Assembly: GCA_000182565.2 (NCBI GenBank)
Contig: KQ257453.1
DNA length: 64,000 nt
Direction: 5' to 3' (one strand)
Source of the DNA: Spizellomyces punctatus DAOM BR117
Lineage: Eukaryota
Part shown: positions 1-64,000 of the stretch, in pieces
Layout of the letters: each line of letters starts with the position of its first letter
How positions within the stretch are numbered: the stretch's first letter is position 1
Notes under the pieces: model-generated
Told to the model about the DNA's origin: nothing
The model's database searches: none
Seen by the model: the letters and a program-made list of their open reading frames with translations, nothing else
Position numbers and translations under genes: made by a program

Positions 1-1692
1 GGATCAGCCCACTCCCACGCCTCATCAGCATCAATGGCGTCCTGAAATCGCCCCTTTGCAGCTGGACGCAAAAGTTAGGTTCATAGACGCTCCTCGGTGC
101 TCAAAATCGGCGCGAGCATACCTGCCAGCTCCATCGAAAGCCACTCTTGAAACCACTGAGGCTGTTCCGTGAACACGCTCACACACCCCTTCCACCCTGT
201 TCCAGAATCGCCATACAAATGAATCTCTCGCAATGCATTATCGAACGCCAAGGTTTCTTTTATCGTATGAGAGAGCAGTAACGGCTCACGTAGCAGCTTT
301 GGCGCGTCAACACGGAGCTTGTGAGTAACGGCAGCCACCATGCCTTCAATGAAAAGGTTCTGTATTGATACAATCGTTCATTCAAAGGCGAGGGGCTCAT
401 TAAATCACACTCCGAACGGCTACCTTGGCATCGTGACTCTTGAACCCATACTCTTCTAATAATTCTTGCACAGGTCCGCAGAGAAACGCGGAATGATCCC
501 TTATGGACGTCAGGACCCGTGTGAAGGCCCATTCTGGCTAAAAAGATAAAAAAAAAGACATTAAGGCGCTTGAACAGTAGCTGGAGAATCGTAGACTCCT
601 GAGACTTACCTTATCAAGACGATTTGTAGGTCGGCTACCTTCAAAGTGATACTTGAAATGCAGAACAGGTGCTTGAAGCATGACTTCAATGGGCGGTAGA
701 AAGTAGACATCGTTGTCACCAGCAGTATGACTGTCCACCAAACATATAGGGATCAGCACCAAGCACCCAGTAAACGGATGATCAACTCACTTACGGCGAA
801 CGGAGCAGTATAAGCTCCCCAAAAGCTTCCCGAAATGCAGCCAGACCTTCGTTACCGCCTAGAGGAATCTTGACAGCGTTGGGCCAGCCCAATGTATCGA
901 GGGCTTGCTCTAGCTTTCTATTGTCCACATAGATTAACCCATGTACCAAAAGATCAAACAAGTTGGATACCAACCTTGCCAGCTTCATCCTCAAGCGGGA
1001 GTGCAATCCATCAGTCACTTGTCTGATGTAATCAGTGAGGTTTGTGGTCATGTCGATTTTGAAGGTCATGCCGGCGACCTGACTTGAAGAGACTGCTGGC
1101 CCTCCATTATCTTTGTCGCGCAGGTCAGCCCACAAGGACCATAGCTCCTGGTACGCTGCCAGTGACTCTTTCATATTTCTGTCCATTTCCTGCTCAATGC
1201 GAGTGCTAAAATCGGTGAGATCAGTCGATTTTGGACGTGTCCATATGCGACTACATCACGGGGTTTACCTCAAATCCTCGACCTTTATGAGAAGATCTAT
1301 GTACTGTTTCGCCATTTTCAATCTCTGCAGTTTGGTTTGCACCGATATCAGGTAGGAAATGACAGTGTCATTCTTTGGCACCCGATCAAGTGTTTCAACA
1401 AGACGCAGTCGCCTCTCTCGCAATTTTTCCAATTCATCCTGCGTCTGCTTTGCTTGTGATATAATAGTTCTGATTTTGCGCGGGGCTGCTTCGGAATTTT
1501 GCAATGCCTTGAACGTATCGCAATCAGCATTCGCCGAGGGCTTTGCCGGGATAGTCCCTTGGAACTCACCTGTTCCTCAAGTAAAATTCGCTCCTCCTGC
1601 TTGTCCTTTAGATGTTGCGCTACATTTGATAATGATGCCAAAGTGGAATACTGCGTGTTGAGCAGGAGGATGACCTGCTCTTCCGGCAGCAT
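1..1692 (-). CDS. TIP20: RINT1/TIP20-family ER tethering protein; multi-exon, 3' end runs off the window
   Basis: Exon peptides MLPEEQVILLLNTQYSTL..., PVLHFKYHFEGSRPTNRLDK (conserved RINT1/Tip20 F.YHF.G.R.TNRLDK motif) and LLSHTIKETLAFDNALRE...W.QEWL; GT-AG introns link the ORF pieces. Confidence 0.85.
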
Positions 1693-2129
1693 CTGAGGCA
1701 CACGTTTCGCCTGGAGGGCACAGGCTCCTAATTCGCCTTCGATCCAAACATGTCAGGTCAAGACCAGTCCTGACCTGTGTTCACCTTCCAGTACCTCAAT
1801 ATCAGCTCGTACAATTCTGAACCCTAGTCCAATGCCTTTTGCAATGGTTCCCGTCCCGCTCGGTCAAAATGCAGAGATCTTCCTCCGACGATCGCCTTGC
1901 CGTCATCGGTTGGGTGCATTTAGCCGAATCCATTTACTTGGGAATTCATTAAATCCGGATGGAGTCGCAAGTTTTTCGTTTGACGGCTGCATTAGCAACT
2001 GGCCAATGTGCCGACAGATTCTCGCGCCCCAGTTGGGAAAGCAGAGGGACATTCCTGCATCCGTAACATCACCTCCTTTCCGGGCCTTTGACACTACAAC
2101 ACCTCAGGCAAGCCCACCTGACAGTCGTC

Positions 2130-4565
2130 ATGCTTCGTTTTGCGTCGAGGTCCGCGTCGGCAGTGCGAGGAAAGGCGGGCAGTGCATTCTCCGCACGAGG
2201 TTCGTGTCCATTTGCCGACCTGAAGGGATGATGGGATGGCGATGACACCATCTACGACACCAATGGGCTTATTCTCGTTTATTGCTGCTTCTTTTTTATT
2301 AGGTTCTCGTCAGTTCAGCCGGACACCGACTGCTCTTGCTGAGGTTGAGCTTTTCATTGATGGCAAGGCGGTGAAAATCGAGCAGGGGGCGGCCCTCATT
2401 CAAGCATGTGAAAAGGCTGGTGTGGATATTCCACGCTTCTGCTATCATGAGCGTCTTTCGGTAGCGGGTAACTGTCGAATGTGTCTCGTTGAGCTCGAAA
2501 AGTCTCCCAAGCCCGTTGCCTCCTGCGCTATGCCGGTTATGCCTGGCATGAAGGTGAAGACGGACACTCCTCTTGTGAAGAAGGCTCGCGAAGGTGTTAT
2601 GGAGTTTCTCCTCGCGAATCATCCGCTGGACTGTCCTATTTGCGATCAGGGTGGTGAATGTGATCTGCAGGATCAATCTGTACGATACGGATCTGACCGC
2701 AGTCGCTTTGGGGAATTTGCGGTGGGTAAGCGCGCTGTAGAGGACAAGAACCTCGGCCCTCTCGTCAAAACATGCATGACTCGATGCATTCACTGCACCC
2801 GTTGTGTTCGATTTGCCAACGAAGTGGCCGGCGCCGTTGAGATGGGTACATCAGGACGAGGAAATGATATGCAAATCGGCACATATATTGAAAAGACGAT
2901 CAATTCTGAGATGTCAGGCAACATTATTGACCTTTGCCCCGTTGGTGCGCTGACCTCGAAGCCTTATGAATTCACTTCCCGCCCGTGGGAATTGCGCAAG
3001 ACAGAGTCGATTGATGTCCTCGATGCTGTCGGTAGCAACATTCGCGTGGATTCTAGAGGCTTGGAAGTCATGAGAGTTCTGCCTCGTTTGAACGACGATG
3101 TGAACGAGGAATGGATTTCAGACAAAACAAGGTTTGCCTACGATGGTCTCAAGCGCCAGCGTCTCACTACTCCTATGATCCGCAAAGGCGATGACTTTGT
3201 TCCAGCAACATGGCCTGAAGCTCTTACCAAAATTGCAGACGCTATGGGAGCCGTGAAGGGAGACGAGATGGTGGCGATTGCGGGTCAACTTGCCGATGCG
3301 GAAAGTCTGGTTGCCTTGAAGGACTTGTTCAACCGCAAGGGGTCAGAGAACCTGCGTTTGGATGGACGCAACTCGGACAAACTCGCATACGGTGTTGCGG
3401 ATATCCGTAGCAACTACGTTATGAACAGCACTATTAACGGGGTGGAGGAAGCTGATGCTCTTCTATTGATTGGCACAAACCCACGCCATGAGGCGCCCAT
3501 CGTCAATACGCGTATTCGAAAAGCGTACCTCAACAACAACCTGGAAGTGGGTGTTGTTGGCGCTGCACCCGACCTCAACTATGAGTATGCACATGTGGGC
3601 TCTGACCCCGCCAGTTTGGAGAGTTTGATCAACGGAAAGCATTCCTTCTTTGAAAAGCTCAAGAGCGCTAAGCGTCCCTTGGTAATTGTTGGTAGTGGTG
3701 TGTTGGAGCGTGCTGACAGTGCGGCCATCCTGGGATCTGTGGCGACTTTGGTTGGCAAGCTCCAAAAGACTGCTGAGCCAGGGCACCAGATTTACAATGT
3801 TTTGCACAGGGTATGTCTTGTTTATTGGATTGCTGTTGATGTGGCGTGTGTGGTTAATAGCATCACTCGCTCACTATAGGCCGCCAGCTGGACCGCCGCT
3901 CTTGATATTGGTTTTACTCCCGCGGCTCAGACGGCGTCTGTCAAGCCTCGTTTCTTCTACCTCCTGAATGCTGATGATGTCCTCCCTACCGATATTTCCA
4001 AAGACGCATTTGTTGTGTACCAGGGCCACCACGGTGATAATGGGGCGTACTATGCCGACGTTATTCTCCCTGGTGCTGCCTACACTGAAAAGGCAGTGAC
4101 ATTTGTCAACACGGAAGGACGTACCCAAACGACTCGTGCCGCCGTTGCCCCCATTGCAGGCGCCCGAGAGGATTGGAAGATTCTGCGTGCTCTTTCTGAA
4201 TTGGCTGGAACAACCCTGCCTTACGATGATGTGCACGAGCTCAGACACCGCATGCAGCAAATCTCTCCCAGTTTGGTCAACTACGACCATGTGGAAAAGG
4301 GCACCTTTGTAGAATTGGGATTGTCACAGCTTGCCAAGAACAAGAAAGCTGCGAGTGGGGAGGCATTCGAATTGCCAATCAAGGACTTTTACATGACAGA
4401 CCCCATTTCTCGAGCGTCTGTCACCATGGCCAAGTGCTCTCAGGTATGTTATTGGCCAGCAAATATACTGTTTGGATGTAATATTTAAATGATTCTTTAC
4501 AGGTGTTTACCTATGGGAAGGAGGAGGCAAGTGCCTACAACAAGGCAAAACAAGAAGCTGCATGA
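2130..4565 (+). CDS. NDUFS1: Mitochondrial NADH:ubiquinone oxidoreductase 75/78 kDa Fe-S subunit (4 exons)
   Basis: Arg/Ser-rich presequence [15 protein letters not shown]; Fe-S motifs [55 protein letters not shown]-terminal [18 protein letters not shown]. Confidence 0.97.
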
Positions 4566-5150
4566 AAAAGAAAAGTTGTTTAATTAGAGATCATGGGCAG
4601 CTGGACATGGAGTCATGCCAATTGCTCAAAGTGTGTGGCGGGGGGGGGAGGGAATTGTAGTTTCTCATTTGATATACCTTGTTCTTTTGCTCCAAAAAAT
4701 GTTTTCCTCCTACGTCTTTCGTCCTCGTATCGCAATGGCGACTACATGATTACGCAATTCCTGAGTAAGCATGTGTCAGATGTGCGATCCTTGCCCCTGG
4801 TAGTGCCCTGAAGAACAAACCCTTTATTAGGGACACCACCACACAGCGGTTTGGATTTAATATATTTGTAATGTCTTCCATTGTGTGTTCGTTGTGGTTG
4901 CATTCATTCAACGCACTATTTCATAGCAATAGCTACGGCGGTATGGCCATGCCATCAAACCTGGTTTAACGTATGCGCTGCTGCTGTGTTTCTGCATGCG
5001 TTATCTGTCCCATCATATATTCGATACTAGTTGTACCAGTCCAACGGCATTGGCCCACACCAAAGAACTTGGGGAATCAGGCGGATGCCTGAACCGTAGA
5101 AAGGCCAAAAAAGAACGGGACCGCAGGGACTATAGTTCTTCAAGTAGGAG

Positions 5151-5156
5151 TATAAA
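5151..5156 (+). promoter_or_regulatory. TATA box upstream of the small secreted Cys-rich gene
   Basis: TATAAA ~100 nt upstream of ATG 5249. Confidence 0.4.
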
Positions 5157-5248
5157 GGAGAAGCCATGGATTCACTCGCACTTTATTACAGCACGGAAAC
5201 GACCTAAAACCTGCTAAATTGCACCCATAAATTCATTACATGTACACG

Positions 5249-5544
5249 ATGAAGTTCTTTTTCCTTGTCCTCGCTCTCGTCTTCTTGGTTATTACTCAAT
5301 GTATGAAAGTTACCATTGATTACTTTGCGAGTAACTCTCATACTAACTTTATGCTGCAGTGACAACTGTAAGTGCCGACTGCGTCATCAGTTCTTGTCAA
5401 GCTAATCCCCAGTGCGACGCAGGCAAGAAGGAGGTCGCATGCCGAAATTCAATAGGGAGATCAGTATTTGGATGCACTGCGGTTTCATCGAGAGTGATGT
5501 GCTGCAACCAAGGCGAGTGCAGTAAGATCAAAATCGAAGCGTAA
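5249..5544 (+). CDS. Small secreted cysteine-rich protein, 78 aa, 2 exons (5249-5300, 5360-5544)
   Basis: Signal peptide MKFFFLVLALVFLVITQLTTVSA; intron GTATGA...TACTAAC...GCAG in compatible phase; mature peptide has 8 Cys. Confidence 0.8.
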
Positions 5545-5881
5545 AATGGGAGGACCGCATCATTGTTGATTGCAGAAACAAAGAATTATCAAATGTAAAT
5601 TGTATTAGAAAATAGCGAGTACGATAGCAGACTTTAAAATGTACAAAATGCATGCATGTAGAAAGTTGAAATAAATGATGACTGTGCCCCATTGTGCCAC
5701 TATAATTGGACCAATCAGAATCAATGGTTCCACTCGCGTGACCCTCGCCATCGATTTCCACACAAAGGGCTTGTTTTGGAGGAGTTTTGTTTGTGGCTTC
5801 CTCCTTTGGTGGCAGGAAGATAAAAAGGGGCTGCTGGAAATCCATCTTCCAAAAGCATTTTCGGCATTGAATCATCACAGC

Positions 5882-6193
5882 ATGCACCACAACACTCACA
5901 CGTCCCACGCACACATTGAACACACTGACGCTCACACGGTCTCGACACCTGCACTTCCCATTCCCATTCCTGCACGGCGACACTCGGTCGCTTCGGTAGC
6001 TTCGTCAGCGTCTTCCCTCGACGACCGATCCGGTAGTACATTCCCTTCTCGGCGCGGGTCTCTGTTGGAACACTTTCGTCGCTCCTTCTCCTTGTCTAGC
6101 AACACTGGTCAGCTTGGAACTGGATCTGGCAACACTGGGGCGCCAGCAAACAAGTATCCTGCCGAGTTTGGAGTCTGGGCTGCCATGCATTGA
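5882..6193 (+). CDS. Small disordered Ser/His-rich protein with RRxS motifs, function unknown
   Basis: ATG 5882 inside ORF 5675-6193; RRHS, RRGS and RRSFS motifs; ends with PAEFGVWAAMH. Confidence 0.5.
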   Translation: MHHNTHTSHAHIEHTDAHTVSTPALPIPIPARRHSVASVASSASSLDDRSGSTFPSRRGSLLEHFRRSFSLSSNTGQLGTGSGNTGAPANKYPAEFGVWAAMH

Positions 6194-6293
6194 TGCCATT
6201 GTCATGAGGCTTGTGTGGTGAACGCCGGTCGTTCTGTCGTTTTGTATTGTGGATTCCCTGCCATTTTTCTCAACTTGTATATAGTGTTTTGTA

Positions 6294-6294
<1 letters not shown>

Positions 6295-6330
<36 letters not shown>
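6295..6330 (+). repeat. (GTT)12 microsatellite
   Basis: Twelve perfect GTT units. Confidence 0.97.
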
Positions 6331-7909
6331 GGACTGGTTATTAGTGTGATCAAGCAATTGGTTTGGCATTTGGGCACTATTATTTGTTCAAAAATTAGGA
6401 AACCCTACAAAAAAATGTATGAAAAAAACATTTATTCCAAAGATTCACTTGTGCATTTCTAATAGCGATCCCAATGTCAATCGTTTACGGACAAAGACGA
6501 TCCATTCCGCTTGTGCTCGGGTATGGAGAATTCGTACCTTTGCTCATCCTGCAATTCATACTACACTGACTGTTCTCACAACTGTGCTTATATGCGGGAT
6601 TGTTTCCATCTTGCATGGTATGCATCTTCACGAATCTTTAAAGAAGATGTGCCCAGATTGATGATCTTGGGCATGTGGGAGTGCACATGTGCAGCTGTTG
6701 TTAGCCATTTCGGTTTAGATTGCCGAATGCCTCTCGTGGCATAATCCCGCTTGGGACAAGGGTGATGGTTTGGGTGCGCCGACCATGTATTAATTTGCAA
6801 GTACGTGGATGAACGTTTGGTGTCATCACGCTGATTTCCGGACAGACAAGTGTAGGGTTCCTTGCACGCACAGCTGTTCCCGGATTTGACACCCCGACGT
6901 CCATTCGGAAGCACAGCTCCACCGTCGGTAATATCATTGCTGATCTTGACTCGATATTTACCGTTTACATCCTCCTCCCAGATATCGTCCTTTTTTTTAT
7001 CTAAGCTACCAATCGATTCCTAAAGGACTGGTAGCAATGTTACCTCTGCATAGGAAAGCCTTTGGCGCAATGGCAGGTCTGGTCTCTGTTAGCTGGATCA
7101 ATGTCATCCTTTTCATGAGCACAAGGGCCCCAACAGCCGCTACACATCACCTACTCGGCATGCTGCTCACTCGAAGCGTGCATTCCCTTTCGGCACCGTC
7201 CACCCTTGTATGCCTGGTGTCCATCAAGGTTCTCTTGAAGGGGACCGGTTCCGAAAGGGCGCGGACGAAAATGCCTAGAATTCTGAGTAGAGTTTCAGTT
7301 GGAGGCAAGCCCTCGAGCACATCACACTTGCATGCGAAAGGGCGGTCATCGCGCTCGCCCTCCAGTACCAACGAGACCGTTGACCACAAAAGATGCCAAT
7401 TGTTAACTACAACATCCCGATGGACTCGATGAAGTTGCAAGAGCCCTTCAACACCATGCTGCGTATGCAATCCAAGTTCTGAAAAGTGACTCGGAGCGGT
7501 TCAATGAGGAATTGAAGTATTGCTCTTGCAAAATCCGCAGATTATCGTTCAGCGCCTCGTGATAGAATGTGCTCGCTGGCAAAGCGGAGCGCCGACCACG
7601 GGAGAACTAGCAGGAAGCCCGGGCACATCCCCAAAATAAAACAGCCATTCTTGCTTGTCTTTGCATTAAGCACTCTATACGTCACTCTTCAATCTCGACG
7701 CTCCTATGCAGTCGAGCAAGTTAGTTTGCCGTGACATTGGGGCAAATGTCGTCAAGATGCCCGTGGTCAATGAGACAAGGACGAAAAGGTGATCTGAGGG
7801 CGAGGAAGTCATCCATTGGAGTGCATTCCATCCAGCATGGTGTAATCGTCTCGCCCAAGTCGCTGTTGGCGAAATTCAAATCACTGTGAGCGCTTGTACA
7901 TTTCTGCAA

Positions 7910-9488
7910 ATGCCACTCTTTTCAGCGTCACAAAGAGCCTCGTCTGCCCGGACGTCAAACGCCCATTCTGGGTCCCTGAGCAATCTTGTACATCGCGTGT
8001 TGGTCAACACGGCAAAAGAGCAGGATCGCCAAGAACAGCAGCCGCCATCCCCGCCGTTAAACTTGGTCACAACCACTCCGTGGAATGCCACTAGGCTTAT
8101 TGTCCGACTTGGGCCGGTGGTTGAAACATATGAAAATTTGGAGGCGGTGGTGCGGTGGAAGGACCCAGTCAAGACCGTTATCTGGATGATCGCTTGGTGT
8201 GCGCTGTGTAAGGGGCCTTTCCGCTTTACTCTCAATGTTGGGACAGAATTATAAACGTCATGGTCGTTCTACCACTAGGCTACTATCCTACACTCCTCTG
8301 CATTTCCCCCAACCTCTTCATCATCGTCATAATCTTGCGCAACTTTTACCGAAGGCAACGTGAGGACCAAGATAACCCACCACCTACGCCACCACCCGTC
8401 ACAAGCTGGTCGACAAGTATCGCTGTCGGTTCAGAACCTTACTTGAAAAATATGCAGGTAGGTTAAGTGCTGCTTGTGTTTTTGCTTGCGCACCATGAAT
8501 CGACCGCTCAATTTGAAAAGCTTTCGATCCAATGCAGTTTCTGCAAAATGTCATGACGGTGGTATGTCAATCCGAGCACTTGTGTGTTTAAGATTTTCAA
8601 GCGGAGTATTGGACTGACTTTTAGTAATATGTTAGTATTGTGACGCATATGACAAGATCGTTGGTTTCCTCAAGGATTTGACGTGGACAGATACTGAGAC
8701 GACATCTAGCCTTCTACAGTACGCCCTTGCATCCATACCTCTGACATGGCTAGTCTACTTTACGGTTCCTTTCAACTACCTCCTGATCTTTGGCGGTCTA
8801 TTGATGTTTCTGCACACCACGACGCAGTTCCGTGCTGTGCACATCGCGTGGTTGCCCGTGATGGTCCTTGCAGTGATCAAGCGCTATTTGACTACGCTGC
8901 TTGAGGCACTCAGGGGCCTAGAACCATTTCCTCCCCTGAATAAAGACAATGGAATGGTACGCGAGACAGACAAAGTACCTTCTGTAACAGAGGTCCCAGT
9001 AACGGTAGCAGTGTTTGAAAATCAGAGATGGTGGGCTGGTATGCGATCGCTTACAGGAATGCTTCATCTTTTATGATACCAGTCACTTATGATCTCTGTG
9101 CGCAGGTCCCGGTTGGATTCCGCACTTACTACCTACGGAGCGACCACCATGGAGTGATAGTACCGGTAAAATTGTCTGTCCGACTCTTGCCGACCACAAG
9201 TTACCTGGTCCAGGTTGGGCATGGGCAGATCTAGACTGGAAAGTGGATGCTGATTGGATGCCAACGGACACGGAAGGCTGGGTATACAGGTACATTCTCC
9301 CATTTTCATTCTCAATGGGTTCAGTTGCTCATGTCATTGGCTGTTTCCTCATTTTCAGTGATCACAACTGGCTTCATCCATCAGGGCAACCGGGACTGGT
9401 ATCACTAACGCGACGTCGTCGGTGGGTCAGGTCCATGCATCCGCCGATTGGTGGCATGGCAACAGGACAGGGAGCAGGATCAAAATAA
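7910..9488 (+). CDS. Pex23/Pex24/Pex30-family peroxisomal/ER membrane protein with DysF domain, multi-exon
   Basis: Hydrophobic segments after RWKDPVKT and TWTDTETT; DysF motifs VFENQRWWAG, TDTEGWVY-SDHNW and LTRRRRWVR. Confidence 0.85.
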
Positions 9489-9579
9489 TGCATCTATTCA
9501 CCGAAGCGCAAAATATATGTTATTTGCATGTTAAAAAAGTTTCAATGACTAACTGGCCCCGAGCGCCAGCGCTTTTCCA

Positions 9580-11307
9580 CTATTCTCTGGTGACAATCCT
9601 TTTCTTCCCGTGACGGTCAATCATGACAACATCCTCAATCCGAACACCGCCCACGTCTACAAATTCCTCCACCCTATCCCAGTTCACAAACCGCCCAATT
9701 CCTTCCGTGTCTTGCTTAATCTGCTTCCAAAGCTCTGGAATAAAGTAAACACCTGGCTCGATAGTCATCACATGTCCAGGAAAGATTTTGTAATTTGCTG
9801 GGGGATCCGAAAGGGTAACGAACCACGGCAACGATGCCGGATATCCACCTGATACAAGGGATGAGGCTGTCATCAAACGGTGCACTTGCGGCGTAGGATC
9901 GTGCACGTCAAGACCTAAATTTCCATCCGGTTAAAAAGCGCCGACCAAAGTAAAGGAACTCAGACATTCGCTTACCAACTGGGTGCCCAAGGCCATGCGG
10001 CATAAAGATATAATCTGCCCGTTCGTTCACCAATTCCTCAATGTCTACTCCCTCTTTGAAAAACCGGTGTTGGACTAACTCTTTGAGCAGAGTTCTAGTC
10101 GCAACTTTGTTTATCTCTGCCAGCTCCACTCCGAGCTCATATGTCTCAATCGCCTTTCGCTGCGTCTTTTCCACAATCGCGTGTACCAATGTCATTTTCT
10201 TTGACCACTTGCCACGCCGTGGGTAGGTGCGCGTCATGTCACTGGCGTATCCTTGGTATTCACCAGCTGCATCAATGAGGACAAAATTTGGTGAGTCAAT
10301 GCTGGCGTAGCCAGTCGTTTCGTTTTCCCCGGTGCGGTAGTGAAGAATGGAGGCGTGGCGTCCGGCACCCACAATTGGCGAGTAGGCCTGTAATCTTGAT
10401 CCACAGAGGGACGACAGGTGCGCAAAGAGGGAGGCGAGGGTGATCTCTGGAATAGAGATAGCGGAGGTGATTATCATAAACCGGACAATGATTTTGGCAG
10501 CTACCAACCATTGAGGTGCTTGCTATTGCGAATACTCTTTTCCATCTCCCCGTGCACCCATCGTGCCACACGACTTGCGTAGGCAATGGCCTCCAGTTCA
10601 TCCTGGCTTTTGACAAATCGGGCCTCTTGCAACGCTCCTTTGAGTTCTTCACTTTCAACTATTGAGGTGCCTTCCGGAACACGGCCCAAGGCACGAGCGA
10701 CACCGTGCTTTGACGTTGTTATCACTGTCCGATTCCTGACGTACGACGCAAACTCGGACATCTTCTTGGCTCTCAAGACGCCAAATTCGTTTCGCAGTAT
10801 GGTGTCGTCTGGGAATCCTCCTGAAAAGACGAGTTCCCGCTGCGTTTGGTTAGGGAAAAAAACTGTCACCTCCAGGTCGCTCTTGTCCGCATTGGCTTCG
10901 AGCACCAACAAGGCGTCTGACACTGAAAACTCGCCCATTATGTACATGACGTTTCCAGAGGGACGCCAAGCGACCATCTCCATATCGCTATTGTCCCGCC
11001 CAGGTCGCGATCCTGTGGGAATGGCGATCAGCGTCGCATTGGAGTCGCCATATGATGGAACAGCTACACCGAGGACATGGTGCAGTCGAGCGCGATTTTC
11101 AATAAACCGGGTAGTTGGCGGTGGGGGATTCAAAGGACATTTCGTTGGGAAAGCAGAGTTTGTTTCAAATTGAAACTGGTGAACACATGAGATGACAAAC
11201 ACCGCAGCGACCGCCAAAGCGATCCTCCAATATAATTTGTGGTGACGGGCCTTTGGCTCCTTGTACAGTACGGTCGGGGTTTGCTCACAAGAAGGTTTTG
11301 AGTCCAT
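9580..11307 (-). CDS. Xaa-Pro aminopeptidase/prolidase (M24B) with N-terminal transmembrane anchor, 3 exons
   Basis: Metal ligand motifs LIDAAGEYQGYASDMTRT, HGLGHPVG/LDVHD, TIEPGVYF and GGVRIEDVV; hydrophobic IALAVAAVFVISCV near the N-terminus. Confidence 0.9.
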
Positions 11308-13276
11308 GAGATGCAATAAATGAGGTTGATCTGGGCGAACTGAACAGTTCTTGTCGGTTGAGGGAGATTGTCACGTGTGCGCAGGATTTAAAGGCTTCCA
11401 GCGAGCTCCCCTCCATCTCTACTCATCTTTATTGAAGATGTGGGACTTCTCAGGATTCCAGATCGTAGCCAGCGTGCCAGAAAGCTCCTCCTTTGCGGCT
11501 CCGTAGCAGACGGTCGGGTACGCCGCTCCAATCTCTGCAGGTTGCTCGATCTAACGTACGATTATCGTAGCTCACGATGGTGTGGGGCTTATATTGCTGA
11601 CGTAAGCGATCGAGACTGCTTGCTTGCCATTCCTACGCACCAGCCGTAGAGTGTGCGATGCCTAATCCTGTTCCATTCAAGAGATGTATAGCACATTACA
11701 ATCATTTCTTTTCTAGGCTTTGAGTGACAACCTAGAATTGGGGGCATTTCCAGTTAGCTTCCACCACTCTGCAATTCATCACCTAACAAAAGGTTCTACC
11801 GCTCCGCATTGTGGGTTCCTCCAAAGGGAAGATCATTTGCATTTCTACACATATGTCGTTGACTTACCCTAACCCCACTACGATCAAAGACGGTTTGCAA
11901 AGCCGTTAATTGGAGACATCAGTCGCGTCCGCCTCTAAAGGAGAAAAACATCGCTGCTGCTTCAGCTTTTGCTTCTTTAAATGTTTTTGTGGAGCATCCT
12001 TCAAAGGACCTCAAGTAGACCGTATTCCTCAACACCGTCCATTCCCAGCCGTTCATGTGCTCGCAAAATTGAGAGTACGAAATAAACCTTCTCAATGGCG
12101 TCCACGGTCTCTGCAATGAGAGCGAGCTCGCACGATACCGAATGCGATGGCTCGCAGCAGCTTCCCTATGGACCTCTCTGGAAACAAGACTGCCCCTCGT
12201 CGGGGCGATGACTCAATTCCGAACAACTGGGATATCACTCATTAGCGGTGACCCGGAACCGATGGTTTATGTGATACAACCCACGTTATCCCACTCGTCC
12301 ATGGTTTTTGCCCTCAATTACGATGCGCATCAGGGACTGCAAGAATCGTTAGCAGCGGAGACAAATCAAAATATTCATTTGACGGCAAGGCCGCCGATAT
12401 CGACGCTCAAGGATCATCCGATTACGTTTGCGCTGAACATGACGCTCCTTTTGTCACAAGAAGTGTTGGTACGCTCGCGCAAACTAAGGGAAAAGGGCTG
12501 CGTATCGTCGTGTATGCCAAGAGGTACTCGTATCCTGTCTTACGGTATGGTACGCTGGTCTCGCTGCGCTAGGTCATTTGGACAAAAGGCGAATGTCCTG
12601 TATCAAATTTTAAGCCATCAACGACGACATGCAACCGTTCAAGCTGATCGCTGTCAGGCCATCTTAGCGCACATGTTACATATAATTGCCCACGGTTCTT
12701 ATTAATGCATCCGGCGCCCCGCTGTCATCGAGAAAAAAGGACTCATGAAGCTCCGAGACGACAGTTCCCGTTTGCTTTGCCTTCCCAAAATAGAAGGTCT
12801 GACGAGAACGCAGAGGAAGCATTTGAGGAAACCCAAGTCAAAGCGCTGGATCTTGACGTATTTAGAAACCAATGAATTGTATCATTTTGGACCTCTTCTT
12901 GAAGATCATTGGGGCTTATTGGCACCAGTGTGTTGCAAACAAATGGCTTTGATCGTTGCAGCATATCAGCAGTTGCTAAACAGCGTTAGATAAAGAATTG
13001 GTATCGAATGGCAGATGCACAGTAGGGTGCTTTACAGCCTCTTTGTCTAACAGCCAAGGACAAGTCCCCAAAGTCTGGCTCTCCAAAAGTAATCAGATGA
13101 AGCTCTCTTTCGTGGAGCTCAGCGACATAGCCCCGAGCCTTCCCACCCAAAGCTGCCAGTAGCACTAGAACGTGTTAAATAGAAAGCCAGTATTCAGCGA
13201 TCGAATGCCCTTTCCCAGGTATTAGGCTCAAAATGATATTCGGCCTGCATCAGAGCTCTAGTCAAAATCTAAGCCT

Positions 13277-13821
13277 TCAAGCAGCAATCAAGCGTCGAAG
13301 GGTCTCCAGTACATCGCCTTTGCTCTCCCTCAATGCTCGTTCTGCCGTGCCCTTTCCAATTTGGAATTCATTCATCTTGCGTGCGGTCAGCGACGAGTGC
13401 AAGGCAAACCAATTTTGCATTACATTAATACTTACAATCAGCTCAACATCCTCTTTTGTCAATACGACTTTGGCCAGTTCTTTGTCCCTTGCTGATTTCT
13501 GTGCCTTTTGTTTTTTACTCACATCTGTCAAAAAGGTCATTGCCTTAAGAAAGCCAAGAGCATGAGACGAATCCAAATTACCAGTGAAGCTTGCGGCTTT
13601 CTACTTACCTTTCCTATCTTGCCTTCATCCACCTTGTCTCCTACTCTTTCGTCAAAGTATCCGGACACATTTTGCATATCTTTAGTCGCCTGGCCCTTGA
13701 AGCCTTTTTGCTGTGCCTCTTGATCTTCCCCTTCCTCCACCTGCTGGGAATCCTTTTGAGCAGCTACAGGCGCAGCAGATGCGGCACTTGCTTGGGCTGC
13801 TGCTGCTGGTTTCTTGGGCAT
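13277..13821 (-). CDS. HYPK: HYPK-like (huntingtin-interacting protein K) NatA/NAC-associated protein with C-terminal UBA-like domain
   Basis: KDMQNVSGYFDER, DKELAKVVLTKEDVELI and NEFQIGKGTAERALRESKGDVLETLRRLI match the HYPK pattern. Confidence 0.8.
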
Positions 13822-14007
13822 GGTGAAATATGCGAAATTGTGTGGATCGGAGACAGATCTCCAAAGACTGACTTTTGAGGGGATGACTCATCACAGAGGC
13901 TTAGCCTCCTGTCCGCCGTCGTTTAGACTTCCGACGAAGCGCTTTCTTGCCTTGTAGATCCTGCGGGATCTAACTTAGTTTCCGTCAATTTCAATGTCAC
14001 CGACCCC

Positions 14008-20395
<6,388 letters not shown>

Positions 20396-20538
20396 GCTAC
20401 GACGCGACCTTGACACGAAAGTTCACCAGAACAAGAGGGGCATGGTTACCTATAATCCTCTCATGTACCATAATGTTTATAGTTCCCATCACCACCATGC
20501 TTAATCTTTGTTTATTGAATAATATACAGATATTACAA

Positions 20539-21387
20539 TTATTCCGACTCTTCATCGTCCTCGTCGTCGTACGCATACTCCATATCTTCATCTTCAAAAG
20601 CTTTTTGCACGTGAGTGCTCACTCGTATACTGCTCGTCTGGACTGATGCTTGAGGTCTTCCACTCCCATTCACCACATTTTTGCTCTGCGGTTCACTAAT
20701 TATCATCTCCTCTCGTTGTTTTCTGAGTGCTGCGAGACGTGATACAAAGGTCTCTTGTTCCATCCGTCGCTCCTCGTCCCTCCCCATATCTTCTTCTTCT
20801 TCCTCCACCTCTGCTACCTGATCAGCAGCTATCACATCTTGCTCAATCTCCTTTTTGAAGAGATCATATTCTTTGGCTAATTGGTCTTCTCTTCGCTTAG
20901 CTGCTTCTCGTGCGGCCTGTGCTGGGTTAGTATCAAAAAAGTCGGATGGAAGTGTAGACGGCGGTGCTTGAAGAGATGATTCGGCGGAAGTGGAAAGTGA
21001 TGGCTCATTGGAGGTGCGTGGAGGAGAAGACGTTGGTGCTGCTGGTGTATTGTCAAAGAAGTCTGCCGGAAGTGCATCGTTTGCGGATTCTAGAGCTTCC
21101 GATGGTTCGGTTTCCTTTCTTCTTCGCTTTCGCGACTGCGCGGCTTCTGTTTCCTTGGATTCATCCTGCGAGTCGCTCCCATATCCACCCAGACTGGCAA
21201 CGGCGACGACCGCTTTGTCTGGCTTCGCTGCGGGAGATTTGGGTGAAGGTTCCTTTGCCGACTTGACTGTAGATCGGCTTGCAACAGTGGCGGCTTTCCG
21301 TGTTTGCTTGCGAAGAGAGGATGGGGTGGTCGATGGCGACGAGCGAGCAGCCCGCGCTTGCTTCAGCAGGCGGCGTACGTCGGACAT
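20539..21387 (-). CDS. ZNF830/CCDC16-like spliceosome-associated coiled-coil protein (no zinc finger visible)
   Basis: Single ORF of 282 aa; N-terminal MSDVRRLLKQ, two LP.DFFD motifs and a helical EYDLFKKEIEQ...EQ segment as in ZNF830 homologs. Confidence 0.6.
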   Translation of the reverse strand: MSDVRRLLKQARAARSSPSTTPSSLRKQTRKAATVASRSTVKSAKEPSPKSPAAKPDKAVVAVASLGGYGSDSQDESKETEAAQSRKRRRKETEPSEALESANDALPADFFDNTPAAPTSSPPRTSNEPSLSTSAESSLQAPPSTLPSDFFDTNPAQAAREAAKRREDQLAKEYDLFKKEIEQDVIAADQVAEVEEEEEDMGRDEERRMEQETFVSRLAALRKQREEMIISEPQSKNVVNGSGRPQASVQTSSIRVSTHVQKAFEDEDMEYAYDDEDDEESE

Positions 21388-21658
21388 GGTTGGTAGTAAA
21401 TTGGAATCGTCTGTGGATGGCCAATGCGTTCAACAGGATAGCAGACTAGTTCCATCGGTTGCAATCGGATTTTTGGAACCAACAATCCAACTCGTTGATT
21501 CTTCAACAATACAAGTTGCAAAAGATCACACTCGCTCGCAGATTTCTGCCTCCAAGGGGAGGACTATATGAGATTTATGAGGAGCGCACAGCACACAAAT
21601 AATAAATTCTACAATTAATTAAATACTAGTATGCAAAAATAGCAACACGTTCGCAGTG

Positions 21659-23574
21659 TTAGACGACAGGCAAGGTCTCGTCGCTCGGCACCTTGATTTC
21701 AAGTGCCCGTTGAGCTTCAGCGAATTCGGCTTTTGCGATGGAGTCCATGTCAATGTCCGCAGTAGGGCCTAAAAACATGTAAAGTTTATATTTCAGTGAG
21801 TAGATCGCAGCCAAAGAGAACGTCCATACACACCTTTGAACCATCGTCGTGCATCGAGCGCCCACCACCCACCGGCAAATAACAGCATAAAGCCAACTGC
21901 CACTGGGGTGTAGTTTAGCTCACTTGCTTTGACGGGCCACGCCTGTTTAGATAGAGTGAGTCAAAATACTGATCTTTACAATGAGCTCCACGTATACTAA
22001 TGATATGTACCTGCGGCAAATTGAACAGGACAAACGCAAGAGCTGTCCACGCACATCCGAGTCCACCCAAAAGATACGACCAGCGTCCCAAGTTGAATTC
22101 GGATTGTACAAAATTCTTCCGGCCAACGGTGATGCGTAGAAAGACCGGAATCGCGTACGATACAGTAAATCCAATAATGGAGATACCAGATACAGCCGAA
22201 AGAGCCGATAGGGAAAACATGGATGGGATGGCGAGGATGCAGACTAGAAGTGCTGACAGCCACACAAGACGGATTGGCATTCCAGATCTTTCATCGAGCC
22301 CAACCCAAAACTTTGAATAAGGAAGACCGCCATCGCGGGCAAAGGCATAGAACATACGGGAGTTGGCCGCAAGAGTACCGATACCGCAACACCACCCAGC
22401 AGACACAACAATAGAAAGGAGGAAAAGACCTCCATTGGTTCCCGCAGATTGTGTAAATACATACGCGGCAGCATTTCCAGACGCGATAGCAGCCTCAATG
22501 TCATCAACGTTAAAGTTAAGACCCAGAATCAAAGCCCAACCCATGACGACGGCCGCGATGATGGTGTACACAATGCCACGAGGTCCGTTGATGTAAGAAT
22601 CTTGGGTTTCTTCGGACATGTGTGCAGACGAGTCATATCCGAGCATAGACCATTGAGATGGCAGCAAACCAAGCAGGAAAACCAGAAAGCTGCTGTACCC
22701 AGCAGCGGTGTAGCCACTGCCATCATGAAATTCAGTGAAGACAAACTTTGCAGAGTTCTAATGTTCCTTGCAGTCAGTATGTGCCAAACTGCGACAGTAA
22801 TGAATAAAAAAAACCTTACCCTGTGTGAACTGGTAGCGAAAAGGACGATCACAATGACAATGGTTCCGAGAATGTGAACCCAGACACTAAAGATGCTAGT
22901 CGCTTTCAAGCCAATCCCTCCCATCGTATTGACCAAGGCCCCAGTAATAACAAGGGCCAAGAAGATGCCATATGTCTTGTATTCGTTAATTTCAGTGCCA
23001 GGGTTGGCAATGGTGATCATCGCACCCAAAAGCTGTGCTGCTGAAAGCACAGATCCAGAGGCACCTGCGACCTGACCTAGAGAGTTGAACCACGCTTCGA
23101 ACCAGGAGAAGACTGGACCGTATTTACGACCACCAAGCTTTGCGGTCCAGTAGTAGAGGCCACCAGCAGTGGGATAAGCTGCACACAAGTGAACAGAGTC
23201 AAAAGTAGTCCATCTTTCCCAACCAATTTCGGATACTCACTTGAGCAGATCTCAGCCATGCAAAGACCAATACACATGACAAATGAGGCCACAAGGAGCC
23301 AACCCCACGTAAGGGCGACCGGTCCACCCAATGTCAGAGCAAAGGAGTAGAGAGGAATGACACCGATCAAGACAGACGCATTTGTCAAGACGAAACCAAA
23401 GTTTTGAAAGGCAGAGAACTGGCGCTTCAGGTTCTGCTGGTATCCCAGCTGATGGACGACGAGTCAAAGGATTTCAGCAATGAGCAGGCTGTTTGTGTTT
23501 TTCACCCTGGAGCTCACCTTGGCCAAACGGATCTCATCCTCGGTCGCGGGTTGGTGAACAGTCTTTGACGCCAT
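21659..23574 (-). CDS. APC-superfamily amino acid/polyamine permease (GABA/choline, UGA4-like), multi-exon
   Basis: LGYQQNLKRQFSAFQNFGF, GGPVALTWGW, MAEICS.AYPTAGGLYYW, GYDSSAHMSEET, SRMFYAFARDGGLP. Confidence 0.92.
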
Positions 23575-24027
23575 GGCACTCACTTCCTTGCCGTCCTCGG
23601 TGTGAGATGGGCTTGCGTCGATGGGATCGTCGTTCGTCCGTCGCCGCCGTGGTCGTCCTTTTAACCTTTTTTTGTCAACGGCGGTCGAGCGGAGCGATTT
23701 TTTAAACTCAAAAAATTCTTTTTTCTAAAATCCTCTTTTGGTTAAATTGCCATCTAACCTTTTATAGCAATATGGACGGGCAGTACGTAATCAACGATAA
23801 TCTGACGCTTGTCCGACCGTTCCAGAAATATGGTTCACAGACAAGCCCGCGGCTCAGAGCGATTGAAGCGATTCCCGGAAAGTGGCTTATTCCGCCAGCC
23901 ACCTGACATCATGTGAGAGTTCATAAATACAAAAAGGGTTTAATGAGACTTGTCCATGTCCGGAAGCTTGCCCACCGCCCAAAAGCTCCTTCCGTTCGCC
24001 CCATCCAGCCCCATTTTTCTCGATCGA

Positions 24028-24035
24028 TTTCCCGC
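24028..24035 (+). promoter_or_regulatory. E2F-consensus site (TTTCCCGC) just upstream of the RPA1 start
   Basis: Exact match to TTTSSCGC ending 5 nt before ATG 24040. Confidence 0.35.
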
Positions 24036-24039
24036 AAAC

Positions 24040-26938
24040 ATGACCTTGCGACTCACAAAGGGAGCCCTTCTCTCGGTCTCTCAGGCACCGCCAAACGTTG
24101 AAGGACCGAATGCTGTTCTTCAAGTGCTGCAAATTAAAAAGACAAACTTGGATAAATACAGGTTGGTTCAGCACGAACGAGAGATTCAGGGTGCTTCCGA
24201 ATTTGTTGACCATTCCCCGCTCCCTTTTTTACATGTTACAGATTATTGCTTTCAGATGGAGATCATTACATGACGGGTAACCCACTATTTGACACCCCTT
24301 GTATTGTCCAGCTCGGCGCATGAGCTGACGCAAATGACTGTAGCCATGCTTAACACGCAATTCAACGACAAGGTGACTTCGGGTGAGATGAGAAAGGGTG
24401 CTATAGTCCGTCTCACACGGTACCTCTGCAATGATGTAGCCAACAACCGCAGGTCAATATTGCTTTCGCTGAAAGAGTTTACGATTAAATGTCTCTGACA
24501 TTGTTCCTTTTACCATGTAGAATTCTTATCATCTTGGGTGTTGACGTTTTAACGCCACATCAGGACAACATTCCTAGGCAAGGCAATCCCGCAGGTCTCG
24601 GAATGGGTGAAAATTCAAATGTCGCTCTGCAGCAAGAGCAAGATCAAGATCAGCAAGCACAATCCCGGAACTACGGAGCGCCGGTGGCCACCGTACAGGG
24701 TACCACAGGTTATGGCGGCAACAACACAGGGTACGGTGGTGGAAATTACGATGGTGGATATCGCCAACAACAACCACCACCACAGCAGCAGCAGCGGCAA
24801 GGAGGGTTCGGCTCGAACCCTCAAGGCAAATTTGGTGGGGGTGGGACAAACATGCCTCCCAAGACTGTCGGTGATACACCAGCGGCGATCTTTCCTATTA
24901 GTAGTCTGAGTCCGTACCAGAACAAGTACGTTGCATTACTGTTTCTGGATGTGATCAGGCACCAATATCCTTGTAAACGTCTAAACTCTTGCGTCAATAG
25001 GTGGACTATAAAGGCACGAGTGGTAGGAAAATCTGACGTGAAGCACTGGGACAATCAGAGAGGTCAAGGGAAACTGTTTAGTTGCACTTTTGTGGATGAA
25101 AGTGTAAGAATCTACATGACATGGGTTTTGGAAATTGAGACGATTGGGCTCATGTGATGGAATAGGGAGAGATTCGGGCAACCGGTTTCAACGATGCAGT
25201 GGACGCATGGTATGACGTTTTAGAGGACGGGAAGGTAAGATATTTTGCGGTAAGACTATAAAGAGAACCTCCGGCAATTCTTGACATTGGCGAATGTAGG
25301 TTTATTATGTCTCGAAAGCTCCGATCAAACCTGCAAAGAAACAATTTTCGAACGTTAAAAACGAATATGAAATGCAAATCGAGCCTGGAACCACCATTAC
25401 ACCGGTAAGCTTAGTTAAGATGTCTCTGGTACTTCCAAGATTTGACCGAGATGCGTGAATGGTCAAAGTGTTTGGATGCATCAGGTTTGCCGGAAATGCG
25501 CTACAGTTTTGTCGAGCTCTCTAAACTGTATGAAGTCCAAAACGGATCAATCATTGGTTAGTACGCGACGCTCAATTCCGGTATTGGCTGAAGATGTTTA
25601 ATTATCTCCTTACAGACGTAATTGGTATCGTCCGAGACGTTGGTGATTTGGGAGAGCTAGTGTCCAAAACAACTCAGAGACCTGTAGGTGGCCAAGTAGC
25701 TGATATAACTATGATCCGCACAGCCATTTTGATATTCCATGTGCATCGCATGACTCGTTTTAGTTCAAGAAACGGGATCTTACCATTGCAGATGCCACCC
25801 TTTTTGAAGTGCGGATGACGCTTTTCGGTCGACATGCGGAGACGTTTGATGGTAGAGATTGTCCCGTCCTTGCTGTCAAAGGAGTCAAGGTTGGGGATTT
25901 TGGAGGTGCTTATCCAGAATCCATTGGCCATCTTGATTAGATCATCTAAGTCATGTCTTACGTGCAGGTCGGTCGCTTACAGCATTGAGCTCTTCGATGC
26001 TGAGTGTCAATCCCGATATATCGGAAGCTCACCATTTGCGAGGATGGTACGATACTGAGGGTAAAACTCAGCAGTATCAAACGTACAGCACGGCTGGTGG
26101 CACGGGGGTAGGCACCGGCACAGGCGGCAAAAGAGAGCCTTTCAAATGCATCGCACAGATAAAGGATGAGAACTTGGGCATGGGCGAGAAAGTAAGTATT
26201 GGCAACGGGTGTATTATCATACAGTCGGATGTCTAACTTTGGCATCTATTGCAAGCCGGACTACTTCAGGGTTCGTGCCCTGGTCACGTTTTTCAAAGAC
26301 CAGAATTTATGGTATCCTGCTTGTCCGTCCGAGAACTGTAATAAGAAAGTGACAGACGTCAGCACTGGTTGGCGTTGCGAAAAATGCGACAAACTATACC
26401 CTAACCCTTCATACCGGTAGGTTCATCTCTTTACAATATCTTAGCCCTGGAGAAAGGCGTAACATAAATTGTGGATATAGGTACATTTTGTCACTCAGCA
26501 TCAGCGATCACACAGGTGGAATGTGGCTTCAAGCATTCAACGAAACCGCTCAGTCCTTGTTGGGCAAGTCAGCTGATGAGTTGGTTCAACTCAAGGTGAG
26601 CTAGTCTGCAGATGTATCACATTTTTGATCATTTCTCAATCTTGGTGTCAACAGGATATGGACCCTGCTGCGTTTGCTGCGGTCCTGGCGGCCCCCAACT
26701 TTAGAATTTATGACTTTAAAGTACGAGCCAAGGCGGAAACATATCAGGTATATCAGCTATGCAATGCTCATATTTTATGTAATTGCTCAATGTCTTTTGT
26801 TTGCGGCCCCAGGATGAAGCAAAGGTGCGGAGCACGATCATGGGGTATACACCCATCAACTATGCATCGGCCTCACATGAGTTGAGCTCCATGATTGAGC
26901 AGTACGGGTCGATGGGAGTCAAGGAGGAGTTAATGTAA
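24040..26938 (+). CDS. RFA1: Replication protein A 70 kDa subunit, multi-exon
   Basis: [39 protein letters not shown], zinc motif [14 protein letters not shown]...WRCEKC; Gly/Gln-rich linker after the N-terminal OB fold. Confidence 0.96.
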
Positions 26939-27296
26939 TTAGCAACATCATTTAAATAAGTGTATTTTCTTTTGCAAGCGTAGAACGGGAATGTGGTTAA
27001 GGATGTTTCATGTCGTGAGCTGTATGTATGAAATATGGCAACGACAACGATATTGAACTCATTTATCCCAATTCGTTGATGAACACGTGACACCACAATT
27101 CTCCACCAGAAGCTGGACGTTGGATGAGCAGAAGTTAATTTTGGCAATTGAAAGGATTTCAGTTCATTTCCCATCTGCAATCACACTGCAGTTTTTCGTT
27201 TAGCTCTGATAGGTCTTTACCCAACACATTTTTCTATCCACCCGAGATACAAGGCCCGCTCCTGTCACAAGAATCCATTTGACGATTGCAAGCGCT

Positions 27297-28421
27297 ATGG
27301 TGAAGCTGAATTATGATGTTTTGGTGACTGCACCGTCGTACTTGAACGCTGTGAAGGACAGGGAGCTGGATTTGAGAGGTACGTGGGCCAAGCAGTGGCA
27401 GTAATATTGACTTATATTCTGGGAGGAGGAGGCAGTAAGAGTGCATGAGAAGGCTGCTGAAGAGACGTTGACGATGTCTACGCTATGTATTCGAGATCGC
27501 TAATGATCTGCCGCACCTTTTTCAAAATGTGCACACACTGACGTTCATCTTTTTCCATACACACTCATGGACGAACATTGCAGGGTTAAAAATACCGCAA
27601 GTGGAGAATTTGGCGATCACAAAGGTAAACCCTAACTGACTAGCACGCCATACAATAATGCCAAGTATCTCATTCTTGGTTTCCAATTATTGCAACCCTC
27701 GCTTAGGATTCACATGATGTCGTTGACCTGACTGATAACGATCTAAGACGATTGGACGGCTTCCCTCTGATGAAACGACTGAAGGCTCTAATGGTTAGCA
27801 ACAACCGAATCACACGAATCGATCTCGATCTCGCCAAGCAGCTACCAAACCTGAATACTTTGATTCTGAATAACAACCATATTGAAGAGCTTGGGGACTT
27901 GGACCCGTTGGGAAATTTTGAACATTTAGAGTGTCTCAGTTTGATGGACAATCCGGTGGCGACCAAGAAGTACTATCGGTCATATGTGATCCATAGATGT
28001 CCAAAAGTTAGGATATTGGATTTCCGGAAGATTAGGGAAAAAGTACGAAAGAGAAAAAGATGGTTCTGCTCATTTTTGGCAAACAAGGTTACTCAATTCG
28101 TGTAATAAACTTGCGTAGGAACGACGGGACGCGGCCCAGCTATTTTCCGGCGCAGAAGGAACCAAATTGGCAGCGACTCTCTCCGCCAAAGGTCGAGCCA
28201 AGACGTTCGAACCAGGGGAAGTACTAAAGAAGGCTGCTAGGCCATATCAAGGTCCTTCCCCGGAGGAGGCGGCCAAGATCCGAGAAGCGATCAAGAATGC
28301 AAAAACATTGGATGAGGTTACCCGGTTGGAGAAGCTTCTGCAGGCTGGACAGGTACCGGACGGGAGTGCACAAAGGCCCCCAAGAAACCTGGATATGATG
28401 GAGACAGAAGAGGATGAGTGA
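27297..28421 (+). CDS. SNRPA1: U2 snRNP protein A' (leucine-rich repeat)
   Basis: MVKLNYDVLVTAPSYLNAVKDRELDLRG-LKIPQVENL, DLTDNDLRRLDGFP, NPVATKKYYRSYVI, IKNAKTLDEVTRLEKLLQAG. Confidence 0.95.
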
Positions 28422-29776
28422 CAAGAAGTATAAGTGGCGGATAGATGCGATGCGATGGTTTTGAGGAGTGCAAAGTGTTTGCCTGTGGAGCAAATGTAAT
28501 TAGTTTGTTTATATGAGCTATCGCTTTGAGTACGGACTGCAAAATGCATTCTTGGCTTGTGTAAATGCGCAGCGTGGAAGGAGAAGAAAATGCCATAAAG
28601 TGCAAATACCCCAATTATGCTAGCAAAGCTGGGTATTTGCATTTTGCGCTATGCCATACCAATGCACCCGGCTTTTGTAAATGCTTTGCCGCATGCACTG
28701 CAGATAGGTGACCCGCGCACCCAATTGTATGGCATGATGTCTTTTCAGATCATGTCGTCTTGTAAAAACTGCGAGGACAGATTGGACACTTGTATGTTGA
28801 TGTAAATGGACAGCAGTGCCGCGAGGTCGTACTCTAGCTGGTGCCCATAAATAATGTACCTATTATTGTCGCACTCCGCCTGCTGGGCGATAGTTCGGCG
28901 TTAGCAGGTAATACATAGATGCTGAAGGGAACCCAGTAGGCGATAGGTGGGTGAATGTCAGCATGGCACGGGATAAATGCTTTGAACGAAAGGTGATACC
29001 TGCGGAACTGGCGCTGGTAAAATCGCGTATGAGCAGAGAGGGGAGCGATGGATGTTGGTGCGTCTGTTGAACATTTGGTTCGGGTATAGAGGTATTGCAA
29101 GGTGTCAGCTAGAGTAGATGGACGTGCACAGCATGGATGCCGTCGTTTCTTTGGACTGGAGACATGTTTTTTGGGCGACTACAAGGAGCCGCCAGTGTGG
29201 AATGTCTACCTTTCGCGGCTGAGAATAAGCATTGGGTTTTTTGTGCAAGAAGAATTGTGGTCAAGTGATAGTTGATTGAGATGGTAAGATTGGTTGAAAC
29301 TGTAGGAGGCTGGGCTCTTTGGTGCTCCCTCGTTCATATCTGCAGACAAGCATACGGGTAGTCTAATTTCTTGTTCCATCCCAGTGTTCACGCAATCTAA
29401 CATGTACCGGGACGGCATTTGAAGCCTGTATGTTCGGATACTGGATCCCAAATCAATTTCAGGAGTTCACTTGAGGGTCAGCCTTCAACAAAGCACAGCT
29501 TGCCGTGGTAATGACGTCCGTGATCGGTTTCTGGAACCCGGTCCGACTGATCCGTAGAAAACGCCCCACTGAAGGTTCGGAGGGCCTCCATCGGCTTACG
29601 TTAGCAGCAACGCGCGTGTGCGAAAACCCTACAAAACCTAGCGACGGTAGAGTTCCAAACGACATGAGAAAATGTCACATTCATTCTACTGTAAAGAAAA
29701 ACAATATTCTGTTCCTCCCCCAGTGAGATCTCGCAACATGCTATTGTAACGTGTCCCATCATTCCACCATGATCAT

Positions 29777-30918
29777 CTATTGCTCGTCGTCATCGTCTGT
29801 ACCGTTTTCCGACTCGTCCACCAAGTCGAACTCAATAATATAGAACGGTACATTCTTGGAGAGCGATTTTGATATTAATCGTATAGGTTGCTTATTCAAG
29901 TACTGCAATAAGTTGATGTTTATGCCCAGCGTCAGATCAAACGTATTGAGGTTCATGAAAGGTGCAAAAATCTGAAAACGATGACATGTTTGAGTTTCGA
30001 GCGAGACCGGTAGACAAAATCCTCATCACACCACAGCGCACCTCAAAATTATAAATGTAATCTGGCTTGAAGACCATCTCTTTGCGCGCGTTTTCATTCT
30101 GAAAGTACTTTCTGCGCTCTGAGATGCCATCCGAAGGGAATGGCGAATCTTCTCTTGACGACAGCAGGAGTTGCGTACTCTCTTGCAGTTCGTCAGGTCC
30201 AAACCAAGCCCACTTTGTCAGTTGGGGTTCTGGCTTCTCGTCCGCAGATTTGGTAAGTTTTGAGACCTCCAGTTTCACATTCTTTGACTTTGACGTATCA
30301 GGTCCAGTAACAGTCTGCCCGCCTACGGTAGTTCGAGGATTTGACTCCGCGGGATGGGCATTTGTGACGGGATTCTCCGCTTTTACAACATTCACAATGT
30401 TCATTGAACAGAGAGCCGGGCTCCAGAGCCATGGTTTGTCAGCATACACATCATTCTTTAGAGCTGGGTCAATCAGATTAGCGAATTTGAGGGCCACCCA
30501 GGAGCCAGTGGGCAGAATCACTTTCTTCTCAAACTCTGAACCAAAAACAACGTCATCTGCAGTGTATTCCTGGCGATATTTCATTTTTCGTCAGACTTCC
30601 GCAAACGATATCGAATCGTCTACACCCAGAGTCACTCACATGTTTGAATCTCCCACAGACTTGTACGGAGAATAACCGTTTCTTGCTCTCAAAGTACGGT
30701 AAGGACTCGATAGGTTTGGACCCGTCCGCTGTGATCCCTTTAAAGTTCTTCACGCGCACCGATACATATCCAGTAAAGTAGGGAGAGTCGATGAAATGTG
30801 GGTTTTTCTCATCGTTGATGTTTGCCACCGCCAAAGTGTCCAAGGATGGGCCAATTCGGCATCGCAATTTTCTGTTCCCGATGGCGGCTTGACCGCTGGC
30901 ACCAAATAAGTACTCCAG
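29777..30918 (-). CDS. DUF1769-family protein; start codon uncertain
   Basis: KLRCRIGPSLDTL, IDSPYFTGYVSVRVKNF, YFESKKRLFSVQVCGRFK, DDVVFGSEFEK, IDPALKNDVYADKPWLWSP; three exons traced. Confidence 0.75.
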
Positions 30919-31305
30919 TTTGGCAGTGGTATCAAGGTAAACGTGGGAGATGAGGGCGAGCTATAAAGACACTTGAAATTGTGGCAAACGTGGAGAGAAG
31001 AATAAGCCCATGACGATTATGCCAAAAACATTTTGTTTGCCTTGAACATACCTGAATGCGATGATAATGCTAATGTCCCAAGCCGTTGCAGAGATGGGCT
31101 TCGTCGGTCGCTGCCAGCCGTCCAAATGAGAAGAAAAAAAAACAAAACAAAAAAAAGCCAAACGAAAAAGCGTTGACGTTGAAGGGGACGCTTTTTAACC
31201 GCGCGCCCGAATTGAATCATCCATATGATGGATGGATCGCGTGGCAAATAGTGTGGCCAGCAGTTTGCCATCTTAGACTGAACGAACAAACGAACGACGA
31301 CGGAA

Positions 31306-34300
31306 ATGTTTTACTCGCAAGACATTCTTACTTCTAAACGCCGGTCGGGCCTTGCAGTCGTTTGGTTGGCGGCCACACTGGGGCCAAAGCATTCATTTAA
31401 AAAGGTTTGGCATTCAAAACTAGAGTTTCCCACGCGTTTTGCCAAAGCATTCATGCTTTCGCTTTCCCCATCTTGCATAGTTGTCGAAACGGGAAGTCAA
31501 CGGAGTCAACCTTGTGAAAGCATGGTATGTATTGGCCCCTTTCACATATCACAGGGTCGACGAGCATATCCTCATATGGGGGCGTTAAGCGACTTTCTAA
31601 CCGACCCGCCCGAACCCATGGCTCTACGGTTAACGTATGTGTGCATGATTCTACTGTAAAATTGGGTTCAGATTAGGGTGTTAAATGTCTCTATTGATCT
31701 TAGATCAAACCTGATGGTTGGCGTAACGAGAGTGTACTCTCAGCAGTACACGTTCTTCTACAGTATGACAAGCTTGCCTTTGAAAAACGGGACATTTTTA
31801 TCGTCCAACACACTGATATTCCGCAGCGGAGGTGAAACAGGTGTTTATGAAGTTGAAACGAGCTTGGACGGATATTCAATCGGGCGATGTGAACATGCCC
31901 GCCGGTGAAGCAAGGTTAGATCTGTCAGCTTGGTGACGCGCCCATGTTTTAGACTGATCAGTTTGTAGATTTGATGCTATCACGCTGCAATTAGACGAAG
32001 ACATTGAGCTGCGCTATGAACCGCCCATTGCGCTGCAGGATACATCTATGGTCAGTTGGCGCGTGATCCCACTTCTAGAGCAACTTTTCATTAATTAAAT
32101 TGGTCCTGCATTTGGCCTTTGCAGATGGAGAAGCAGATTGACTTTGGTTGGGTGGTACGGGGCGGACAACCTTCCCAAAGTACTACGCTCTGTACGTAAT
32201 CTGTCTAAACGGTGGTTCCTCCCCCCATTCCTCACGTTTGTCAATCGAAACTAGCACCTTCGACTGCTACCAGAAGCCCTAGTGCACATCCATCGAACAG
32301 CTTTGACGCCATGTCAATTGGCGGATCTTCGCATGTGGGCTCTTTGAAGTCCATCACACTGCAGACTCAAGGTCGGCTGAGCACAACTCCGCTCCGTTCA
32401 TCGCTAATGGATACAACCACGGGCATGGAGTTTGATTTGGGCCTTGACCCGCTCTTACCACGACCTGATGAGAGTGGTACCGGGATGTCTACACTCCTCG
32501 ATGACCAATTTGATCTCTTTGCCGACATTAGAGATGACCACGAGGCGGCCCGGAAGCGAAGGAAAGTTCGCGCTGTAAGTGACATCTAGTTCTCGTTATT
32601 TGAGATAGCTAGTGATGATTGTTTTCATTTAGGGATCTCTGGGCATTGACCAAATTGCCGCGGAAGGATTCCAGATTGAGCAGAGCGTACTTGAACCGTC
32701 CATGGAAAAGACAGAGCTTGGTTTTGTTGACGTTAGACAAGATCAACCTGCGCAAGAGGGTATCCCCCTTGGTGACCCCTCTGGCGACCTAAATGACGCG
32801 CTCGCCGAAGCTGCACCAAAGCCGCGAAAAAGCCGGCGGAGATACCCTCTCATTGATTTGGAGGTATGCTAGCCTCTGACCCGGATTCAGTGTTCATCAC
32901 ATGGGGACTAACCATCGTGTATGGGATTAGATAGAGTTACCTCACGCCGAGATGGTTCGTATGAGAAACCGAGCGAGTTATGATTTACTTTTCGCAGAGA
33001 AACAGGCTCAGCAGAAGGTGCGTCGTGGTACCTGGATGATAAGAACTCCGTACTTATCTAAAGCGGCATCAGGCTAGAATTAAAGCGGACAAGGCGTTTC
33101 TTCAATCCGTGCTGGAAGCTCCCCCTATCGGTAAATTACCGTTCGTCCGATTCAAGCGATCGCCAACTCTTCACAGCCGACCTCTAGGTCTCGGACCGGA
33201 TCTTACGAACTTTTGGCATGAAACAGTTCTAGTCAACAAACGCCCTGGTGGTATGCTGCAATGCTCACGATGGATGTCACCATACATTTTAAACTGTCAT
33301 TTGAGTAGGTGACAGTCTTTTGGAGCGTACCTCAAAAAGGCCAAAGCATGCCGGTCATATTCTTGTTTCCCAAGACTCTGGAGGTGCGGGAGCAGGTATA
33401 GAGCTGCATTCTTGGCTCCTAACGAGATCCACAACCTGTCCGGCAAATGTACGAAATAACGATTGCAAAAGCATTAGGTTTAGGTTACGACATGGATAGT
33501 GGGAGCTTTGAGAATATCAGGGTAGGACTTGCTATTGATTGCCCTGTTTAAGCCGACCCGCTGTCAACAGTCTGGATTAGGCGGATCTGTCTGCAGAGGA
33601 CCTTGAAGTATTCCGAGCGGGAGACGAAAGGCGCAAGAGCGAGATAATGCCTTGGCATCGTACATCCCGTCCTGGGTCTGTTGCTTCAGGTAGTCTTCAC
33701 TTGTTGGTATGACATTGTGCGCTTTGATAGGAGCTGGTTTGATAGATCAACCTGGATCTGTTCTGGGCTCTGCACGCAAATCAATGTCTAGACGTGACTC
33801 TTTCTCCACCTTTGGTGGCACGGATGATTTTGCCTTGGAGCCGATGCGCAGGTACATAGCACGTATTTGGGTGTTTCGTGTAATGCAGCTTTGTAACCTC
33901 GTACCCCATTGTCACTCTAGGAGGTCTAGTTCGATGGCAGGATCGGCCCGTGACTTCTCTCCGCTCAAAGATTTGCCGGATTTTGAAGGATTCAGTTTTG
34001 GTAATGGAAGTACATTTTTCTTCGTATAATTGAGTTCGAAAGAGTGGACTGAAGGAGCTTTATGGCCAGATGCCGAAATTCCCTTCAAAGATGTGGACAT
34101 GAACCTTACGCCTGTGGACAACGAGAGTTCCCAGTTCCTCAAGTACGTGATACGTCACCTAGCTTTGCGAACATGTCTAAACCTTACCATAATTGGGCGG
34201 ATGCATAGTTATGTGAAAACCGTTGTCCCAAACGCCGATACAAGCTATGGTAACAACTATTGCATGTGATTCTATGAGCCTATCGAAAACACTCGCTCAT

Positions 34301-34550
34301 ACTCCCTGGCAGTCCACTTTTTTGATGTTTTGCCTCCCAGCGGGACATCCCGTGCGGCCGCCAGTCAGGGTTTCTATCATGGTATTTTACGCGCATTGAA
34401 GAGTACGTGTCTGAAGGAGCGACATAACCTTCCTTGCTCCTTTTAATCTTAGTACTCGTCTTGGCTACACGCGGTGTTATCCATCTTAGGCAAGCCGGCC
34501 CATACCAAGACATTCGCCTTGGTCTCGACAAGACGATGGCATTGGATTGA
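31306..34550 (+). CDS. REC8: Rad21/Rec8 cohesin kleisin, REC8-like; many exons
   Basis: N-terminus MFYSQDILTSKRRSGLAVVWLAATLG, PMALRLT-SNLMVGVTRVYSQQ; C-terminal winged helix AASQGFYH-VLVLATRGVIHLRQAGPYQDI. Confidence 0.8.
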
Positions 34551-37500
34551 AGGTGCAATGCTATGTGCAGGCGGTAAGACACCTGGAATGGTACAAGTTG
34601 CATCTCTAGGACCTATGCGTTGCAAGACCTTATCGATCGTAAGCATAGAATTGATGGAAATTGACACTGTGCCTATTATGACGCGGATTCTCATATGTAA
34701 AGTAGTGTCTCTGTAGTTGACCATCTTTTTAAATAGACGGTGTTTCATCCTAATTTTTCAAGTCTATCAAAGAATCTGTCAGGCTGCCATTTCTCAATAT
34801 AGCTTTCTTGACTTGATCCCCGTCTTTTGACGACTTGACTTTTCAACGACTTGGCCAACCCAAGCATTGGCCAGTCCATTGCAAACAAACTTTGGCAATG
34901 AAGAAATGCATAGTTTCGATTTGTATAATGAAAAAGGAATACTGCTGAAATGGGGTTAAAAAATCCAGAAGCTACTGTCGCTTAAAGAGCTTTCGTGCTG
35001 CTGAGGCTTGGGCCTCAAAACTACATTACGTCATCGGCTTTTTAATACTTTCCTTTTTGGTAAGCGCTGATGGCAAATCCAAAACGGGTCAAATTGCTCG
35101 AACCTTTGGCTTGTGTAACGTCTATCCAAGTTACCACACTCGGGTTTGCCCGAAAACACATACTGGATTTGAGTCATGTCTCGACTATCGTCCGCCGATA
35201 AAGTCTTCAAAAAAGAAGATAAAGGATCAAAACGAACAGATACAATCCCCTCAGTCCTTTCATAGAGCTCCCTCATAGGGACATACATAGAGGCAGATTA
35301 AAATGTCCCTCCCACCATTCGACAGAATTACAACGAAGACGAACCTGAACTTGAACCTGAACAAACTAGCCTACAGTCAGCAAAGATAGATTACATGTAT
35401 ATTAGGAACAGCACCACGAGGTTCAGCTTTCTCAACTGGGCTTCCTCTTGGATGCTGTGATTCTACCTGACAAGACTTTTCACCGCGATACTGGTGCAGT
35501 GCCATTCACGATCAATGCCTTCGTCTCTATGGACGACAAGTGTCGGGCGAGCAGCTTGGATATGGCAATCCCGATTGTGACCTTTGCTTTGTTCATTATC
35601 GCGGCTACTTTCACCACTCGCAGTTCCGATTCTTAAAATTCTCGGATTGGTCACTTTTGCGGCCCAAGGGATTACCAAGATTACCGCCATCATCATTGAA
35701 GACGCTCTCCTCTTCGTTCTGCAGAGGGAAAACATCAAACGGTGGCGGAAAGTATTCTCAAGCGTGACGGCATTCTCTCCTCGGCTGGTTGACACGCTGG
35801 CAACAAGCACCTGAATGGCGTCGGAGGGGCCAAATTCCGCAACTAGAACGGCAGACTTAACTTTAATAGCTTTTGTTACTAATGATGTAGAAACCGAAAA
35901 GCAATGACTTTCTTATGTACTGCGGGCACGTTCAACGAGATTTTGGGAACTGACCAGGAAAGCTTTGTCGTGCCGGATAGCTACCAAGATAATAAGCCTG
36001 GCTATTGATAATGATGCAAGAGTATAACTTCCGTTTATGAAGTGGATCATCTGAAAAACAAGGTTCAGAAAAAAGATCAAAAAGGCGCTTTTTGATATGA
36101 TACTAAAACAGCAACAAAAATAATGTAGCAACAGAAACAACAAGATTAACAGGAACAGATTCAGCAGCAGATTGAGCGACAACAGGAACTGGGTACCGAA
36201 GGCAATGCCAGTAGCACTAATTGCACCAATTGCATCTGCAGGCCGCCAGAATCTATCGATAGGAAATTGTTCTGGATCTATGGAAACTAGCTCGTGAAAC
36301 CGCCCTGTAATTGTTGACGACTGATATTTCTCCTTCTCACACTATTTCACATCGAAAGCTATCAGCCACAAGTAAGTTATGAGACAGGAATTAGAAGCGA
36401 AAATATTGAGCTTACACTGCCTCAAATGCTAAAGAACTCCAATTTCAAAACTGGACACGTAAAGGACTGTCGGCGTTCCTGTAATGCTTTATAAAAAATG
36501 TTGCTCAACGAAGAGAATCCGAAAAAGAAATTGTAATACATTGCTGAACATGACGACGATCTCAAGTAATCGGAACAAATTGGGTGACCCATAAACTGGA
36601 GGATAAGAATTTGCCACCGTAGATGATGAACTGCTAAGTAACATACTTTTCTAGTTCTTTCTTAGTAGATTGAAATACGGATGGAAACAGAGCTTTTCTC
36701 GAATATCCACTGCCAGATACGCAGTGCAATTAGATTCTTTAGTATGTAAGAACAAATACATGCTGAGCAACACCTCGCTCTTCAATGTCACCATCTAGTT
36801 GCAGTTCTTCACTTACTCTCGATATTTTCTTTTACAGTTTGTCTTGATCCATTTGTTGATTCTTCCCATATCTTGATGCTCCGCATACCTTGTTCGTGAT
36901 TAAATCAAACACCGGATCGGTTGTATAGGCAATTGTGTAGACATCTGCACTAGTGCTCCCATCTACCTCTTTTCGCAAGGCCTCTAGATATTTTGAACGG
37001 GCTATGTCGACAGCCGTACATATAGCTTTTTGATGGAAAGCATCCAGAATTCTTTGTTTTTTACTAATCGTGAGCATAATTCAGAAGATCCATGCTCTTG
37101 GAGACCCGTACTTTTCTCATCTTGCACTTTTTGCTGCATCTGTTACATTCACAATATTCATGATCATCACATACCGTCCAAAGAACTTCGACAGCATGCA
37201 AGTCGTATACTTTGATTCCCACAAGTGGAGCAATTGTAAGACAAAGTTCTTAAGGACTTTTTACCTGTCTTCGGAGAGATTGTCGATATGACGACAAAAG
37301 TCTCTGCCTTCAGTTACCGTTATCGCATTCAAGTACAGCAACATGACCCTTCAATATCGCCCCATTATCTTCTGATTTTATTGTTTCTTTCTGTGTGAAT
37401 ACTTTTAGCAACTTTTCCCCATCAACAAACATGACGTTTTTCATTTGACAATGTATGCCGACGCAGCTTTTTCGATTATTCGACTACAGACGTAATGATT

Positions 37501-38030
37501 CTAGATCGGCCATGACTGATAATGACGGCGGGAATTGCTATGGTAGTTTGTATATCTGTTTCCATTAATCTATCGATATATGTCTCGCTGTGCTAAGGAT
37601 GAGGTATTTTTCAAAATGCGGATCGCATTCTCCATCTAAGCGCTTCATTATGTCGTTTGAAGAACTAGCAGGAATTATCATTACTGATGAAACGAGTGAT
37701 CAAAATAGTAAGCAGCTCAACAGCAGCCACAATGTCACCGATAGTAATACATGCGGAACGGTTCTCACGGTTATGTGGCAGTCTTAAGAGGAAGTGCAAT
37801 TGAAGGCTAAACATGGTGGGTCCGAATGTACTCGCTTCGAAACCGGCCGGATTTATGTATCCAACTGATATTACTGCGGTGAAGCTTAATGAGCTCGACC
37901 ATTCGATAACTGGGGAAGCCATTCCGGAAATGAAAGCGTTGAATAAGCGCAGCGAAAGATGTGCGAAGAAATCCAAAAGTCGCACCCAGCCTCAGCCACA
38001 AGAGAAAGCGAAAGAATAAGATCTGCAACA

Positions 38031-38069
38031 GCAGCAACCGGAACAGAAGCAGCAACCGGAACAGAAGCA
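38031..38069 (+). repeat. 18-bp tandem repeat GCAGCAACCGGAACAGAA x2 (QQPEQK), with degenerate copies to ~38165
   Basis: Direct reading. Confidence 0.8.
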
Positions 38070-38416
38070 CTCGAATCCTGAGCTACAGCAAACCCAGGAG
38101 CCTGAAGAACCCGTGCAACTGGTAGCAGCAACAGGAACCGGAGCTGCGGCAACAACCGGAACAGGTAAGTTCATCCCATTCAAGGATAATTGTCAGAGGA
38201 GCAAAATACAGCAACCGTAAATCCAAGCAAACCAGTCAGCAGATTAGTGCATCAATCACCCACAAAACCAGATGTCAGGACACACAATGTGATATAGCGA
38301 AAGATGTAGGTGAGAACAGAGATCAAGAAACGAAAGTACGATTCAAACCAACTTGTTGGTAATAGAGACGACGGCGATCACAAATTCGGTTGTGTTTTTG
38401 GATATGTTGATTCAGG

Positions 38417-38701
38417 TTGCGTACCCTCAAGTATGCATCTCCTGTTGGTTTCGAAGCTGCTTTGCTCGAAAGTTTCAAAGAGTGCAGAGACGGCACCGCA
38501 CTTACAGGTTTCAGATCAAGAACAGAGCAATGGTGTGGAGGTCATGTAATGACGATTGTGGGTCACGACGACGAGAAGCCTATTGTGGTTGACGATTGAG
38601 GTTAACCTTGGGGAGATTCTGGAATCTCTTGCTTCCCTTTTGGTTACTTGTTGAATGCAGACTATTGTTCTAACTTTTGGTCTCTACGATATTGCAGTTG
38701 A
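38417..38701 (+). pseudogene. C-terminal fragment of a papain-family (C1A) cysteine protease of bacterial/giant-virus type
   Basis: One frame reads LKYASPVGFEAALLESF...EQWCGGHVMTIVGHDDEKPIVVDD*G*PWGDSGISCFPFGYLLNADYCSNFWSLR, matching GGHA..VGYDD...NSWG..WG..GY..PY.YL...DFW; two in-frame stops, no intron. Confidence 0.75.
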
Positions 38702-41700
38702 ACTTAGTCAAATCGTTCGAGCAGTTGGTACAGATCAGAGATTACTGTATTCTTCCATATATTTCAAGGAGCATAGAGCATTTAGAAAAACCTGCTAACC
38801 ACCGGCATGCATAGATGAATGTATGAATGGACGAAGAGGATAATATGAAATCAATGCTGTTAAACTTGGAATCATCAACCGATTTGCTTTGAATCATTGT
38901 GTCTATGGCGTGAGCAAAAAGAAAGTCAGTGCCCCAAAAGGTTATAAAAAAGGTGCTGGTTCCCACCATGTTAAATATATCCAAACTTGTAGATCTACAG
39001 CAATCCGACAAGTTGCGAATAAAGGTGAGTTACAGCTTCAGTAACGCTTATGAAGCAACTTGTGCACTGAATGGTCTCCTGTGGGACTTCGAGTGGGCAA
39101 TTTTCATGTATTATGTAAATGCTGCAAATAATTGGGAGAAAAGCATGTGGATTTACTTATCCATACATGAATATTGAAGAATACACAACTGCAAAGGAAC
39201 CCTCTATCAATCGGTTGCACACTAGATATCGAATAATCTCTTCTGAGTTGCTTCGACCATTCTGCAGACTCTAGAATAATTAACACTCCACCAATGCCGA
39301 AAGTTTGTCTTGTAGTTAAACCATCTCGTTCCATACCCGCGTACTGCTTTGTTCAACTAGCTGTTCCAAAAGTGTCGTAATGTCGTTCATGGGTTCCTCT
39401 CCCGGTGAGAATGTCTCAGCCCGTCTCATGTACAACTGAATTAGTCTGCCCCATCTCCCTAAGGACTAAATGACAATATGCGTGACATTTACGAACCAGC
39501 CGGTCTTTGCTGATATTCGTCTCCCATACTCCAAAGTTGAACGCAATCTCCTCTAAAATTTCCAATAAATCACTCACGCTGCATCTTTAAAAGAAGGGGT
39601 TTACGCCGTTTTGAACGAAAAGCCAGGTATTTAGAGATTTAACAGAGACCTCATTCTCATGGTTGAAATGCGATAACATGGCCTCGCTGTTCTCAACATC
39701 ATAGGCCGATAAGCATATTTCGTCCTGAATTATGACCTCCTCTGGTATGTGAAAATAACACGGCACTAAAGTTTGTGTCTTGCTGGATCATAGCACCACA
39801 CCATTTCCAAGCATGAATGGGATCCACAATACTTTCTGCTGCCTCGATTCTGCAACCAGAACAGACATGTTACTCCTGTCTTGTAGTTTCTGGCATGACT
39901 ATCTACTATTACCATGACGAATTTAATAATATATAATCCAAAGGACTGCTACGAATCTGAACTAGAAGCAAACTACATTCAAAATGTGAACCATTTCTAC
40001 CAAATTCCCGAAAGAAACAAATATGGCCATTTTCAAGAAGCATTTGCTGAATATCTATCTAAAAAGTATTAGAAAATATCACCATAAGTTGGTCAATGCA
40101 ATTTTCCATTGGAAAAGTGGTTAAAAAAAGGTGCGTTCGTGCGTTCCATTAAAGCAATCAGAAAGGAGATATTGAAGTAAGAGCCAGAGTGGGTCAAAAG
40201 AAGCGTGAATTCCCATCGAGATACAGAGAATATTAGATCAAAGAGGAGACAATAAGTGAACCACTCATCGAGAGTTGAGTGAATCCTTGTTTTCATGTTC
40301 AAGTTCTCGTCTTCCTTGTATGCATCGTGATCTCAGTCGTTTTGGAAAGACAGGCATATTATTTGCAGGGTGAAATCTATTCAGAGCTTCGGCTTCCAGT
40401 CGCTGAAGAAGAAAGCAAAACGTCCTGCCCTGAAGAAGCTGCATTCCACCCAGATTGCTCTAATCCATGCACCTGCGACTGTCTATCGATGAGTGAGAAA
40501 GTGGCTACATTGGCCATAGTTGTAAATCGCAGATTCATATCGTGAGTAAAATTGAATATGCACAACCTCTGCGACGTTCGCCGTCACAAAAGAAATCGAT
40601 CCGGGGATGTGAGTTCTAGATAAAGACGACTGGTATTTGCGAGGAGACAGCGAAGATGATGCGGCCAAGTGTTCGGGCTAGCAAGGTTCCTACGTGGTAA
40701 AAGAGAAAGAGAAAGTCCTTTGTGCCCTATCTGGCATCACGAAACGCTTGAAGTCCATATCTGGGTATCACAAGAGTGAACTGGAACTGACAAAACTCTT
40801 TGATTGCAATATAAACAACATGTTGAAAGAAAGGGAGCACAACGATCATAAACGATCTTGGGAATTTGCTTGCGTGGTGTCCAAAAAGCATCATCTTATG
40901 AAATCGTAAGATAAACAAAGTTAGTTTTAGGCTTTTATTCCGATGTAATACTGGCAAGATGCTAGTTAATATATTTGAAGGTAAAAGTCATAAAGCCAGG
41001 AAAGAAGCGGGAGCAGTGACCATTTGAAGCTCTTGTTGGAGGCAATGTGAGGATTGTACGAGATGTCAAGTATATATCTCGCTGCTTTAGTGTGCAGTCC
41101 GCTCAAATTGTAACTAGAAAAACAAATCTGCCTGCCATGAGATATGACAATATGCTCATACTGTCGACATCCGTACTACGCCTTAAAGAACTTTATCAAG
41201 GGCAGTTATACATATGCCGCCCTCTTCGTTCCCAACAGCTAACAGCTATAAAGAAGCGGGGTGAGGCTGAATACATATCTGTTGCAGAATGGTGCTTATC
41301 AATAGATTTATGATAGTGACTTGAACCCGCGGCTGCCAACTCGCATTCCTTACTGCAAACGAACATCTATGGATGAACAAAGATTAGAGAAAACCAGTGC
41401 CGCCCAGGTTGAGCAGAACCATTTAAACGTATCTACGTATGAACTACTGCTCTTGGGGATATTATAAGATGAATAAGGATAAAGAATTACAACCTTTTTC
41501 AAAATGGAAGCATGGTTCTGACACCAGAAATAAACAGAACGATGATCTAATCTGATTAACAACTGCAAAAATGGTTATTGCCAATGCCACGACCACTGCA
41601 GTTCCTAGCAGCATCGTGGAGCTGGACAGGGATCCGTTACGTTCTGCCGTGAAAGAGTACGAAATGATCGAAAGCCATGATGATAAGAATATTTTATCGC

Positions 41701-44700
41701 CTGTGGGAGTGCTTGGACAGATTTCATTGATACTTGCCGCATTGGAAATATGGCACCTTTCCCACCCAAGCATGGAATCAATGATATAGTCGAAAGAGAG
41801 AAGCGAGACAAGAGGCAACAGTGCGATCGATGCAGCAGTTGGGGCTTTCCGCTGTAAACAATCAAGAAACCCCACGGCGCGACTCAAAGAGAAAGGTTCG
41901 TCGGAGGATGCAGAGATCAATGGAATCGGTAATGAGCAAAATCCCAGGCAATGATGCGATAGAAGATCATGAGCAAAGTCCGAAAGTTTGCGGAGGAAGA
42001 TTCGTGGCAAAGCATTTTGCATTCGAACGTAGGATGATAATCTCAGTATCTGTTTCTTCTATTGTGAGTTACTTAATCTGCAACATTGTATGCACCTGTT
42101 CATTTGTTCCTTTCTTTGACCTTTTGCACCTTGTACTCATGCCCTTCGCATTTGCACTTGGAATCAGCAAGAATTGGAGCAGCATGAACGATGACAATGA
42201 CGATGAAGAAGAAGACCGTATGGAGGAGAACACAGTGAGAAACGACAACAGAGAAGAAGACCAGGAGGTAGATGGAGACGAGGAAATGGCTGGGCAGGAA
42301 GACGAGATTATTGAGAAATGCATTTGTCAAAGAAAGACCATAGAAAAGGTTCAATTCCCACATTGAAGACATTATTTTGCATTTAGAGTTTACGTTGAGA
42401 ATGTACTCAAACAAACGAAAAATAAAAACAGGCTCTGAACAAGGAACCGGGATATGTGACGAGGTATCCTCTCCTTTCTTTACAGGTAGACGATATGCTT
42501 CCTATTAGATGGGGATAGATGCTGTTCCTTGTAGTTTCAGAAACCAGGAAGACCAGCGAGGATATAAACGGGATTACGGAATGGCGAATGCAGAATCTAT
42601 TGGATTCTCGTAACATTGCGTTTTTGTAATTACGAATGAACACAGGATCCATTGCCTCTAGGTTTACAGAACTATATTGTGAGTACATTGATGTTAACCC
42701 GGCGGTTCTCCTGAAACTTGGAAGTATGTGGAAATCATTATCTCGGAAATCCGTCGTAGATACAACTAGCCTACTGCAGTCTCTGAGGGTAAGATATGCT
42801 TGCTGCATTGCGACTTTTACATTGCCCGTACTTGATAGAAATTACTCTGTTGAACTCAAACTAAGCGTGGCGATTGCTTATGGAAGAATCAGAGTACAGG
42901 CATCCCAAGTTTCCTGTTTCCTTTAACTCAAGCAACATCAAAGGAATCGGAGTCAACTCTGGAGACTGAATACTTTACAAACATTGCTGGATGAAAGAGA
43001 TTTATGGAAACAGAGCGGTTGTTAGATTCAATACATATCCGGGCCGATTATGCATTTGCGAAGGAGAAGAAAGGCAACAAATTCCTGAGAAAGATGCTCG
43101 AGAAGAGTCTTGTGAAGGTTACGAATTCAGTACGAGTCGGTGTCCTGTCAATTGAAGGCTAACATAACTTTTTGAAACCTATTCGTATGCACCTGTTACT
43201 GAATTCTGCAACAAATGTACGCCGCTAGTCATCTTGCGTCGATACAACGCATAGACAACTGATGATGAGGATGGTGAAGATCTTGTTCGAAATCGAAGGA
43301 TAGCCAAAGTCCTAGATATGCAATCTGATGAAAGTTTGGCCAGCTAATTAACATAATGGAGACCCCAAATCCAGAGACTTTAAATGACAAGACGTCAGGA
43401 GCAAGGAACAACCGGGTTTTATGGTATGAGGAATCTTGCTAAACAAAGTGCATGCAGATGGGATCCGTGTTAATTCTGTGGCACTATTCTGATGCCATTG
43501 CAATCGGTGTCCAGAGGACGAGAAAACCACAAAAAGTTCTACAGGGTGAGCCGTCGTTCGTCCAGGACGGGTAGGCCAACCGTTCGTTAAACCCTAAAAG
43601 AACTTGCAATTTCTTGCTTATCCTAGTTGGATTCTTAGAAGACAGATCATAACGTTGGAGAGATTTCAAATCTACCGGTTACATGTTGCATCTGGTAGCA
43701 ATCACTGCCGGGACTCCACCATTCCCAAAGTGGTGTACGTGATGCAAGACGGATCATTTGTAAACTACACGACTCATTCGGTGGGTATCTGTACGTACCG
43801 TACTGACATTTGAATCCAGATTCACTTCCACAGTAGGGGAATAGTTGGGAGCAAATCAAATCATAGCACTTCTGGGTTCTATTGAAGGGCACGTTGTTTG
43901 GTTCGAATATCTGCTTGCTCAGCCCATGAAAGTGAAGATGCGGGAACGTTTTGAAGGAAAGCTCGACCGTCCAATGGTTACCTGGATCCATATCTTAAAT
44001 GCTGGTTTTCAAGCAATGAATGATGTATCTCTTTTTCACGCAGTTACTTGGATATCTCATTGTAAGCGGAAAGTATCCAGATAACATAATGAACTAAGTT
44101 TCCTACCGATAGACTTAGAAAGCACTGCTTGAAGAATCCAAGCGGGTAGCGAGGCTTGCAAGCTCTCATCCATTTTCCATCGAAGATAATTGTTACGATC
44201 TTCCGACTACGTTATTACCGCAAATGTGATTCCTCAAAGGGCCAAACCTCGCAGGTTCAGCTTCATACTTGGGCGTCGACATTGACGCTCCTCCTACCTG
44301 GTAGCCGGTGCCGAACAAAGTCAACAAGAGTCCTACTATGAACAAGATCGTAGCCAGTCTGTTGCTGATCACAAGACTGGACATCGGCAGTTTGCATTGT
44401 ACATACTCGGGTTCCTTTCGAAATTCCTCTATTTCCTTGAGTGTATCTTCACAAAATGAGCAAAAGCATGCTCCGGAGGCTTCAAAAGCCAGTCGCTGAT
44501 CTGGCCCCCCAAAGGAACAAGAGATTTCTAAGCCCAAACCGACTCGCAAGAAGACGACTGCTTACCAAGTTGCTTGGAAGAACTAATTGCACAGAAGAAG
44601 AAAGAGGCGGCGAAAGCGGTTTTGCGTGCCATATACAGCAAGGGATGCCCAGGTTTTATTTTGCTATTTGACAAGAGCTGAATGGCGACGTTTTGCCTCC

Positions 44701-44844
44701 AATGCGTGCATCGCAGGAATGTGAAATGCCAGCATCGTCACGATGGCACTTAAAAGGCGCATCAAGAACTCTCTCCTTCCCACATAACCTCACGTTCAAC
44801 ACTATCGTTCTATCACAGTCATGGCGGCTTTGTACCTATACCAC

Positions 44845-45037
44845 TTGATCTGCACTTACGTATACATGTCTATCGCGACGATTTTGTTGGCACCGCATTC
44901 ACATTTTGGATGGCAGCGGGTAGTTGATCGCATTTGTAGCAAAGTCATTGCTGACGGCGATGAACGGTACTGAGTCCTCCAGGATGTGGAACCAACAACA
45001 TTGTGGCGATTGACATGTATACGTAAGTGCAGATTAA
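44845..45037. repeat. ~190 bp element with long inverted repeats (MITE-like or hairpin)
   Basis: 44848-44890 ATCTGCACTTACGTATACATGTCTATCGCGACGATTTTGTTGG pairs with the reverse complement of 44992-45034 (first 23 bp perfect, 4 mismatches over 43 bp). Confidence 0.85.
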
Positions 45038-48000
45038 ATAGTCAAGTAATCATTGGTATCTGAACTCTTTCTAACAAGCATCGAAAAAGAGCTGATCAGA
45101 CAAGTTATTCCCGAGTTTGCGAAAACTCGGTCTTTCTGCAGTGGCAGTGGGGAGAATTCTGGTGACGCTTTGGGGAAGCGAAATTAGATTCCCAAAGGAA
45201 CGGTGCAGACGATCAAGGTGAGGGTCAGCCCCACGAACGAGGGGTCATATACCACAGGTGCATATCCATGCATTTCTGTTATATAAGCTAAAGTATTAAT
45301 ATGTAATTTGCGTATTTGCACTATGATACCACGGGCAACTGCTAACAACATCATTGGCGACTCGTTCAAAACCATTTCCTGGAAGGAAAAACGCAATCGG
45401 ATGATATTGTTGATCCCGAGAAAACAAAAATAAGACTTAAAATTGTTTAGCAACCGACTTGTTGCACTACGTTAACCCCAAGTGCGTGTGAACAAGCAGT
45501 GTAGAAAGAAGAGTGCTCGGGCTGCCGGCTCCAGTCGCAGAACTACTTGTAAAAGGGCACAAGCGACGGTTTCGGCTTAGTGAGATAAATTGTATCCCAT
45601 TGAATATTCTTAACAAAGACTCATATTTGACTCGTATTGCATCTCATCAAAAGCAAAATGAGCATCTTCCGCACATTTTGTTGCTACTTGCACATAACCC
45701 TAATGCTGTCTCTTGTTCCTGTTTGTTATCTCGGAAATCCAGAAAGCTTTGCAAGTCTTTTACTACTGTTCGGCTACCGAGGATAGGATGCCTTTGAATT
45801 GGTCTCGGAAGTCATGACCCAAGAGTACACATGTTAGATTGTAGATACTTCTGACATAAGAAAACTGTAGAGTGCATCACACTATATTTGCAGAACGTGC
45901 TACGCTGTCCGCTGACCAGAGCAGGATATGTCCACTGATTCTTCTTCACTATCGTCTGTGGCTGTATAGGATAAAGACATTGAATGTCAGGCATTGACAA
46001 GTAGATTCCTATGAGCGGGAATGTCCATCCATCTGCACGATTTCCGCTACTCGATTTTTCAAATTCGTCTTTAGCACACAGACAAGCTTCGCACGATTGT
46101 GGAGGACGTCATCTGTGCATTTGAGATTTTCTTTAGTAAGATGAACTACAGACGAGCCGACGAAACGAGGGATCGCTCGAATCGTTGTAAAGGGGTATAT
46201 GCACTAGTTTTTATAACTGCCTGGATCCTCGTCATAGAAAGGACTCGACGTCGTAGCTGGCGGCAGATTGTAGAACATCTGATAAGATAGTCTCGTATCT
46301 TAAGGAGTTCCAGGGGCGTAATGATTGTTGTTGTTAGGAGATCCCCTTTCAAAGCGAAAGATAACACAGTTTCTCTTGAATATGTACATTTTCTAATGCA
46401 GAGGAGATACCCCAATCCGTTGCGGTTGGCACTTAGAACAGAGGAGCAGCTATTTCGCCGTTCGTATTGTCGATTTCAATGACAAGTTTTACATAAAAAT
46501 TCGACAAGGCATGCACGAATACCCTCCAACAATTCCAGCGTGAAGAAGGAATACTGCATGTTACCAGTTAGGACATTCTGTCTCATAAGGGACCATTGCG
46601 ATAATAACCAAACCGAAAGTTGAAATTCAAAGAAGACTAGCTCTTTCAGTAATTTCATTCCTTCTGTGATAAAAGATTCTATCGGACAATTATGCGGCGC
46701 GTTGTTCACGACAATGAGCGAACGTTTGTCCGTTATTGAAGTATAGCATTGCCGTTTTCAAAGCATCCTGGATTTAAGCAAGAAAAATATATTCTAAACT
46801 GTCAACGAGCCCCCATCATGTCAATGTTTATCTACGTTAGAGATCATCAAGACTGGTCTATTCAGAATGAACATTATGATCCGTATCATTCCGATGAAGA
46901 CGTTACACATAGTTATAGAAATAGCAAAGGAGTTAGCTAACGAACAATTGACGCGTTGGGAAGCATCTGGGAGGATCAAACTACTCCCATTGACGGAGGA
47001 AACAAGAGGGAAGAAAAATGGGGAATTGTGCCTTTGGATGTAGATCATGTTTTCATGTTATCGATGACATTGCCTACGTGCAGAGACCGGCGACTTTCGA
47101 CGTTAAGCAAGCTGCAATCGACAGCGAAACCGTTAGACTCGGCCCGAGCGGGATTTATATCCTAATGGATCCAACTGTGCATTGCAAACAATGAGAGTAA
47201 CTTTCATGTGAAACTGGTATAGTTATATGTCATGGCAGTCATATTGTTTGCCACTAATAGAACCATGCCTGTTTGGCATCGGGTCGATGCAAAATCTTGA
47301 GCAAAAGGGCAACGGCGGACGTGGTTCTCCCCTTGATACGCTCCAGCCTTTGCATGTTTTGAGGTTTAATGGAGAACTGTACAGCTTCACACAATCCGAG
47401 ATTATATTTGCAAGCACCGATATCAGGACAATATCATGTGGAGGGAGGTAGTCCTTTGAGGCTAGTACGCGTTTACAGAATCTGACGGTGGCATCAAGGG
47501 GGAAGGTCAGGGAGAAGAAGGATGACATAGGCAAAAGATATGCACGAATTCCGAATTGCAAAAAAAAAGCGCAGTCCTCAAGGGTTATAAAAAGGCGACC
47601 TTTCCTCTCCCCCCCCGGCACTTCTTTACTCCTCACCGACCTCTCCAACATTCTCTCTTTCTTTTGTGTTCTTGCTTTCTTTCTATGGTTGGAGAGAGGG
47701 GGGAGATCGCCCCGGGATTGGCGTTAAACTCGACTCGGTCAAAAACAGATACCGGAAATACGTGTAAGGTCGTCGTTGGAAAGCGACGTGTCGCTCCTGT
47801 CGGAGTGTCAGGGATTGTGCCGCGCGGGACGTAAGTGGTAGGAGCGCGGACGTGCTCAGAGCTGCATTTGTAGTGATGACGAGCGCTCCTCTCAGAGGAA
47901 GGGCCCGATATTTTTTACAACATAAAGGAAGAAAACTCAAAGAATGAAGACATGATGCTTGACTGTATAAGATGCGAGGTCCATCCGCGCTTTCAACCAT

Positions 48001-48186
48001 TTGCCTTGGCAATGGATATGACGATGATCACGATTACGGACACCCTGCACAGATTCCATCCTGCTTCACGTTATGGTTCAAATATTTATTTACATGTGTG
48101 TGTTCAAATAGATACCACTCGATCGTTCCAATCATACAACAATAAAGTTCAACTGTCGCCTTCCTACTCTAGAGCTAAAGGGCATA

Positions 48187-50037
48187 TCATCTGATCGCCA
48201 TTCTCCTGTACGCATTAACCAACTCATCCTCAACGTCTTTCTCTCCAACAGATTTTCCACACTTTCCGCCCTTTTTCTTGGCCTCCCAAATTTTCCAAAA
48301 CTTGAGGTTCTCATCGCTTGCGCCGGTCGCTACCGTTTGACCATCAGGGCTTAAGGCTGTGTGAAGAACACGAGCATCATGGCCTTCCAAATCACCAATC
48401 TTGGTCAGTGACGGATATTTCCATATTGAAAGGTGATTGTTGGGAAATCCATGAGATGTGAAAAATTCCTTATATTCCAGAGACCACAAGATGGACGTGA
48501 CTTGAGACCCAGTGTCAACCGAGGCAATTTTTCCAGTGGTGGAAACGTTCCAAAAGTGAACTGTACGGTCGTGGGAACCTCCTCCTGTCGCCAGAGTGTT
48601 CAACTGCCATGGACACCATGCAAGCGCCTAGGTTTGAATAAAGCGGAGTCAGTACGGTGATGAGTTTTCTAAGAATAGGCGACTTCCTTACCTTTACTGC
48701 AGCGGTATGCTCTGCCTTTGTGAACTTAGGAAGACTCGATCTAGCATCCCATATGACAACCTGATTGTCATTTCCTCCACTTGCCAGGAACTGTCCATCC
48801 GGCCTCCACTTCAGCCCACAGACATCGGACTCGTGAGATAGCAAAGAGGCCACCCGATGATTAGCCAAACGCACATCATGATTCCAAATACTGCCATCGC
48901 GGGCGCCCGAGGAGAGTACATTGGTATCCCAGGCAAGAACACCAACCCTGCTAGCCCTTCCTCGCATGGTTCGCATCTTTTTCAAACTTTCGAGGCTCCA
49001 TATTTCTATATCACCCTCGCTCAGACCCACTGCCAAATGACTTCCGTCGGGTGCCCATTGTAGAGATGCCACGTATGTATCCTCCCGGGTTACCGAGCAA
49101 AGTGGCGCTGTTTTACCCGTATTGCCGTTCCAAAGATATACGGTATTGTCAAGAGCGATTGCTAACATATTGTTCGCCGACCAGTCGATCAAATTCAAGT
49201 AGAAATCGTCAGAGAGCCCTGGAGCATCCAAAACCTTCTCCGGTTCCGATTTCACGCGCCTTGCTGCAACGGTAGAGTTGGGTTTGCGGAGTGGTCTACT
49301 CCAGGATGTGCGAAAATCTTGCCGCTGGGCTGCTGGAGGTTCTGCATTGAACGCTAAAATGCGCTTATCTAGAGCCACGCCGCACGCTTTAGCGACCTGC
49401 TCTTGGTATGCTAAAGTGTCCGGATCCAAAGTTTTCAGCTTTTGCCGATCTGTGGTGTCTCGAATATTGAACTGTGAGGATGCTCGATCGATAGCGTCTT
49501 GACTTGGCACAAATCGGTCATACTACATAAGGAGAATTGTGCGGTTAGCTGTCTGAATTGCACAATCAAGGCCTATCCAGTGATCCTCTAATCCATTTCT
49601 ATATCAAACGAGATGTTCATCTCTTCTATTTAAACAGCTGTGTTCAGACCTACCATCCTTTCTTTTGCTTTTCCCCTTTTGCCACCACCACTCGGACTGA
49701 CAGCCGCGACGCCCAATCGCTGCTTAATAAAGTTCTCTGCATTTCTCCCACTTATAACAGACGATCGTGGTGAATGCCCTAATCCAGTAGCATTATAGCT
49801 GCGCGGAGAGCGGGTATGGGCGACGGACGGTGAAGCACCTCCAGCTGAAGGACGGGTCGGTGTGCGACCGTGAACATGAAGACGGTCAGCAAAGCTGCGA
49901 GTTGGAGTTCCAGCAATCCGGCCAGCTGTACTCTTTCGCCGTGGAGTTTCCATAGTTTCCCTGACTCTGCGAGCTATCTGAGGGCTCATAGGGTTGAGAC
50001 CTGTCTGGAGGTCCTTGGAGATGCTTGGGGGCGGCAT
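48187..50037 (-). CDS. CDC20: APC/C activator Cdc20/Fizzy (WD40), 3 exons
   Basis: C-box YDRFVPS, KRILAF (KILR-like), VLDAPGLSDDFYLNLIDWS, LASGGNDN, GASDENLKFWK, C-terminal IR tail (MAIR). Confidence 0.95.
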
Positions 50038-53000
50038 GATCGTATATGGATTCCCGCAACGGCAAAGATGGGGCTATAGACGTGTTGGTCCAGCTTTAGA
50101 GAGCAAGTATAAGAAGCTTGATGGTCAATGGACGCGCGCAATGACTAGAAGATGAAGAAAAAACAAAATGGTGAACTCCAGGTTGAAGAGCTCTGAGGTG
50201 TGCGGAGTGTTTTCGGACGACGCGCTCGGTTTGTCGAAGTGTCTGCCAGGTTCGATTCTCGGGGCACACGAAAACGCATCGGCTTTTGGGACGCCGGAAA
50301 GCAACTTTCTTTCGAATAGGTTCCCTATGTTAAAAGGATCTTTTTTCCAATTGGACTGCCAACGAGGTCAACTACCATATGTCGAACCATTCGATGCGTT
50401 TTCAACACATGAGCGATATTGAACAGGGAGCGCTACTGAAGCAAATCACGGCTAGGATTACTAGTACAGAGAAAAGACATATCCACAAGACGTCAGTGTT
50501 TTGGGAGGTACATCCTTGAAATTGCCTCGTTGAATACTGGTAAAACGGTGACGACGCCGACCACATTGTAAATAAAATGCGTAGGTATGCTTTTTGTTGC
50601 CCCGGCCGGTGTTGACCCGCGCGTTTTCTGACAAGCCAAGATCTCATGGGGAACGAGGTGGGGAAGACAGTGAAATGGTAAGGCGGACTATAAAATGAAG
50701 TCGTCAGACGGAAAAGACCATGCTCATCCGTTATCCTGTTCATAAACGATATAGTCCATAGTTTTTCTTCTCGCTCTTGCCGAATTCGGACTTGCCGTTC
50801 GGGCTGGCCATGTCCTCGGCATACTCACAACACTCCTCTGTCTTGCTCAACTTTATGCTTCTGCAAGGCTTGGCACTGGTGCGGTTTTTATGCTTGCATT
50901 TTGCTATGTCTGAGCTTACTATGGCACAATGCCCTCGTGTCATCTTTCAGGAATCTTGGCGACCACGCTGGTTTATCTCGGCATGATATTGCGAACGTAT
51001 ATAGCCGCACTGGTGTACATTCAGGTCCGATCCGTTTGGAAAGGTAAAATCTGGACAGAATTCCCGGGGCAATACGATAAAAACGCTGGCAATATCGTTC
51101 GCTCCGCACGCGACGACAATGTGAGATGCGGAGCATTGGCTGGGCCTTTGCGGGTAGGAGAGTTTGTCGCGTATCCCCGCAATTAGGGAAGCTTACCATG
51201 GCAATGACATCTTTAGTTTCCTGCATCCAGCGATCGTATTGGAAGCTTGATATCTCGATGGACAGAGCAAACTGAAGGAGTTCGAGTCAAATCCGTACAT
51301 CTGGGAAACAAGGAAGGTTTTCGGCATGTAGGTAAAACCTCAGAGTGGATTACATTCTGTTTGTGTTGTAAGAGCCCTGCTAACTCCCAGCATCATAGAG
51401 TACATCACAACTTTTTTTGGTTTTGTGGACGATATCGCGATCCATTATTTTCAAGAGCACAGTCATACCGTAGTCGAATGGCATTCACAGTCGAGATGGG
51501 CCAGGGATTTCGATAGAAACGCCACGAGATTACGAGAGTTTGTAGAGTATCTGAGGGCTCATTGTGATTAGCTACTGCGTACCGTAGGACTTTGTCCAGC
51601 CATCTGTTTCACCTACTCTGTAACTGCCGGGTTACACCTCAAACTGGAATGTCATGCGAAGAGCGAGATGAAATCAAAGATTAGGGCGCACACTAGCGTC
51701 GGCATTCCAAACGGTAAACCTCGCTTGCGAAATGAAGCTTTTGGCGAACGATCGTGTCGCATGATGGCGGCTGTATTTGATTTCTATTATGGTCGCTGCA
51801 TTTTGAGCCCTTCCCGGCCATATGGTCTCCCCAAAAACTAAATGTATAGACACTGGGCCGCTTTCGAGCACATACCCAGCATTTGCCAGGGAAGCAATGC
51901 ATTTGTTTGCAACGTCTACTTCATTTGCAATATCAGTTTTGCATTAGTAGAAATATAGAATTTGGGGGTATGGTAACGGAGAACATACCATCCCTGATTT
52001 TATGTTCGATAATTTCAAAGAAGTTATTTTGGCTATAAGAGTTGGTTCACTCTGCGGAGGCAATGCGTCTCAAGGTACTTATCGGACAGATTAACGGGAA
52101 ATCTTACGGCATAGGGGTGTGTGGTGGTGCTAGTTGCAAGCAAAACGCTAGAAGTCCCTCATGCATAGCCAGCGCTGGACTGATACCGCTCTTGGCTTCC
52201 TCATCAGACGGGAGATTGCGTGGCATGTGCGGATATTTGAAGAGTCCCTTTCCATCCCGTCGAGAGACATCGTCCCCCATATACCACTCATTGTGGATCG
52301 CATGACCTTCGACAACAATATGTGCGGTCGGGATGAATGACCCGATTTATGACCATAAATAAGTTTGTTCAACATGTGCGCCCTCAGTTATATGACCTTG
52401 CGTATTCTAACCACAGGTATACGCATGCGTGTTTTTACTATTTAGATTGCGTACGATCTGTTGTCGCAAACGTGCATAGGCGAATGTTATAGTCAATGAT
52501 CAGAATCCAAATACCAGTCATCCAAAGTGCAAAACAAAGATGCACTTCCAGAAACCAAGAATATCTACTGCTTATTTTGCTGAGCTGAGACATCCAACCA
52601 AAACTTGTGGCGGAATAAAGCATTCTGAAAGTGGACCTGATATCCAATTCCTATTGTTCAGAGGGAGACAGATAAGCGTATGGGAGACACATCCAGAAGA
52701 ATCGTAAAAAAAAAAAAATAACACATACACACGTGAGATGAACAGCCAGGAGGTTGGTAATAACATGGAGTACCGACAACGGGGCGTCATGAAAGGGATA
52801 TCGAAAACAAGCCGTAATAACTCGGAGACATTACCAACGGTTCCAGCTCAATTCCAGATAGTCGGGATTTTGGGGTAGTGTTCTTTATTCGATCCTTGTT
52901 TGACCTTTATTCTCTGTGTGGGTGGTAAACTATGAGCGCGCTACCCTCTTTTTTTTTGTTGTGTGATGGCAACACAAACTCCAGGATGTACAATGGACGC

Positions 53001-53138
53001 CCATTGAAGTGAGCCTCAGGCGATGGAAGACGAGACGCAAATGTTTGGCCCCGGATCCCCCATACTGAAAATCCGGTTAAAGCAGATGGCTATGCTGGCG
53101 ATCCCCCCATCTGCGCGAGAGAGGACTTTATCATACCA

Positions 53139-56100
53139 ATGGTTCGGACAGCAAGAGCGAACGTTGCCATTTTGGCAACACTGTTATCCTTGACACTCGA
53201 CGTAGCGTATGGTCTAGTGGATCTGAAATTTGGTTCCATTCTACCCTTGAGCTATGCTGGCCTCGCGGATCTTTCCGCCGACATTCAGCTTGCGTTAGAT
53301 CTCGCGCTTTCTGACTACAATACCCGAGTTTTTAACCCACTCAACGTGAACGTATCCATTGTCTATGCCGACTCCCAATTTACGCCGGCAGTTGCAAAGT
53401 CATATGCGAGGCAATTTGCATCCCAAGGGCTACTGGGTGTCATTGGTTAGTACTGCATCTTCCGAGGTAACAATCTTCACATTCTGATTAACCAGCTTAC
53501 CCACCACCCAGGTGAGATGGGCTCCGGAGTCACGCAGCCTATCGCCCTGGAGTTGGCAGATAGGGAGATTCTGCAGTGTTCGGGGTCCGCAACTTCAGAA
53601 GACTTGTCATTGAAACAATATCGTTACTTTTTCAGGTAACTGCGATATGCAAGCTCTTTAAAGATAGATACTCGATTTTAGCTAAACTTTGTACAGAACA
53701 ATCCCTCCTGACAGTGTCCAAGGTTTTGTACTTGGTCAGATCGTCGATACCTTTGGCTGGAAGAAACTCGGCCTGATTTACCAGGATACCGCTTACGGCA
53801 AAGGCATTATGACGAACCTACGGGCTCACGCAGCGGCAACTGATATAACTGTATTGACTAATCAACCGTATGTCAACGCCGATGACTACGAAGATGCGGT
53901 AAAAGCCTTGAAAGCGTCCGATGCGAGAATCATCGTCTGGACTGGGGTCTATGCGGAACTTGTCGATATAGTCCCAATTGCCAGGTAGCCATCTTAGTGA
54001 CCACGCAATCCTCGTCCTGTTGGATGTAAGTATAACTAAAAAGGCCAATCATGTAGGCGTCATGGCTTATTTGGACCAAACTACGTGTGGATCGCAACAG
54101 AAAATGCTATATCGGCCATTGACGCCATACGGAGCAGAATTGCGACCGGAGCAAGCAGTGCTGATGACCTTGCAAGTCTAAGTGGATTGCTCATTAGTAC
54201 ACCTGGTATGGCTGCATGGTCTTCGACACGTATACCGGAATATTGAAAGAAATTGTTCATTATTCTCCAGTCGAGGGTCAGGGATCCCGATTCGACAATT
54301 TCTCTGCCTCATACTCGTCAACTTACCACAATTCCATGGGCCAATATTCTGCGGTATAAAGCGCACTTTGACATACGTGCCCCAAAATTGCCGCCATTGC
54401 TTAATCTCCTTCTGCATCATAGTTCTTTGTGGACTGTTTGTCAATCATGCTAGACGGGCTTACAAAGGTCAGTGTAATCGTTGGAAGGAATTGCATGCAG
54501 GGACACCTCCTGAATCACCTATTCATGCAGTACCAAAATACCTCGAATTCCACTTGGAACGACATTGCTCAAGGCAAATTTCCTCGCGACTTGACGGTTC
54601 TGCTGAAGCCAGTTGACGGGTTGACCGGTCTTACAGGACCAATTCATTTCAACACCAATTTTGATCGGATTGGGAGCTACAAGGTCCTCAATTTCCATCA
54701 AGGAGATTTGACGAAGATAGGCGAGACAGTCGACGAAACATACAACGTTCAGCGCAACAATAACACAGTCATTTTTGCGAGCGGTACCCCTGTAGTACCA
54801 GCAGATCGGCCTGGTTTGTAATTTGCATAACGTTGTCAAGCCAGCTCCCTCATCTTTTGTTGCTTACGGTTTCATTTTGCCCCGTAGTGCTTGTCCCGGA
54901 CTGGTTTGAATACGGACATGCAGTTTCCGTCATTATCATGATCCTATATGGTGCAATGATGGCCATCAACTTCGCATCACTCGTTATCGTATTCCTTTGG
55001 CGTCGGCGTAAAGAAGTCAAAGGTATGCTACGTCGCTCATGCCATGAGGTCGGGAATCACGCATTTAAATGAGTGCTTGAACGTTAGCTCTCAGCCCCGA
55101 GTTCATGATTATTATGGGTCTGGGTATGCAGCTGAGTTACGGGGCTGTTTTCACCCTCATCGGAGAGCAGACTACCGTCAAATGCATGGCAAGACCGTGG
55201 CTTTATGGGATTTCTTTTGCAATTGTCATGGGATGCCTCATTGGGAAGGTCAGTGTTCCATACTTGCCGTGGGAGAACGGTCGTTAATAGAAGACTGATT
55301 GGTTTTGAATGCCTGCTCAATAGGCATTCCGTATTTGGAAAGTCTTTGCAAATGAGGTAGAGTTCACCGTTCTCTTGCGAGTTACTGATAGAGCACAATT
55401 CGATAACCCCTCCTGCAGCGACTTGCCGCCCCCATTAGGTTCCTTCAAATCCTCCGCCTGGCAGGAGCGTTTTCCATTGGAGAATCTGTACGTAGGGAGT
55501 GCATTCTTACTCAAGTGCTTCACTAATCCAAAGCAAACAGATTATCCTGCTTGTGTGGAGTATCTATTCGCCGTTGTCCCCTTTGATGGTAGCGAACAAG
55601 GAAAAAGGTGGGGTCTACTTGGCAAATTAAACCTACCAGGAGATGTTGGAACCTGATCGGTTGTTTTTCGGATTCGCAGGAACATTCACGTACGTTTGCG
55701 TTTCCCCGGAGCAATCTGACGTGTTCAACGGAGTGATTTTTGGGTGAGGATAGGCATTACAAGCACTTGATCTCTGCATTCCCTGCTTACTTACTTGCCG
55801 CCAGATACAATGGGCTTTTACTTTTGGCTGCAACTTATTTAGCTGCAGTGACGCGGAATGTACCATCTAGATACTCGGAATCCAAGGTATTTAGCGAGTA
55901 AAGGTGCAATCAAGCGGCCAATAACTAAAACGCACTGCATTGATCGGCGCTAGTTCATTGCTTTAACGGTGTATTCGGTAATGCCATCCGTTTCCGAGAT
56001 TGTTGCTGATTTTTTGGCTTACGACCTTCATCCTTCTCAAAATATTGTAGCTACTAATTTGGTGCACGCTTATTATCGTCGTGTCATATTCCGCGGGCGC

Positions 56101-56794
56101 TGCCACAACGCTGGTCTTCTTTATTATCACCTTCGGTGTTCTTTTCGTGACAACGACCACCTGGGCTCTTCTCATTGGACGGGTCATTCTCAGTCAACTC
56201 ACTAACGATCCTGCTGATGAGATTGCCAGCCTTCCCAGTACACCAAAGCTTATGCGGCAAAATGCAGTGGGAGCTGGGGAAGCATTCAAGAGTGCTTCTC
56301 AACTGCCAATGTCTGCAAACAGCAGCACAAAGATTCCATCCCCCTTAGCATCTCAGATGCTTCGTGGAGATATTTCCGAATTTCCTGTGAAAATCACGTC
56401 GTCGTGGATCTCCCGATGGGAGCGGTATGAGCTGATCTTTACTCTAGTACCGGTAGCTCGGTTAGCACTTCGGCCGGTAGCATCCGACAAGGAAGGTGGG
56501 CGGAGCTATTGCGTAGACATCAGCAAAGTGCAGGCAACGAAGGCAAATGTTAAGGGAGTTAAGAACTGCTTTGAGATTGTCGCTCCTGGTATTACGCTTC
56601 TCGTCCAAGCCACCTCTGAGGAACAAGTTCAAGACTGGCTGCGTAGAATGAAACAAGCAGGTTGCCTGCGGGGAGAAGATTCTACTGGACGGACCAGTTC
56701 AGCTCCTGGTCAAGGCGGCGGCTCGATAAATCGTGCGGACGTCGAAACCAAAGGAGGGAAGGATATTTCTAGTGCTGATGTGCTAGGAAAGTAG
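53139..56794 (+). CDS. Class C (GABA-B-like) GPCR: signal peptide, Venus flytrap domain, 7TM and C-terminal PH domain; multi-exon
   Basis: VIGEMGSGVT, QCSGSATSEDLSLKQYRYFFRTIPPDSVQG, FGWKKLGLIY...YG, GLTGPIHFNTNFDR; 7tm_3 motifs K.LSPEF, CMARPWLYGISFAIVMGCLIGKAFRIWKVF, YSESK; PH-like tail CFEIV...LLVQATSEEQVQDWLRRM. Confidence 0.88.
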
Positions 56795-57519
56795 CTTCCC
56801 ATGATAAATGACCCACCATGCCGTAGTTATTAGAACAAGTAGACTCATGTACAGTCCTATCATACACGACGTACAGTCCTATCATACTCGTCGTGTTCAT
56901 GTTACTGTGTCCCCTCACACTTCGATATCCATATGTCGGTTTATGCTCTTCGTAAGCATTGCGTGACAGTTTGGTCGACAAGGTATCATCATTAAAGACC
57001 AACCGATGGGACTACTGCTGCTTGAAGTTTAAAGAGGACCAATTATGCCCGACTTGGGTTGGGCAATGAGACTGTGATTAAGACCAAGTCGCTTGACTTT
57101 GGACTAGTTAAGCGCAGCATTGCTGATGTTAGTTGGAAAAATACATTTTTCGTGGTTTTTTATGTTTCGGGCAATGTGCGCTGGATACGGTCATTTATGA
57201 TGGCATACCCCAAGGATCGCAATGTACGGGGATCCAGTGCACACTCAAAAAGCTATTTTCGTCGATGCAGCCTAGGGATCCTGATATAGTTCCAGAAGGG
57301 GTTTTGACTCGATAACCTGCGAAGTTTTAGAGCGGCTGGTAATCGGAGCTCAGCGTTGGGGCTAACTTGAAGGCGTTTATAGGCTCACATGGTAATTGCC
57401 GTTTGCTTTGGTATGCAGGGCATGTTGTCTTTTACCTCATGTCCTGTTCTTTTGCCCATCCTAGAGCCAGGTTCACTTCCCTTCTTTATGGCGAAGTGCA
57501 CTGTCTGTTCACGGTCACC

Positions 57520-59062
57520 ATGGACTGCCCGCAGCTGGACATAAGAAATATCGGCCCGTATTCGCTTGAGGATGACTGGTATATTACCGGGAAATGCGTC
57601 TCAAACATCGGCCGTCTCAGCCTTTATGGTTTCAATATTATGATATACGGAGCTGGCATCTTACTCGGGATATTTGCAGTCGTACTGAATACCCGTGCCC
57701 ACAAGAATTGGTTGAAGACAATGCCTGCTAAGCCAGTTATTGCCTGCCTCCTCGTATCGATAGGTAAGTAGCTCTCCATGCTCTGGCATCCACCGTACTG
57801 AATCGTGCTCACACTTTGTTTAACTCTGCGTTCGAGGTTATACTGCATCGTACCTTTGCTATCTTTTCCAAGTGCCACCAGCAGCTGGAGTAATATGCTG
57901 GTGGTTAAGCATTCAGTTCACCAATATCTTTCAGGAATGATCCGCTGTTTCAAAGCCTGGGTGCGAAACGAAAATGTTATTAATACATATTGTTCAACAG
58001 GTGGTGGTTGCAAACGGCTGGCTGGCCCCCGTACGCAGATTCATCGAGTTGCAGAGTATTGGGTCGGACGTCAAATCATCAATCAACACCGCCGGTACAC
58101 ATCTGGAACGCCATTGTTTTCTCCTACTCGGCGCTTCTATTACATATAACATCGGCATCGTTACGGGATGGGCGGTATATATGCAGCTCCATGATGCAGG
58201 GAAGGTGTTCCTTTTTCACACCTTGTTTAATTCTGGAACATTTCTGTGCCTTATCGTACTCCATTTCCTGTGCTCGAGATCGTTCACAAGAATACTAGTG
58301 GCATTAGGTGAAGCGGATAATCTTCACAAGCAGGGTATGCATATTTTCCCTTGTTTTTGGTGAACAGCGACTGTTCTGGTGAGCAGATAACGATCTGATG
58401 GTAGTACTTGCTCTTATTGCAGCTCTTGTGGTTGGCGGCAATGTTAGGCACGCGACCACCAATGCGGGCAACAATGTGATTTCCGGTGACGGAAGGAAAG
58501 TTCTTAACGTGATTCGGCTGGTAATGTAGACGGACGAAAGCAATTACGAATGCATGGATTAGAAAGTCCCCGACCTAGTGTATTGAAACTCGCAGGTTCC
58601 TTTCAGGTGAAGAAAACCCGCCGGGCTGCGTGGGCCTCCGCCGGTCCATCATTTCTCATCCAGAGCTCCGTTCTGCTTTGGACAGTGATAGCCCGTACAC
58701 CAGAAGGCATGAATGGCCAGACATACCTATTCTGCTTTAGATCACTTGCCACCGCACCCGCTGTGATTGCAAGTTAGTTCTTGGCAGATTTCATATCGCG
58801 CGCCTTGTAACACTTGGCTCTTCCAACTGATGTGCTTCTCTGCCTCTTGGTTGGTCACTCGATAGGTCTGTGGATGTACGGAGTAGTCAAGGGCAGGGAG
58901 CGTGCAGATTTCACACCAGAATGCATCAATCACCTATCTCTTCGATCCACTTCTTTGCATCAGAGCGGAGAGGACCTCAAAGTAACTTCACAAGCGGTAG
59001 ATAGTTGCATTGAAAGCAAGACGTCAAGGATATTGAATGACGGCTTTGAAGTGGATGATTAG
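57520..59062 (+). CDS. Orphan multipass (possibly 7TM) membrane protein; exon structure uncertain, possibly disrupted
   Basis: Successive hydrophobic segments in ORFs 57367-57771, 57805-58149, 57974-58363, 58550-58777 and 58814-59062, with GT donors at several ORF ends. Confidence 0.45.
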
Positions 59063-59902
59063 TCATGTAGACATATTATGATTGGGAAGGATTCAAGGTG
59101 GTGACCGGCAAGGAAAGGTATCCAAGAAAGACAAATAGATATAGACAAATGGACACAATAGACTATTCTACTTCACGTTAGGGTAGCTCTCATGGTGCTT
59201 TTCAGAATATGAGATGGAATAACTTCCACAAGTGTAACTAATACGAGGCTATAGGGGAACGGGTGAAGTAAAGTAAAACCTGCGAACTGACTCTTTTGGA
59301 AAGGGCTTTTATGTCTAGCTACGGCCGTTGCGCACAAATCCCTTTTGGATGGATCATATCTTACCCAGGCAAGACGTTTAGAAGTGAAGGCGGGTTCGGA
59401 ATATTGTCCTTTGATAAATAAACTGCCAGAACCCTTGTGTTCTCTCTACCTATGGAAAAGATTTTTGGATACTGACTCAACTGCTACACTAAGCTTGCGA
59501 ACGAGAACTGCTAAGAAGGGACTACCGAAATCTGGGTCTTTGGGGTTAGAGTGCTCCCGAGAATGTCCAAGAGAGATGAGGTACTCACGAGACAGCCGCC
59601 AGGTTAAAGCTGTCCACACTGCTTTCACGTGCAGTTGCGCAATCGGATGCAGCAAACTTGATCAAGAGGACTTCGTGTGCATGCAGGCGTTCTGAGACCC
59701 GCCAGAAGTCGTCAGTCGTAGATCAGTTTTCAGAGGACCTGTTGCAGATGGTTCATCAATCCGAGACCTGAACTACCCGCTAGGTAAAGCGTGCCAGTCA
59801 TGTTATTTAAGTGGAGCGGAGGTTATGGTATAGCGTACTTCCCACCAGTGTCCATCTACAAGTACCCTCGACATTTGTCGCCTTTTTAACTCATTTGCGG
59901 CC

Positions 59903-62601
59903 TCACAGTTTGTGCACACTGCAATATTTGCGGCCGGAGTATGTGCGTGTCGGACAAGGCTGGTCTGTACGAGGGCCACTGACAAATACATGATGGCACT
60001 GCATGCACGACTTTCTGCCAGGCTTTGCCTCTCGGCTACAAGGTTGTCGGTCACCTGTTCGATTAATGGAGTAAGAAGTGAATCTCAAAAGGGAAAACTG
60101 AACTAAGAATTGCTATGCACTGACCGCACACTTTGTTACACAGTAGCTGTTGCGTTGCCAATGTTGCTGGAGCACGATGTGAAGCAACCTTCTGTTTCTT
60201 CTTGATCTTCTTATCTGACTCGCGTGCTGCGCACACGCGTTTCTTGGAGTCCGTATCCTTTCCATCGTCCTCTCCATCATCTGCTTCATTGAAGCTATAC
60301 TCCTCCGGCACATACTTGTCGTCTGCCGTCATATTCGCCAAATCATTTGGCAGAGTGCGATTCAATCGTTCCTCGTCTTCTTCATCTTCCTCATCTTCAT
60401 CTTCCTCAATCTCCTCAGAGTTGCTGGCACCAGCGTTTCTCGGACGTCTTCCAATGGTTGCTGGAGGGTTTACCTTGTAGATTTCGGCTATGTACTTCAA
60501 CAGCTTCGCATGGCGTTTCTCGAATTCCAAACAAGTCCACTGTTGATCGGCTTTCACAAGTGTCATGGTAGTGAGCGCGAAGGGGACCATCTCCCCTTTC
60601 CGATTTTCAGTATAGATATCCTTCTTAGTCGCCCATGGGGCGTTCGAGCACTGAATGTTCGTAGAAGCGGGAAGCAAGCATAGGTTGCCGAGACGATTTG
60701 TATTCCCTTGAAAGTCGATTTTGTCCCACGCACGTCCGGGGTTTTGAGGATAGATGTGTTCGATCTGAACCTTCTCCCAATCATATGCCACTTTAGTGGA
60801 AGACATCTCCGCATTAATTCGACGAAGTATATATTGTGTAGCGAAGATGCCTGCTCCGCCATATAGATTGCCATTAATGCGCGTAAGGAAAACTTTAATT
60901 TCTTGAGGCCTAGGTTCGAGCGCCGTACAGACCATCTCATCACTACGAGCGGTCGCTATGTCCTGAGGAACATTGAATATTAAACAAAAGAAACTAGTGA
61001 CTGACTTATATTACCATTACCTTCAGAATGTCATAAAATCGGATGATCAGTTTTTCCTTTAGTGAATCCACTCCTTTGCGGGGTTGCTTGTAGCCCACAA
61101 ACAGGACTGCTATCAGTTTCTCTAGTCTATTCCAAAACTCCTCCTGTTGGAGAAGCTTAATATTGAACTTTCCGGCCGCCAAGGCTACAGTAAGCCACGT
61201 GCGCCAAAGCAAGCCAATATCGAAAGTCGTTTTGAGATGAATGCGCGACTTATTTTCTCGAACCTGGGCCCAATCCAAGGCAGTACGACTAGGTTCCATG
61301 ATGGAACGCCATAAGACTGAGTGCGTCTTGATCTTGTCGATCAGGATTCCGGGGGTCAATGTATCGAACATGTAACGGTGATAAGGTGAATTTGTGTTCC
61401 CTAATGAGGCAGAGAAACTTAACAGAAAGCTCGACTTCTGTGCAGTACCAGCCATTTCGATGCGGTATAGATGGTCAAGAAGTTCGCTGAAATTCTGCAA
61501 ACTAAGAGTTATAACTATGCCGCCCCTCTGCTTCAGGTAAAAAGTGCACATACTGCTGTATTGCCAAGTTGTTTCTCGGCTTTAACCCACTGCCCAACTT
61601 TCAATTCATATCCATCTCCGACAGAAGCCTTTAGCTTTCCAAAGGTGACGGCTTTGAGATAATCCACTGGCGTTAAAGGTACACCGGGCACGTTTAAAGA
61701 AGTGAAAATGCGGTATGCTGAGTCCACGTCATGAGTATAAATAACGAGAAAGCGACACCGCTTATAAAAATAGTGTGCTAGTTTCTCCCTGATGGCGATG
61801 TGGCCTGTTCAGCAACCGTCCAATGCTGCTGATGCTTCAGCACTAACCTGCTTTCCCGTTCCATGTTCTCTAGAATGCCCGCCAACTCGCGCACGTTTTC
61901 GCTGAGTAACTCGACAACAGGACGAGCATCTCGATCCGGAACAGCGAGTTCATAATCTTTGTCTAAGTGCTCCTCTAAGTCTGCCGGGTCAAGGAAATGG
62001 TCGCAGAAAGCTTGGTGATACGGCGCAGCAAGATTTAACCGATACGTGAAGTAATCTTTCGGAACCGCACTCTTTATCCATTTGGTATAAACTTGCTTCT
62101 GGTTCGGTGGTGCGAAATGCCGGAAGACGGAAAGGAGCAATATCATAGTAGTTAGGCGTTGTTGACCATCCACTATATCAAGTACTCGTTTGCTGTTCTG
62201 CTGAGGAGCCAACACAATTGTACCGAGAGGATGATATGGCGCACGTTCTTTGCATGCATCGTGCACATCGCTAAGAAGCCGTGTTACCATCTGTGGAGTC
62301 CAACAGTATCGTCTTTGGTAAATCGGTACTGAAAGGATAATCTGCTGATGTTTTGTTGTTTCACCGAAAATGCCTTTCAAGCGCTTTTCGGTGAACAACT
62401 TATCATTGTCCTCACCAAAGAGTTGCGCGAGTGTACAATCTCGTACGTCTCTTATCGCGGTTTGATGCTTTTAGGTATATAATATGAGTTAATTGCCCTG
62501 GGAAGTCCAGCAAAGGAAAAACCATTTACCTGCTGGGCTCCGGCCATATTTCCTTGACCCTGATTTTGGCGACGAGGATGATGTCCATTTGCTGTCCCCA
62601 T
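59903..62601 (-). CDS. GmrSD-like protein (DUF262 + DUF1524 HNH nuclease) with acidic/basic linker and C-terminal WRC-like zinc fingers; 6 exons, ~796 aa
   Basis: Exons 62601-62530, 62467-61848, 61788-61554, 61494-61021, 60962-60125 and 60054-59903 join in frame via GT-AG introns; DUF262 motifs VPIYQRRYCW, IVDGQQRLTT, AYRIFTSLNVPGVPLTPVDYLKA; DUF1524 motifs IEHIYPQ and NRLGNLCLLPASTNIQCSNAPWATKK. Confidence 0.9.
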
Positions 62602-62886
62602 CTCATCGGAAAATAGTTGGCCACTCCATTCCCTTACGTAATGACTGGATACTATATCAAAAGCTCGCACATCTGACACAATCCTGGATGCAGATGTGCC
62701 CTCACCACAGGAGAGTTTACCTTAGGGCAAGCTGTCCAATTTCGGTGTTTTGCAGCCAAAACCATGCATCCTGAGCCAGAATCGTGATTAAACTAGATTT
62801 TGACACAATAGAGGCACTCAGTTTGAACATAGCCCTAGATACAAGACCACCTTTCAATGCCAGAAAGCCCCAAGTTGTCATATGCA

Positions 62887-63329
62887 CTAATTTCCGATTG
62901 CTCTCGAAATATCAGCAACTACATCAGAGGGATCCTTGCCTTCCTCCACCTCCAAAACCAGCTTCCCATACGGCCCACTGGCGTTCAACATGATCTGGAT
63001 GGTGCGCGCTGGGTCATTGGTGTAGATGAAATCTGGCTTTGTCCTCCAATGATAAAACGTTCCTTTTTTCAAATATGCATAGAATGATGGTGTTAACTTC
63101 AGAGGCCGCTACCTGAACAAAATGCCTACCAACCTGCTATAAGACCGTGAGGTATAACAACCCCATACCTGGTGGTATACCAAGGCACGGAGACATTAGC
63201 ATCTACCCTAACAGAGTCGATCTCCGAGAGCGGAACGGTGAGATCAGTAAAACGCCCACACAAGAATTTCTGCAGCATCGTAAGGGACACCGTCAGATGA
63301 GAATCAACAAGGGTGATTGCTACGGGCAT
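62887..63329 (-). CDS. Small bacterial-type hypothetical protein (PH-like fold), 123 aa, 2 exons (63329-63134, 63062-62887)
   Basis: Spliced product ...LTVSLTMLQKFLCGRFTDLTVPLSEIDSVRVD...RYGVVIPHGLIAGTFYHWRTKPDFIY...YGKLVLEVEEGKDPSDVVADISRAI resembles a bacterial small-protein pattern (L.vPL..I.sV...R..G..lP..i..Gtf...Y..lvv.v.dP..v...I); recognised from memory. Confidence 0.65.
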
Positions 63330-63363
63330 CGTGCAATATTGTAGGGCACTTGTTCATGACGGC

Positions 63364-63381
63364 GTCCTTTTATAAAAGGAC
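63364..63381. promoter_or_regulatory. Perfect 18-bp palindrome GTCCTTTTATAAAAGGAC containing a TATA box on both strands
   Basis: Self-complementary by direct reading; starts ~35 nt upstream of ATG 63329 on the minus strand. Confidence 0.6.
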
Positions 63382-64000
63382 CAATTCCTTGAGCCCTTGT
63401 GTGACTGATCCACATATACCACTCGACCACACAATGACTTTACAGATTGACATATTCTTGGGAATTGAAATACGCATCAATTGAAAAATGCGTGAAGTCA
63501 GTGGTGGGCCTCAGTAATTACTGCCCAAATTCGCACTTTGCTGTTCGCTATGAATAATGGTCTTCCTACGTTCGCCGTGTCTTCCATTGCACATAAGTGG
63601 CTCATTACCAGTTCGTGGTTGCCACGGTTCAACTGCGGGTGCCGGGGAGCCACGCCTCACTTGGCTCGCTCTGGCGGTATGGGAATTGCATTGCTTCCAA
63701 GTGAACAGTGATTGAGCACTTCCCATGAGGCTTCTTCTACGCCCAACTAAACTGTGTTGATTAGGTGAAGACCAATTCGGCTAGTGGCACAGTCATGTTG
63801 TCTTTGGCCCAGTCATGGCACATTTAAGGTTTTAAACTTTAAAAGTGGTATGCCAACCCCGATTTGCGACCGCTGGTGCCAGACGGCTAGAGGCCTTCAT
63901 TGCTGCACATCCACAAAGCCGACGAACCAACGAACAAGCACCTGCACACAGCATGTGCATATAATAAAAGTAGAGGAGTCACTGCGCTGACGTGTAGTGA

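What the first reader, a model, noticed from the sequence alone, without database searches (positions are those of the whole stretch)
59903..62601. Intron-containing, apparently intact GmrSD (type IV restriction-like) nuclease in a fungal genome
Seen in sequence: six exons joined by five 58-70 nt GT-AG introns give one uninterrupted ~796-aa frame. It has all DUF262 signature motifs (QR, DGQQR, FxxLN) and the DUF1524 HNH motifs (EHIxP, GNL, downstream N). Established knowledge: fused DUF262-DUF1524 proteins are the prokaryotic GmrSD/SspE-type modification-dependent, NTP-using anti-phage nucleases; GmrSD cuts sugar-modified hydroxymethylcytosine DNA. Inference: this is a horizontally acquired, domesticated bacterial defence nuclease that may act as a eukaryotic restriction system against modified viral or mobile DNA. 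The introns rule out bacterial contamination.
Basis: partly seen in the sequence, partly recalled or inferred. Interest (0 to 1): 0.92.

Follow-up and report, generated by a model that had tools for sequence, protein, structure and literature searches.

The report
Chytrid fungus GmrSD-like restriction nuclease gene
A soil chytrid fungus carries an intact, intron-bearing relative of bacterial GmrSD-type anti-phage nucleases that belongs to a small old family in zoosporic fungi; it may be a eukaryotic restriction-like defence, but its function is untested.

Summary
On the minus strand of 59903-62601, six exons joined by five GT..AG introns (62, 59, 59, 58, 70 nt) give a 796-aa protein. It is letter-identical to the public model SPPG_03059 of Spizellomyces punctatus DAOM BR117, named only 'uncharacterized / DUF262 domain-containing'. 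It scores well above Pfam cut-offs for GmrSD_N and GmrSD_C. It keeps every family-wide catalytic residue checked, and it folds like DndI, SspE and BrxU.

It is not a lone or recent import. I found nine loci in five zoosporic fungi from two phyla. In three trees they form one well-supported clade apart from about 560-aa intronless prokaryotic and phage proteins, which are at most about 31% identical over full length. No donor can be named.

The fungal proteins have gained an acidic tract, a basic NLS-like cluster and an unnamed Cys/His module. The nearest characterised relatives are DndI, HEC-06 and SspE, not GmrSD proper, so glc-hmC specificity is unsupported.

Sense RNA reads cover the 3' end. 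No read-level splice junction was seen.

The likely function is an NTP-gated nuclear HNH nuclease acting on foreign DNA; this is inferred only. Verdict: real, already annotated, unstudied, moderately interesting.

The parts
62530..62601 (-). Exon 1 (ATG at 62601-62599; residues 1-24), a poorly conserved N-terminal extension
   Evidence: It is the first in-frame ATG after an upstream stop. The Geranomyces model starts at the equivalent of M19.
62468..62529 (-). Intron 1, 62 nt, GTAAAT..AAG
   Evidence: Residues on both sides of the junction are conserved in the Geranomyces protein model. No read-level joint was seen.
61848..62467 (-). Exon 2: first part of the DUF262/GmrSD_N (ParB-like NTPase) domain
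   Evidence: Pfam PF03235, E 5.5e-22. Root metatranscriptome contigs from run X1 cover 62086-62469 with 0-1 differing letters each.
62156..62170 (-). DGQQR motif (residues 124-128), the NTP gamma-phosphate / hydrolysis motif of the family
   Evidence: D, G, Q and R are invariant, and the second Q is 99% conserved, in 140 aligned family members. Role taken from the BrxU and HEC-06 mutants described in PMC8565348 and bioRxiv 2024.01.29.577857.
61789..61847 (-). Intron 2, 59 nt, GTTAGT..CAG, inside codon 231 and inside the DUF262 domain
   Evidence: Splicing joins Pfam profile positions into one hit of 109.8 bits. The junction is colinear with intronless bacterial homologs.
61554..61788 (-). Exon 3: end of the DUF262 domain (F259..N263 motif) and start of the helical linker
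   Evidence: Pfam PF03235, profile 153-197. F259 and N263 are invariant in the family.
61495..61553 (-). Intron 3, 59 nt, GTATGT..CAG
   Evidence: Junction 309|310 is colinear with bacterial homologs.
61021..61494 (-). Exon 4: helical linker between the two domains
   Evidence: In the AF2 model, helices span residues 271-504 at high pLDDT.
60963..61020 (-). Intron 4, 58 nt, GTAATG..CAG
   Evidence: Junction 467|468 falls in a variable loop, with no frame-breaking gap against homologs.
60125..60962 (-). Exon 5: DUF1524/GmrSD_C HNH nuclease domain, acidic tract and basic cluster
   Evidence: Pfam PF07510, E 1e-18.
60495..60842 (-). DUF1524 / GmrSD_C HNH (beta-beta-alpha-metal) domain, residues 508-623
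   Evidence: 64.3 bits against a cut-off of 23. In the model, strands 532-536 and 561-565 are followed by helix 566-572.
60747..60761 (-). EHIYP motif (residues 535-539), with the catalytic acid and His of the HNH site
   Evidence: E and H are each 98% conserved in 140 family members. The equivalent D474/H475 of BrxU and E471/H472 of HEC-06 are needed for defence.
60369..60416 (-). Acidic Glu/Asp tract (residues about 650-665)
   Evidence: An acidic tract is also present in the Geranomyces, Gaertneriomyces and Paraphysoderma tails. pLDDT is below 50.
60189..60245 (-). Basic Lys/Arg cluster (residues 707-725) resembling a bipartite nuclear localisation signal
   Evidence: The cluster is conserved in the Geranomyces ortholog, and basic C-terminal clusters occur in three paralogs. 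Reading it as an NLS is inference from its composition; no predictor was run.
60055..60124 (-). Intron 5, 70 nt, GTCAGT..CAG
   Evidence: If it were retained, the product would end at 766 aa. Support is indirect: exon 6 encodes a module shared with paralogs.
59903..60054 (-). Exon 6 with the stop codon (59905-59903): Cys/His-rich tail
   Evidence: Sense RNA reads reach depth 12.2 over 59908-60011.
59912..60007 (-). Cys/His module C-x2-C-H-x13-C-x10-C-x2-H (residues 763-794); a zinc-binding role is inferred
   Evidence: There is no Pfam family (best E 0.31).
59800..59902 (-). 3' untranslated region (approximate)
   Evidence: Sense reads reach depth 15 over 59804-59907, falling to 3.5 over 59700-59803.

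Best explanation
Shown: this is the already annotated Spizellomyces punctatus gene SPPG_03059. It is an intact, transcribed, five-intron gene for a GmrSD-like protein. The protein has an N-terminal DUF262 ParB-like NTPase domain, a helical linker and a C-terminal DUF1524 HNH nuclease domain. It belongs to a clade restricted, as far as seen here, to zoosporic fungi, and that clade branches within a huge prokaryotic and phage family.

Inferred:
- An ancestor of these fungi took the gene from a bacterium or a virus long ago.
- The gene then gained introns, duplicated, and acquired a eukaryotic tail: an acidic tract, an NLS-like basic cluster and a Cys/His module.
- The most likely mechanism is that of stand-alone GmrSD-like defence enzymes such as HEC-06 and BrxU. 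In the nucleus, NTP binding and hydrolysis at the DGQQR site would gate DNA engagement, and the E535/H536 HNH site would nick or cut DNA whose modification state differs from the host's. Candidate targets are giant-virus or mobile-element DNA.
- The Cys/His tail would add DNA or chromatin targeting.

Which modification state is read, and in which direction, is not known.
For: - Identity and intactness: the model equals P0001. Both Pfam domains score far above their cut-offs. All family-wide conserved catalytic positions are kept.
- Structure: the AF2 model from a 140-sequence alignment has pLDDT 77.2 and pTM 0.76, with residues about 65-635 confident. Of the ten best Foldseek PDB matches, nine are at or below E 0.001: DndI 9jfl (E 1.3e-13, TMt 0.52), SspE and BrxU. 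The tenth is an SspE C-terminal domain at E 1.4e-03.
- Other libraries: phmmer against PDB gives DndI at E 4.4e-17. PADLOC gives Orf5 at 3.6e-51 over model positions 7-565 of 566, HEC-06 at 7.7e-48 and SspE at 9.4e-26.
- Fungal family: nine loci in five species, from Spizellomycetales, Rhizophlyctidales and Blastocladiomycota. The ortholog in Geranomyces is 60-64% identical and the one in Rhizophlyctis 40-42%.
- Clade support: a clade of 8 fungal and 5 unnamed rows has support 99-100 in three trees. Holding the 8 fungal rows as one clade is not rejected (p-AU 0.746). None of 24 named prokaryotic rows and none of 7 viral rows fall inside it.
- Eukaryotic setting: GC equals that of the window, and the neighbours are housekeeping genes.
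- Expression: sense reads cover the last exon and 3' UTR (depth 12-15), and environmental RNA contigs cover exon 2.
- Fungus-only tail module.
- Mechanism of relatives: BrxU and HEC-06 lose phage defence when DGQQR or the (D/E)H residues are mutated (passages of PMC8565348; section 8 of bioRxiv 2024.01.29.577857).
- Plausible targets exist: giant viruses persistently infect zoosporic fungi (passages of PMC13533422).
Against: - There is no functional datum for any eukaryotic member.
- No splice joint of the annotated model was seen in the reads laid. Coverage of exons 1-5 in run X8 was depth 0-3, from about 6% of the run.
- The only joint reported is a frame-breaking 125-nt skip inside exon 2, in one environmental contig.
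- Family-conserved R265 (90% of 140 sequences), next to the FxxxN motif, is replaced in all 8 fungal rows, and in the 4 unnamed rows aligned with them. In this gene it is Pro. This could alter the NTPase or DNA contact.
- The two nearest solved relatives, DndI and SspE, need a partner modification system and cut unmodified DNA. The stand-alone type IV logic is therefore not the only reading.
- The host genome is itself rich in 6mA (passages of PMC12695648), so a promiscuous modification-dependent nuclease would have to avoid self DNA.
- The NLS and zinc-binding readings of the tail come from composition only. The tail is modelled with pLDDT below 50.
- Giant viruses also carry DUF262-DUF1524 proteins. 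They could not be placed in the tree, so the route of acquisition is open.
Confidence: 0.45

Rival explanations
1. Self-mark-sensing logic, like DndI or SspE. The enzyme binds DNA in general. A mark on host DNA stimulates its NTPase and releases it, so only unmarked incoming DNA is nicked. In this fungus the mark could be the abundant host 6mA rather than phosphorothioate.
For: - DndI is the closest solved relative by both sequence and fold, and SspE is next.
- The DndI mechanism is given in the abstract and passages of PMC11662687.
- The Tyr equivalent to the PT-sensing Y25 of DndI is present (Y74 in P-x-Y-Q-R).
- S. punctatus has high 6mA.
- Integrated giant-virus regions in Allomyces carry less 6mA than the host chromosome.
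Against: - That Tyr is kept in 89% of all 140 family members, so it is not diagnostic.
- No dnd or ssp partner genes lie in the 64-kb window, and the genome could not be searched.
- Similarity to DndI is only 16-17% identity in the fold alignment.
- No GmrSD-like enzyme has been reported to sense 6mA in the papers I read.
Confidence: 0.12
2. Domesticated for a non-defence nuclear job. After the old transfer, the family was recruited to DNA repair, recombination, a chromatin role or a developmental role. The NTPase and HNH activities are retained, but there is no self/non-self function.
For: - The family is old, paralogous and vertically kept across orders.
- It sits among housekeeping genes.
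- It has eukaryote-specific tail modules of a kind that could be chromatin-associated.
- Fungus-specific substitutions occur at family-conserved sites, for example R265.
Against: - Members were found only in zoosporic fungi, among 20 proteins whose names were looked up and the named hits. Paralog numbers vary between species. A core repair factor would be expected to be more widely kept.
- All characterised family members in the papers read are defence enzymes.
Confidence: 0.2
3. Cargo of a mobile element or an endogenised virus rather than a host gene. The nuclease would serve the element, for example in exclusion of competitors or in addiction.
For: - Family members occur on phage-like viral contigs: 150 of 386 pattern matches were confirmed.
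- Giant viruses of the Mimiviridae group carry them too (Foldseek against BFVD).
- In bacteria the family is typically carried on mobile defence islands (PMC4619093 passages).
Against: - The flanks are ordinary eukaryotic genes (CDC20/Fizzy, a PH-domain protein, a GCN2-like kinase, NDUFS1 and others). No transposase, integrase or capsid domain was hit.
- GC is the same as the window's.
- There is a one-to-one ortholog in another family of the order.
- No viral row falls in the fungal clade.
Confidence: 0.05
4. Decaying or inactive relic: transcribed, but no longer an enzyme.
For: - RNA depth over most exons was low in the one run sampled, and there was one frame-breaking joint.
- Some clade members have lost catalytic residues: the HNH His is absent in three unnamed rows, and one Rhizophlyctis paralog has DGQCR.
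Against: - The frame is open for 796 codons across six exons.
- Every catalytic position is kept.
- It is 60-64% identical to the Geranomyces ortholog over 92% of its length.
Confidence: 0.05

Closest known systems
DndI of Salmonella enterica Cerro 87 (PDB 9JFL; PMC11662687)
   Same: - It has the DUF262-linker-DUF1524 architecture with DGQQR and an HNH motif.
- It is the best solved match by sequence (E 4.4e-17) and by fold (E 1.3e-13, TMt 0.52).
- It is an NTPase plus nickase (abstract and passages).
   Different: - DndI works with IscS-DndBCDE phosphorothioation and spares PT-marked self DNA. No such partner is known or was seen here.
- Identity is 16-17% in the fold alignment.
- DndI is 596 aa, has no introns, and lacks the acidic / basic / Cys-His tail.
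HEC-06, a stand-alone GmrSD-like phage defence embedded in Hma systems (bioRxiv 2024.01.29.577857), and the PADLOC 'Orf5' models
   Same: - These are the best PADLOC matches: Orf5 PDLC02686 at E 3.6e-51, nearly end to end, and HEC-06 at E 7.7e-48.
- The about 560-aa prokaryotic proteins closest to the fungal clade match the same models; P0117 scores 7.7e-146.
- The motifs are DGQQR and EH-x-x-P. Mutating either abolishes defence in HEC-06 (section 8).
   Different: - HEC-06 is prokaryotic and intronless, about 560 aa, and sits in defence islands.
- Its target specificity is not stated in the section I read.
- The system to which PADLOC's 'Orf5' belongs is not given in the output.
GmrSD proper (E. 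coli CT596 / Eco94GmrSD) and BrxU (PDB 7P9K), type IV restriction enzymes
   Same: They have the same two Pfam domains in the same order, NTP-dependent cleavage, and an HNH site.
   Different: - They are only distant. BrxU was not found by phmmer at E <= 0.01. By fold it scores E 1.2e-05 with TM about 0.2.
- The RLFDS motif of BrxU was not looked for in this protein. Section 8 of the HEC-06 preprint states that it is absent from HEC-06, GmrSD and SspE.
- Their specificity for glc-5hmC, 5hmC or 5mC cannot be transferred to this protein.
SspE (PDB 6JIV, 7DRS), a phosphorothioate-sensing nicking endonuclease
   Same: It has the same architecture. It is the second-best group of fold matches (E 5e-12), and PADLOC gives E 9.4e-26.
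   Different: It needs SspABCD phosphorothioation and is 771 aa with a different linker. TM scores are low (0.27-0.30), partly from domain arrangement.
Eukaryotic and giant-virus DUF262/DUF1524 proteins already on record
   Same: - Machnicka et al. 2015 counted 3 eukaryotic genomes among 613 complete genomes with GmrSD homologs; Thalassiosira oceanica appears in their figure legend (passages).
- In Jablonska et al. 2017, the table row for DUF1524 lists 28, 12124, 174 and 263 sequences. I could not see the column heads, so the last figure is presumably, not certainly, Eukaryota.
- BFVD holds DUF262 proteins of Harvfovirus, Yasminevirus, Hyperionvirus, ChoanoV1 and others.
   Different: - None of these records describes the zoosporic-fungal clade, its paralogs, its introns or its tail.
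- None reports a function in a eukaryote.

Membership tests
GmrSD-like family (DUF262 + DUF1524 fusion proteins) | N-terminal GmrSD_N/DUF262 (PF03235) domain above the gathering score | tested here: met
   109.8 bits against a cut-off of 33.2, residues 64-278.
GmrSD-like family (DUF262 + DUF1524 fusion proteins) | C-terminal GmrSD_C/DUF1524 (PF07510) HNH domain above the gathering score | tested here: met
   64.3 bits against a cut-off of 23, residues 508-623.
GmrSD-like family (DUF262 + DUF1524 fusion proteins) | The two domains in N-to-C order, joined by an alpha-helical linker of about 200-400 residues (Machnicka 2015) | tested here: met
   The linker spans residues about 279-507 and is modelled as helices at high pLDDT.
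GmrSD-like family (DUF262 + DUF1524 fusion proteins) | Motifs QR, (I/V)DGQQR and FxxxN in GmrS, and E/D-H-N-N in GmrD | tested here: met
   Q75 R76, V123-D-G-Q-Q-R128, F259..N263, and E535 H536 N560 N569/N574, all matching the consensus of 140 aligned members.
GmrSD-like family (DUF262 + DUF1524 fusion proteins) | Fold like solved members | tested here: met
   The ten best Foldseek PDB matches are all DndI, SspE or BrxU chains, nine of them at or below E 0.001. Whole-chain TM scores are low (0.2-0.5), as expected for flexible two-domain proteins.
GmrSD-like family (DUF262 + DUF1524 fusion proteins) | NTP hydrolysis required for DNA cleavage | not testable with these tools
   This needs purified protein. 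Only the motif residues are present.
Type IV (modification-dependent) restriction enzyme, GmrSD sensu stricto / BrxU | Cleaves only DNA with modified cytosines (glc-5hmC, 5hmC, 5mC) | not testable with these tools
No specificity-determining residues are known from the papers read (no recognition pocket was identified in BrxU).
Type IV (modification-dependent) restriction enzyme, GmrSD sensu stricto / BrxU | Closer to GmrSD/BrxU than to other branches of the family | tested here: not met
   BrxU is absent from the phmmer PDB hits at E <= 0.01, while DndI and SspE are present. BrxU ranks below both by fold. The top 25 PADLOC hits are Orf5, HEC-06 and SspE models.
Phosphorothioate-sensing effectors (DndI, SspE) | Genetically coupled to dndBCDE or sspABCD modification genes | tested here: inconclusive
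   No such domains were found among the window ORFs scanned: 17 ORFs and 47. No whole genome is held, and eukaryotic genes need not be linked.
Phosphorothioate-sensing effectors (DndI, SspE) | PT-sensing Tyr in a hydrophobic patch (DndI Y25 / SspE Y30) | tested here: inconclusive
   Y74 aligns with DndI Y25. However, the Tyr is present in 89% of 140 family members, so it does not discriminate.
Horizontally acquired gene of prokaryotic or viral origin | The eukaryotic sequences form a small clade inside a much larger prokaryotic diversity, with patchy eukaryotic distribution | tested here: met
   There are 10378 hits at E <= 1e-3, and the named non-fungal ones are bacterial or archaeal. The fungal clade has support 99-100. 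The trees are unrooted, and 5 rows in the clade are of unknown origin.
Horizontally acquired gene of prokaryotic or viral origin | An identifiable donor lineage or a recent transfer | tested here: not met
   Best full-length identities are 22-31% to Cyanobacteriota, Actinomycetota, Pseudomonadota, Planctomycetota, archaea and phage-like contigs alike. None of these is sister to the fungal clade.

The most novel reading that the evidence does not exclude
Zoosporic fungi run a nuclear, restriction-like innate immunity built on a domesticated GmrSD-like nuclease family. The enzyme reads the host's own epigenetic mark, the abundant 6mA at active genes, as 'self', in the way DndI and SspE read phosphorothioate. 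It nicks under-marked incoming DNA such as that of mycodnaviruses or transposons. The fungus-specific Cys/His tail would tether it to chromatin or DNA. This would be the first eukaryotic modification-gated restriction system, and a direct functional role for eukaryotic 6mA in self/non-self discrimination.
Probability: 0.08. Interest if true: 0.92.

Novelty: new variant of a known kind. Interest (0 to 1): 0.58.

Why it matters
Many animal and plant immune modules trace back to bacterial anti-phage systems. Restriction-type nucleases that tell DNA apart by its chemical modification are not among the established eukaryotic examples.

Here an intact, conserved, multi-paralog GmrSD-like family sits in zoosporic fungi. 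Three facts from the papers read make this group a good place to test the idea:
- these fungi are persistently infected by giant viruses (PMC13533422);
- S. punctatus DNA carries high 6mA (PMC12695648);
- S. punctatus can be genetically transformed (Medina et al. 2020, seen only as an entry in the reference list of PMC12695648).

That makes the question 'do eukaryotes use restriction-like nucleases against DNA invaders?' directly testable. If the enzyme is active and specific for a modification, it could also serve as a reagent. If it has been recruited to another nuclear task, it would show how a defence nuclease is tamed in a eukaryote.

Tried and rejected
- Whole-genome search of the window's organism: no genome is held. 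I therefore could not check copy number, synteny, or dnd/ssp partner genes.
- AF2 with a 3-sequence alignment: unusable, pLDDT 36.5. It was replaced by the 140-sequence model.
- RNA evidence for the five junctions. Run X8 gave 162 reads of 60 nt from about 6% of the run, and no joint of the model was reported. X2 and X3 are contigs that run through introns 2-4 unspliced, so I read them as genomic. X1 covers only exon 2.
- Close chytrid orthologs in metagenome contigs, sought for intron-position and dN/dS analysis: none. The best of 466 confirmed relatives was 29-30% identical over full length and intronless.
- First viral scan, with ortholog-specific patterns: 119 pattern matches, 0 confirmed. 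The second scan, with clade-wide patterns, confirmed 150 of 386. All were distant, and the 7 placed in the tree fell outside the fungal clade.
- Profile search with the 12-row clade alignment to find more named eukaryotic members. It returned only the three orthologs plus bacteria and one archaeon among 120 listed. It missed known clade members because only the 8000 candidates sharing most words were scored, so it says little about absence.
- NCBIfam: no family.
- Name for the Cys/His tail. Pfam's best hit was a zinc-ribbon model at E 0.31. The ESM Atlas best score was 0.78, below the lead threshold.
- The 'cysteine-rich repeat' marker of HGT genes (bioRxiv 10.64898/2026.06.07.730663; part 1 of 3 of section 8 read, plus a term search). 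It is a different Cys spacing, found in secreted proteins, and the paper does not mention DUF262, nucleases or Spizellomyces. Rejected as unrelated.
- Origin of the AT-rich unnamed sub-clade (P0132, P0206, P0175, P0192). The ESM Atlas's nearest clusters are mostly Bacillota, which is a lead only, so the origin stays unknown.
- Contamination by bacterial DNA: rejected, on introns, neighbours and GC.
- Complex prediction: not used. Two copies of the folded core exceed the size limit, and I claim no interface.
- Searches for prior work on fungal or eukaryotic GmrSD-like proteins found only counts made in passing. Supplementary tables of Machnicka 2015 and others were not available and may list this protein.

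Full report
**What is at the locus**

The finding sits on the minus strand. Stop-to-stop frames and the junction sequences give six exons: 62601-62530, 62467-61848, 61788-61554, 61494-61021, 60962-60125 and 60054-59903. They are separated by five GT..AG introns of 62, 59, 59, 58 and 70 nt. In one search intron 5 was set one base off, which does not change the joined sequence; one search has the corrected ends. The CDS is 2391 nt and encodes 796 aa.

A search with exon 2 alone returned a 796-aa public protein at 100% identity. Its sources name it 'uncharacterized protein SPPG_03059 [Spizellomyces punctatus DAOM BR117]' and 'DUF262 domain-containing protein', and it lies on a 1.74-Mb contig. My spliced translation equals it letter for letter.

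**Is it a GmrSD-like protein?**

Yes.
- Exon by exon, Pfam finds GmrSD_N (PF03235) in exon 2 (E 5.5e-22, profile 11-108) and exon 3 (profile 153-197), and GmrSD_C (PF07510) in exon 5 (E 1e-18).
- The spliced protein scores 109.8 bits (cut-off 33.2) and 64.3 bits (cut-off 23).
- I aligned it with 139 relatives. It keeps every catalytic family-wide position: Q75 R76, D124-G-Q-Q-R128, F259..N263, E535 H536, N560, N569, N574 and K580.
- An AlphaFold2 model built on that alignment is confident over residues about 65-635 (mean pLDDT 77.2, pTM 0.76). A first attempt with three sequences failed.
- The ten best Foldseek matches to solved structures are all DndI (9jfl, E 1.3e-13), SspE or BrxU chains. 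Nine are at or below E 0.001, and the tenth is an SspE C-terminal domain at E 1.4e-03.
- By sequence, the best solved relative is again DndI (E 4.4e-17).
- PADLOC's best models are 'Orf5' (E 3.6e-51, nearly end to end), HEC-06 (7.7e-48) and SspE (9.4e-26). NCBIfam has no model.

**Support for the introns**

- Junctions 2, 3 and 4 restore colinearity with intronless bacterial homologs. Splicing intron 2 merges two partial Pfam hits into one.
- Intron 1 joins residues that are conserved in the Geranomyces protein model.
- Intron 5 has indirect support only. Without splicing, the product would stop at 766 aa.
- Read-level proof is lacking. In the one call allowed, run X8 contributed 162 short reads from about 6% of the run, and no joint of the model was reported.

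**Expression**

The X8 reads are in the sense direction. I judged this from the poly(A) tail of the upstream minus-strand gene, seen as T-runs before 62765. They pile up over the last exon and the 3' UTR (depth 12-15 over 59804-60011), so the gene is transcribed. Contigs of an environmental RNA run (X1) cover 62086-62469 with 0-1 differing letters each. One of these contigs skips 62415-62291, which is GT..AG on the minus strand and 125 nt long. That skip would break the frame.

**Genomic setting**

The gene's GC is 0.466 and the window's is 0.467. Pfam on the window's longer frames finds ordinary eukaryotic genes:
- NDUFS1-like complex I subunit
- Pex24p
- aminopeptidase P
- a GCN2-like kinase
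- an amino-acid permease
- LRR_9
- Duc1
- CDC20/Fizzy
- a PH-domain protein

There is no transposase, integrase or capsid domain. Contamination, and an obvious mobile-element setting, are excluded.

**Relatives**

A full HMMER pass over 1.84 billion representatives gave 10378 hits at E <= 1e-3. I looked up the names of 20 of these. Together, this gives nine loci in five zoosporic fungi:

| Species | Loci |
|---|---|
| S. punctatus | SPPG_03059; paralog SPPG_08139 (1065 aa) |
| Geranomyces variabilis | one ortholog, 60-64% identical |
| Rhizophlyctis rosea | one ortholog, 40-42% identical; one paralog |
| Gaertneriomyces sp. JEL0708 | two paralogs; one ortholog split into two adjacent models |
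| Paraphysoderma sedebokerense | one member |

By NCBI taxonomy these species span Spizellomycetales, Rhizophlyctidales and Blastocladiomycota.

Everything else that carries a name is bacterial or archaeal. The closest such proteins are about 560 aa and intronless. One example, L004, sits between bacterial ABC-F, SDR and seryl-tRNA synthetase genes. Full-length identities to the fungal protein are 22-31%.

**Trees**

I built three trees:
- FastTree on 145 rows
- IQ-TREE with LG+C20 on 49 rows
- FastTree on 80 rows, with 24 named prokaryotic and 7 viral rows added

In all three, the 8 full-length fungal rows and 5 unnamed rows form one clade with support 99-100. No named prokaryote and no viral row lies inside it. 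Holding the 8 fungal rows together gives a better likelihood than the free quick search found, and is not rejected (p-AU 0.746). The trees are unrooted.

The five unnamed rows leave some doubt about what borders the fungal group. One comes from ENA/JGI. Four are AT-rich, and three of those lack the HNH histidine. Only full-length rows went into the trees; fragments shorter than 400 aa were left out.

**Reading of the origin**

The pattern is a small fungal clade on a long stem inside a very large prokaryotic and phage family, with introns, host-like composition and paralogs. It fits one old acquisition followed by duplication, not a recent import. The donor cannot be named.

Giant viruses of the Mimiviridae group also encode DUF262(-DUF1524) proteins (Foldseek against BFVD). 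I could not fetch these for the tree, so a viral route stays open.

**What the fungal proteins have added**

Beyond residue about 635 the model is disordered. The sequence there carries three features:
- an acidic Glu/Asp tract
- a Lys/Arg cluster, conserved in Geranomyces, that looks like a bipartite nuclear localisation signal
- the Cys/His module described above

Paralogs in Gaertneriomyces, Paraphysoderma and S. punctatus have the same kinds of tail. SPPG_08139 has two copies of the module. No Pfam family or Atlas cluster names the module. The public Geranomyces model appears to read through the equivalent of intron 5 and so lacks the module. This is an inference from the protein sequence only.

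Inside the core, family-conserved R265 (90% of 140 sequences) is replaced in all 8 fungal rows and in the 4 unnamed rows aligned with them.

**How it most likely works**

What the papers I read show for relatives:
- BrxU hydrolyses NTPs at the DUF262 site. It needs this before its DUF1524 HNH site cuts 5mC, 5hmC or glc-5hmC DNA (passages of PMC8565348).
- HEC-06 is a stand-alone defence that loses function when DGQQR or the EH residues are mutated (section 8 of bioRxiv 2024.01.29.577857).
- DndI nicks DNA, and phosphorothioate on self DNA stimulates its ATPase and releases it (abstract and passages of PMC11662687).

The family therefore uses one engine with two opposite logics. For the fungal enzyme I infer an NTP-gated HNH nickase or nuclease acting in the nucleus on DNA that differs from host DNA in modification state.

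I favour the stand-alone logic for three reasons: no partner system is known, the gene is unlinked to any modification gene in the window, and the closest PADLOC models include a validated stand-alone system. The self-mark logic is a live rival. S. punctatus has high 6mA (PMC12695648 passages). Giant viruses persistently infect zoosporic fungi, and integrated viral regions in Allomyces carry less 6mA than the host chromosome (PMC13533422 passages).

A non-defence nuclear role is also possible, given the age of the family. None of this is tested.

**Comparison with what is known, and novelty**

Membership in the GmrSD-like family is met on every feature that could be tested. Membership in GmrSD sensu stricto / BrxU is not: this protein is closer to the DndI, HEC-06 and SspE branches.

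That a few eukaryotes have GmrSD homologs is on record. Machnicka et al. 2015 counted 3 eukaryotic genomes among 613 complete genomes with homologs. A table row in Jablonska et al. 2017 lists 263 sequences in what is presumably the eukaryote column.

Six full-text searches found no paper on fungal or other eukaryotic GmrSD-like proteins, their paralogs, their tails or their function. Supplementary tables could not be read and may list the protein.

I rate it a new variant of a known kind. The catalytic core is canonical. It is carried by an intron-bearing, paralogous, eukaryote-adapted family with an unnamed C-terminal module.

**Verdict**

The gene is real, intact, expressed and of prokaryotic-type ancestry. 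It is also old, already annotated, and not specifically a glc-hmC enzyme. Its defence role is a reasonable but untested inference.

Interest is moderate (0.58). The case is not very surprising, given other bacterial defence modules found in eukaryotes. It is a concrete and testable one in a transformable chytrid, from a group of fungi in which DNA viruses have recently been found.

Noticed in passing
window 62291-62415 (minus strand, inside exon 2): One contig of an environmental root RNA run (X1; depth 2, shorter side 29 letters) skips 125 nt. The skipped stretch has GT..AG ends on the gene's strand. It would shift the frame and remove the QR motif region. It may be a rare mis-splice, a non-productive isoform or an assembly artefact.
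   Followed up: partly
window 62765-62800: RNA reads with T-runs before 62765-62769 mark the poly(A) site of an upstream minus-strand gene, with depth 21.8. That site is only about 164 nt from the ATG of the GmrSD-like gene, so the promoter region must be very short. The upstream gene's frames (62887-63780) have no Pfam hit.
   Followed up: partly
window 60636-60843: In run X8, reads of the opposite orientation (first mate on +, depth 2.4-3) lie within exon 5 over the HNH domain, where sense depth is 0. This may be a weak antisense transcript or library noise.
   Followed up: no
P0169 (SPPG_08139, elsewhere in the S. punctatus genome): A 1065-aa paralog in the same species has intact DGQQR and EH motifs. 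It carries two copies of the Cys/His module (from residues 932 and 998) followed by a strongly basic end.
   Followed up: partly
P0120 and P0122 (Gaertneriomyces sp. JEL0708, HDU85_001636 and HDU85_001635): The apparent ortholog in Gaertneriomyces is annotated as two adjacent short proteins (261 and 147 aa; 43% and 58% identical to parts of this protein). This is probably a split gene model rather than two genes.
   Followed up: no
P0002 (Geranomyces variabilis HDU89_000947), C-terminus: This model ends in a short Cys-containing stretch that aligns with the read-through of intron 5 in S. punctatus. The last intron and the Cys/His exon were probably missed in that annotation.
   Followed up: no
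P0132, P0206, P0175, P0192 (unnamed sources): An AT-rich sub-clade (K+N+I+Y+F makes up 36-40% of residues) groups with the fungal proteins. In the three rows that were aligned (P0132, P0206, P0192), the HNH His is replaced by Phe or Tyr, and GmrSD_C is weak or undetected. P0175 was not in that alignment; it shows only a GmrSD_N hit. The source organisms are unknown; the ESM Atlas's nearest clusters are mostly Bacillota.
   Followed up: partly
BFVD hits: Giant viruses (Harvfovirus, Yasminevirus, Hyperionvirus, Mimiviridae sp. ChoanoV1, Hokovirus, Indivirus, Catovirus) encode DUF262 or DUF262-DUF1524 proteins with the same fold (E down to 5e-14). Their relation to the fungal clade was not tested.
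   Followed up: no
window 36001-44000: GC drops to 0.40-0.42 against about 0.47 elsewhere. The long open frames there have no Pfam hits (four frames at 41465-42841 and two at 35466-36341). I did not examine this further.
   Followed up: no
window 14163-20392 (plus strand): A multi-exon gene has protein-kinase, HisRS-like and anticodon-binding domains (GCN2-like). Other housekeeping genes in the window include NDUFS1-like at 2224-4485 and CDC20/Fizzy at 48187-49522. This is ordinary chromosomal context.
   Followed up: partly
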